A stretch of DNA of 64,000 nucleotides from Zygnema circumcarinatum SAG 698-1b (Eukaryota > Plantae > Zygnematophyceae). Location: positions 2,594,689-2,658,688 of the forward strand of contig CM074809.1 of the NCBI GenBank assembly GCA_037447605.1, given 5' to 3'. Position 1 is the stretch's first letter. The number at the start of each line of letters is the position of its first letter. The notes beneath the pieces are model-generated. The model searched no databases, was not told the origin of the DNA, and was given only the letters and a program-made list of their open reading frames with translations. Of this stretch, positions 1 through 64,000 are shown in pieces. The position numbers and the translations under genes were made by a program.

Positions 1-3000
1 CTAAGGCAATATTTATAGACTAAGGCACTGCTTGCAAGGGGTTCTAGCAATTTTGACTGTGCATACTCCTCTCCGTCAGTGCAAGATCTACATACGCTTC
101 ATAGTAACTATGCATCTCATGTGTCCCAAACAACCAGAAAAGTTCGTAGAGACAGTAACTTTCTGAAGGTGAAAACATGCCAGTTTTGCACAACCACCAA
201 TGGCTACATAGCGTCATACATGTCATTTGTATTTTCAACAACAACTCAACAGCAAAATCAGGAATTTCACCTCCATCAAATCGTTGAAATGGCCAGACTG
301 CCCAAGGAGCTTCTTGTAGACGATAGAAGGAAAGCGGAGGTCCAAAATGTGGCCGTTGTAGGTTGCAAGCGACAATATAGTTCCGATGAGTTCGTAGGAA
401 GTGATGAGGTCCGGGTCCACCATCCACGATTTGGCGCTGAACCAGCATTGGCGGGTCTCCTCGTCGTACGAAAACATGCCGTACTGCGAAGGGATGGAGG
501 CAAGCAGAGGGGCAGACTTCAGACACACGCTCTGGAAGGAAGGGAGAATGTGGGTCGGGAAAAGTCGTTAAACCAATTCAGATACTTCCTTCAATGTAAT
601 TCACATTTAAAGAAGACGAGCCAACAGACACCCAATGGATAGAGTGTGACAAGTCTCCCCGCAAGTATTTTGCAATGTTGTAACTTCTTCATATAAAAAA
701 GGTGAAATAGGAAAGGAAAAGGTGAAGTGCGTGAAGTGCGTAAGCGGACATATAGGCAGCCAGTCACTTTGTGTGATGTTTTCCAAGAAGCAGACCAACC
801 AGCTTGTGCCAACCAATAGAGCATCGGACAGAAGAGAACGTTCCTTAAGAAATAAGAGCATTGCAATTTCAGCCTAGGCCAATCTGCAATGTCATTGTAA
901 TCGAGCATTTCCGAGTTGAGGGATAATTATTCAAGCCACCACATGCGACCGAGGTTAAAGAATGACCATATTGGTGGTACACACATATGACAACGTTTTT
1001 GTTTGGACAGCCGAGGGGAGGAAGTGCGAGATGGCGGAAACCCTCTCGCGTCATTCCCGTATGTGGTAAAAGTGCACCTTTGGGTCGAAAATCTTTCTGA
1101 CAATGAGCTGGAAAAACTCCTTCTGCACGCCCCCTTCATCCACTCCATCTTCTCCTACGAACTGGACCTACACAACAGCTCTTGCGAACGAGAAAGATAA
1201 GTGGAAGACATTGGAATAAGTGCAAAAGCTTCTATCCACTATTGCTGCACCGACAACTCACTTAATAACGCCAATGTGCCCATTTATTCAGAAAGCAGCA
1301 AAATGAGTGTCTCAGCTCAGCACGGGTAGACAAAAATACAAAAAGCTAAAGCATTACGTGCGTGCTCACCACACTTGCAACTGCAAAGAGAGAGGAGCTT
1401 TATGCCTTAAAATGAAAGAAACACAGAGCGGCGTGTGTGAAGGCCAAACCAACTGCTAAGACCGCAAAGAACTGTTGTCAATTGAGCATTGTGGCAGGGA
1501 CGATGAAGGTGAACCGATATCGATCTGAAGATCTCCAAAACATAGTATCACTAAAACACATTTGATTACTAGTCAATCAACTAAAGATTCACGAAGATAT
1601 ACCAAGGAGAAGACTGAGATTCAAGATGCTATGTTGACAAACCTTGAGGGGCTTCAATAGGTCCTCTGGCCGTCTCTGTACCTACAATAGCAACAAATGA
1701 GATGCTATCAATGTCGGGATGCTATCAATATTTAACCTCAACATAATTCAGATCTAAAGAAATACACGCCAGTGTAAGCACTGCCAAAAGGTTGGCGCCT
1801 GACTGGTGAACAGTCCCATATTGAGGCAGCATGTGCGGTTTGCCATCAACAGGAGGCATAAGCTCGCCTTGAGGTTAGGGTAGAGGAAGAAAGCAGCTCA
1901 CTCCAGTTGGGCCACGAAAATATTTCAGCTTCAAAGGCGAAGACCATGTCCAGTCACTGCTCTATTTTACAGGTGTATTCATTCCTATGCACTTTCAAAG
2001 TCGTTAATTAACTTCTTTTGAATCTATTCCTTAACAATGTTACCTGAATAATTGCGTCAGCAATAATGTGTTCCCGTCGAACCCTTATAACATTGAAAGG
2101 AATTCCTCCTCCAAGGAAAAAGGAGCGCAACAATGCATCCTCGAACTGATGGCTCATTTGCGACCTCGAATCAAGGTGCAGTATCCGGCTCTTGCTTTCA
2201 GTATTGTACAAAAATGGATAATTACAAAAGGAGAAGTCGTATCTGCTTTTGTAAGAAAGCCACCTGAACGTGTGTTACACACTAAGCCAAACCATTCAGG
2301 CATCAGACCCACAGAACTACTCCGGGCAGACACGTGGAATTTGAAAACGCAATCACAACGGTCACGCTTGACAAATGCGTAACGTGAGAATAAGCAAGAC
2401 CAGTTGAGAGAAGCGACTTCGAATCCTGTCATGTAACAAGATTGTATCCAGTTCTAGGCATAGCCGGGAGACATTGGATTCCACGTATCCTCATCTTAAT
2501 CGATGGTGCATGACTCAACACCTCTAAAACAGCATCCATTAAGATGTAGAGAATAGTACTGCAACTGCGAGGAAAAGCCTCTCAGCGTGCAAATTTAAAA
2601 GAAGCTTGTTGACGGTTTACCTGTCTGCATGCTCCCAGTGAAAATAGTCTTCCTCAATGTTGAAATCTTCATTATTTACAGCGTCGTTGTAGAATGCAGA
2701 GAAACTCAGACGATGCTCTCGCTCATTAGATCTATCTGTCTTTTGGTCAAAGAACCAATAGCTTAATCTAAACCTTCGTTTCCAAGTGATAAGCAACGAA
2801 GTGCCTTAGACAAGCCTCTACGGCTCAGAGGCAAGAAAAGGCTGCTCCATGGTTACTTAAATCTCCATAATTTTGGCGCTACTTCCTCCACTGATTCGGG
2901 AAATACTAATTAAAACTAATTGAGACTAAGTCTCACCGCGGAATGATGAATCCCCAATGGCTTGTAGTCAAGACAGATGAAAAAAAAGGGCAAGATACTG

Positions 3001-6000
3001 AAAAGGGGTAAAAGCAAGGGGGGTAGCAAGTTGACATGCTATTCTTCCTTCAGTTCTGTCATCTTTGAGAACTGTTTCTATGCACCTTCTCGCTACTCAG
3101 ATCATTGCGGAATGGAGGATACAAAGCAGTGCAAGCACCTTGGCAGCCACGGCGGCAGGTTCCATGAGTTGGGATGAGTCGTACAAACTAATTGCCAGGA
3201 ACTGCTGAATCAGTCCGACCATTTCTTCAAATCTCTCTTTTGGATACCTGCATTCACGTATGCATCCATCTCCACTTTAGACAAAGAAAAAAAAACCACT
3301 AAACTATGTACTGGGCTCCACTACAGGAACAGTCGTGAATGCAATCATAAACCCAGTGCGTCTGCAAGGGATATCGTCTCTAATTCACGATCGAAGACCA
3401 GGAGCAGACCCATACACATTCTCCTGCTGCGAGTCAAAAACACTACCAATGTAATACGACATTCGTGTGGAAATGTGGGTTTGCAATCGTCAAAGAAGTC
3501 CCACTTATCAACTGCAGCGATAAATGCGTCTTCTCCTGAAATTGGGAGCCCCACCAGGACAGTGCACAGCTTCTTTAGAACTCGATGATGTTCAGGTTCC
3601 ATGAACAACGGATTCTGCACGTTGTAGGAAATACCACAAGGGTTACATCAATAAGTCAGCAGTACTGCACAGAGACATTATAGGTGGGGACATCCAATAG
3701 AAAGTTGATTCAACCGTTGGTTAGCGTCCCAATACAAAAAAACATGGGCAGGAAAAGCCACCTGACACAAATACAGTAGGCATGCAGAAAGTCCGCTAAT
3801 TCAACATAGACCTAGACACGGAAACGACAGCTACTGGATGCCAAAGTGGGGGAGGTAAAACTTGGCGTTTGTTCACGCAGGTAGAACATGGAAGGGTCTT
3901 GGGACACAAGTTTTCGGGATGCAGCCTTCAGGAACCATTCTCAATCCACATATAGCCAGCAGGAAGCATCGCCTTGAGAAAGCATCCAAACGATAATGAA
4001 ACCATCACTCCAACAAAATGCACGAAAATAACTTGGAAGACTCACTTCCAATAATATCATAAGGGGGCGAACTGCAATTCCTGCAGCATCTTCCCAGCTT
4101 TGCTTTGCTGCTTCAGATGCTAACTGGTCGGTAGCGTCCATGAGGGCATTGATGACTTCTTTGCTTCCCTGCAATCCGGTGCCGGCCGCATGGTAAAGCT
4201 TCATGCAAAGATTACACCAAGGGCCAGGAAAAGGAACGCGGCTATTCCAGTTTTTCGTTGCCAATTAAAAACTCCAAATTTCCAGCTTTATTGGTTTTCA
4301 CAAGTTTGTGAACAGTCGGCCTTCTATCACTACATCATGTCATTCTGCTGTATCATTCCTTTTGTTTTTGGTTGAAATTGTAAATGCACTTCCCGCCTTT
4401 CCCCGCGCCCAAAAGTGAAATAGAAGCCGCAGCAGCAATGCACATGAGCTGCAGTGGAAATGGAAAATTCTTACTACGATATTGAGAACAAAACAGAAAC
4501 TTTATTATTGCAAAAATTCCTTACCAGAGAAATTAGCCCAGTATAGAATTGAGTGGTGGCATCAAAATCAACACCTGCATCCGAATAGACTATCAGATTC
4601 TAGAAATGCACGAGGTGTTATCAATCACATGCTATAACCCATGATCCAAATGCTAACGTTGTGTTCTAGGCAGTTTGAAAGGGGAAAGCACATATTGTTT
4701 GCAAGTATGATATTCATCGAGACTAAAAGCTACTTCAAATTTGTGCATTTGCAGCACAACGTGCTTGGGAAGTTGTCATCAATTTAGTTCTAAATTACAA
4801 ACTTTAAATCCAATAATAGAGGGATCAGATCTGGACATCAAAATGCACAGTCACTATTCGAGAAATCATTTCCTCAACGCATGAAGAATGTGGACGAAGT
4901 ATCAAATGTGTTCTGTTCGTTATGTGAACTTCTTAACGTTCACCAGACGAAACGAAAGCCACCAAGGGTCAGATTCAAGCAAATTCCAAACAGTTTCACA
5001 TTCAACTTAAAATCCAGTTCTTGTTCGACTTGTAATCATCTTTCAACAACAGTATTCTCACCTAAGATGTTAGTGAGTTTCTCACTTCCTTCAAATTCAA
5101 AGAATCCTTTTGCTTTCTTGTTTGCAACAAACACAAGTGCCTGTTAAACATTAGGTTCAAACAGGCTGCAGCTGAGACGAAACAAGATAGGAACATGAGT
5201 GCTTTTAATTTGGGAAGGGCCGAGGGTAAGCTATTGGACCTGGCAAGTTGTCGCCGTCCCCCTGGAGCCAAAAAGCTACAGTTAATAGCTCGATTTTTGA
5301 GAAGACGGCACTAATGAGTTCGATTAGATGAGAGAAGTCCTTGCTTTCGTGTGCAGTCTTCAGCGACCTTAAAAGTGATTGACTATCCGGTGGCTGCTGC
5401 ACTGCAAGTTAAATGCGATGAAACAAAAGGAGAATAAGACATGAATTTTACAAATGTTAACTCCTCCAATGAATTTGTCAACAATATTAATTCCCTGTGC
5501 GCCTTGTGCAGTGGACAATGATATGCAGATGAAGCGTATATGGTGATATGGTAAAACGACAAAGAAGCGACAAAGAGTTCACAGAGTTCTCCTTACTTGC
5601 ACCACATGCCAGCTTAAGCGCAAGTGCTGCTGTTTGGTCTGCGCTTAGTCCTCTTTCAGATAAGGCGTGAAAGTGCCTGCAATTCCAGACCAACAAAACC
5701 TTGCTCCTGGGAACTTGTAGTCTCTGACGTAGAGTAACTTAACATCCTATTGAGGCTTTCCTGCGGATAGCAATATGGACAAAGATCAAATACACAGACT
5801 TGGCAGTCGGAAAATCCATAGGAGACAGACGCCATGAAATGGCCAAGTATTTTCGGTTTTACAACCAATCATAGCGTACATTCTGGTTGAACTTACGGAC
5901 ACCATAAACTTCCACATCAGAAACAAGGTTCAGTTGTGGTCATTTAATACTATACCGATAACAAGCATGCCTGGTTTAAAGATGCTCAATATCAAAAGCA

Positions 6001-6804
6001 AACTCGCTTTTTGAAATAGCCAGTTCTGCGGCGATCATCAACTTACGAGGGGTTTGTGACAGGCCTAACATAATCTGAATATTGCGCAGCCAGCACTAAT
6101 AGGCCCTTACCATAGAGACTGAACTATAAATTTCCAGTCTTTTGCAAAGCTCGTCATTCTGAGAATTTTGTCCAATCCGATGGGCAAAAGTGCTGCTTAA
6201 CGGGCAGAAGCACGTGAATGTTGGTGCGTAGCTCACCTGAACAATGTTCTCCTGAACTCTTCTTTGGCAGAACCTCCCTGGCGCTCGGTATTATCCAGTT
6301 TCAAGTGTTTTGCCTCACGGGTTTGCTGTTCACTGAAAGCCCGAAAACTAGAGTAACTGCATGAGAACTGCTGCAATCTCAGGTGAATGTAACTCAGTAA
6401 GCCAATCCGTGTCCTTACTGTCCACACAGATGGAAATACTAGTTGCGATGACTCGCTGGTTGAGTTACTCTTCTTAAAAGACCAATTTACTTTAGGGTGC
6501 GGAAGATGAACAGGTCATCACTGAAAGTGAGCGGCAAAATTACAATGGACTGTTATCGACCGGCTCCGCACAAGGATCTTGTTTATTTGGCCACGCAAAA
6601 ATTTATCGTATTTATGCAGCAAAGTCGCACCTGTTCATTTCTGCTCCTCAATACACTAACTGTCCGACAAGATAAGGACTCATAATCACACAATTCAACT
6701 TCATTTTAAAAGATACCCTGCAAGGAAAAAACAGCACATTTCAGACAGCGTAAGCAGCGCATGAACACGCACTCTGCAACGCCTCCCTCGTTCTCCACTT
6801 CCAT
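1..6804 (-). CDS. HECT E3 ubiquitin ligase, E6AP/UBE3A-like; multi-exon, 3' end lies outside the window
   Basis: Phase-consistent GT-AG exons: 6773-6804 ([10 protein letters not shown]), 6237-6332, 5597-5676, then [138 protein letters not shown]...[30 protein letters not shown]. These match the HECT N-lobe and pre-HECT motifs of E6AP/HERC-type ligases as I recall them. Confidence 0.92.
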
Positions 6805-7018
6805 GACAAGAGCTTGAAGGCAGGCCCCTTAGAGCACAAACAGCTCCTTCACGTGCTTCTGTTTTGAGAGTGGTTTCTTTTTTCCCCGTGGTTTCTGCTT
6901 CCCCGCAAGCTAGCCGTACGACAGCCCCCTAGTCTCACGGTACGCGTCACGCGCGCGTCAGCCACATCGAACGACGCAATTCGACACTACTTTTCCCGAA
7001 AAAACTCGCATCCCGTCA

Positions 7019-7144
7019 TCCAACGGTCTGAATCTCACGAGGGTCCACGAGGCACATCCAACGGCTAACCTTCCCCATATACCGAACTCGGCTATCCAAC
7101 GGTCTGAATTCAACATTGTGTCCACGTGGCATAACCAACGGCTA
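7019..7144. promoter_or_regulatory. Cluster of four MSA-like (YCYAACGGYY) elements upstream of the HECT gene
   Basis: TCCAACGGTC at 7019, TCCAACGGCTA at 7057, TCCAACGGTC at 7095 and ACCAACGGCTA at 7134, lying 215-340 bp upstream of the ATG at 6804. Confidence 0.5.
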
Positions 7145-7170
7145 TATCTCGAATCGTTGCAACGGTGGAG

Positions 7171-9355
7171 GGAGGGAGACATGACAGCCCGGGCCGCGAG
7201 GCGAGGCCTTGAGGGACCCGGGCAGCCCAAACCTATTACAGGCTGCCTTTTACGCGAGGCAAGCGTCCGCGATTGGGCGAGCGTCGGCCGGGCAGCTCAA
7301 GTTTGGCAGCAAGCTGCCCTGACGACAAAGGGGTGGCGCAAATTAGCGGGCCGCGCGCCTACCTCATCTCCCCTGTGGATCAGACAGTACGGACGTACAG
7401 GTGGCGCCACCGCCGTGGGGGAATGCTGCTTTTACGGTGCGCGCGACGTGACGGGACGCGCCGTAGGGGGGCTCGCCCTGATCGGAATCGCGGCGACGGA
7501 GGACAAGAAAGAATTTCAGCTGCCCGGCCGCCGCTCGCCCAATCGCGGACGATTGATTTCGCTGGTGGAGCAGAATAAACCATATGAACGCTGCCCGGAG
7601 CCAAACTTCAGCTGCCCGGCCGACGCTCGCCCAATCGCGGACGTCCGCGAAGGGTAGCCAAAAACATTCCGGGCCAAGGGCTGGACGGACGACCATGGGT
7701 TGGATCAACCATTGGAATGGTAGCGACTTGCAAACCGTTGGTTCTGCACTGGCCAACCATTGGATCCAATGGTTGGGTGGGGCGGGAATCAATGGCCCAA
7801 TGGTTGCAGTCATTGGCAATGGTTAACTTGTAGCCAGCCAATAGTTGCAACCATTGGCAATGGTTGAATGGGGCGGGAATCAATGGTCGAATGGTTGCAA
7901 CCATTGGCAATGGTTGGCTGGGTAGCCAACCAATGGTCGAATGGTTGCAACCATTGGCAATGGTTGGGTGGAGCAGGAATCAATAGTCCAATGGTTGAAG
8001 CTACGTGCAATAGTTGGCTGGGAAGCTAGCCAATGGTTGCAGCCATTGGCAATGGTGGGATGGAGCGGGAAACAATTGTCCAATGGTTGAAGTTACTTGC
8101 AATGGTTGGCTGGGAAACTAGCCAATGGTTGCAGCCATTGGCAATGATTAGGTGGGCCGGGAATCAATGGTCCAATGGTTGCAGTTTTGGCAATGGTTGG
8201 CTGGATAGCCAGCCAATGGTTGCAACCATTGGCAATGATTGGGTGGGGCGGGAATCAATGGTCCAATGGTTGCAGTTACTTGCAATGGTTTGCCGGGAAG
8301 CCAGCCAATGGTTGCAACCGTTGAGAGGGGGGAAAAGGTAGAGAGCGAGAGAGCGAGAGAGCGAGAGAGCGAGAGAGCGAGAGAGCGAGAGAGAGCAGGT
8401 GGTCGGTGAGGGAGGGAGGGGAGACATGACAGCCCGGACCGCGGGGCGAGGCCTTGGGGAGGGCCCCCGGCAGCCCAAAACTATTACAGGCTGCCTACGT
8501 GAACCAAGCGTCCGCGATTGGTCGAGAGTCGCCCGGGCAGCTCAAGTTTAGCAGCGAGCTGCCCGGAAGAGAAAGTCGTGGCCCAAAATGGCGGGATGCG
8601 CGCCTACCTCATCGACCCTGTGGATAAGACTAGACGGACGAACAGGTGGCGCCACCGCCGTGGGGGAATGCTGCGGTACCGTGCGCGCGACGTGACGGGA
8701 CGCGCCGTAGGGGGGCTGCCCCTGATCGGAATCGCGGCGACGGAGGACCAGAAAGAATTTCAGCTGCCCGGCCGCCGCTCGCCCAATCGCGGACGATTGA
8801 TTTCGCTGGGTGGGCAGAATAAACCATTTGAATTCTGCCCTGAGCCAAACTTGACCTGCCCGGCCGACGCTCACCCAATTGCGGACGTTTGCTTGGAGGA
8901 CTGGGCAGCCGAAAACAGTTTAGGGCTGCCCCGGACCAAACCTTCTGCTGCCCGGACGACAGACGCCCAATCGCGGACGTTTGCTTCACTGTTGGGGCAG
9001 CCAAAACCATTTCCAATCTGCCCGTGGCCAGACCTGAGCTGCACCGGCCGACGCTTCGCGGACTCGCGGACGCTTGCCTCGCGTAAAGGGCAGCCTGTAA
9101 TAGTTTTGGGCTGCCCGGGGTCTTCACCAAGGCCTCGAACCGCCGCGAATGGCAGCCGAAAACATTCCGGGCCAAGTGCTCTACGGATCACGGGTTGGAT
9201 CAACCATTGGAATGGTGGCGATTTGTAAACCGTTGTTTCCGATATAGCCAACCATTGGATCCAATGGTTGGGTGGGGCGGGAATCAATAGTTCAATGGTT
9301 GCAGTCATTGGCAACGGTTAACTTGTAGCCAGCCAATGGTTGCAACCATTGAGAT
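7171..9355. repeat. Composite ~1.2-kb repeat module, two head-to-tail copies (A ~7171-8340, B ~8421-9355)
   Basis: Each copy starts GAGACATGACAGCCCGG. It then has one inverted 37-mer, a ~200-bp core, 2-4 direct 37-mers (TTCAGCTGCCCGGCCGACGCTCGCCCAATCGCGGACG) at a 91-92 bp period, a CCATTGG/CCAATGG array and a GA tract. The same module recurs at 13732-15090. Confidence 0.93.
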
Positions 9356-9868
9356 GGGGAAAAAGGGAGAGAGGGAGAGAGGGAAAGGGGGGAAGGGAGA
9401 GTGAGGGAGGGAGTGAGAGTGAGGGAGAGAGAGAGAGGGAGAAAGGGGGAAATGACATTGATAGAGGCATGTTTCCATTTTACAGAATTGGCTGAAAACA
9501 GAGGTAGGGGCTTGCTGGTTGCTTTTGAAACCCCTGCTTGGAACCTTCTCTGTGATAAGCAACAGTGTGGAAAAGCTGAGGCCAAGAAGATAAGAAGACG
9601 ATGTTCAACAGCTGCTGTACCGAGGGATGAGGAACTGCGATCCATGAGAGCTAGCACTATCCGCTGGTCTGCTGAAGAGTCCCTGTCAGTTGAAGCATAG
9701 TAATGCGCTTCAAGGTCAGCCATGGCCACCGCCGCCTGCTCTCCGAGCTGCTCCAGGCTCCTCCCTACATCCTCCGTGTGTTCCTCGAACTTAGAGCTGC
9801 GTTCTGCAATGGCGGCGTTCAAAGAGGAGAAATCGGCAAAAAGTGGAGTTGGGCTGTGGCTATTGCAG

Positions 9869-11643
9869 AGCTCCTGCTGGATCGCTCCATTCGGGACATC
9901 GAGCGGGAGAGGCAGCAGCTGCAGGCACAGGAGAAGAAACTGATCGCAGAAATAAAGAAGACTGCAAAGCAGGGGCAGATGGTGGGCTTTTCGCTTTCCT
10001 GTCGCTCCCTCGAGCCATTTGTTCAGCCGTGCGTGCATCATGACGAAGTGCAGGGTTCATCATCTTAATTTATATGCCTTCCTTCGTTTTTAGTTTTGAA
10101 TGAAGCGTATTGTTTGCATTCATTCATTGTCAAATGTCGATGCTGTGTACGCAAAATATGCATGTGAATATTTATTCTTTATCGAATGGATAGAGGTCGG
10201 TTTTGCCGCCTGCTTTCTGCAGAAGCGTTTCGCTTGCCTAGTTGGATAGTTGTTCTGCACTTAACATGACTAGTTTTGCCACTTTGTGTTTCAACTTACG
10301 TCGAAATTCTTATTTTTCTCCCACTGTTTGCTCAGAAAACTCGACTCTGTAAAGGCGTCTGTGTTTTCCGTACTAATGCTCTGGCAGGGAGACCGGCTTG
10401 CAGGGAGCTGTGAGGGCGAACAAGGCACCAAATAACAAAGTTTTATGGGCTGAAGTCTCAGCTGCAGGGCATTTCATTAAGAATACAGGTAAGAAGGCAG
10501 CTTTTTATCCAATACTCAACATCCATTTTAGGTGCATTTTGGTAAAGCAAAAGCTTGAGCCTCTCAGGCAAGCACTAGAAGTGGATCAGCTCTAACCTGA
10601 TGAGACGTTTTTGCATTTGAAGGGCGTGTTCTGCCAGCTGTTGAAAGTTTTGTGTTTGTGTACAGACTCTGAAGTCGACACAGGCCATGGCGGAAGCCAT
10701 GAGGGGAGTCACGAAGGCCATGGGCCAAATGAACAAGCAGCTCAACCTGCCCGCGCTCCAAAAGATAATGCAGGAGTTTGAGCGTCAGAATGAGAAGATG
10801 GAAATGACTTCGGAAATGATGGGGGATGCCATTGATGATGCCTTGGAAGGAGACGAGGAAGAGGAGGAAACGGAGGAGCTCGTGAATCAAGTTTTGGATG
10901 AAATTGGAATTGATTTGGATCAGCAGGTTCGTGCTCTCTTCTTTGGAATACGATATCTTGTCAATTGCTCAATATGTTATAAAAATTCAAGGGTTGGACG
11001 CTCGATCCTGATACCTGATCCATGTCATTGGTTGAAGTTGCTGCGAGTCCCCATGAATTCAGCTCATGCCGTTGTTAGTGCAAAAAGTTGGGTCAGTTAG
11101 GTCCATCAGCAGACTCGGATTGACTTCAAATTCACGTACTCTCTCCCAATGCAAAGACCATTCCTTCTATATAAAAGGCACATACACTTAATTATCGAAA
11201 GCACTCACCCACATGTATGGTCTAGTAAAGCAGAAGGTCATATTGCTGCTGTTCAGTAGATGCGGTAAGGCACATTCGTCTGTATATAGTCTAAGCGGGG
11301 GGGAGATGGGAAGGGAGGAAGAGAGAGAGAGGGATTCCTGGGATTCCACTTTTCCTTCTCCCCACCCTCCTTCCAGATGCATGCGGCCTGTCTCCCATGC
11401 TGCCAATAATCTCCATTAGCAAGCCCCTGAATCTCTTACTGACGGGAATTTAAACATTTTTCTGCCTTGCCCCTCCTTCCGCAGCTTGTCAACGCTCCTG
11501 CGGTTGCCGCCCAGCCCCAGGTGCAGGCCACAGCCGCCAAAGTTGCTCAGCCGGCGGGAGCAGGGGGAGGAGGCCCGCCCCCTGAAGGCGACGGCATAGA
11601 CAGCGACTTGCAAGCTCGGCTGGACAACTTGAGGCGGCTGTAA
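9869..11643 (+). pseudogene. VPS2: ESCRT-III subunit VPS2/CHMP2; 5' exon not found, two short internal deletions, one causing a frameshift
   Basis: Exons encode ELL-LDRSIRDIERERQQLQAQEKKLIAEIKKTAKQGQM; GAVR/(shift)RTRHQITKFYGLKSQLQGISLRIQ; TLKSTQAMAEAMRGVTKAMGQMNKQLNLPALQKIMQEFERQNEKM...DEIGIDLDQQ; and LVNAP...IDSDLQARLDNLRRL*. The conserved RENKRM and VMAKDLI segments are missing. Identity is certain; pseudogene versus assembly error is unresolved. Confidence 0.75.
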
Positions 11644-12124
11644 AGGCGCAATGTACATATGTATGGCTAGTGGTGTGATGCTTAACGGGGAGTGATATTT
11701 TTTACGCTCATGGAGCACCTGATTATAGTCCTCGAATGACTGGGTACTGAGTGGTGGGGCCAACATAAGTAGGCTGTGTGGGAGGAGTTCTATGTTCTAG
11801 TGCAAACATTTGTTTCAAGAGTTGTTGATTCTGTTTTCACGGTGGAGGGCGACCTTCCCTTCCCCACCCCCCTCCATCCCTCTCTCCCTCTCCCACCACC
11901 TGGACAATCACTCTCGATGCAATATTGTCAGAGAAGGTGATGACAAGGTTACAAAGACAAGTGCTGGCGATTCAGCCAACCAACTCCTAATCATTTCTAT
12001 CACCTCAGTGCAGTGATGATGCAAATAGACCAATGCGCTTGCCAACAGGCCATGTAGCTTGAAAAGCCCATGTTTCAAAAGATTCCGCATGGAGCTGTTG
12101 AGGTCCGTTGGTTCTCGACCGACC

Positions 12125-12290
12125 AACCATGCCAACGCTTTCAGTCATTGACAATGGCTGGCTTGGTAGCCAGCCAATGGTTGCGACCATTGGCAATGGT
12201 TGGGTGGGGCGGGAATCAATTGGTCCAATGGTTGCATTCATTGGCAACTTTTGGCTGTGTAGCCAGACCAATGGTTGCAACCGTTGGCAA
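12125..12290. repeat. Solo CCAATGG/CCATTGG palindromic array fragment
   Basis: CCAATGGTTGCGACCATTGGCAATGGTTGGGTGGGGCGGGAATCAA, the same motifs as the array portion of the composite module. Confidence 0.85.
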
Positions 12291-12624
12291 TCTACACGCA
12301 GGAGCAGCAGCAACATACCAACATAGTGCTGCAAAAAACAGGTACAGAGAGAGTCATACAATCAAAAAGACCTTTTTTTCATCAAAAAGGACAGCCTTTT
12401 AAGGCAACAAATTTACAACTGACAATTTCTGACACAGTTATTCTGCTATGTGGACTCAAGGACTGTGGACCGCTACAGAGCGTGACAATTGTCACGCTGT
12501 GCTTCAATATGAAACAAAAACCATGCATCATGCAGGATATGCTGCTGTAGGGGGCCACACTTCTTTCCAACCAAAAAAAAAATTGCCTTATTTCTTCCTA
12601 CTCTATTTTTACACCCTGTCTCAA

Positions 12625-13609
12625 TCAAGGACACAGAGGACACTTGAAGCCCTGGCCATCCTCAGATGGCAAAAACACTCCTCTGGGATCAGTCCACATC
12701 GGATGGAGAGGCTTCACTTGCAGCATTTTGTCTAAGCGGGCCAGTGACTGGCGCAGAAGAGCCGATTCACGCGCCAAGGCCGCATTGCTCGCCTCGATAT
12801 CCCAACCGCTGTTCAGCCTTTCATGGATGGTAACCAAATCTTGGAGGTCGCTTCCCAGCTTCCGTTTCCAAGAAGAGGAGCTCTGCAAATTTCTTCCCAC
12901 TCCCATTTTCCCTTCCCCGGGACCATTGCGGCGGCGGCTGTACTGCGGCTCACTGAATGCATTTTGGCTTGCACTAAAAACTGGCGAGGAGTCGCGGAAC
13001 AGAGGCCGCCTCGCACTGAATAGCGGCTCAGGCTCATCATAGAGCGGCGCCTTCAAGTTCGGGTAATCTGAGGACTTGGCATAATAATTCTTCGAGTCGC
13101 GCACAATGGGATATGTCTTCACAGTCTGGGGGAGCTGTATTGCAAACAAGATATCAGCAAACGCCAAATCAGTCAAGCGTATGCATACAAACCTTCAAAA
13201 CTAGCCCATACAAAAGCAAGCAGCACAAACGCAAAAAGCACTTTCCGATGCTAACCACCCTTAAAACAAAAAGCTTGAAATATTTGAAAGGTGCAGCAAG
13301 TCATACCCGACGAGGATTCGCTAACTCCTTTGCGAACTCCTCGTGCAACCAGTCCACCGCGAAAAGGTAGGCCTTTCCGAGTTCCGTGGCGCCCACAAGC
13401 AGCCACGCCCAAGCGCTGTATCCAAGCACCGCCATGGCAGCCAGCGCATGCCAGGAGACGGTGCACCACACGAGACAAAGGTCTTCCAGGTGCGGGCGAG
13501 CGGCTGCAGCAGCCTTCAGCCCGCCGCCCAACGCTGCTGCGAGCAGCTGCAACAGCTGCAGCCAGAAGGAGCAGAAAGCTGCCGCCTTGGCAGCACCTGG
13601 CACGGCCAT
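12625..13609 (-). CDS. Hypothetical protein (~270 aa), hydrophobic N-terminus and short coiled-coil C-terminus; 2 exons
   Basis: ATG at 13609 follows a CT-rich leader. Exon 13307-13609 ends at a GTATGA donor and exon 13134-12625 starts after a TACAG acceptor, both phase 0 (NPRR|LPQTVKTYP). No family recognised, and the 3' end is uncertain. Confidence 0.6.
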
Positions 13610-13731
13610 GGATGGGCAGGAGGAGAGAGAGAGCGAGAGAGAGAGAGAGAGAGAGAGAAGAGAGAGAGGGAGAGTGAGCGAGAGAGTGAGAGAGAGCGGG
13701 TGGTCGGTGAGGGAGGGAGGGAGGAAGGAAG

Positions 13732-15090
13732 ACATGACAGCCCGGGCCGTGGGGCGAGGCCTTGGGGAGGGACCCGGGCAGACCAAACCTATTACAGGCT
13801 GCCCCATACGCGAAGCAAGCGTCCGCGATTGGGCGAGCGTCGGCCGGGCAGCTCAAGTTTGGCAGCGAGCTGCCCGGACGACAAAGGGGTGGCCCAAAAT
13901 GGCCGGCCGCGCGCCTACCTCATCTCCCCTGTGGATCAGACTGTACGGACATACAGGTGGCGCCACCCCCGTGGGGGAATGCTGACGTACGGTGCGCGCG
14001 ACGTGACGGGACGCGCCGTAGGGGGGACTGCCCCTGATCGGAATCGCGGCGACGGAGGACCAGAAAGAATTTCAGCTGCCCGGCCACCGCTCGCCCAATC
14101 GCGGACGATTCATTCGCGGGGAAGGCAAAATAAACCGTTTGAATGCTGCCCGGCGCCAAACTTGAGCTGCCCGGCCGACGCTCGCCCAATCGCGGACGTT
14201 TGCTTCGAGGACGGGGCAGCAAAAAACAGTTTAGGGCTGCCCCACACTAAACCTTCAGCTGCCCGGACGACGCACGCCCAATCGCGGACGTTTGCTTCAC
14301 GGTTGGGGCAGCCAAAACCATTTCCGATCTGCCCGTGGCCAGACTTCAGCTGCCCGGCCGACGCTCGCCCAATCGCGGACGTCCGCGAAGGGTAGCCGAA
14401 AACATTCCGGGCCAAGGGCTGGACGGACGACCATGGGTTGGATCAACCATTGAAATGGTCGCGATTTGCAAACCGTTGGTTCCGGATCTAGCCAACCATT
14501 GGATCCAATGATTGGGTGGGGCGGGAATAAATGGTCCAATGGTTGCAGTCATTGGCAATGGTTGGTTGGATAGCCAGCCAATGGTTGAAACCATTGGCAA
14601 TGGTTGGCTGGGTAGCCAGCCATTGGTTGCAACCATTGGCAATGGTTGGATGAAGCAGGAATCAAGGGTCCAATGGTTGCTGTTATTAGCAATGGCTGGT
14701 TGGGTAGCCAGCCAATGGTTGCAGCCATTGGCAACGATTGGGTGGGGCGGGAATCAGTGGTCCAATGGTTGCAGTTATTGGCAATGTGTTGCTAGGAAGC
14801 CAGCCAATGGTTGCAACCATTGAGAGGGGGGAAAAGGGAGAGAGAGCGAGAGAGAGGTGGTCGGTGAGGGAGGGAGGGAGACATGACAGCCCGGGCCGCG
14901 GGGCGAGGCCTTGAGGAGGGACCCGGGCAGCCCAAACCTATTACAGGCTGCCCCATACGCGAAGCAAGCGTCCGCGAATGGGCGAGCGTCGGCCGGGCAG
15001 CTCAAGTTTGGCAGCGAGCTGCCCGGACGACAAAGGGGTGGCCCAAAATTGTGGGCCGCGCGCCTACGTCATCTGCCCTGTGGACCAGAC
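13732..15090. repeat. Composite repeat module: one full copy (C ~13732-14825) and a truncated copy (D ~14878-15090)
   Basis: Inverted 37-mer at 13820-13856; direct 37-mers at 14071, 14162, 14254 and 14345; CCATTGG array at 14440-14825. The module then restarts with GAGACATGACAGCCCGGG and breaks off at ~15090. Confidence 0.93.
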
Positions 15091-15694
15091 TGAAAATAAA
15101 AAACAAAAACAAAATAAAAAGGTTTTTTCTATCTTCGTCCGAGCCGCTTGATGACGTCAAAACAATGGCGTCATCGGATTTGCCGGTTTTCTCCCAAAAA
15201 CCAGTCGTCGTGACGCCCTCTCAAGTTCTCGAACTTGCAATGCGAGAAGCGAAAACCGTGACGTGACAGAAAGCAGAGCTTCGAACGTCTGCCTTCGCCA
15301 TAATAAATAAAAAAAGAAAAGGAAATATGTATTTGAGAGTGGAGCCGCGCTGCAGATGGGACCGTTGCTTTCAGCAGTCCCTCCTCCTCCGGCTCTATGT
15401 CTTCGGCATCATGGGCAACTTTCCTACTCGCCTTCAAGATAACACTGTCAACTTCCTTCATTGGGCTTCACTGCTACTCGACACAAGGTAGAAGAGTCAG
15501 TTGAAAGACACAGGTCTGACCTCTTTGACTCAACCTCCGACGGGTTTTGCTACAACCCCAACCTCTCAAGGACTCATTGGACCGCACCGTATGCAGGACC
15601 TGCGCGCAATACATTTGTAGGAAACTCGCGCCAAAATTCGTGATGTTGTACAGGCAGCTCTCAGCGCTCTCTCAGGCTACTCTACGCATGACTT

Positions 15695-18594
15695 CTACCG
15701 CTGCTGCTCTAAGCCCCCTCCTCCTCCCCTTCTACTGCTGTCTCTGGCAATGTCACCACTCAAGCTCGTGCTTTCGGAAGAGCTGGGAAGATCATCCGTT
15801 TGCTTTGCCACTGCCTCCGTGCTCTCCCTCTCCCTTCTCTCCTCATACTGAAGCTTCTGCAGGTCTTCATACCCATAGCTCACCCATGTGCCTTCTGCCT
15901 GCGGCTTCTCTCCCCCTCTATCATCAGCACTGCCGGCCTTCGCTGCTGAGGGCTCAAAACTCTTCTCTAATAGCTCAGATGCCTCGGCAGGTTCGTTTGG
16001 CCCTTGTTTCGGTGGGTCTTTGCTCTCATCCGCAACCATCTCCAGTCTGTTCGACCGGATTCCTTCGCCTCCAATTTCTTTCTCTTCCACTTCTTCTCTC
16101 TTCTCTTCCTGTCCGTAACATACCACCGTAGATTCTCCCTCCAGCGTACTGGGTTCCGAAGGAAGCTCAGCTGAAGGTTCCTGCTCTACATTTTCTACAA
16201 TTCCTTGCAGCGAATCTTCCCTATACCTAAGCATAACAGACTCAGCAAGGTTGCTTGAATCAGCGACATCCACTTCACTTGTAGTGGCATTTACTTTCCC
16301 ACTCCAAGTGCTGCCTTCCGTACCCCTCCCACTACTTCCTTCGCCCCTGTCCACCTCTTCATCCCACCACTCCTCGGTTGCTACTTGCCACATATGCTCC
16401 TCTTCCTCATCCTCCAAAACTTCAGTCGTTTCTCTGAAACTCGATGTGGCATCTTCAAATTCCTCCTCTTCTCTACCTAAGGGTGGCGTTTGGATGACTA
16501 CATTCTCAGTTTCTGATGTAGTTGTGTCTTTATGACTGCCAGATTCACACGACTCTTCCTCTTTATCAGATTCCCTCCTTTCGCCTTCCGAAACCTCGTC
16601 CACTGCTTCAGAGGCTTCACTCTCCGTTACTGTCTTGCTAGCCACAGAAAGCCCTGCATTATCCTCCACAGCAGTCTGCACCTGTGCATCATTCATGTTT
16701 TCCGTTTCCTCTGCATTCCTAGAGGGTTCAGGCGCATCTCCATAAAGAGCCATTAGGGACTCCCCGCAGTCTTCTACGACTGTGAGCTCCCCATTCATAG
16801 AAGCTGCAATTACTTCCTGTGTTGCCTCTTGGAATCTTTCCTCCCCTTCAATCTCGTGATCAGCACATTCGTCGCCAATCTTCGTTTTTCCCATCACTCC
16901 AATTTTTTTGCCCTCTTCATCCTCAGGGTTCTGCTGTGCATCAGATACACTAGGCGTTCCCTTCACGAAGGAATTCTCTTCAACGGACCGCACGCTCTCT
17001 TCGAAACGAGGCTCAGTCTCTTGGCAAGATTGTATGGATATGCCCACACTCAACTTCATGTCGCCTATACTTATTTCCTCAGATTGTTGCAAAGCAGCTC
17101 CACTTCCTTGCGAAAGCTCATTACCAGCAACCAGGGGCCCGGACTTGAGACTATCATTCACTATCAATTTCTCCCTTTCCACCTCTCCCTCTCTCAGCAC
17201 CTCCCCACCCGTTTCCACGTCGTTTGCTACCACCACTGTCTCCTCTTCTCTCGGTTCCCCCGTTTTCACTGTTCCCTCCTCCATTCCTTCTATCAAAGCT
17301 TCTCTGTTATCTTTGATATTCTCCTCTCGAACCATGTCCACTCCAGCTATCTCCTGGATTTCCATCTTGATCGATTCACCATCAGACACAAGACTGTCCA
17401 ACTCCTTGACTACCCCACTGTCTGCTATTCCATTTGATAACCTATTCTCACTACTTTCTCCTTCTCTATCTTCTTTATCAATTCCCCCTTCGTTAGACTC
17501 CATAGTTGGTTCCCCCCCCTGGTTTCCCATGCTTTCCTCCCCTTCCAAATGCCGTGACTCTCCCTCTGCGCCCTCCGCTCCCCTCACACCACTACTTGAC
17601 CTCTCCACTATTTTTTCCGTATTCCCTCCCTGCTCATCAACCGTCGCTATCCCCACAAGTCCTTGCAGCGCTCTGTCCAAGACATCCACCCCCACGTCAT
17701 CCTCCACTTGACCTCCTTCCCTTGGCTGCAAGTTGGGCTTCTCTCCCGCTCTCCTAACATGCCACGTGTCCCAAACGGCCTGCCCCTGCGGCCCCTCCAA
17801 GCGCTGTGGCGGCACCCCCAACAGCTGTGCGTCAAGCAGGCGAGGGTGGAGGGCCTCTGCCTGCGGGCGGTAGAGTTGGAAGTCGAAGCTGCAAGGCTGG
17901 GCCAGATCGCCCATCTCGTCGAGGAAGGTTTGGATGGTGTGCTGGGCGACGGACGGCTGCGATCTGCCGCTGCGATATCCAAGGGCTGCGAGTGCTGCTG
18001 CCAGATAGCGCCCAGTGCAGTCAAGATAGTATCCCTCCAGGAGGTCGGCCCACACGCCCTGCGGACTGACTTGCAGAGTTGCCCAGAGGAAAGTGCGGAG
18101 GTTCGAATGGGCGACTGCCACTCGGCGGAGATTTTGGCGTCGAGGAGCGAGCTGGAGTGAGCCCACCTGCCATACGAGGGAAAAACTAAAAACCTAGCAT
18201 TAGCTGATTCATACGTGCGACCCACTTCTTTCGCTCTCTCTTTCTCTCTCCCCCTCACCCCTCGCCCCTCTCCCATCTCCCCTCTCCCCTCCCCTCTCCC
18301 CTCCCCCCCTCCCATCTCCCTCTCCCTCCCTCCCCTCCCCCCTCTCCCTCCCTCCCCTGCCCCCTCTCCCCTCGTCCCTCTCACCCCTCTCGACTCTCTC
18401 CTCTCCCCTCTCCCCTCTCCCCCCCCCTCCCGCCTCCCCATTCTCCCTCCCGCTTCCCTCCCTCCTCTCCCCGTCTTCCCCTCTTCCATTCGTCCCCTCT
18501 CCCCCTCCTCCCTCCTCCCTCCATCTCCTCCCCGTACCCCCTCACCCTCCCTTCCCACTTCCCTTCTCCCATTCTCCCCTTCTCCCCTCCCACG

Positions 18595-18633
<39 letters not shown>

Positions 18634-21600
18634 GCTCTCTCTCGCTGTTCTCATTCTTTCTTCTCCTCATTGGTAGAATCACTAGATTCTGTAGGGGCCT
18701 TCAGCTCACCTGGAGTGCCTCCATGTCCACAAGTTGCCCCAGCCTCTTGAAGAGCCCTTCAACCCCTATCCCGGACGGAAACCCAAACTGCTTCATATCC
18801 AAGGCCTTTCCTGTTCTTTTCTTGTACACCTTCCTGAACTTCGCCACTGGCACACCGCTTACTGCATACTGTGCAGAGCCCAAGATGAGACATACTTCGT
18901 GCTTAAATTGGACTACGGCCAATCTCTGTTGCTCTTTCTCACCCACTCCCCCTTCCCCTTCCTCCTCCTTCCTTCCAGCACCATTTCCAGCCTTATCACT
19001 GGCATATCTACCTTTCGACAATATCTCGAAGCTCCATTTTGAAACATCCAGAGGCGGCCGAGCCCCTTCCCTGAACTTGAGGACAAGACTTCCTCTCTCA
19101 TCACAACCACATCTCACCACTTCCCTCATGTCTTGGAGCATCATCCGCAACCCGGGAAAGTCAGCAAGATCAAACGAATCCTCATCCGTTTGCACCAGTC
19201 CACCACAACTATCTTCCTTTCTCGCGCCTTCCCCATTCTGCGGGACACATACGTTCATCTCCGATGGGACCTTGTACTTCAGCTTTGTGAGCACTTGCCA
19301 CAGCCCGTTTTTCAGAGCTTTGTCCAACTGACGCATGAACATGAAGGGAGTTAGACTCTTCCCACCTGCTTCCTGCAGCACATTATATGCTGCCAACGGA
19401 ACTCCGAGACTTGCCAAACTTGTAGCTCTAAAGTTAAGGTGATTGTCGACCAACTGTAACCAATGGTGAGTTCGCGAGGACACCACCATCAGAAGGTCAG
19501 GCCATAGCGATGCCAAATCCTCCACACAAGCCGCCCCCACTCCCTTCAGATCCAAAAGCTCTCCAAACCTATCCTTGTACACTTCTGCCACTGCTGACAC
19601 TTTGACTCCTCTGCCCGAATTAACGCTAGCTAAGATCAACCTCAGCCGGGCCCTCACCTGCAAGCTTATAGAATACATCACATCTTCTCCCTCCGTCTCT
19701 TGCTCCTCTCGTCCTACTACCTCCTGTGCTAATGTCTCTACTGTTCCACCATCAGCTGTAGCCTCATCGTAATTCTCAAGCAATTCTCCTCTCCCCGTCA
19801 CGAGCAGGGAGTCGCCCCCTTCCTGCCTCTTCTGCTTTTCTCGTATCTCATGCAAGGGTGGCAACAGGGGGACCTGTGGCAGCAGCAGTCCATCTGTGAG
19901 AGCAGGATCTTCCGCCCCTTCAACCAGGAAGTAACGTTCGACCCCATCCTCCCCGACTTGAGCCATGGCTATGTCGCTCATATCAGTTACCATTAGCCGG
20001 ACCCCCCTTTTCATGTATCCGAGGTCCAGCAGCACACTACTCAATGAGCGCCCTGCACAGAAAGAACATAGCGATACGAGTTCGTCCACCAGCAGCCCTT
20101 GCGGATTTCTTTCCAGTACTTGATACACTATACGCCGCAGACCCGTGGTTGCCCCGGCCACTATCCGCCGATTCTTTTGGGAGCTGGTCAGAAAAAGTTT
20201 CCCCTCCTGCCTGAGCAGCCCCTCGTGAACAACATGTGGCATGGCACGACAAAGCCGCTCCATTGACGAAAATCCGAGACTTGAAACGGGCCGCCTAAAC
20301 CGCTCCTCATAGACCTCTGGAAAAGCTGTCACACTCCGCTTGGCACGTTCAAAGGCAGGGGAACAAAGGACTGCTCGTACTTCATTCTGCACCCTCATTC
20401 TCCTATGGGGACTCTGAGCTTCATATAATGCAAGCTCCATGTCATAGCTTGGAACGGACAGAGAGTGGGACGTGCTACGACGAGGAGTTAGCGAGTCATC
20501 GAAGGCGAGGTTTTCTTCTGCATCAACACCAACCACAGCAGACGAGTAATGTGGGAGACTCCAGTCCTCCTCGTCACTCTCTTCCAAATCCACCCAATCT
20601 GACTCTCCTTCACTCAGCAAAGGTTGTGCCATGCGAGATACCGTGACCCAGTCCTCCTCTGCCCCGATATCCTCTTCTCCTTCCCCATCATCGTCCTCGT
20701 CATCTCCTTCTACCTGTTCCTCAAGTTCAATCTCCACTCTTCTGTCCAATTGTTTGACTTCTCCACCTATTTGCCGTTCCATCTGTCCTTCCTCATCCCC
20801 TTCATCCTCTTCCTCGTCTTCCTCTTCAGCCTCCTCACTCTCCTCTCTCACATCTTCTGCCTCTATTTCTCCTTGTTCATCACCATCGATTTCCTCCATG
20901 TCTTCGTCCTCATCATCTTCTTCTTCCTCTTCCTCCTCCTCCTCCTCGTCGTCGTCGTCGTCGTCCTCCTCCGCCCCGTCTTCGAGCTCCTCGTCTTCTT
21001 CTTCTTCCTCCTCCTCGTCCTCCTCTTCCTCATCCTCCTCATCGTCGTCCTCTTCTTCTTCATCCTCCTCTTCTTCACCATCGTCATCGTCTACTTCTCC
21101 TATTCTCCGGCCCTTATCTTTTCCAGCCTGAGGTCCATGCATCTCCTCGTCTGGTTCTTCATCTCCTTCATCTGCTGTACTCCTTACCTCTCCCCTCTTC
21201 GCACTGTGTAGTCTTGTCGTTCCTGCATTTGACGTTCTCCCTTCCTCTTCATTCTCAGTCATGTCGTCTTCCCCTCGAGCACTACGGCTTACAACACTGC
21301 TTCGTTCACCCCCCTTTGCATCCTTCTCCTCCTCTAGCCATTTCTGTTCTCTCCTTGCGTTTCTATCGTCTCTGCTCCCCCTGCGTTCTTCAATTTCAGA
21401 TGAGTATTCACCATCTCTCTCCCACGAGTCCTCCAAATCCTCCCCACCCTTACTTTCGCCGACCTCCTGCGCTTCTTCTCCCCAGTCATACATAGCTCCA
21501 TCCCACCCACTGTGTGCTTCTTCTGCCCAAGACGATATCCGAGGTTCTGCTTCAGCACCAGATGCCAAGTAAAGCATGGCTTCGTGGTTGACCCACTTGA

Positions 21601-24482
21601 TTTGAACAATGTCTGGCATGTCAGACAGCAATATCATCAAACGTGACTTGCGTGAAAGGGTTGTAAGCCTATTTCTGCCGTAACCATGCCGTACCAGAAT
21701 TTCCCCAAGACCTTCATTGGTTCTCATTTCTAGCTCTGTGGTGAAAAACTGCAGTCCTATCCCTGATGGCCAATCCTTCAGTATTCCAAAAACTATTCTT
21801 CGCAAACCAGACTGAATTAGCCCTACCAGCCGGAGATTCCATTCAGTCTTAGCCAGCATCACCCGGCGGTTCCTTCCCATATCGTCACGCTCTTTCTGTG
21901 ACAGATTCTTCAAATCCTTCCTCTGCAGCCACCCAACCGAGACGCATACTACTCCCTCAAAGCACTGGACTAGCTCCCTCATATCCGATAATGAATATTC
22001 CGAAAGCTTTAGCTGCCGCCCGGTCAACCTTTCAAATACTGTTGAAAGAACCATCAGTTTCGTAGGCCCGTTTGCTGCTAACACGAACCTCAACAGGTTT
22101 GCCAGCTTCATTAAGTGCCTTGTCAGCTTTGGTGGAGTGTTAGAGGAGCCCAGGTTTTCCTCATGCCCAGCATTGCCCGTCTGAAAGTCGTCTCTTCCCT
22201 TGCCCTCTGAGTAATCCACAGATCTTCTCCCTCCAGTCGCCGGACTTTCTCGCTCCACTGCCCACATCAAGTCTGCCTTTGTATTGGCTGTGCCCCTAGC
22301 TCCACTGCCCTGAGCTCTCTCATTTGCTCTTCTTGTCTCCTCCCTTGCCTTTCCCTCTGCAATCCGAAGCCTCTCCTCCAGCATTGCAATTTGATCCCCT
22401 AGATGTGAAGTCATCAGTTGCACTTCCTCTCTAATCCTGCCATCCACTACATGCTTGCGTCGCTCGTCGATCTCCCCCTCCGTCCACCTCCCTCCTTCAG
22501 CCATTGCTTCATCTTCCGGGAACGGCTGCGAGACTGTCCAGGGAGATTTAGGAGACTTTGGCTGCCTCCTGGGAGAGCGCGGTCTGGGAGCAGGTGCAAC
22601 AGGAGGAGGCCTCCCATCCTCAGCGGAGGTGACTCCCAGAAACTCCTGCCAGTCCAGAAAGACATCGGCCGACTGTGATAGTGCTGAAGGCACGAACCCT
22701 TTCTTCCCGGTCGGCCCGTTCGCTCGCCTCCTTGCCACTACCACCGTTCTCACACCTCGAGAGGAGAGTTTCGTGAGAACAGCTCCGAACCCTGCATCGC
22801 CTGATATGATCACAATGCACCCCTTTCGAGAACTGCCATCCAGACCCCCAACCGAAAGAACCCAAAAGCCCCGCAGACAGGAAATTAGAACATAACGAAC
22901 AAGGATGAGAAAAAGATCGCAGTCTTACCTATTATCTCGATATAAGATCTGTATCGTGCAGCAGCCAGTAAATCTTGACCAGATGCATAACAAGAAAACA
23001 AGCCTCCCCATTTCAAATTTTGTAATGAAATTATCAGTAAGAAAATCCCAGGCTGGCTAAGACTTCTGCCACTTACGATCTTAGAAACAAGACACCACTT
23101 GCATATAACCTACAAGAATGTATGACTCACTTGTCAATCACTACAAACAAGGGAAAATCTTTTGTTTTTATTTACATATATTGCCACCACAGAGGTGACA
23201 GATTGTAAGCTTATCCGTAAGACGATTGGCTTACAACATTGCCACCAAAAAGTTTCTAGTGTACCACAATAGACTTTCGGAACTGGAACAAATCTTGTTG
23301 AAGTAGCTGTGCTTTCCTGAGTCGATTAGAACAAAGCCTATACTCGCCACAGAAGAATTTAAGGTGGCGCACATGGAGCAGTGAAAAATGTCAAGGGCTT
23401 TTTCAAGGGCCGCACTGTCACATTAAAATGTCAGATGGGACATACCTCCCTTCATTTTGCTTGTCAATGCAATCCAATGCAAAAAGTAGCGCATCAGTAA
23501 GGATTGACTTGTCTGCCATCTCCTTCCCCGGGGCAACAGGAATGACCTCCACTCCACAACTGAGGAGCTCGCCCATTCTCGTAATCACCACTTCCGGCTT
23601 CCCGTAAGCTCGTATGGTTCGAACATAGCCATATTGTTGTGCCATGTCTCTAATCCGGCGGACCACCTGGGCACACTCCTCATTCCATGGCACCTGACAG
23701 TTCTCGATGTCCCAAAACACTCCAACATTGTCAAAACCCGAGATTCCATTTGAAGATGGAGCAGGGCCAGGAGGAGTCTGTGGCGAGGGGTTCTCATAGG
23801 GCGGTGGAGGATAGGGAATGTTGTACGTATTAGGGTAATATGATGGAGCATAAGGGTTTGGGTTCATGTAGACATATGGAGGTGGATAGGCTCCATACGC
23901 TGAAGGTGGAGGCCAAGGACCCCCCATTTGGCCTCCAGGCTGCTGCATATGTCCCGGGGGGGGAGGGTGGCTATATGGTGGGTAGGAGGAGGCGTTGTTA
24001 TTGGAGCTGGGAGGCGCTTGCTGGTTAGTAGGACCATTTTGAGAAGGAGGCACATAAGAAGGGGGATACTGCCACATGCTCCCTCCCATTGTAGCAGAGG
24101 TGACCACGTCATGCCTGATTGTGGTTTGCGGTGCTTTGAACCTTAAGCCAGGATAAAGAGTGGAAAGAGAAGCTCCCCAAAAGGTACTTCCCGAGTAGGA
24201 TGCTGGTTCTACTCTACCAGGCAGGAAGAGAGAGCTCCTGCTGCATCCCTGAGAGGTTGGAAGCTGCAAAGCAACGTCGCGCTTTTTAAATGGCCTTAAC
24301 GGAGTGCAGGAGAGGAGGAGGCTGCATGCAGAAGACCTAGGAATGCGAACATTCTCATCAGCCGTTGAAAGTCGAGCTTCATGCTGACTACCGCATTTTC
24401 CGGAGCCGGTAAAGCTCCTGGTCGTCCTCCTCGCCATACATCCATGCGGCAACAAGCCGCCAGCCAGATAGCTGTCGGCCAT
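15695..24482 (-). CDS. NYN-domain ribonuclease with multiple LOTUS/OST-HTH-like domains (MARF1/Limkain-b1-like), ~2543 aa, 3 exons
   Basis: Exons 24482-23446, 22832-18710 and 18166-15695 join in frame (7632 nt). NYN motifs: VGVFWDIENCQVP, KEMADKSILTDALLFALD, CIVIISGDAGFGAVLTKLSSRG. Repeated HTH-like units include LSTVFERLTGRQLKLSEYSLSDMRELVQCF and VAEVYKDRFGELLDLKGVGAACVEDLASLWPDLL. Long E/D tracts are present. Confidence 0.88.
18215..18640. repeat. Polypyrimidine/polypurine tract plus (CT)n(CA)n microsatellite in an intron of the NYN gene
   Basis: About 380 bp of almost only C/T on the + strand, followed by ctctctctct-cacacacaca. Confidence 0.9.
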
Positions 24483-25110
24483 TGATCCCGCCCGAGCTTC
24501 AAACGCGCGGCTCCCCTGCGGGCGGGCTCACACGCCCCGCCTTGCGCTGCGCCAGGCCATCCCGCCCCTCCGCCTCCGCCTCCTGCACAAGCAGAGCAGC
24601 CTGCATCCGAGCCAGGCGCCTGGAGCTCAAACACTCCAAATTTTTTATCTCAGAAAAACCACGAGGGGAGACTTCTCCCTGTAGCTCTAGCTCGCGTCAA
24701 GAGTGAAGGGCCGGGGCGCAGAGGGGCCCGGCCGTACGGTACGGCGTGGAAAGATGCGCTCAGTGGGAATCGAAGGGCAAGGGCTTTGCCTATCTTGAAA
24801 GGTTTTCCCAAAAAGTGGAACACGAAACTAGTACGTGTTACCCACCAAATAACTCATGAATCGTAGCAGGAAAGGTACAAATTTCGGAAAAAAAAATACT
24901 GTACACCATTTGTTCAAGATTACCCTTGCGGGGGTTCGGACATAGCTTCCCCTTACGGTACAAAAACCATGTTTGCGTGATACCGATTCTGCTATTGGTC
25001 AGTACCCATCCGTGGTAAACCGTCGCACACAAATTCGGAGTCCACAACATGAAATGGGAGGAACTTTGCTTTGATCTCTTTAAAAGGATGGGCCGAAATC
25101 GGCTGCTTCT

Positions 25111-25266
25111 AAGGGCTGCGTTGTTGAGCCTAGTAGTAGCTTTCCGCTCCTAGCTTTTTTCGATTGTCCTTAGGTCCTTCGCGACCAGTCCCTCGTGGTT
25201 CCCCATGCTGCTTTTGTCCATGTACATTTAATGGCCTCGCCATCCTGAGATCAATGCCACATCTTT
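25111..25266 (+). repeat. ~160-bp dispersed repeat, copy 1
   Basis: GGGCTGCG..GAGCCTAG..TTTCCGCTCCTAGC..GGTCCTT..GACCAGTCCCTCGTGGTTCC..CATGTACATTT.ATGGCCTCGCCATC..GAGATCAATGCCACATC. Homologous copies at 50441-50580, 51164-51325 and 63830-63880. Confidence 0.85.
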
Positions 25267-25784
25267 AAGGAGGGGGGGCACATCTTTCCGCCGAAATGGG
25301 CCGGAGAGTGTTTTGGGTATAGCTCCGTATGTATCAAACGCGTGTATTAATACACTGTATAATACATGCTTATTATACAACGTTTAAAAATACAGTGTAT
25401 TTTTAATGTATTTAACGTATTTTTTTTATTTTCGTGCTTAGTTGAACAAAGATTGATTATAATATTGAAATTCCAGCACTTGCCAAGTCACGTCACTTGC
25501 CAAACATTCAACTCGTGTGACTTGGTCCGTACATGTTGGTACACCCCTTCCGTACATAATTTCCGTGCGTACAGTATCGTTGTCGTGTCGTTGTCGTATG
25601 TTGTCTTCCTTTTCTGCCGTCGATGAGTCCCCAGTACACGTGTCATAATCTAGGGCCGTCGATCGAGTGCGCGCGAGCACATATATATGTGTACGTGTGC
25701 GCGAGCGTGTCGTTGAACAGGCAAAACAAACCGGTGGGCCGTAACTGCGCACATGGAAAAGAAGGCGCTTTTCAAGCGAGGGAG

Positions 25785-25960
25785 GAGGGAGGAGGGAGGA
25801 GGGAGGAGGGAGGAGGGAGGAGGGAGGAGGGAGGAGAGGACGGAGGGAGGGAGGGAGGAGGGAGGAGGGAGGGAGGGAGGGAGGGAGGAGGGAGGGAGGG
25901 AGAGGGAGGAGGGAGGAGAGAGGAGGGAGGAAGGAGGAGGGAGGGGGAGGGGGGAGATTG
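25785..25960 (+). repeat. GGA/GGGA purine tract directly upstream of the VAMP71 start codon
   Basis: About 170 bp of only G/A ending a few bases before ATG 25969. Confidence 0.9.
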
Positions 25961-25968
25961 GAGGCGCC

Positions 25969-28543
25969 ATGGCGATTCTGTACGGTCTCGTGGCGAGGGG
26001 CGTCGTGGTGTTGGCGGAGTACAGGTGCGCCGCAGCTTGGAGGGGGAAGGGTAGGACCGCGCGTTTGTAGGAAATGTCGCGGCTGCGTACTGCTGCTTCT
26101 TGACTTCCAGATTGATGTCGGAGGCGTGACCCGAAAGCTTGACAGTTTCTGGCCAGGTTTTAGTCTTGTGTTTCGTTTTTTTCTCAGTGTGCAACAGCCT
26201 TCTTATCAGTCGCTGCAGAACATGTCGCTCAGCTAAACTCTCAGAGTAACAGAGGCATTTATGAAATTTTGGTGGCCTCTCCTGAGTGTATCCTTCTCAC
26301 GTACTCTTGTTAAACTCGGTTACAATGTAGAATTCATCCTACCTACAACCTCTTGTAATGAACTTTTCTCGCATTTTGGAATGTCCTGGAGTTTGGCCTT
26401 TCCGTCTCCTTCGCTGTTTCCAACCAGTTCACAATCAAGAAATGCTCCCGGTCACTTGCAAATATCATCATCGTCATCTGTTAGTTTGATTTCAGTGTCG
26501 TCGCGGGAAACGCCAGCACCATTGCGCGACGGATATTGGAGAAGCTTGGATCATCCGAAGACAACAGAGTTTCGTACACACAGGACCGCCATGTGTTCCA
26601 CATTCTGCGGACAGAGGGTCTTACATTCCTCTGCATGGCAGATGCCCCTTTTGGACGTAAGTCTTGTTTCCCTTACTGGAGCAGCTCAAATGGAATAAGA
26701 CTAATGCAAGGCTGTAAGGCGATGTTGTTCTAATCTTTTGAAGAGATTCCACGATAAAGACTGCATACTCGTGGTTGCGAGAAGCTGGGGAATTGCGTGC
26801 CTATCTTTTTATAGTCACAAAAGGATCCCAAGGTTTGTTGAAGTGAAATTCTACATTCTGCTCTTTCTTTACTAAGCATATTATCACATTTAAGGTGTTA
26901 TGATTGAAATGGTAAGTTTTGTGTTGCTTGTGGGAAAAGACGTCAACTTCTATGACTACGTATATTGGATTAAAAAATAACTCACACTTATTGATGTAGC
27001 ATCTACACTGAAGGAATCCATAGCATTCACTTGTTCGACTTCATCCATTGTAGAGAAAAATGATTGAATGAATCTTTTCTAAGAGTTCTAACTCCATTTC
27101 CATTTTCGGAAGGATAGTGATCCATCTACATACTTTTCAATCATACAATCTTGACTGCCAGCATCTTATTGTGTGCAGGACGGGTCCCATTTGTCTTTCT
27201 CGATGACATCCAACTGCGATTCTTAAAGACTTATGGCAGAGTGGTCCAAACAGCATTGGCCTATTCCATGAATGATGAGTTTTCACGAGTGCTAGCTCAG
27301 CAGATGGAGTACTTCTCCAGTAATCCAAACTCAGATTCAATCAATCGTGTACGTGGAGAGATCAGTGAGGTACGTTCTTTCTGGCGTTGTAACAAAGGAG
27401 CTGATAGTTGGAATTATGGGGAGTTTGATGATGGGATGGTCTCCGAAGAGTGAGGGAGACTGGGAGATGGAGATGAAAAAGACATTGAAGATTCAAATTT
27501 GGGACTGGAGATACTATGGTTTGATGGTGAGCTGGCTTAATGTGGTTATTCGTTTCAACTCTAATTGTGTTGTGGTCGAAATGTGCATAGCGAGCGGCCA
27601 AAGAGAGACGATTCTGTGTCTCCTGTCATATAGTTCTTGTTAAAGGCCTTACTAGTCAGCATTTTGAACAGAATGGAACCATAGGTTGCTGCCATGGTAG
27701 TGCAAAGCTGCCCTTTTGTAACAGTTGCTTGTTGATGTGCTTGAGTTTTCATGAATCATAAGGATATGCCTATCGTGCTGAGGCATGCTTTGCAGCTAGG
27801 TATAGAATCCAGGAGGTCATGCAGCATGCGATCAAATTTGGGCAACGATTGCTCAAAAGCACTTTGCGTTGGCATGGTTGGTTCTGTCATTTGTGAACTG
27901 TAACAAAACCTTTATGTGCTCTTTTTGTTTTTACACTTAGATTGGCGGGGCATTTTTGCCCTCTTTCCAGATTTTTTCGTGATGGGTGCCCTTGGCCTGT
28001 GCCCAGGTGAGAGCGATCATGGTGGAGAATATCGACAAGGTGTTGGATCGTGGAGAGCGCATTGAGTTGCTGGTAGATAAAACCAGTGGGCTGAGCGATA
28101 ATACTTTCCGGTTCAAGAAGCAAGCAAGGGGGCTTAAGCGTGCCTTATGGTGGAAAAATGCAAAGCTTATGTACGTATCCTTGGTGCCCTGGACGAGAGA
28201 ATGCTTCTGTGCTTCCTATCCGTGGGCGTGCATCTGCTCGGTTTTTCCCTTCTACTGTATGGGAGTTGTGTTCTTTTTCTGTCGGATAAGTTACTTTTCG
28301 ATTCAAGCTGGATTATTGGATTGGAAGGATGTCTGTGAATGAGCTGAGAGTGGCTGTTTCGGGAAGGTGAAATTCTTCCTCTTGCCTTCCTGCAGTAGTT
28401 TTCTTTGATTTGGGAATCGTGGGCTTATAAGTCCTCATCCTTCTCACCTGTGCAGGGTTTCGCTGAGCCTGATCATTCTCGTTGTTCTCTACCTCTTAGT
28501 TTCTGCTGCGTGTGGTGGCCTTACTCTACAATCATGTCGTTAA
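25969..28543 (+). CDS. VAMP71: Longin R-SNARE, VAMP7/VAMP71 family; 5 exons
   Basis: MAILYGLVARGVVVLAEYS|VVAGNASTIARRILEKL...FLCMADAPFG|RVPFVFLDDIQLRF...SINRVRGEISE|VRAIMVENIDKVLDRGERIELLVDKT...LWWKNAKLM|VSLSLIILVVLYLLVSAACGGLTLQSCR*. Longin domain, R-SNARE motif and C-terminal TM; all introns GT-AG and in phase. Confidence 0.96.
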
Positions 28544-29718
28544 TGGTTTAGGGAAATAAGTAGAATTGTTCCGTGGCCCGTTCCTGCTCTCTCCATTACT
28601 GTGAATCTATCGAAGTTGCCAGCAGTAATAAAGCTGGTCACATCGTATAGCTAGGTTTTAGTAAAGTAGGTTTTAGACATAGTACTTGTCATATTGTTGT
28701 ATTGGAATGCCAAGACATTAGTCCTCCGAGGTTTTTCCAAAGGGAATATAGCAGGCCATTCGATGGGGTCAGTACAGGATCAGGTCATACTGAATAAGGG
28801 AGAGCAGGAGGGTACTGTGCTGGTGTTCAGGTCCAATTTGAAGTAAAGCCGGTCCTTCTGGTGTCGGGCTACTGATAATTGTTTTTTTTTTCTTATATTG
28901 GCGGTTGCTGTGTGACCCTGATACGTAAGTTACTGGCACTGTGCATCGTTGCTGGTAATGATGATTCGTCACACCCTGAGGTAGTTCTATTGAGGCCCGA
29001 CCTTCCCAGTTTTGTAACTTGCGAGTTTCCCCAAGGAATGGTGATGCGCTTTTCAAACTTGAAACTGTTGTTGCTAAGGCGTGGGCCTCTTCTGGCTCGG
29101 AAAATTCAAACAAAAGAAAACGATGCATGGCATTTTATTTCGCGTTAAGGAGCTAGCCTTTTGGCTGTGTTCAACGTCACCGTGACAAAATGTGTTGCAA
29201 TATCCGGGCCTCAGTTTTCCTTAGTGTGCTGAATATGCGGCTGTGTGGGGTGCCAACTGCTGAAGGGAAAATCCACAGGCGCGTGTGGCTCATTCTTCAA
29301 TGTCTAAGTTATGGACGCTTAGGCCACGAATGCAGCACTGATAGACAACCTAGATTGTGACCGTGCGATGTAATGAAGAGGAAAGGTACGCAGTAACTCC
29401 AACGGCGTGATGGCCTCCTCCTGGCACTGCCAATCGCTCAGTGAAGACAACGACCAACAGACAGCCGCAGACCGCAATAGCGACCTTAATTGTACATATC
29501 ATGAACTGCGGTCCACAAGGAAGATAACGGCGAGATCAATGCCTATTAACATTACAAAATGTCACAAAGCACAACTTGGACTTCGCACTTTGAACGTGCT
29601 TGACCAGCTGGCCTAAGTCTGAGGGTGCTTTGCCAGAGACAAAACAATGGCGCCAATATAAACAATGAATCGTACAAATCTAACCCTAAAATCCTACGAA
29701 TGGCACACACCTACAAGC

Positions 29719-32700
29719 TCAATCCATGGCTGCTTTGCTGCTATTGCGCCTCAGCGATCCAACTCTCGGTCCTGAAGAGGAGGGAGTTGAGTTGGAGGCG
29801 CTTGCTGGAAGCCGCACTTTTTGAGGGCTCCCAATCTTAAGTTGAGGCGAGCTCAGCGACTTCTTTAGTTCCGCATCGTCCAGGTCCCTTTCCGAACCTC
29901 CTTCCTCTCGTCTTAGATTGTTACTGGTTTCCGAATCTCCCCTCCTCTGGTTTAGGTCATTTCTATTCACAGCAGCATGCCAGCCATTCGAGGCAGGCGA
30001 CCCCACAACTTCCATCTGGGCTGCCGGTTTGGTCTTAGGCGCAGGACCCTTTTCTGGAATAACACCCCTTCCGCTTCTGGGCGCTCCCTCCGGCCCCCCT
30101 CTATTGGTGAGAGTTGCCCCTGCCCCTTCATTTCCCATCAGCGGGTTGCCGACTCCCGAGTCCCCCCGGTTTCTTCGTCGCGTGAGCTTCTCTCCCTGAA
30201 ACTCTTCCGACCCACCCCGTCCAACCTCTCCTGCCATGCCCGGTGGAACAAAATTGTCCCTGTGTGCTTTTGCAAGCTCCTCCACCACAGCAGCCACTTC
30301 CTCTGCCTGTGAACTCCTTTTCCCTCGCCTTGAATTGACAGTTCTCGTTCCCACTACGCTCTCGTCTGCAGTCTCCCCATATGCTCCCTGCTGGTCTCTG
30401 TAACCCCCAAAAGATGCCGAATTCTCAACCATGCCTCTCTCCTTCCCCATTTGGTCTCTCGTTGCACCACCTTCAAGATCCCACTGTCGAGTTTCAAACA
30501 ATTCCCCATCATTCCAATAGGCATCTCTGGAATCAATCTTCTCCCTCGATTTGCTCGATGAAGACCCCCCAAAAATGGATTTCTCCTCCTCAGGACTCAC
30601 CAGTGCCCATCGATTTGACGGAGGTGATATTGACCCCTCCTCAGAATGTGTGTCTGTATCTGACTTGTACACTAACATCTCTGTTCCTTCATCGTCATTG
30701 CTTCGTTTTGGTGGTGACTTCAGGCCGTAATATCCCCTTAATAGACCCATGGCAGGACTGAAACGGCGTCTTTCTCCAGGTGGTCCCTCAGAACTCCCTC
30801 CTTTTGTTCCTGCACCGGATGCGTATTGCGTAGACCCTCTGGCAGAAGCACGAGTACTGTAAGGACAAGCCCAAGAACACACCTGTCAGGGAAAAGTGAA
30901 TGGTACAGCGAACATATAACTTGACTGCACAACTCCAACAAAAAGACGACAAGGAAAAAATGATGTGCATCAAGACCACACAAACCCTGAGTTTGAATAA
31001 CCTGAGAATCTTTTGTAAGACAACTGTTGAAAATAGCCAGCATTCACGTCCTTATATTAGGCCCCGGTGTCAGTTAGTCGAAAAGGACTAAACGAGTCCA
31101 AGGACAATCAAAAGCAGAGATTTGAACAATCGTGTTTCTGACACTCGTGGTACAACATCACAAACTCTCTGTACCTGCATTGGCCAAGACTCAATAGCGA
31201 CGAACAATTCGCAGAGTACATGCGGAGTTGAAAAGAGATTGCCAATGGCTTTAGACAACAATAGAAAAGGGACAAGCAATACATTCTCGAACGGAATCAC
31301 TCCAGGAAAATGAACGAACATCTCTGACGCTTCCACTGATATGCGACAAGCGACCTCTGGCTTCTAACTTCCACGAAAATGGAATGCATCCATCGGGTAA
31401 ACCAGGGAAGCAGTATGCTATCGGAGTCTCATTCCATTTGGATAGGCACATGGGAAATCTGATGTTTTAACTGTCACATCATCAAGGGTTTAGAACATTG
31501 CAAGCGTTTTTGCTGCGTTACTCGATTGTATTTGGTAGTAATGGCCCCAAACTCTGCACTTTGTGCTACCAATTCCACTTAGAGCTCAAATGCCGTTCTT
31601 TCTTTCTCTTTCTTCAAAAAAAGTTGCTTCGCTAGGTACTGAAGGGGTTCAAGAACATTTACATATTCAAACTGATTTGGCTTTCTGAGTTATTGATAGT
31701 TTCACCTAAGCAACCACTGGGTTCTGAATTTGCAGACTACAAAACTATCCGTCTGGTTTGCACTTCTCTGCTTTCAGTTCCTTCACGACGAGATAGGATG
31801 ACATGACCCACATAGAGTCATGGGTGATCTCGCCCTGCCTTGCGCATAAACCTGCTTGTGCTCAAGCTATGCAGAATGCGATGTTTCTGATTGATGCTTC
31901 CTTGACAGAACCATCTATTATCAAACCCTCTAGTCAAATTCAGGAACAAGGAGACATACCTTCGGTTTGCTCTTGTCGTCGTGGGACGGGTAGTGAGCGC
32001 CGCTGAAGGGGGGTGTGGCCCAGGCAATGGTATTCGAAGAGTCTTCTGTGCAAACATCTGGCGATCGTCAACCAATCGATTGGTCCGCTTGATATCCATC
32101 ACCTGCAAGAGAAATGACATTACATTATGAGACGCACTAATCATACCATACAAAATGAACTCAGGGGGTAGGCAGATAAACAATGTGAAAATCGGGGGGT
32201 TCTGAGATCATGTGTTCACCGAAGGCGACAGCCTTATGAAGCTCGGAGGAGGTGAATACGTGAAAGCTTATGGACAAAAAAGGCAAGTAAATCAAGAGAC
32301 TTGACCTTCTGTTCTCTGTTTACTCAAGTCGGTCCAGGATAGCGCTCGAATACAAATGCAACAATCATCTGTCGGCTGTTTTGGTGAACCGAGAGCAGAA
32401 ACTACAGGAGCCTCCTACTGTCATGGAACGCTCAAATGGATGCCTCAAAAAAAATGGGAGAAAATCAGATCTAGTACTCGATACCATTCTACAGCAAGAA
32501 CTGTGTCCACGGCTATGGCTTGCTCCAAAAATTAATTCTTTCTTCAAAAAAAATGGAATCCAGATTCAGATGTTGACAAGCCCTGCTTGTCCCCATATTA
32601 AGTAAAAAGGAGTGTTGAGACGGAAACGACTAGATCCACAAGCACACGGCCACAACGACGAAACAGCACGACAGAACGACATGTTCAAGACGGAAAAGCT

Positions 32701-33487
32701 CCAGTTCATCGTGTCAAAAAATGTACTTAAATGATAGGGCCAGAACAAGTGAGGGCTCGTGCATTTCACATTTCTCGAACGCCTGCGAACGATCCATTCT
32801 ACCGTAAAGTGACAGCTTTCCTGACGGCTCTCCTTTGCTTTCTTCCATTTCTTTGCAGAGCACAAGGGGATACATACGCTGTTATATATACGAAGGAACT
32901 TCTGAACAGCCCTGCTGCCCTATGCTTATCTTTCTCCACGCATCGTTGAAAGGCTTTCACGGTTACCAGGATTGGAAAATTTATGTTCCTACAAAGCTTC
33001 AGCACCAACTGCGCTCCGGGCCAAATGTAGCACACATAGGAAAACCCAACTTTTGAAAGTTCCCGTACCAGGGCAATGGTGCCTCACCTCAACGCCGTAC
33101 TTGATAGCCAAACCAACCAGTGTATCTGTCTTGCAGACGTCATGCACAATAAATCCCCGGCCGTCTTCATCGTGCACGATCCTGACCGGCAAACTTGAGA
33201 ACGTCTCGGGCACAGACGGCACAGACGAGGTTGCTGCCATATCTGCCAAAATGCTATATACTTCGCGACTTTGCTGAAGCTATGACTCAACTAGACATAC
33301 TGTCCTGCAGCACACCTGTCTAGGCGATTTCGTTCCAAGAATGCTAAACAAGCATCGAAGAGTGGACCTTGGATCCGGCAGCACCACCCTCCTGCAGCTG
33401 AGATTGGGCTGTGCCGAGCGGGGCACCCTCCTCGTCATGCCGCCATGGCCGCGGCGGGTCGCAGGGCGGGGGATGGCGAGGAGCCAT
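29719..33487 (-). CDS. Intracellular plant LysM-domain protein; multi-exon
   Basis: FIVHDVCKTDTLVGLAIKYGVE|VMDIKRTNRLVDDRQMFAQKTLRIPLPGPHPPS is a LysM of the plant soluble LysM family. The last exon has SPAMGLLRGYYGLK and ends KAAMD*. The start codon and one internal exon are uncertain. Confidence 0.85.
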
Positions 33488-33839
33488 GCGGGTCCATGGC
33501 GAGCCGGCTCACGCGTGCCACCAACCTCCCCTTCTCTCTCCCTCCTCCCCTCCCTCCCTCGCACGTGCGAACGCTCGCGCTCGTCAACAACGGCCGCTTC
33601 TTCTGTTGCCAACGGGCGCGTATCGCGTGACGTGACGGAGATACGGGACGATGTGTCACGCCACGTTCCACTGCCCCTTTCGTCTACACGTGCGGGAGGG
33701 CGCACGGATTGGGCGGCGGCGAGAAGCGGCTGGCGCGGGCAGGGGGGAAAGTTTTCCCTTCGTTTTTTTTGGAACACTGAGTGGTGTCGTTATCCGGCGC
33801 CATTAACTGCGCGAGGCGGACCGTTGGATCGACCCTTGG

Positions 33840-34255
33840 AATAGTTGCGGACCATTGATTCCGAACCAACCAACCATTGACAACAGTTGGCAACCCATTG
33901 GCTAGTGAACCAGGCAACCAGTGCAGTGGATTGCAACTGTTGGATCCAATGGCTGCCAACCATTGCCACTGTTGCAACCCATTGATTATTTTGTTCTGGG
34001 TTGTTCAGGTAAGCATCTTTGTTTATTTTCGATGTGATAGTTAAAACCATTCCCTCCCCTTTTTCCCCATCATCGCTCCCATTGAATCCGAGACGTGAGT
34101 TTTAGTAATCCTCCACTCTGCAACCAGTGCGTTGACCTCGGTACAATGGTTGCAACTATTGCAATGGTTGCCAACCATTGGACACACCATTGGTTACGCC
34201 TACCATTCCAATGGTTTGCAACCATTGGCATCGGACCGAATCAACCATAGCCAAC
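33840..34255. repeat. Two degenerate CCAATGG/CCATTGG arrays upstream of the LysM gene
   Basis: Arrays at 33840-33985 and 34140-34255 contain caatggttgcaac, ccattgg and ccaatgg motifs. Confidence 0.75.
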
Positions 34256-35773
34256 CACGGACGACCAGATCCAGGCGAGTTCGACTGCTGGTGAATCTGC
34301 AGCTGCAAAATGGATGTGTTGCTTATGAAAGAAGAAAGTTGGGCAAGAAATGGCTTTCATTGGCGAGGTACAAAACCATCGACATTCATACACATCGCGA
34401 CATTAACAGAGCATCATGCATGCCATGCATGCCATACATGTACGTGACACAAGCATAAGTAAAGCCGGAACCAAACAACATGGGCTGCCAATAAGAGCCA
34501 TTAATCGACACTTTTTCGACCATCAACAACGCATCCATTGATTCCAAAAGCCGTGGTTAATGGCTTCTCTTCGTTAGTGCCCTTCGTCAATGCCATTATC
34601 ATTCCCTTCACTCATTCCCTCATCGCTGTTCAACCACTTTCTTTCATCTCCCACAGGCTTTTCTCCCCTATCCCGACTGCTCTACCGTGATTACTGGGGC
34701 TGACGTTTCGTCAGCGGTTTCTGCACCTCGATTGGTGGCAGGCCCTGAAGTTTTGGCAGAATCATTTGCAAAAGCAGATTCCCAGCAGTCGAAGTCAAGC
34801 TCGCCTGACCCGGTCCCCTATGGCCAGTAGGAAAGACTACTGCTTCATACAAAAGGAGGCGGACTTCAGAGAGAACTATCGACCAACAGCGAGCGACAGC
34901 TTTCGGTTTCATCATTCAAACAAGTTGGCAACCCCTTCCTAAGAAGCGACGCCGTCAGATACAGCCCTCGTAGGGAATTCGGGTGGGAGTTTGGTTCACC
35001 TGAAAGCAAGATTGCATCTGCGATGAGGGCTATTTCTTGGCCATATGGGGAATCTACGGAGTTGACAGAAGCAGTCACCTTTTGCCCCCCCACACGTGAT
35101 GTACGACCGGAGTGACTCGAATGACGCACTTCATGTAAGCATTGAAATGCAGGCTTACACCCGACCACTAGTCACGGCTCTAGTCTCCCAAAATTGTATA
35201 AGGAAAGTGGCAGGTCCTTCGAAGGGCTCTGCAGAGCATTCCCTGGAACCATCACCGAGATCTGATCTGACGTCCCTATCCCCAGTTATGCTCAGCACGA
35301 AGGCAACCGCCAGTTTAGCCCCTCCTCGCCTCCAATCGTGAAGCAGTAAAGCCCAGCGTGCTCAGTTTCAGCCACCTCTAGTGGCACTGCGCAATTACTG
35401 CTAAACTTGCATCATCTCATGGCAGAAAACCTATTGCACCACGAAGAAAGCATTACAAAAAAAGTCCGAATTGGAAATCAACTTCTGTAGATATAGGGAT
35501 AGATCATTTTCCCAGCATGCCTCTGAATGACCAGCTTCGTATCCCACCATAGCAGTACTCTCATGATGCAATTCGATTGACGGAATCCTTCGGCCAAAAC
35601 AGTGTGTCACCCATCATCTCCATTCCCCAGTGGATTGCAAAGAGCTGACGCTTGTTGTACCCTACTCAGTTCCGCTGGCCTCTACAATGACACCTGCTGT
35701 TTACCGCTTATGCCTACAGAACCACACGTTCCACCTTCAACATCACCCAGAAAACACGTCCTTGCTATTGACA

Positions 35774-38700
35774 CTAGAAACGATCTCTTCGTCCCCTCCT
35801 ATCGTCAACGCCACGGTAATAGTCCCGAGGAGGCTCCCGTATTCCTCGCCTGTCTGGCGAACGGCTTCTGATGCGAATGTCACGTCCCTCTCGCCCCAAA
35901 TGAGGACTGTCTCTCCTGTATGGAACAACATCTCGATCGCTATCGCGAAACCTGTCCCTCCCCCTTTCCTCCCGAAAATTGGCTCTCCTGTCACGCTCCA
36001 TGTAACCTCTTGGAGCTGCATCCTCGGCTCTGCGCAGACGATCGGTTTCATCATATCGAGGCCGTCCTCTTTCCCTCTCACTTGGCCTGTAATCCCGAGT
36101 ATCCCCACTTTCATAATACTCCGCTCTGCGTCCTCCCACATCGCGCTCGTATTCGAGAGGATGGAAGGGTGGAGGCCTTGGCTCCACCCACCCATCATAG
36201 TCATCCCGCAGAACTTCATTCCTCGGGTCAAAGCCTCGCCCATAGGGGCTTCGACCCCCAAGGAAGGGCGGCCTCACCGGCCTCACCGGGTTTGAGTATG
36301 GCAAAGGGCGGTCCGGGTCTTGAGGGGGCTGCCCTATAGGGCTCCGCGGCTGCATGCACTGGTTGCAGTGCGTACGGCGGGCAAAGTTGAGGTTTCCGCA
36401 CCTGTAGAGGAAGCAATTGGCGTCACGAATAGCACGTTAAATGAGAATAACAAGATGAAGACTCCAATGGACGGACGCAAGACATAGACGATGGGGAGTT
36501 GGTGGATGGGGGATAGAACTTAGGGGAAGGAAAATCGGGAAATTGGGCCGAGAAGCATTCATTAACAGAGAGGAACGACTAGAGTCAGACCAGTGGAGAA
36601 GTAGAGTTTTGAGAAAGAAAGGAGAAAAGCTGGGAGAGGAAATTGAACGGCTCCAGAGGTTATAGGGCAAAGGCAACGAAGGAGAGCAGATGGAGAAGAA
36701 GGCAGTCACAAAGATAAGGGCAGGGACAACAAGGGTCCCAGTAATACATTTAACATGGAAAAAGTCGGAACGAGCCACATGAGCTTGCTAAAAAGCGCAT
36801 GAGAAATGGGGACCACATGTTAGAAATAGGAAACAACTCACAGAAAGACAAGCCAATAGATTTACAGACTGGTCGTGCACTTCAGGGCATCAGAGACGAA
36901 CACTTGCGTCACCTGCTGTGTTTCGAGCGGGCAAACGAGCAATCCTGCATCACTTACATGGGGTCTGCACATATCCAGTCGCCTTCTCGAGGAGGTACGT
37001 TCGGATTGTTTCTGGCGTAACCAGAACCACCTCTTCCAGCGTCCCCAAACCTCCCAGCAGGAGGAGCAAATTGACCTCTTCCCGCGGACGCTCGGCCGCT
37101 AAAGGGTGAACTCGAAAACAAGCTTTTGCTGTCTCTCCTATCCCTCTCACTACCCCTTCTCATGATTGGCTCATGGCCATCTCCAGCACGAGCACTACTT
37201 CGCCGTCTTTCATAATCCAAATCTGATTTCTTGTTCGAATCATGATCCTGACGTCTTCCCTCGTCCACCCGAGGCTTCCCATCCTTACCATGACCCTCCA
37301 CAATTGTTGGCTTCTCGAGTTCAACTGCTATCCGGCTGCCTTTGAACTCATAACCTGCATGGCAACCTTACCGACGTAGTTAATGCCTCTGCTTCTTGAA
37401 AATCTTCATATCTTCCGTCTTCCTTGCAAGAAAGCCCAGTCAATCGAACCCTTTCTCTTCACTTTTAAACCCGTATACGAAAAGTCAGACCAATCCCACA
37501 GCATGGCAATATTATGCCATCCATTCCAGTTCTGACTGATCTTGTCCTCTAATTTTTTTTTCCCGAAAAACCACCATGCACCCTGGCACAGCCCTGAACT
37601 GTGCGAGCAACATCGTTCGCATCTGCGTGTGAACCCACTGCCCGACTAACCGGACTGTTTGATCGCTAAGCTTGTCATGTAACTTTGAAACTTTGCCATC
37701 CGAACCACCCTTTATCACTCTAGAGAGTCCACATATATGAGGCCTCAAAGAGACCTGCTGCCAACACCACACACAACCACTCAAACCCAGATTGTTCACA
37801 CATCCATCTGAATTTTCACCAGAAAGAAAACCATTGCTAAGGAGATTCAAGACCGATATTTCCCACGACTACTCAACCAAGAGGCATTCGATCGCAAGGG
37901 ACTTCAAACAAAACTTTCCACATCAAATAACAAAGTCTGGCAAGTAGCCCCCGGCTGAATCATTCAGATTGCAGGAGAGGCAAACACGACAAACTTCAGA
38001 CAAACCAACATAGAAGCGTTGAGCAAGTCACGCAGAGTATACGCACCATCGAACCATTTGACCAGATGGGCCGCTGTTTTCCCATTCTCAACAACCACTC
38101 TCGCAGCCAGCAAGCCGTCTTCAGAGTCGCGTTGCAAGTGGATTGATGGAGCTCCTCCCTCTTTGTCAACCTTACATCCACAGAAATCCCTATCCCATTT
38201 CTCAGAATCTAGAGAGCTCTAGTTCATCTGAAAGAACAAGTAAGCACGCATCACTGCAATCAGGTGAACCATCCTTTAACTCAGTCCATTGTTCGCACAC
38301 GCACGACATAGCTTCCACTACTCATAAGATTAGGCTTCCCAAAGCCAGAACATGGCCAAACTACGACAAAAGACTCGCTTGCATTAGAGCAGCCGACATT
38401 CCAAGACGACACACTGAGACTTCATAACTCCTGACATGGGTGTTTGTTCTTCTTTGTTCTAAAATGCATTTTTCTACATCCAGCACCCCGTGCCATAAGT
38501 GGCAGAATTGATATGGTAGACATATCATTCATGCCCCTCGATGCATTAGACATGCGACGCAGAGTTCTCCATTACAGTTCGTGTAGACTGCCATGGAAAG
38601 AGCTAAAAGTCATTGCCGATCGGACCATTCCAAAGTTACCCTAAACTACATCCACATCTTAAACCAGATTCAACCCAAAGGTTCTGTCATGTTCGCATAT

Positions 38701-40253
38701 GTCACCTTGATCTTCCCGACGTCACTCAGCAGGACCACCAACTCTTCCTCAGTGGTCTCCTTGGCCAGATGACTAATAAAAACTACTCCTTCACTTTCTG
38801 CTGAATTCGTGCTCGGCCGCTTTGTTGAATCAGTTTTTAGATCTGCAGGCAAGGGACAGGCGAGTGTAGATAACGAAGGTGAGAAGGTGAGCGACAATGA
38901 ATATCAGTTATAATCAAGCTGCCCTCAGTTTGAATCCGGCAAAAAGACGTGACGAAGGACTGAGTAAAAATGTTGATGAAAAATACAGCCACTGGTCAGG
39001 CCTCTGCTAGTCTGAACGAACAGATCTCAGTGCTTTCCTTGCCCCATTGGCACTACTCACCTCGGTTATGATGCCTAATCGTCCATCAAGAACGGATGCT
39101 TTGTTTCTCAAGGTCAAAAATGAAATCAAATGATTGCACCAGTGGAGATATAACTGTGTGAAACCCTGGACTAACTTGGAACTGAATGAAGGAAAGCTAA
39201 ACGCTGGCCAGAGGCATGATTGTCTTCAAAGCTCTATCTTTACATTTAGTGTAATCCCTTTCTTCATCGTGGACCAGGCAAAACTTCAAACTCGACGGAA
39301 AAAACGCCTGGCATTTAACAAACCAATTGGGATTCACATCTCTTTCACATTGTTCAGAAACGAAAAGTTCATCAAACAATTTGCACTAGCAGCCCTTTTG
39401 ACTACGAGAATGAATGACGTAACCGATAAAGCAGCACAAGCTCCGCTGGAGTTCACAGGCCAGAACAAACATGTCAAGACATCTGCATGGACGTTTGTCG
39501 ATAAAACACCCATCACTTATCATCGCCACCCTACAGATGGTTCCTTTGCTCCATCGGGAGCAAAATCAGCTAAAAGGACGATGTATTCCTTGTGCAGACA
39601 TAAAGGAACACTTCTTTTCCAATCAAAGCAAAATTATATGCTGCAGAACTAGATCGAGGGCGGACAGGTGCCAGAATAACCTACTCCAAAAAACCAAGAG
39701 CTATTACAAGTAGAGAGCATCAACATTACATAGGCCCATCTTCAAGTATAGACAGGGTTCAAGACCTTCTGTAAAGTCGAACCCTCAAGCTTGTACGGCA
39801 CGAAAGAATCTAGGAAGAGACTTGTACAATCTCCCCGCAGAATGTCTCAGAAGGTCACCAGTTCATTTCCTGGAGCAACAGGACTTGCTACTTACCCTTC
39901 CCTTCATGCTGATGTCTATCCTTTTCCTCCTCGTCCTCGCCTTCGATTCCAGCTCCTCTACCATCAGTCAGCTCTTCCATCCTCATATTTTCTCCTATAT
40001 CTGCGTCTCGTTCATAGCGGCCATCCAAACCTCCCCCTCCCTCCTGCTCGTGGTGAAATTCACGCTTCTCACCGTCCCGCATCCCGAGGGATTTTCTCTG
40101 GCGATATCCACCTTTACCACCACGAACATCCTCCTCTCCTTCGGATCCCCTTCCTGTACTGTGTTCCTGCCTCATCTCGTTATCCCAATCCTCCTTTATA
40201 TCTTCCCACTCCACATCAGCTGCACCGCCTCCTTCTTCCCGCCTTCCGTCCAT
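35774..40253 (-). CDS. TAF15: TAF15/FET-like RNA-binding protein (RRM + RanBP2 zinc finger + R/D/G-rich tail); 5 or more exons
   Basis: RRM pieces GVVFISHLAKETTEEELVVLLSDVGKIK|VDKEGGAPSIHLQ...HLVKWFDG|YEFKGSRIAVELEK. ZnF REGDWICADPM|CGNLNFARRTHCNQC. The RD/RG-rich C-terminus ends RRGRRDRF*. Confidence 0.85.
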
Positions 40254-40545
40254 CTAGACTCCGCCCAGAATCCTCGACAGCGATCGCGCCAACGTCTACC
40301 TCCGGCGGGAGCAACTGCAAGCGTCTGAGCAGGGCTGAAAGCTCCAAAGGTCGACGGCCTGCACTGCAGGCGCTACCCGCTGCCGCGATCGGACCGCGGA
40401 AGGGCGAGAGAGAGAGGCAGCTCAGCAGGCAGAGCGGGGCGGGGGCGGACCAGAACCGAAAATATTCGGCAACTACATGGAATTTTGTTAAACCTTTGGA
40501 AGATTGTACGAATAATCCGTACGATGCCGTGCCGGAGGTACAGTA

Positions 40546-42309
40546 CAGTCAGCAGTCCTCATATTTTCCACCCTGTACAGTGCGTCCCCAAGAAATTCGC
40601 CCCGATTTTGCCGAAACCAGCTTTTTGTACGGTAACTCTGTGTTAGCCGTACTACCCGTACTATCCGTACCCCTAAAACCCTAGAACCCTAAAACCCTAA
40701 AAACCGTACTAGCCGTACTAGCCGTACTAGCTGTACTAGCCGTTACGGGCTTCAGCAAAACTCACCGAATCTTCCCGCACGTGCCGCCGTAAGAGGCGCT
40801 CGCTCGTCTTTCCTCCTTCTTGGCTCCGATACGACACGACACGATACGATACTGAACGAAACGGTACGATATGGTACGGTACGATACGTACGGTCCAATA
40901 TGAACTCTAACATGAACTCTAACAATACCGCGCGTCTATTGGTAACACGAACCTTCTATTTGCAAAAATCAATATTTTCGCCTCATATTTGCCAAAGGAA
41001 AATTCTATTCTCACACCTTTTTTGCCTACACACAGACCTTTTTTCGCCGGGCAGGTTCTATTTTAGAAAATCGAAAAATGCTTTTTTAACACCTTTTTTG
41101 TCTATACACACTCCTTTTTCCGTCGGGCAGATTTTACTCCTGATTTTTTTTTGGAGTGAAAAACAATATCGGCTTGCCCGAATCCACTGAAGCGGAAGAT
41201 CCGTCCGCCACGAGAATCGTTCGCGGGTGTGCGTCCCTTCACAAGCATTGAATCCCGTCGACTAACTCGCAGATCGCAACACGGCAGATCACCGTTCGAT
41301 CTGCAGTCGGGCTCTGTCCCAGCGAATGGCACGTGCCCACGTGCCCCACCAATGCCGGCTGGCACGTGCTAGAGCGCGCGTCCCACGGCCCGAGATCTCC
41401 ACAAAATATGAGCTTGACTGGCCAGCCTGCGGCGGCTCTCCAACTAACAGCCAACACCATCTCCCAAGTGTACCCTTAATCACGTGGCAAATTATAATTG
41501 GTCCAAGCATTCAATGTACGGTATTTCGCCTTTCCTCGAAACTGTGACCGTACAGTTTTTGTATGGACGGTTTGAGCCGGATTTGGCGGGACACGTGGGC
41601 CCGTGCCATTCGCTGGGAACGAGACCAACTGCAGATCGAACGATGATCTGGCGTGGTGCGATCTGCGAGTTAGTTGACGGCGGAGATTCACCGCACGTGT
41701 GAAGAACGCACACCCGTGAACGATCATGGGGCGAACGGATCTTCCGCTCCTAGCGGATTTGGGCAAGCCGATTTTTTCCTCTCCAAAAACAAAATCAGGG
41801 GTAAAATCTGCCCGACGGAAAAAGGTTTGTATCGATTCCAGAAAGGAATGAAAAAAGCATTTTTCGTTGTTAATCCTTTTTTTTCTAAAATAGAACCTGC
41901 CCGACGAAAAAAGGTCTGTGTGTAGACAAAAAAGGTGTGAGAGTAGAATTTTCCTTTGCCAAAACCATGGCGAAAATATGAGGACTGTTGACTGTACGGG
42001 AACTCACCTAATCTCCCCGCACGTGCCGCCGTAAGAGGCGCTCGCTCTTCTCCCCTTTCTTTTTGGCTTCGATACGATACGATACGATACACCGAGCGGA
42101 AAACTACGTCTATACGTTACGATATGGCACGATACGATACGATGCTAGCGATGTGGTACGGTATGGTACGGTATGATACGTACGGTCGAACATGAACTCT
42201 AACATAATGCCGCGCGTCTATTGGTAACACGAACCTTCTATTTGCAAAAATCAAGATTTTCGCCTCAGATTTGCCAAAACCATGGCGAAAATATGAGGAC
42301 TGTTGACTG
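40546..42309. mobile_element. Non-autonomous Tc1/mariner-like foldback element with one left end and two right ends
   Basis: Left: TA|CAGTCAGCAGTCCTCATATTTT (TA at 40544-45). Right: AAAATATGAGGACTGTTGACTG|TA, ending at 41994 and again at 42309. It has an internal ~370-bp inverted repeat (~40975-41345 vs ~41590-41985) and a ~220-270 bp direct repeat (~40770-40990 vs ~42010-42280). No transposase ORF. Confidence 0.75.
40671..40742. repeat. Interstitial telomere-like (CCCTAAAA)n seed followed by (CCGTACTAG)x4
   Basis: ccctaaaa-ccctagaa-ccctaaaa-ccctaaaaa, then ccgtactag repeats. Confidence 0.7.
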
Positions 42310-43492
42310 TACATGTACAGTACTGTACTGTACTGGAGTGTGCGGAAATCGAAACCACGAGGGAAAAAATGGCCAGGGAGAAGAGACTATGTCAAACCAC
42401 GAGAGGTTCGAAGACGTGCTTCGTCTTCTTCTCATGCATATGCATGTACTGTACCTTTCTTTGGGGAGAACGGAAACCACGAATAACTACGACCTTTCGA
42501 GTAAGAAAACTGCAAAACACAACATACGGTACAGCAAAACCCTGCGAAGAAAACGAGAACCGCCAGGGAAATTTTGAAACGAGGAGTTCCTTGAGCGGTC
42601 TTGTAGGCGTCCAAAGTGGCACTACATCGCCATTGTTTCTTAAGGGTGCCACGGCAGCATGTCCATACAGATTCTCAATTTCAACTCTAGATACGTACAG
42701 TGTGTATACTGGACATGTATACCTGTACGTATCTGCTATCTGGTATCTAGTATCTGTAATGCGGGTGTGTATACATAGATATATAGTAAACATGTAAACG
42801 CACTTCAATTCTAAAATTTGTTCAATTGCTTTTGAACCCATAAAACATCGCCACAAAATTTGATGGCCGAAAGCTTCAAGCAAGGAAACATATTCAAGCA
42901 ATCATGCATGTTAAGATACCATCAAGAACAGTTGCCAGTCCCCGCTAAGGGGACTAAATAGGCAGCACCCACCAATTCGATGTTTCAAGATTTTTTCTTC
43001 ACATCCTTGTTGCAGGGAAATTTAAGCAGCATGTTAGCGTTTCATGTTCGCTTAAGTGTTGATAGCAAAACGTGTCGGAGAGAAAGTAAGACAAGCTGTT
43101 GACAGAGCTACTAGAAGCTATTGATGCCTTCCCTACACCTCTCGCCAAACAAGCGGCGTGTTCTCACTATACAACCTGTAGAGAAAGACAGAAAAGGACT
43201 CTCGTAGTTCCCTTCTTGTGAATGGATATGTAAACTCACTAATTCGTGCTGCTATCGCCCATTCAGAGTTCGGCATAACCTGGAAGTCCTTGGCACGGTT
43301 TACTATATTTACAATTAAAGAAGGTCACGTTACAGAAAGGGGTCCAAAAACGATATATACACCAAGAGATCAATGCCACATCCCTTTATATGTACACCAA
43401 GCCATTCATTCGGTAACACGTGTCGCCATTCCAATGTCCAGAGTGTTGCCCTCGACGTTGTCCTCTAAGTACTCGTACAGATCTGCTCAGCT

Positions 43493-44974
43493 TTACTGAA
43501 AGCCCAAAGCTTTCTGAGCTTCTGACACCAATTGTCGAGCCTCTGCAAGGTCTTTTTCGTATTTTTTTTCTGCTAATTCCAGGGCCACGACTTTTGACTT
43601 CAGCTGCTCTACCTCCACTTCCAACTCCGCCTGTAACCTGGCCCCACCATAATTCAGCAATACACCCCGGATCAGAATAATCGAACCAACCTTCTACAGT
43701 ACCTGCACGCGAAGCACACACAAGTTTATAGACTGCCCTTGATTCCACTTGATCCATCGCACGTGCGCTCCAAGGCTCTATCGCCCTGGAGTTGGCAAAC
43801 GCCCAGGGTCGAACTGTATCCTTAGAAGTGTGCCCAACTTGGAACAGGAAGTCCTCCAAGGAAGGAAGCCCGGGTAGTTTGGAGATGGCAGTCACTTTCC
43901 TGAGTAACAGTGGGTTCACCCGTTTCGACAAATGCACCAAAAAATCATTTCATATTCTTCACTCTCACGAGTTTAGGAAGGCCAGCAATAACTCGGCTGG
44001 GTTCTTGAACATGAGGGCTCATCATCCCAATCAATACAACCAACCTTCACGATTCATGGACGGTATAGACGTGGCGCTTTAGAGCTTTGAGGAAAAAGAT
44101 GGGACCGCCATACTCTGGATTTCCAAGTCGGCCAAATGTCAGCTGTTGTTGGCCTCGTCGCAGTCGTTCCTTATCCTCGCGCAAAACGTTTCGAGCTTCT
44201 TGTAGAGCTGTTGCATGCAACACCAATCGTATCATTACAGGCTACAACATCAAACTTTCAGCCATCAAACCATAAGAGTATCAGAAATATAAGCTCAGTT
44301 TTGTTCCAATGAAAGTGCATATGATCTTTGAGAAACGCCGAGAATGGCGGGATTGGTCCACGACAACAGATTTTATTCTTTAAGGTATGTTCAGAAGGTA
44401 AATTTCACCATGGTAAGCTGTTGTTGCTTGCTGCTTGGCTTTTTCCAGCTTCACCTTCCACACTTTATCTTTAGCAGACTTCTCTGCTTGCAGTGCCATG
44501 ACGGCTACAGCTCTCTCTTCTGCTGCTTTTGCAGCAGCCAGCTTCGCCTCCATAGCTCGTCTGAAACGGAAGGACAATACGGAAGTTCAGGGTGAACTTT
44601 GTGCCTATTCCTATCAAGGAGAAAGACAAACACTATATTTATTTATTGATGAAAAATAAAAATTCAGAGGCCAAGTTGGCGAACAGCATTCTCCTCAATG
44701 GTAGAGTTAGCTATTCAACGCGTCACTAGCACACAATGTTAGCAAAAGTTCCATCATGTCCAAGAACATTCACTTTCTAAGCGACTAGCGAAGTACGATA
44801 TGCAGGAAATCATTCGTATATACAATTATGAAACCTCCTAAACGGAATTTTGCTCAACCCGCATGCCATAACAACGTCTCTTCAATTCCAGATGCTACTG
44901 GCTCGCTGGAATGCCATATCTCACCTTGCAGCAGCATTTGCAGCTGCTTCGCGGCCATTTTCTGAGCCCTGCAT
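43493..44974 (-). CDS. Hypothetical coiled-coil protein; about 5 exons
   Basis: Phase-consistent splicing gives MQGSENGREAAANAAAR|RAMEAKLAAAKAAEE...QATTAYH|ALQEARNVLREDKERLRRGQQQLTFGRLGNPE|KVTAISKLPGLPSLEDFLFQVGHT...MDQ|AELEVEVEQLKSKVVALELAEKKYEKDLAEARQLVSEAQKALGFQ*. The start and last donor are uncertain. Confidence 0.65.
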
Positions 44975-45189
44975 CGAGCGACAGTGAAGACCTGTGCGAC
45001 AGCGAAGCTGCTGCACAGTCGAAAGTAACGAGTGAGATAGAGTGAAGTGAAGCCTTCGCTTCCGCGCGCTGCCTGCCGGGCGCTGCAGAGGGTGCCTGCA
45101 GCTACAGTTGCTCCGAAAATCGATACGCCCTGAGATATTAGCCGATACGACTTGGTACTCGCAGGGAGGCCCGGACGCCCTGCCGAGAG

Positions 45190-45345
45190 GTATAGGATAT
45201 GGACCGTTGGATATGTCACGTGTACTCTCACGGACTCACACGAGCAAGGATTTGGGATTTGGACCGTTGGATATGTCACGTGTACTCTCACGGGTTCACA
45301 CGTGCAAGACTGTGGGATTCTACCGTTGAGATATGTGACGTGTAC
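45190..45345. repeat. 60-bp tandem repeat x3, each unit with an MSA-like ACCGTTG and an ACGT/G-box core
   Basis: GGACCGTTGGATATGTCACGTGTACTCTCACGG at 45201 and 45261, with a degenerate copy at 45321. Confidence 0.85.
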
Positions 45346-45854
45346 GGTAGTCACGCGGACTGTCGCATGGGAGGGTACTGTATGTATGGGCATGGGCTTC
45401 AAGCCGGCAGTTGGAAGTTGGAACGGCGGCCGACGGCGGACAGTCGGTGACGGCGGGACGGACGGGGAACCGCGACGCGGGTCCGGTCAAACATGGCGAC
45501 TTAGTTAGCACGTCGCCGTCGTCGCGGCATATGCATGGTCCACGTGACAAAGTGTGTTTGTCCGTACAATATTGGTCTGTCGCATTAGCGCGGTCCCTTC
45601 CACTTTGCGAGAAATGCGAAGTGGTTGAGACATGGTTCGTACATGCGCACCATGCAGAAGGTAGTGGCTCCTGGAAAACGTATATTTCATGAGATCAATG
45701 CCACATCTCTGTCGTCTTTTAGTTTCGACATGGAAGTGGAGATCGTACTCCTGTACGGCGTTCGTGCCTTTGAGGGGACGTGTACTAGAACCAATAGCAA
45801 CCCAAAAGGCCTTCCTCTCAGCAATATCAAGGGTGTTTGCCAATTTCAAATCCA

Positions 45855-46160
45855 TTCAGTAATCAACCATTGGCAATGGGTGGCTTGGTAGGATACCAAT
45901 TGTTCTACCAATGCGCAATGGCTGGTTGGTTCGACCCACCAATGGTTTCAACTTTCAATTAGATCCAATGGTTGAACCCATCACACAGAAAGCACAAAAT
46001 TTACCCTTCGAGTGGCAGATTTTAACTCACAACATTGCGAGGAGGCAGCGCAGCTTCCCCATCACACCGCTAAATACCAAAATTACTAAACAAAAAGAAG
46101 GGTTGACTAGCTTCTTAACCACTTGTCGACCATTGCCAATGCCTCGCAATCATTGGTTGG
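45855..46160. repeat. Degenerate CCATTGG/CCAATGG array between divergent genes
   Basis: aaccattggcaatggg, ccaatggtttc, atccaatggttg, ccattgccaat and tcattggttggatcc. Confidence 0.7.
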
Positions 46161-46962
46161 ATCCACGCTTGACGTGCCCCCGCACTCGCAAGCAAGTACG
46201 GTCGCTCACTACGGAAAGTAAAGCCGCGACCGAACCTGCCTGCGTGACACGTGTGCCGTCACGCTGGCCACCCCCCCGCGCCGTTCTGTCCTTTTTCGGG
46301 AGCGCACCTTCAACGCCATTCTGCAAAATTTCCCCGCAATCCTGCTGTGAAAATCCTAGCCGTCTAGATCCCTAGGTGGAGACGCGTGACAGCCATCCAG
46401 CGGTCCATTCGTAAGTCAACGGCTCGTCGCCTCTGGCTCATCTGCTTTGTCCGCAGATCTTCGCCCGGCCAGAGCCCACCTCAACGAATCTCGTCCGCTG
46501 CGACGAGCCAACTCGCTCTCCTGACCTTCCGATACATCGCTTTTGACACGTGACTCCATCTGAAGCGTCCATTCTGCTCCGCCCAAATGGCCCCTGTTGC
46601 AAGGCCCTGAGCAGGCTCTGGACACGGCAGAGGGCGCCTGCGTTCAGGGCCTTTGGGCAGGCAGGCGGCGAGGGAGGGAGCTGGTGCGGGAGGAGGCCAG
46701 GAGGGCGGACGGCTGGCGGAATGGCGGGGGCGGAAAGAACTCTTCAGCTGAACGGGGGAGAGGGAGAGCGGCTGCAGTGAACTGGAGACTATGGTGCAGT
46801 GCGCGGGAGCTAGGGGGAGCGAGGCCGGAAGGGGGGGGCTGTTGGAGCCAGCTCAGGGAGGACGCGGGAAGGGGGCGGGGAAGTAGAGAAGGAGAGGAAG
46901 AGGCGTCTGCTTAAGACATTGACGGGGCTGGAAGTGACGTGATTGATTTTGGTGGTCTCACT

Positions 46963-49552
46963 ATGTTCGGCTGTAGGAGGGTCGCAGTGGTTCCGCTCTC
47001 ACTGCTTCTTCTGGAGAAGGCGATAGCCACTGACACTACCTTGGAGGAGCTGAAGGCCTCATCGCTAACTGCTCGCAGGTTGCTTTTCTCAGAGTCAGAC
47101 GCATCGAATACTTTAAGAGGATTAGATGGTTCGGCCAAGGACGCTTTAAGGACAGCGCTAAATGCGATGTTTATGTCTTCAACTGCTCGGATGGGGAGCT
47201 CCGACGTTTCTTTTATGAACCAAGGTAACTCCTCTGGCTGTTACCACTCCCTGAATGTTGCACGACAAATGTTAGCATGTGTGCAACTGTTTAAGCTCAA
47301 AATTCTCGATAAAATCTTTTGCGGCTCTCAGCTAAAGGAGTGGGACTCCTCAATCGTTTTACAAAATGCACGCCTTGCAACATTTGAAGTGAAGACTTGT
47401 AATGCTGTGCAGTTACATTATGCCCTTACTGTGCCATCACTTGTGCTCTTCACTGCAGAGAGGACGCAAATTGCAATCGCAATCGTGGTGGGGTTGTCGT
47501 GCTTTCTTCTCCTTCTCCTGGGCCTCCTCTGCTTCTGTCTTCGCCGTCAGGGGCAAGTTGCTCCTCTAACGGCGAGTGACTTATATTCCAGTGGAGGATC
47601 TAAAGAAAACTTACCGCCAACTGTGGACTTAAGCTGTAAGCGCTACTCTGCCTGCTCTTTTGCAAGTCGATTGGCTTTCACATGAATTTTTAAAGTGATG
47701 GGTTCCCTGACATTCTTGTCTGCTGTGAGCTCTCTCAATCCAATTGTAACAATGAATCTTACATTTTGACTCTTGTGCAGTTTTTAGCCGAGCAAAGGAT
47801 TACTCCAGAGCAGATACCGACATCAGATTACATACACCGATCCATTTTGTGCGGTTCATAAAGCGCGCGGAGGTCCTTTGGGCCACTCGCAACTTTGATG
47901 AGAAGCTCATAGTCGGCAGGGGAGCCAATGGAACGGTGTACAAGGGGAAAGGTCCAAGCGGCAGCGTTTGGGCCGTAAAAAGAGCACATCGCCTCAGCAG
48001 TGGCAGCAACGCTACTTTTCAAAACGAGGTACAGATATTTTGGGAAGAAAAATTCCCAAAATAGGCTTCTACAAATCTTAGTTTTGCATAAACAACCATT
48101 TAAGATGGCTCGTTGTGGCTGTTCTCAATTGCATATCTAAACGAGAGGCTTGTGTTTGGCTTGGGTGCAGGTCGATCTCGTATCACGAATGAACCACGGG
48201 AACCTTGTAGGTCTGCTTGGCTACTGCACAGAAGCTGGGGAACGTATTCTCGTGTACGAGTATGTTTCCAACGGCACTTTGCGGCAGCACCTTGATGTTG
48301 ACGAGAGTATGTTGACATCACCCGCATGCCCAACAACACCACAACATCACGGAATATCGGATGAAAGCTGTTCATTGGTCCTTTTATCTTCCTATCTCTT
48401 TCAAACCGCTAGTTGCTTGAAACCATGTGATGTAATCGCAGCCTTTCTAACGGCAGGTAAAATTGGGTTCCTTGTTGGGCAGTGTTGTGCAGCTCCCCTC
48501 TAACTTTCGGAGAGCGTCTTGAAATTGCACTTGGAGTAGCACGAGGTTTGCATTACCTCCACACGTGCGCCAAAGATCCTATCTGTCATGGCAACCTTAC
48601 AACGGACAAAATTCTTCTGGATGGGAGCAACCAGCCGAAGCTTTCTGATTTCGGCTTCTCAAAAACATCCTCCACAGAAAATAATATGTCAGCAACGACA
48701 TTCGGGTACATTGATCCGGATTACAGCAAGTCTGGCATGGCAATGGTGCACAACGATGTCTACAGGTATGCATCATGCTTGAAAGCATGCACCGTGGTTC
48801 CGATTGTGAATGTCAGTGTGGATCGCGGTCTCGGGTAATATGACGGGTTTCACTTCTTGATGTTGTCTGAGCTTTTGTTTACTTCTAGATGTATTTTTGA
48901 GTTGATTATCGTTCTTGCCTCTTGCAGATATGGGGTTGTGTTGTTCGAGCTTCTCACGGGCCAGCATCCACTCCTGGATCGAGGTGGTCGAAAACTACTG
49001 CTTGTCAAATGGGTAAGTGTTTGTGACATTTCACAGCGATAAACAGTACCCGACTCTTCCTAAGCTCTGAACGTTCAATATCATCATAAGTGGGTGCTTC
49101 GGTCTTCCCGTTGGCGGATCCTTTGTGGATTCCATGTCCTGCGTTTGAAATCTGGTGTTGCAGCGTTGAACAATGGTGTAAGTACGGATGCATGCTGCCC
49201 CTACAAAACAATAAACTTAAGCCACCCATATTTCGTTTTTCATCTTTTGCAGGCCAATGAAAAGATCTTGGCCCAGCAACTGGATCTGCTTGTTGATCCC
49301 ATGATTGACTCCTCGTCATGCTCCATGGATGCCCTATCGAGGCTTGCGCGCCTAGCGAGAAGGTGTACATTTAGCAAACCGCAGGAGAGGCCGGAGATGT
49401 ACGACGTCGTGCAGGAGCTGGAAGACATGAAGGCGGAGCTCATAGTGGAGATCGACCAGGACGCCATCTGGGACTACCAGCTGCCGGAGGACGATGTCGC
49501 CTCTGTTCAAAGTCCCCCCACGGCAGACTCACATAGGTCCACAATTATTTAG
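46963..49552 (+). CDS. Receptor-like kinase (RLK/Pelle) with short ectodomain; predicted pseudokinase; about 7 exons
   Basis: Signal-like MFGCRRVAVVPLSLLLLEKAIA; TM IAIAIVVGLSCFLLLLLGLLCFCL; kinase motifs IVGRGANGTVYKG, WAVKRA, HGNLVGLLGYC, LVYEYVSNGTL, HGNLTTDKILLD, KLSDFGFS, GYIDPDY, DVYRYGVVLFELLTG, ERPEM. Confidence 0.9.
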
Positions 49553-50440
49553 AGTTTATTTGTCCCCTCATAGCGTTTCTGTAGCTCACAAAGGAGAGCA
49601 GACCAACAAGCAATAAGACGAACGCCGGCCATTTCATCCTTCGAAGTTGGGATTGTTGTGGTTCAGTAGAGCTTCGGTCAGAGGGGAGGGAGGGGCGAGG
49701 GAGGGAGGGAGGGAGGGACAGCTTTGCGAATAGTTGTGGGAAGCAACCTCAGCATCCCACATGGCGTTGGGAAGGCCACGTGGAGCAGTTACAGCATTTT
49801 GCTGAACCTGTGCAGACAAGCTTCGAAATGTAGTCATGGAAGGGATGCTGGCTAGTAATTGTAGTCAAACTTGTAGCTGACCAAGTAATAATTGCGCTAA
49901 AAACTGGTCCTGTATGTACACGAGCTGCAAACTTTCATGCCCTAACACGTTGGCAGTATCCTTGGCGCAATGGCAGCCATAGAGATGCGTGTGCACACGC
50001 AGCCATAGAGTGGGCGGGCGTGCAATCTGTTCATGTTTCAACTGTTGATGACATGCTCCTTGGGAAACAGTCACAGTCTCATAAAAGCTTGTCGAAGGGA
50101 AGGCTTTCGCAAACATGCTTTTGTTCGTTGTTCAGTTCGCTGAAACGATACAGATTTTTAGGGTTACCATGGAACAAAAGTAGAAAAACAGCACAAACTT
50201 TGTCTTAGCAAGTCAAACACTCGCTGAAGCGCAATTCCTATACCGTTGACCAGTGCTGTCACAAAGCTAGGGTTTAACATGCCCGCACCGCATGCCGGCT
50301 CACAAAAGAGCAGCATGTCACGTCCCTTCATGCTTACTCTCACGGGCATTAACTCGGTGCAGTTTGGCGCTGGCACTTAGCAGCATGTCGAGCGGCAGTG
50401 AGACCCATGCAAAATCTGTAGCTGTGCACGCACTTTTTAA

Positions 50441-50580
50441 CTGCGTTGTTGTGCCTAGACGTAGTTTTCCGCTCCTAGCTTCGTTTTATTGTGTTTCGGT
50501 CCTTTGCGACCAGTCCCTCGTGGTTCCACATTTTGCTTTTGTCCATGTACATTTGATGGCCTCGCCATCGCGAGTTCAAT
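50441..50580 (+). repeat. ~160-bp dispersed repeat, copy 2
   Basis: ctgcgttgttgtgcctag..ttttccgctcctagc..gaccagtccctcgtggttcc..catgtacatttgatggcctcgccatcgcgagttcaat. Confidence 0.85.
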
Positions 50581-50640
50581 GAAAGTTTCCAGGGTATTGT
50601 TTAACAGTTTTTATAACAAAAACTTACAGCAAATGCCATC

Positions 50641-50713
50641 TCCGTTGTAGTCTAGTCGGTTAGGATACTCGGCTCTCACCCGAGCGACCCGGGTTCAAAT
50701 CCCGGCAACGGAA
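50641..50713 (+). tRNA. trnE-CTC: tRNA-Glu (anticodon CTC)
   Basis: Acceptor stem TCCGTTG/CAACGGA; anticodon arm CTCGG-CT CTC AC-CCGAG; T arm CCGGG-TTCAAAT-CCCGG; TTTT about 20 nt downstream. Confidence 0.97.
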
Positions 50714-50879
50714 CGCTCCCGATGTTAACCGACCCTTTTGCCATTCTGCATCCTCCGGGTGGCTCGGTTCCCGCCGTATGGTACCGTACGGTTACTGTGC
50801 GCGGAGCCGCGGGCACTCAGCGAGGGCGGCGGGCGGCCCTTAGAGGGTGGTCGGGCAGGCGTGCGTGGCAATGATCGAT

Positions 50880-50965
50880 TCGATCCTACGCCAATGGTTG
50901 GTTGCCAACCATTTCAACGGTTGGTCTGGTTGTTCCATGCCGTTCCAATGGTTGGCGACCAATGA
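50880..50965. repeat. Short CCAATGG palindromic array downstream of the tRNA
   Basis: ccaatggttggttgccaaccatttc...ccaatggttggcgaccaat. Confidence 0.7.
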
Positions 50966-51163
50966 ATATTTGTATAAACCAACTTCGATTTTTTTGTCTC
51001 CTTCGATGTCGACTGTCGGCGATCCGACGGTGGGACGCGGCCGGCCGAAGGCTGCCAGCGTGGCAGGGGACCGGGATTGACCTCGCGACGGCGGGCGGTG
51101 CCATCATGTGTGTTCAAGAAACCACGAGTTGAAGCGCTGCGACCCAGAGAGAGGACTTCCAGG

Positions 51164-51325
51164 GAGGGCTGCGATCTTTGAGCCTAGGCGTAGATTTCCG
51201 CTCCTAGCTTTTTTCTTTACTCCTTAGGTCCTTTGCGGCCAGTTCCTCGTGGTTCCCCATCATGATTTTTTCCATGTACATTTGATGGCATCATCGCCAT
51301 CGTGAGACCAATGCCACATCTTTTT
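51164..51325 (+). repeat. ~160-bp dispersed repeat, copy 3
   Basis: Collinear with 25111-25266, including ttccgctcctagc, cctcgtggttcccc, catgtacatttgatggc and gagaccaatgccacatc. Confidence 0.85.
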
Positions 51326-51757
51326 CCATTTAGGTGAATAGTATATCAAACATTGGAATAGAAATTTATAGGTGACAACTTTGCAGAAGACATAGTGGTT
51401 TGTATTGCGGCTGCAAGTGAGCCATCATCGTCTCTTGACATAGCAAGGTTAATCCGGCACTGGGCTGTAAAACACGTTTGGAACTGATTACGGACGCATT
51501 GATGGTCTCTTCAATGTGGGGCAAAGATAGGAGTCAACTTAACGTACTCTGGCGAAGTGAGGGGGAGGCACTATTCTGTAGTCTGTACCAGCTCTCGGTG
51601 TAGGCTTGGGATCTGTAGGCCTGCAGGGCAAGCATGCAAGCCAATGCAATCAATAATGGTAAAGGCAAGGGGTGGATGAAGAAGAAATTTGAATGTTGAA
51701 TTTTCCAACGTGTTGTGATTGCGAAAATTAAATATTAACTAGGTCACAAGTTTAACG

Positions 51758-51863
51758 TGGTGCGATCATCTTCTTGATTCTATCCCAACTCCGCAGCTAA
51801 GCGCCTGTCGGCCGAAATAGGACTGGGACGGGTGACCTCCCGGGAGGTCCCGGTGTCGCACCC
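51758..51863 (+). pseudogene. 5S rRNA-derived copy with a replaced and shortened 5' region
   Basis: The 5' GGTGCGATCAT pairs with the 3' TCGCACC. AACTCCGCAGCTAAGCG (box A) and GGGACGGGTGACCTCCCGGGAGGTCCCGGTGTCGCACCC (box C and 3' end) are intact, followed by a T-rich terminator. About nt 13-45 are replaced by CTTCTTGATTCTATCCC, roughly 12 nt shorter than canonical plant 5S. Confidence 0.85.
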
Positions 51864-53851
51864 AATTTCCTTTTTCTCTTTCACGTAATTCGATTTTTAA
51901 TCAGAAAAGAAGCCAGATTGTCCTGTATAGCAGGTCTACTTCCATTCAGAAACCAGCTTGCTTTGTTAGGTTTCGGTTTCCATGCGGCTGCATTGATATA
52001 CTCCGACTTGCTAGCTTGTACAGTGAGAATTCTGACTATGTATTGCACTATGCGAGGTTTTTGACATGGTTTGGAATCGAAAAGATGCTAAGGTGGCTTG
52101 GACAAGAGCCAATGAATTTTCCCGATGTACACAGTCATCAGATATTGTCTGGTACACAATACTTGTGGGTGCGGGCATGCAAGAGTGTGGCGGCCCACAT
52201 CAATGGCTGCAATATCTACGGCGCGATCAATTTGGGGCACATTGCCATACACAGGTATCGATTGCACATGCACATTCTATCCATCGGCTAACGTGTCCCA
52301 AACTCCCAATGACCATTTTGTCGTAGTAGAACATGGAATGCTGTCACGAACCCACACTTATAATGTATGCATGAACAGTGTGGCTGGCTTTTCAGTTAAC
52401 CTATTAACCTAGCCGTGGACAACAGGTGGCCTGGGAAACGAAAGGACTCGCAGTTAGGTACGGTTGCGATTAACAAATCAAGACATCGCTTTTTACGTAG
52501 CAAATTCTCTCGTCTGCATTGACGAGCCTTGAGGGCGTTCTGATCGATCAAGTCCTCCCCCTACCAATCATGTACACGAAGGGCCGGCTTGACACCTTAA
52601 CTTCTTCGATATGCTAGAACTGTGAATATCCTATTTGACTTGTCATCGATACTTTGCAATACCGTACGCAGTAATCGCATGTAGCACGGAGAAGGAACGA
52701 GAGTCGACACAGTCGCACGCATGCCATTTCAACAGCGTTTGGCCTATGGACGAGTCAGGATCAATGAGGCATAGCATGCAGCATCAGGGACAGTTGAGGG
52801 GGTAAAAGAAAGAGAAGGCCGCTTTACATGACAGGTCATGTACTTAGCAGGAGCAACATGACAACGAGAAGAAAGGATGCACTTCAATTGGGAACTATGT
52901 GTTGCTCCTTGTGTGCCGCCCGCAGTGACTCACTCGGCCGGCTCCTATACATGTCTGTGCTGCCCTCCGTTCCGTTCCGTGAAGTTTCCTCGTCAGGCTG
53001 CAGCAAGTCGCGCTGCAGCCACCCTCTGCCTCCCTCCTCCTCCGTCTTCATGCGCGGTGCTGTCAGTCCATCCAAGCTGCTCGCATATTGCAAGCACCGC
53101 ATAATGGCGGAGAAATGTGTCCAGGATTTTGACAGTGCTGACATCATCAACAAGATGTTCCAGCCCGAGCTGAAAGCCGCACAGAGCTGACTGCCCACAG
53201 GAGGGATGAATTAAGCAATAACTAGAGTACCAGCTACAACTTTATTACTTTTCTACCCAACCCACTAAGGCCATTCTCCTCTACCCACTCTGTTCCGAAA
53301 AAGGCAAGCTCGTTCTACTGCAAGCTCACCAATTGTCACTGTCAAGAGCATCTTCCCCCGCGACGATTAGCCACTAAGCTTCATGAATAGCGGAGAACAT
53401 CAATGGTTTCAGTCCAACAGGAGAAAGAATGGTGGCTCCCACAATGCCACTTCTCTCTCGCCCCGGCTCATCTGCCACTGTCAGACACTCTGCAGCCCAT
53501 TTGGTGAATAAGGGATAGCGAAGGGGAGAAGAGTAATGCTAATGGCTTGCTAAGGAGTTAGGTGAAAAAAATCAATTTAACTTTTGAGGACTAAAGGAAA
53601 GACTAATGGCCTTCGGAGTCCCCTGGAGACTAGCCATGGGCCCATATGGAGAGAATAAGGTGATTTGGATGGTAGGTCAAAACAGAAACCTACTTGAGCT
53701 CGACAAAAGCTATCAAAGTTTGTGAAGCAGCTTCCAACCCTTCCCAAATTGCCCCGTCGTGGCAAGCGTAAGGCAGGAAAAGTAGAATGCATCAGTTTTG
53801 TAGGAGTCCTGCGGTAAGACTGCTTGGCGTAAATCGTGTGAGAGAGGGAGA

Positions 53852-56188
53852 CTAAAGAATATTGCAATGGCAGCCTGGTTTGGGTGCATCTGGAGTTTGT
53901 TGACCTGCATCAGAGTGCAAAAAATGGTAGAAAAGTGAAAGATTGGATACTTCCTTCGATCCTTACGACCATACGTCAGGGAAGAACAGCTGTGCATGCA
54001 ACGGCCACTACATGACCAGCAATATCCTGCTCTGTCAGCAACACGACCTCCTCTGGAACACATTTATATAACAACGTAATTTACGCTTCAGTTAGTTAGA
54101 CGGTGAGTCAAGCTCACTCTTGTCCAAGAGTATTCATAACAACAGCTACCTACGACCGAATGCATTGCATTATGCACAAAAACAACTAGTACGTGCAAGA
54201 CGGATGACTCCTCTCTTCCACTGCTGCTATTAGAGGACTGACAGTAGAGGCAATCTTAACAACAGTCTCGTTTTCCAACAGCAAACTGAATACGTATGGA
54301 AGCCCACTCCGTACCCCGTTTTTCCTCAGCAATTTTCAACACAAAAACGTGGCGCCTGAGCACCAACTCAGTTTATACACCAGCAATATAACTTGACAAT
54401 GACAACTATTATATGCATGAAGTGCTGCCATCTGCACCCACAAGTAGAACTCCGCAAGCAGTGAAATGGACTGCCTCTCCATAAGATCAAGATATACAAA
54501 ATTCACGTGTTAAACGTCGACCTAAAGCCACAACACGTTTGGTTGTAAGCAATCGCAATGCAGCAAACTCCTAACACCTCGGAGGTAAGAAACACCACAT
54601 GTGTTCTCCAAAGATGTAGCAACTAAGCTACTATAACTTCCGATGCACGAAGGACAAGCTCTCAGTTCACAAACCCCTTCACGAAAACATTTTAGAATTA
54701 AAAAAGGTGTCCGCTGAAGATGCTGTACACACACTTTAAACAGAGCTGAGGATACTGTTCAACCTGAATACTGCTAAGGAAGCATGCTTCCCTTCCTGAT
54801 GACCAAGAAAAAGAATGATCAAGCATATGTTCGTTCTCAAAGAAACGTCCTCAACTCCCTGTGTCAAGGAAACTCCTATGACCAAAATTTTACTAACAAG
54901 GACGGCAACTCAGCTAATCTTATTCGATATTGTCAACATGGAAAATTTGACCTGTGGTTCATTTAATACCATACCCGACAGAAGGTATTGCTTCAAAATC
55001 ATGGACAACCCTACAAGCACGACATCTCCACGAACGACACAAGACAGGAATACAGAGGGACTTTCGAGCAATTGGAATATGGAAAGGTTGAAATTGAAAT
55101 AGTACCGTCAGTTTTATCGGCTGTTGACGGCCTCATCACAACATGCATTGTGATAACGCCTCCAGGAATTTCGCCAATAGGCACTCGAGACTCTGCCAGT
55201 GTTTTATTGTTTTCTAGGACCTTTCCAGCATTGATCAGCTTAATTTCGTGGATAGCCTTCGGACAGCCTGACTTGTCTGCAAGCAAGAATATCGCAGTTC
55301 AAACGATAGCATTCATGGTAAGGTCATTGCACCAAACAATTCCGACCTGATTGCTGAGTAAATGGCGAGATTCTCACCACCATTTAAACAGACACACTTT
55401 TACAGACGACATGCAAAATAGGCAGGAAAGGCAGAGTTTGAGAAGCGGGGAAAGATATTTGACCATGAAAGGAATGATTAAGTTTGAGAAAATGTGCCAC
55501 AGGAATCTCTACTGTTACTGAAACTGCCACCAAACTGACATCACTAACCGAACTCGACACAACGTCTTCATCAAACTTCTAACTTCTTCGCCTATAACCA
55601 AAACTGCTGCGTATGCCATCCAAATGCCACTAAATCTCACAAACGACTACCGCTCTGAAAACTCGTATTCAACTATTTCTCCAAGAATGACCACCAATTT
55701 CAGCGACAACATAGTGACACAGGACCGAACGCATCCAACATAAATTCTTTGCTCGAGAAGCAATAGTGGTCTTCAAAACATGTTCCTGCTATTAGAATGG
55801 AGAAGTTGACTTCTGACCTAAACATACTTCCAACAGCAAAACCTCGAGAAGACCAGAGAAAGCGTTAGGGAAAAGTTTCTGTATGAGAGAGGAAAGGAAC
55901 ACTGCAGAATAACTGCAATTCTTCGTCATTCAACTCTACACTGGCCGTTGACCCTTCTCTCCACTCGCCAAGTTACAACTGGGGGGTACACGGAGCCGGA
56001 AAGATAGAACGATAGCACCACAATTTTCTCCCCAAGACAGCAAGCTTACCGGCAGGCCAGTGGGCGATGATGCTCTCCTTCAGAGCCGTCACAGTGGTTG
56101 CAGGACCGTACTTGTTCGGGCCAATGTCAGTTCCGTCGTGTAATCGAAACTTCAGTTCCACAGCTTCATCAGCCGCAACAGCAGCCAT
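53852..56188 (-). CDS. MUB: Membrane-anchored ubiquitin-fold protein; 3 exons
   Basis: MAAVAADEAVELKFRLHDGTDIGPNKYGPATTVTALKESIIAHWPA|DKSGCPKAIHEIKLINAGKVLENNKTLAESRVPIGEIPGGVITMHVVMRPSTADKTD|GQQTPDAPKPGCHCNIL* (last exon 53904-53852). The C-terminal CAAX box is CNIL. Confidence 0.95.
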
Positions 56189-57139
56189 AGCTCACCTCCA
56201 AAGCTCGCCTTCGGAAAGGCAAACCGCTCGGCAGAACCTGGGCGTCACGAAGTTGCTGTTGATCCTCCAGAAAAGACGCCACCCGCCCTCCCTTCTACCG
56301 CCTCTAAGTCCTGACAGTTACAAAATCAGATAACTTCGCGGTCGAATCAGAAACTGGCCTCCAGGGGGCAGTCCTCCCCAGCATCAGCAATACCATGCCA
56401 TGTCGGCCCGTAATGCCGTTTGCAGAGCAATGAAAGAAGCCCTCGTTCTAAGCATTGCGCGCGCGGAGGCAGGCCGGCTTCCACGACGTGTGCCCTGCAG
56501 GAGGGCTCTATGGCGGTCAGAGGAGGGAGGAGGGAGGCAGAGGAGAGAGAGGGAGGGGGGAGGGAGAGAGGCGGATGGAGACTCACTGAGCCGTACGGGC
56601 GCCATTGACCTTTTCCAGGGCTACGGTAGGCCCTCCGAGGGTAGGTTTTGGTTCAATATAGATCCACATTGGACGGAAAGTGGATCCGGACCACGGCGGT
56701 TTAACTGTGACGGACCGGCGGCACGTTTCGGCAGCGCGGGCGCTCTTCGGGAAAGCCTCCGCGGGGGGAAACGGGAACGGCATGCCTCGCACCTGCCGCG
56801 GCGCGCGCTTATTGGCGGACGAGAACGTACGGACAGACCAATCCTCGCGCGCTTCCGTGCCAGCTGGCTAGCGGCCACAGGGCGAGGCTCGAGGTTGGTG
56901 CGAAAGGGACCTCGCCTCAGCTGTCCTGACTTGACCTGACTTGACCTCGCCTGACCCGCCCGCCAGGGCACGTGGCGCGCAGGGATTCGCCGCAGCTCGA
57001 GCAAGTCCGCCGGCCGGGACCAACCGGCGTCTCGTCTCGTCGCGTCGCGTCTCGTCGCTCGTGGTTCTTTGCGGGCCCGTCCCGGCCCTGCCCGGCACCG
57101 CGAACCGAGGGCCGCCGCCGAGGGTGGATTGCTTGGTTG

Positions 57140-57300
57140 GCTGGTTGGCTGGTTGGTTGGTTCATTGACTGGTTGGTTGGTTGAGGGAAAAGCCACAGGA
57201 TGAACCATTGGAGTCAATGGTTGCATGCCAATGATTGCCAACCACTCCAACGACAGCCAGAGATTGTCGTCCAATGGGTGCCCAACGGTTGCCAGTGCCA
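57140..57300. repeat. (GGTT)n microsatellite plus degenerate CCATTGG array upstream of MUB
   Basis: ggttggctggttggctggttggttgg..., then aaccattggagtcaatggttgcatgccaat. Confidence 0.7.
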
Positions 57301-57819
57301 CGGTCCCCCCACCTGTGTTGCGCCCTCCCTCCCTCTCTCCCTCTCTCCCTCCCTCCTGTCCTGACTGCTGCTGCATGTTACTACGGCGGTGACTGACGGC
57401 GGGCAGGCGGGCCGGGCGGAGGGCGCACGCGCAGAGCCTCTGAGCGCACCCACTCTCCCGTGCATGGATGGATGGATGCATGGATGGATGGAAGCGGCGG
57501 GCGCGTGCGGACACACCACATCGGGATCCGATCGGCTTCGCTGTTGCGGGGATTTGGACGGAAGGAAATCTTGCCGGGGGCGGGCGGGCCTTGCCGCCAG
57601 CTTGTTCCGACGACCGCTGGGAAAACAGTCAAGATCTTCCCACGCGGTAGCCCTTGACTCTTTAGTAGGCTTAGATACCGTGTGCATTTTCCTACTCCCA
57701 TGTGCGATCTACGCGTTCGTCTAGTATTGTGCCAACGAGGCGGCTTGTGTGCAGTTTATTTACACTCACATTTCAGCACACGTAGCGAGCACGACAGTGT
57801 GCAACGAGAGCCCTAAAAG

Positions 57820-58289
57820 TAGGGTTGGGGGCACGGTCCCCCTCCGACCCGTGCCCAGGGGCACGTGCCCCCCCCCCCCCAAGGGGGGGGGGGCATGCCC
57901 CTTTTTCGTGCCCCGTGACGTGACTGCATTGAGCAATTCAAATCGGCCCCAAAAAGAATATAATATTTTAAAATCGGTACGGATGAAGGTACGAAAAGTA
58001 CATATGAATGTACTAAACGTACGGATCAAGGTACAAATGTACGGAAAATATGAAAAGTACGGACAGTACTCAACACAACAATCGTCACCGGCCCGGGCCC
58101 GGTCGTACGAGGTAAGCGTCACGTGACAGGGGGCACGGGGGGGCACGAAATATATGGGGAAAATTTTTGGAGGCGTGCCCCGGGCACGGACGGTCAAAAA
58201 TGGGGGGCATGCCCCCCCCCCCCGGGCATGCCCCCCCCCCGGGCATGCCCGTGCCCCCGTGCCCCCGTGCCCCCGTGCCCCCAACCCTA
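57820..58289. mobile_element. hAT-type MITE, 470 bp
   Basis: Perfect 17-bp TIRs TAGGGTTGGGGGCACGG / CCGTGCCCCCAACCCTA and a perfect 8-bp TSD CCTAAAAG (57812-57819 and 58290-58297). Subterminal GGGCAC/GTGCCC/GGGCATGCCC repeats; no transposase. Confidence 0.92.
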
Positions 58290-60230
58290 CCTAAAAGACG
58301 CCAGACGACGACGAGAACAAGCCGACCAAAATTCCCACGCAAGACAAGGATCAACACGCGGAGTCCACCACTGAGGACGTTGGCGTCTGCCGCTGTGCTG
58401 TGCGCAACTCGGACCGCGCGACCACTCGGCTGCACGCGTCGCGTAGACCCACCTGACCGTACATTCCAGCTTCAACGTTACCCCTCTCCACCACCCGTCC
58501 CTGCCATCTGCCCATGGCAGGCCCAGTTCTGGTCTCCATCATCACCAGCTTGTACAGCCTTGGTATCGGAGGCGTGGAGTTGTCCAATGCACGGACCGAC
58601 CATGGTCCGTGAACCACTTGAGCGGGATCCACCGCAAGCAGTCAGGAGTAAAAAAACGAAGAAAAAAAAAAAAAATGGAAATAGAGACCACTATTCAAAA
58701 TTTGATGACGATGTTGAAGCTACGGATCAAGGATCAAGACGAGGCACACAACAAGAAGAGGCGCTGGATCGCGGCGGGCCGTTCAAGTTCTAGGTACACA
58801 AAGCAAGCCTCTACCCAACGAGAAGCCACAATCGCCAACTATGCTCATGGCTCACGACTGAATGGGCATCTACTGCTTAGGAGATGGCACAATGTCCCTG
58901 CCAGGAGGGACAGAACTGCTACCTCATATATGACTAGATCGAAGATCGTGACCCCCCTTGTAGAGAGGAGAGTATGAACATATCATGAGTTGCTGCTCGC
59001 AGGTACTGTACCAAACAGAACTCGCTCGATTGTTCGTGGCGGAACGCCAGGAGCAACTTGCCGACCTCGATGATCCATGGATGATCGCCGCGGTACAATC
59101 CATCTTCCTCTCAGGTTCCAATCATCCACGCCTTTCTTGTACAGTGACTGAACTGCTCCCCTCCCATCGGTCGTGCTGCGACCACGAGCGGCAGAAGGAG
59201 CCGATCCGTGTGCAAACCTTGCGGCGCTTCTGAACGGCTGTAGGACACACCCAAGCATTAGTTTTTGTATGTTCCCAATAATTTATTCCCGACCGATCCC
59301 AGTATCAGGTTGCTCGGGACGTGGTCCACTTTGCCGCAACAGCCTTCATCCTGGACGCACAGGACATCGACCCTTGGCCCTTTTTGTCCAGCCCGCATTC
59401 CCGACTGCGTAGTAGTGAAATCCCCCCTCTTTTTTCCCCTACCGTATTGCTCTCTAAAAAAAAGCAAAAAAAGCAGAACGTAGATTGTGTACAGGATTCA
59501 CATTGCATTCTGCATAATACAGAATGGAAATGAAATTTGCTGACATCAGCCTTCTACAATTTGAGGCGAAGAATATGAACGAAACCTGCGCTGCATGTGT
59601 GGGGTTTCATATCGAGAACATCATGACCTCTCGGTCGTGCAGCGACCACAAAAAACCGCTGGCATATGCCGCAGAGCGGGCAGAGCAGGACTAGGGTTGA
59701 AGTACAACGAATCGGAAACCACAAAACCACAAACAAACTAGTCATTTCTGCCAGCTACATTACGCCACCTCAGCCGGATCAAATCTCCCCAGAGCATGCG
59801 ACGCCCTTCTAAGAATTCTTCTAAATTTCTAAGTGGGCATTCCTAGCCCTCATTTAATGAGTAACGAGGGCATGGCGGCAGGGCGTCCTTTAAGCCTTCA
59901 TCGCTGTTCAGGGCTTCATTTCATGGCCCAAGTACCATGTGCATGGAACGGCATGGCATGGCATAGGAAGACCACAGTGTGACTAAAGGCGTGAGCTGTG
60001 CAAGCATGGGCTTGAAGAGTGTTTGCCCCTACGATAGCCCTGTTAGGACCTGTGCAAGCCTTCGCTGTTACAAAGAAGTAATGACGTTCTGATTAGTGAA
60101 CGAAGCAAGACTGCCAGAACGAGCTAATTTGCCACTAGAAATCCCTACTTTCTAGAATACAAAAAATACAGAATTAATGCAAGACAGTCCGGCAAACCAA
60201 ACGGCTGAATCCTTCCGCCCCACCAATGCC

Positions 60231-63200
60231 CTACACTTCCTTTTCCATGGGCATGGGCGCTAACTTGGCCAGGAGCTTCTCCACATGCGTGTGCACATCA
60301 TTCACCCAAGGCCGCAAAGCTGGCAATGTCTGCAGCATCCATGTCACAAACTGCCGGAAGCTGTCCGGATACGCCTCCACCGCTTCAGGCGGCCACTTGA
60401 TTTGGCCACTCAATACAGCCAATTGGAGACTGCCACCCGCCTCTCCCAGCGAGTACTCAAATGGCGATTGCCCGCACCTGCTCCCCAAAAGGGAACACCG
60501 GACACCAAGGTGTGGATCAGAATAGGGAAAAAACGGAACGAAACGGCATCAATATGTGGGACAAAATTCCCACATGGAAGATGATGTTGACAAAACAACA
60601 TCCCCTGTCAACGTTGAATGACATAGATGTTTTCTGCGGATAGATCCTGCCCTTCCTCGTGCAATCCTCGGTTATCTTACTCCATTTTTCCCCTTCAGAC
60701 CTCCCTCTTGCCTATTCCCGTCTTTCTCTCTCTCCATCTCTGCTGGTGGACATGCTCTTATGTGTCCTTGTTAGTACACGATGACAGGTCAGGAAATCGG
60801 AAAATCAGGGACAGTGTGCATAGCAAAGGAAAGCAGCCACCACTACGGGTCTAGGTTACTATGGGTCTACGAAGAATACATTATTGAATAGAGGGTGCAG
60901 CCAAGTGACCAAATGTCAGTCCTTTCGTCAATGTCTACATGTGAAGGAACATCCCACAACTCCGGAGCGCGATATGGCGCACTGCAATGCTGCGCGGCCC
61001 ATTCCTGTTGCCCCCCCTCGCCTACAGAGATCCATTAATATTTCCACAAAAGATGTCATTTATTCATTTCCCTCAAAAAGCGTCTCAACTTCAAAACCGA
61101 TGACGAAGGTCGCCAATGTCCAGGCCAGACCTGCAGTTCAAGTGCTTCCTGCCGCGTTCGAATTTGCCGTCGGCCCACTCTTGCTGACCCGAAGTCCATC
61201 AAAACAGCCTTGAAGTTGCTGCCTTTTTGTGAAATCAGCACATTCCCAGGCTTCACATCGTTGTGTGCATACGGAGGATCAGAGCTATGCATGGCTTGAA
61301 GACCCGCACAAATCTGAATGCAACCACCCACATTGGCTTCCTCCACACCCTTTAGCCTTTGTGCACAAGATGCTATAACATGTAGACTAAGTACTAGTTG
61401 TGAATTCAGAGCTTTGAGGCTGAACTGTTGACTCCAAAGTGGCTGAGTAATGCTGCAGTTGAATTTCCCACCTGATGAAATATTTGCAGCACTGCCTGCG
61501 CAGATAAGCGCTTTTTGAGGGGCCCTTCTTTCTGTGTAAGGTAGCTGACGCGCTCTTGCAACGTGCCTTCTCTGTGGAGAGGAAACACCATGTATGCCTC
61601 CTTGTTGCCATCCTGAAACACCACTTCTATCTTTTACGCTTCAGCACCTTGCATCCTAAATCTTCGACAGCTCAGAGTGTCCAACGTTCCTTACGTTTTT
61701 TAAGCATGCAGACATGACGAGTACTCCTATTCCCTTCTTGGGTCGCGGACGTAATATGCCACATGCGCGGAGTTTGCGATAGTTTTTCTGGTTTTCTAGG
61801 ATTTTATGTATATAAAAATAAGATCAATGAGATCACGACAGCTTGAGAGTCGCTGACAATTTGACTCCAACTTGACTCCATTGCTTCACTAAATATCCCA
61901 CGTTCCCATCTCTGCACCAATTTTTAATGGTTGAGATCCATGAAGCTCTACGGCCGAATAGTTTCTTGGAGAGGAAAAAGTTCAACATAAAAAGTAAGTG
62001 AACGGAGACATTGACTGTAGCTTGGCTGCAAACACTATGACGAGGAGCGACGCACAGGGGTCCCAAGGCCTTGCAATCACGCTGTGCTCAATTTCCTTTA
62101 ATTGGAAAAATATTGTCCAGCCCATTTCTTTCTTCTTCATCCCCGTTTATCTTCAGGCTTTCTGCTATGCCCAAACAAGGAGTAAAAATCCTGAGAAAAA
62201 CACACAACACAAAAACTGGCTAGCCACATGATATAGGTTCGGGTTTACCTTGACAGAAACTATACAATGCTCTAACAGAGGCAGTAAATTAGGGTGATTG
62301 AAGCGAGATGAGGCTGCAATCTCCGCGTTGACAAGCTCAAGCTGCTCCGTCGTCTGCACCAGCACCTTCTTCAGGGCATAGGTGTTGTCCGCTGCACTTG
62401 GAAAGCAATTCAATGACAGAGACTAAGTTGATTACACAAGTAGTAGCGTCATAGCGGACTAATCCCACAAAACTATAAACTGGCATGCCCTCTTGACATA
62501 CTTCTCTGTCATAGGAGGAAAGAAAATAAATTTTTGGCGTTTCCTCGGAAGATAAAATATACTGAGCGAGAAGCAATTATACCAGGATAAACGCCAACCT
62601 GTCTGAAATAAAATCTAAACTCCCAGCGCCTTCATATTGCAGTTGGAGTGGCGTAAACTCAGACTTACTTACTTACTTTACGTACTGTATGTGCTCATAA
62701 ATTCTGTTCTAGGCAAAAAGACTAATATTATAATCTAACCAGCTTTTGAGGTGCCAAAATCTTAATATATTGGTTTTTTAACTTGTTTCCACTATGAATG
62801 GAGAGGGAATCAGAATGGGACTCTAGGTTGTCATCAGAAACGAGCTCTGAGTTTTATCCAAAGTATTGACAGATGAGAGAACTGGCAAAGGCTGAAGACT
62901 CAGTTCAGCAAATGGAACGTTTTCAGAAGGAAGCCAACAAGCTCCGCCCTTTACAGAAACACGTTTGATCAGTTTCTGAAGGGAACCCTGCCCACATTGC
63001 AGCGTTCAATGTGCTAATGAATGATATACTTTCCGTCGTCAGCGGTCCACCGCCTGTTGCACCATAATGCAAACTGTCGCTATGTACTACCCTGGCCTTC
63101 GAGAAAATGTGTTTAGTAAGCTCTGAAGCACGGTCTCACGCCATCCTTGCATTCCACTGTCGGCTGATTCATGATGACTGCATTTATGTTACTGTTCTGA

Positions 63201-63535
63201 ACATGAAATTTCACAGGCTTGCAATTAACAAGGCCCTGGAGAGAATTCAAGAAAAACATCACTCGAAGGACTATAAAAATATGACAACAAGTCTCCTTCA
63301 GAACTGAAGGACTGTGGCTAGAGTGCAGTATAAGTTACTTACGAGAAACGAAGCTCAGCTTATCAGGCAACTTGCTCGGCTGATCTGAGATTACTTCTTT
63401 TGCCAGGTACACAAAGGCAAAGCCGCCCTCCCCGATCTGCTGTAGAACCTTGAATCTCCTCTCGTTCACATACACATCCTGCCCGCTGCTCACGGCATCG
63501 TACAAGGCGTTCAGGCCTGAAAGCGAGCAGCCCAT
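60231..63535 (-). CDS. STK16: Serine/threonine kinase, STK16/NAK family; 6 exons
   Basis: MGCSLSGLNALYDAV (myristoylation/palmitoylation-type N-terminus), QIGEGGFAFVYLAKE, YALKKVLVQ, HNDVKPGNVL, MDFGSA, HCSAPYRAPELWD, DIWSLGCTLY, SPFEYSLGEAGGSLQLAVLSGQIKWP. Confidence 0.94.
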
Positions 63536-63829
63536 GGCGGTCCTTTGCAGCAGAAACAGCGCCGTCAGCCACACCTCAGCTCCCGATGACTACAAGCCTT
63601 CCTCGCTTCTGTCTCCCGCGCCTCCTCTCTCTCGCTCTCCCTCTCACTCTCGCGCACTCTCTGGCTCTCTCCAACAACAGCAGCTCCCGTCGCCGAGGAG
63701 AGCAATCATTAAAGAAAAAAAAAAAAAATGATATTTGTTTGGTGGTAACCGTAAAATCAATCAGGTCCTTAAGGAAGTTCTTTATTTTTATCTCTAAAGA
63801 AAATTTCTCATTGTTACTCATTATCTCGA

Positions 63830-63880
63830 GCTACTTTTGTTCATGTACATTTGATGGCCTCGCCATCGTGAGTTCAATAC
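63830..63880 (+). repeat. Partial copy of the ~160-bp dispersed repeat upstream of STK16
   Basis: tttgttcatgtacatttgatggcctcgccatcgtgagttcaatac. Confidence 0.75.
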
Positions 63881-64000
63881 AATTTCTTAAAGTTCTCATT
63901 GTTCAAGCGAATCCAATAGGATTGGACTGAATGATTGAATGAACACTAGAAATCGGAATTGTTCGAGTGTGAGGCATTGAACAAAATGGAAAAAGTTCAA

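Follow-up and report, generated by a model that had tools for sequence, protein, structure and literature searches.

A composite non-coding repeat with promoter-like sequence content, arranged in tandem at two nearby loci of Zygnema circumcarinatum

In a stretch of 64,000 nucleotides of the Zygnema circumcarinatum SAG 698-1b genome (contig CM074809.1; hereafter the window), we found a non-coding unit of ~1.2 kb that is repeated head-to-tail and in one orientation at two nearby sites, with three copies complete and a fourth one cut. It is best explained as a lineage-specific, non-coding higher-order repeat of three blocks, each of which repeats by itself. We see about an even chance that it represents promoter-type DNA that was amplified and scattered locally through duplication and unequal exchange.

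Results

Anatomy of the repeat

Same-strand, head-to-tail copies were seen at both loci by a repeat finder, TRF, blastn and MAFFT, as a preliminary description of this DNA had proposed. The fixed block order that it reported was kept in the copies as well, in full in A, B and C (D is cut inside the core). Copies A to D were all delimited with these four tools. The parts of the two loci, in window positions, are as follows.

7153-8397, plus strand: copy A, with inverted unit (7164-7310), core (7312-7510), 1.5 direct 91-bp units (7515-7669), leader (7656-7797), CCAAT array (7797-8330) and a (AGAGAGCG)7 tract (8340-8393)
8398-9429, plus strand: copy B, with inverted unit (8410-8555), core (8557-8754), 91-bp units (8759-9146), leader (9154-9293), a single CCAAT unit (9293-9358) and a GA tract (from 9351)
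9430-9458, plus strand: stub of a third unit, ~30 nt, after copy B (compared by eye)
13612-13699, plus strand: left-edge GA tract of locus 2, preceding copy C
13700-14848, plus strand: copy C, with inverted unit (13717-13866), core (13868-14066), 3.5 direct 91-bp units (14071-14406), leader (14394-14536), CCAAT array (14536-14829) and GA tract (14822-14860)
14849-15092, plus strand: copy D, truncated within the core

The constant order runs from a GA tract through one inverted 91-bp unit, a unique core of ~200 bp and direct 91-bp units to a 145-bp leader, a 92-bp (50+42) palindromic CCAAT array and a GA tract. The GA tracts are microsatellites of 40-110 nt. The motif CCAATGGTT occurs 41 times against 0.84 expected. 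Sub-unit numbers vary: there are 1.5 direct 91-bp units in A, ~4.5 in B and 3.5 in C, and ~6, 1 and 3 CCAAT units of 92 bp, respectively. The runs amount to ~2.0 units at locus 1 and ~1.3 units at locus 2. The stub after copy B matches the unit start, by eye, at ~19/23 nt as far as ATGACA, where homology stops; copy D is followed by an A-rich stretch and then by the 3' side of a NYN-LOTUS gene.

The inverted and direct 91-bp units form arms of 98-130 nt that are 84-89% complementary. In copy B, the last 91-bp unit is the reverse complement of the first, which closes the foldback with arms of ~130 nt; both arms are present in this copy only, A and C being devoid of the closing one. The inverted repeats are internal to the unit, and the foldback does not include the CCAAT array or the GA tract. 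We considered the possibility that each unit is a hairpin-RNA or small-RNA locus, in which a putative CCAAT/GA promoter would transcribe the inverted and direct 91-bp units. This would agree with the length and complementarity of the arms and with the fold of copy B (z = -11.7 versus shuffles). Yet, equally good folding is expected of any long inverted repeat, no Rfam family reached threshold and the closing arm is missing in two of the three full copies, so that we regard this explanation as highly improbable.

Divergence, coding test and composition

The copies diverge by 6-13%, in addition to gains and losses of whole sub-units, and pairwise identity by segment ranges from 80 to 97%. Identity is highest between C and D (97.5% in the inverted unit, the first ~150 nt), and A is no closer to B than to C. 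The 91-bp units show positional orthology (A1 = B1 = C1, B2 = C2, B3 = C3), which, together with the gains and losses of whole units, makes up the pattern expected from unequal exchange. Tandem repeats are prone to mis-assembly, and the copies might in principle be an artefact of this kind. However, artefactual duplicates are expected to be near-identical, and the observed divergence and differences in whole sub-units therefore make this extremely unlikely.

The open reading frame that follows the GA tract encodes 158, 41, 83 and 127 amino acids in the four copies, and its variable columns are spread 13/14/13 over the three codon positions. A coding reading of this frame was rejected on these unconstrained lengths and counts, and the earlier statement that the module has no coding capacity is thus borne out.

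The core has a GC content of 65% and a CpG observed/expected ratio of 1.1, i.e. it is a CpG island without CpG decay. The 71 substitutions counted comprise 29 transitions and 42 transversions; CpG transitions make up just 9/71, a pattern unlike that of a methylated, silenced transposon. The CpG ratio of the CCAAT array is 0.3, and the block-2 relics listed below mix CCAATGG with CCAACGG. On these grounds, we considered that CCAATGG may have been derived from CCAACGG through CpG decay.

Neighbouring genes and gene remnants

The following features surround the two loci.

235-528, minus strand: HECT domain
7019-7152: two-copy array of a 77-bp unit with CCAACGG (MYB/MSA-like) and CCACG(TGG) motifs, read directly
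9688-9843, minus strand: MED22 remnant, C-terminal half with no 5' part (Pfam Med22, E = 0.077)
9874-11643, plus strand: VPS2/CHMP2 pseudogene (tblastn against P0004 and P0007)
13304-13609, minus strand: first open segment of an orphan open reading frame

The assignment of the MED22 remnant agrees with its top three PDB sequence matches, all of which are MED22 (E = 0.003-0.01, chain residues 79-130). The VPS2 pseudogene lacks the conserved first ~20 residues, and its exon 3 (from 10404) carries 1 nt in place of the 21 expected, which causes a frameshift; a protein search with its exon gave best matches of 82-89% identity (entries from Logan and JGI; 85% for Mesotaenium), so that the alga's own copy was not among them. 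What lies to the right of copy B is thus the 3' half of MED22 joined head-on to a 5'-truncated, frameshifted VPS2, without a promoter. This weakens the preliminary claim that the module abuts the 5' ends of genes. As to its placement just upstream of the HECT gene, the HECT domain is on the minus strand, and a separate array, the 77-bp one, stands outside the module in the interval that leads from the HECT side to copy A.

At locus 2, the adjacency described for the GA tract was found. The orphan frame has its ATG (13607-13609, minus strand) at a distance of 3 nt from the GA tract and remains open upstream as far as an ATG at 13807, inside copy C. The orphan frame has no Pfam family, and a HMMER search with its exon over 1.84 billion representative proteins returned no relatives, the single match being a low-complexity PxFS-repeat. 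Since neither a family nor relatives in either protein search were found, the orphan frame may not be a gene. The 8-kb stretch from HECT to NYN-LOTUS appears to be without a supported live gene. The annotation is corrected in that the VPS2 and MED22 neighbours are dead remnants and the module is a repeat to be masked, not a set of genes.

Dispersal of the leader/CCAAT block

The leader and the CCAAT array (block 2 below) were also found apart from the rest of the unit, in the following places.

12074-12291, plus strand: solo leader (~76% identity with those of A, B and C) with 1.7 CCAAT units
33823-33977 and 34140-34254: two old leader/CCAAT relics (nhmmer E = 1e-10 and about 1e-5)
45855-46168: old, weak CCAAT-array relics
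50890-50965: weak CCAAT/CAACGG motif cluster
57175-57280: weak CCAAT/CAACGG motif cluster

The solo piece contains no core, 91-bp unit or GA tract; the VPS2 remnant and the orphan frame converge on it, so that it is flanked by the 3' end of each. Taken together, the solo piece and the old relics occur in both orientations within 64 kb. The core, the inverted unit and the 91-bp units have no further occurrence in the window. These findings are best explained if block 2 alone is part of an older and more widely dispersed family. Outside the module, CCAAYGG is modestly enriched (31 versus 17 expected).

Search for hallmarks of a mobile element

We then considered the possibility, raised by the preliminary description, that the module is a mobile or amplifying element. 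It could be a non-autonomous element, either a TRIM/LARD-like LTR element or DNA that a tyrosine recombinase or rolling-circle enzyme moves as a circle, with integration in multimeric form. In the TRIM/LARD version, the GA tract would be the polypurine tract, the next ~255 bp the LTR and TGGCGCC... the primer-binding site. A GA tract precedes every unit and resembles a polypurine tract, though it is far longer than one; TGGTCGG, after the GA tract, is a possible unit start; and TGGCGCCACC lies ~255 nt into the unit, at the place of a candidate primer-binding site, the only tRNA in the window being a tRNA-Glu. The two loci have no flanking sequence in common, similarity between copies is highest for C and D (first 150 nt), the left edge of locus 1 falls within ~5 nt of the position just past the GA tract, and block 2 has left its solo piece and several old relics in both orientations; these last observations would suit a mobile element.

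Yet, none of the expected ends were seen. Target-site duplications were absent at the three boundary pairs, as had been reported beforehand: the k-mer comparison revealed no shared k-mer of at least 5 nt at the boundaries of either locus, the sole shared 5-mer, at locus 1, being off-position. For LTR-type TG..CA ends, no matching ..CA end was present and the unit had no terminal inverted repeat, the inverted repeats being internal, with both arms in copy B only. On its right side, copy D breaks off 11-14 nt before the end of the supposed LTR. The same lack of terminal inverted repeats and target-site duplications applies to MITE or foldback ends, and no hAT-like CACAG..CTGTG pair with an 8-bp target-site duplication was found in the window. 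Helitron features (5' TC, 3' CTRR, sub-terminal hairpin, A/T insertion) were absent at 7153, 9458, 13612 and 15092 on both strands. As to a SINE/LINE-type origin, there was no target-site duplication and no tRNA-like or Rfam match, and copy D is cut on its 3' side before the A-rich stretch.

Rfam gave nothing above threshold in the window, just sub-threshold hairpin look-alikes, and ARAGORN returned the unrelated tRNA-Glu. Searches of public data gave no lead either: blastn against a phage collection and a word search among gene calls on public contigs with the module frame 7118-7657 had no match, exact patterns of 29 nt (core) and 27 nt (CCAAT array) were blank on metagenome contigs, and a 10-mer motif retrieved only unrelated primers from the full text of the literature.

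The ends of the runs are out of phase. Locus 1 extends from ~+5 of a unit to ~+35 two units on, whereas locus 2 begins where a GA tract begins and ends at +245, one unit on. Run ends that do not coincide, the age of the copies (6-13% diverged) and the absence of the core from the rest of the window all argue against a mobile element, as does the lack of shared termini, terminal inverted repeats, LTR or Helitron ends. We consequently judge this explanation, including its TRIM/LARD version, to be rather unlikely; no feature identifies the module as a mobile element. As in satellites and macrosatellites, units are arranged head-to-tail, start and stop at an arbitrary phase and change in the number of units and sub-units; the arrays are very short.

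A single array split by an inserted 4-kb block was also envisaged. It was discarded because no homology was present to the left of 13612 (score 13 versus a shuffle mean of 14.3) and because, in unit coordinates, one edge does not continue the other.

Promoter-like content

On the plus strand, each unit presents a CCAAT-rich 92-bp minisatellite, a purine tract and an ATG. VAMP7, a real and conserved gene of the window, has a purine tract of ~185 nt that ends 11 nt before its ATG, and a purine leader before an ATG is thus native to gene starts here. The promoter-like content claimed for the module is recognizable at the level of motifs and of the CpG-island signature.

A GA-type core promoter has been described in Arabidopsis (PMC3190954). 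The module is similar in that its GA tract is at the expected transcription start or 5' UTR, as is also the case for VAMP7. It differs in that the Arabidopsis elements are short, whereas the tracts of the module are microsatellites of 40-110 nt. In primates, ERV9/LTR12 solo LTRs carry tandem repeats in U3, with 5-17 copies of ~41-bp units that contain NF-Y-bound CCAAT boxes (PMC11853044). The module would share with them a repeat-borne array of CCAAT sub-repeats, variable in copy number, just upstream of transcription start. Unlike the module, which has no LTR ends or target-site duplications, ERV9/LTR12 is a retroviral LTR with a U3-R-U5 structure and defined ends; furthermore, the units of the module are 92 bp long and palindromic, and NF-Y binding to them is putative.

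We also considered whether the module is a working promoter cassette adopted by genes, from which the minus-strand orphan would obtain its CCAAT boxes, transcription start and GA/CT leader, and which possibly acts bidirectionally towards HECT. Consistent with this, the CT-rich complement of the GA tract comes within 3 nt of the ATG of the orphan, the core bears the signature of a CpG island, a native gene (VAMP7) also has a purine leader, and repeat-borne CCAAT arrays are known as promoters in primate LTR12 (PMC11853044). Yet, the orphan has neither family nor relatives and may be no gene, copy B is followed on the plus strand by a gene remnant that is dead and has no promoter, HECT has a motif array of its own (7019-7152) and the solo piece lies between two 3' ends. 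We find it clearly unlikely that genes have adopted the module in this way.

Discussion

We propose that the unit is, or derives from, promoter DNA. It would consist of a CpG-island foldback (block 1: inverted 91-bp unit, unique core and direct 91-bp units), a leader with a 92-bp palindromic CAATGGTTG/CCAAT minisatellite (block 2) and a GA microsatellite (block 3), and would thus be laid out like a Pol II gene start of this genome, with CCAAT-box array, purine leader and ATG. Its spread over a few tens of kb would have occurred via copying at the DNA level, by unequal exchange within arrays and by segmental or ectopic duplication, rather than by transposition with defined ends.

Several observations support this proposal: the differing run ends, the unit gains and losses, the divergence pattern, the unrelated flanks, the CpG content of the core, the VAMP7 leader and the MED22/VPS2 remnant. 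Others point away from it. The unrelated flanks of the two loci would also fit insertion, the GA tract is similar to a polypurine tract, C and D are the closest pair, as the LTRs of one element would be, and CCAAYGG is just modestly enriched outside the module.

The human macrosatellites DXZ4 and D4Z4 have kb-sized units with a CpG-island promoter, tens of which are found at one locus. The module resembles them by its kb-sized, non-coding or barely coding head-to-tail units, each with a CpG island and promoter-like content, but its two loci comprise ~2.0 and ~1.3 units, every one a mosaic of minisatellites. In foldback (FB-type) transposons and MITEs, the inverted repeats are built of tandem sub-repeats. 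The long inverted repeats of the 91-bp unit likewise flank a unique core in the module; however, they are not at the ends of the unit, A and C have no closing arm, there is no target-site duplication, and the CCAAT array and GA tract are outside the foldback.

A self-contained cassette that unites promoter and hairpin may also be envisaged. Its CCAAT/GA promoter would produce a structured 91-bp foldback RNA, leading to small RNAs or a chromatin boundary; it would multiply without transposase-type ends, for instance by excision of circles and their re-integration in multimeric form, and would give rise to new gene starts, e.g. that of the orphan frame. We deem this very unlikely.

On present evidence, the module is an ordinary type of local repeat. 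Should it indeed be promoter DNA, this locus would illustrate how regulatory DNA is assembled and copied in an alga closely related to land plants: minisatellites of transcription-factor sites would have been joined to a purine leader and a CpG island before duplication of the resulting unit. Copy C is placed directly before an open reading frame without relatives, possibly a gene of very recent origin. The module would then have a bearing on the origin of promoters and of new genes.

Copies and block structure of the composite unit

Four copies of a composite non-coding unit, all on the same strand, were concordantly indicated by the repeat finder, TRF, a MAFFT alignment and a blastn search of the window with copy C as query. 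The composite module in same-orientation tandem copies at two loci, as put forward in the preliminary description, was thereby borne out, with copies A and B forming locus 1 and copies C and D, the latter partial, forming locus 2.

Copies of the unit
7153-8397, + strand: copy A
8398-9429, + strand: copy B, followed by a stub of about 30 nt of a third unit, ending at 9458
13700-14848, + strand: copy C, with a GA tract in front (13612-13699)
14849-15092, + strand: copy D, cut inside the core

Measured as start-to-start spacing, the unit is 1245 nt long in A and 1149 nt in C. The order of its blocks is constant in all copies, beginning with a GA tract and ending at the next one. Against an expectation of 0.84, CCAATGGTT was counted 41 times in the window.

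Blocks of the unit
1: GA tract
2: single inverted 91-bp unit
3: unique core, about 200 bp long
4: 91-bp units in direct orientation (A, 1.5; B, about 4.5; C, 3.5)
5: leader of 145 bp
6: minisatellite of 92 bp (50+42) with CCAATGGTTG/CAACCATTGG as its palindrome (A, about 6 units; B, 1; C, 3)
7: next GA tract

Divergence between the copies varies among segments, within a range of 6-13%, and whole sub-units have also been gained or lost between them. Numbered by position within each copy, the 91-bp units are positionally orthologous (A1 = B1 = C1, B2 = C2 and B3 = C3), and the last one of B corresponds to the module's first unit in reverse complement. We considered the possibility that the tandem copies were an assembly artefact. 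This is unlikely, since duplicates resulting from mis-assembly would be near-identical and not separated by such divergence and by entire sub-units. Similarity between A and B does not exceed that between A and C, and the closest pair is C and D, suggesting that tandem copying and dispersal were similar in age, and that locus 2 later underwent a further event or gene conversion.

An ATG is found directly 3' of the GA tract in each unit, opening an ORF of 158, 41, 83 and 127 aa in A, B, C and D, respectively, and the variable alignment columns are distributed 13/14/13 over the three codon positions. Both observations agree with the lack of coding capacity noted earlier. A word search with the longest of the module's ORFs yielded no relatives, Rfam returned no family at threshold for the module, no tRNA-like sequence was present in it, and two metagenome scans gave no match to its sequence.

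Profile searches within the window confined the core, the inverted unit and the 91-bp units to copies A-D. The leader with its CCAAT block is the only module block that also stands alone elsewhere in the window.

Leader and CCAAT block outside the module
12074-12291: solo copy (identity to the leaders of the module, about 76%)
33823-33977: older relic (E = 1e-10)
34140-34254, 45855-46168, 50890-50965 and 57175-57280: weaker relics

The older relics contain a mixture of CAACGG, CAACTG and CAATGG motifs, of which the last might be a CpG-decayed form of the MYB-type CAACGG site. Another dispersed repeat of about 150 bp is present in three copies with 81-87% identity (25112-25266, 50441-50581 and 51165-51323), two of which flank a tRNA-Glu(CTC) at 50641-50714.

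Genes and gene remnants next to the module

The module was also said to abut gene 5' ends. This holds for the minus-strand orphan ORF left of copy C, the start of which is 3 nt from the GA tract, but not for the right side of B, where dead remnants and no gene start are found; the adjacency to genes is mostly illusory. The orphan ORF belongs to no Pfam family and has no relatives by word search, and when all 1.84 billion representatives were searched with HMMER, its sole match was a low-complexity repeat. It may be very young, or no gene at all.

To the right of B, only the C-terminal (3') half of MED22 is present on the minus strand (9843-9688; Pfam E = 0.077, the top three PDB sequence matches being MED22 with E = 0.003-0.01). 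About 30 nt beyond it, a plus-strand VPS2/CHMP2 sequence begins at about residue 20, without the conserved N-terminus, and its exon 3 (start 10404) has 1 base where 21 are expected, a 20-nt deletion that shifts the frame. The segment 9688-11643 is a double pseudogene lacking a promoter, in which the dead remnants of MED22 and VPS2/CHMP2 are fused head-on.

On the other side, the HECT domain is encoded at 235-528 on the minus strand, and a separate array of two 77-bp repeats (7019-7152) lies between HECT and copy A. This array contains four CCAACGG (MYB/MSA-like) sites and CCACG/CCACGTGG boxes. Copy D adjoins the NYN-LOTUS gene on the 3' side of that gene. The module occupies an 8-kb interval bounded by two real genes, and no supported live gene was found there. 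Within the NYN-LOTUS region, a 368-nt pyrimidine tract of the + strand (18258-18625), purine-rich on the gene's minus strand, sits at the junction of two long minus-strand ORFs and resembles the tract at 25775-25964.

Search for hallmarks of mobility

The flanks of the two loci have nothing in common, which indicates that the arrival of the unit at one of them was independent of the neighbouring sequence. Its reading as a mobile promoter cassette was nevertheless not established, every testable hallmark of mobility being missing. Target-site duplications were absent from all three boundary pairs, as had been reported before, neither TG..CA nor Helitron ends were found at the module boundaries, and the window contained no transposon with CACAG ends and an 8-bp target-site duplication carrying the palindrome arrays. 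The inverted repeats lie inside the unit and not at its ends, and both arms are present in copy B only, which folds as a foldback (z = -11.7). A possible alternative is an LTR-type element, in which the GA tract would be the polypurine tract, a segment of about 255 nt the LTR, and C and D the LTR pair; yet this reading fails on the ends and on target-site duplications.

In unit coordinates, locus 1 opens at about +5 and closes two units further on at about +35, and locus 2 opens with the start of a GA tract and closes one unit further on at +245. These differing ends look like those of excerpts from a tandem array, not of insertions of a fixed-end element. Structurally, the module comes closest to macrosatellites in which every unit contains one CpG island, and to foldback elements whose arms consist of sub-repeats. 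Elsewhere in the window, 40759-42278 (CpG o/e 1.2) contains two repeat pairs, one direct and one inverted (40972-41360 vs 41979-41575, 82%), and probably represents a further foldback or transposon-like element with no relation to the module.

Promoter-like content of the unit

On the + strand, each unit presents a CCAAT-box array, then a purine leader, then an ATG. A conserved gene of the window, encoding a VAMP7-type longin R-SNARE, has a purine tract of the form (GGGAGGA)n, about 185 nt long, that ends 11 nt before its ATG (25774-25985), suggesting that the layout of the unit corresponds to a native gene-start design in this genome, where long purine leaders right before start codons seem to be normal. 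The exons of this gene run on to about 28200. A GA-type core promoter is known in Arabidopsis (PMC3190954), and in functional terms the unit is closest to the CCAAT/NF-Y repeat array that primate LTR12 elements have in their U3 region (PMC11853044).

The part made up of the core and the 91-bp units has a GC content of 65% and a CpG o/e of 1.1, and CpG transitions account for only 9 of the 71 substitutions between copies. It thus has the signature of an unmethylated island, unlike a silenced transposon. The CCAAT arrays (7691-8325 and 14431-14822) have a CpG o/e of 0.3, against 1.1 in the adjoining core.

Our preferred explanation, to which we would give about an even chance, is that the unit is promoter-type DNA, which may be active as such. 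Unequal exchange would have amplified it, and segmental or ectopic duplication would have produced the local copies. The repeat is real and carefully structured, yet ordinary in kind.
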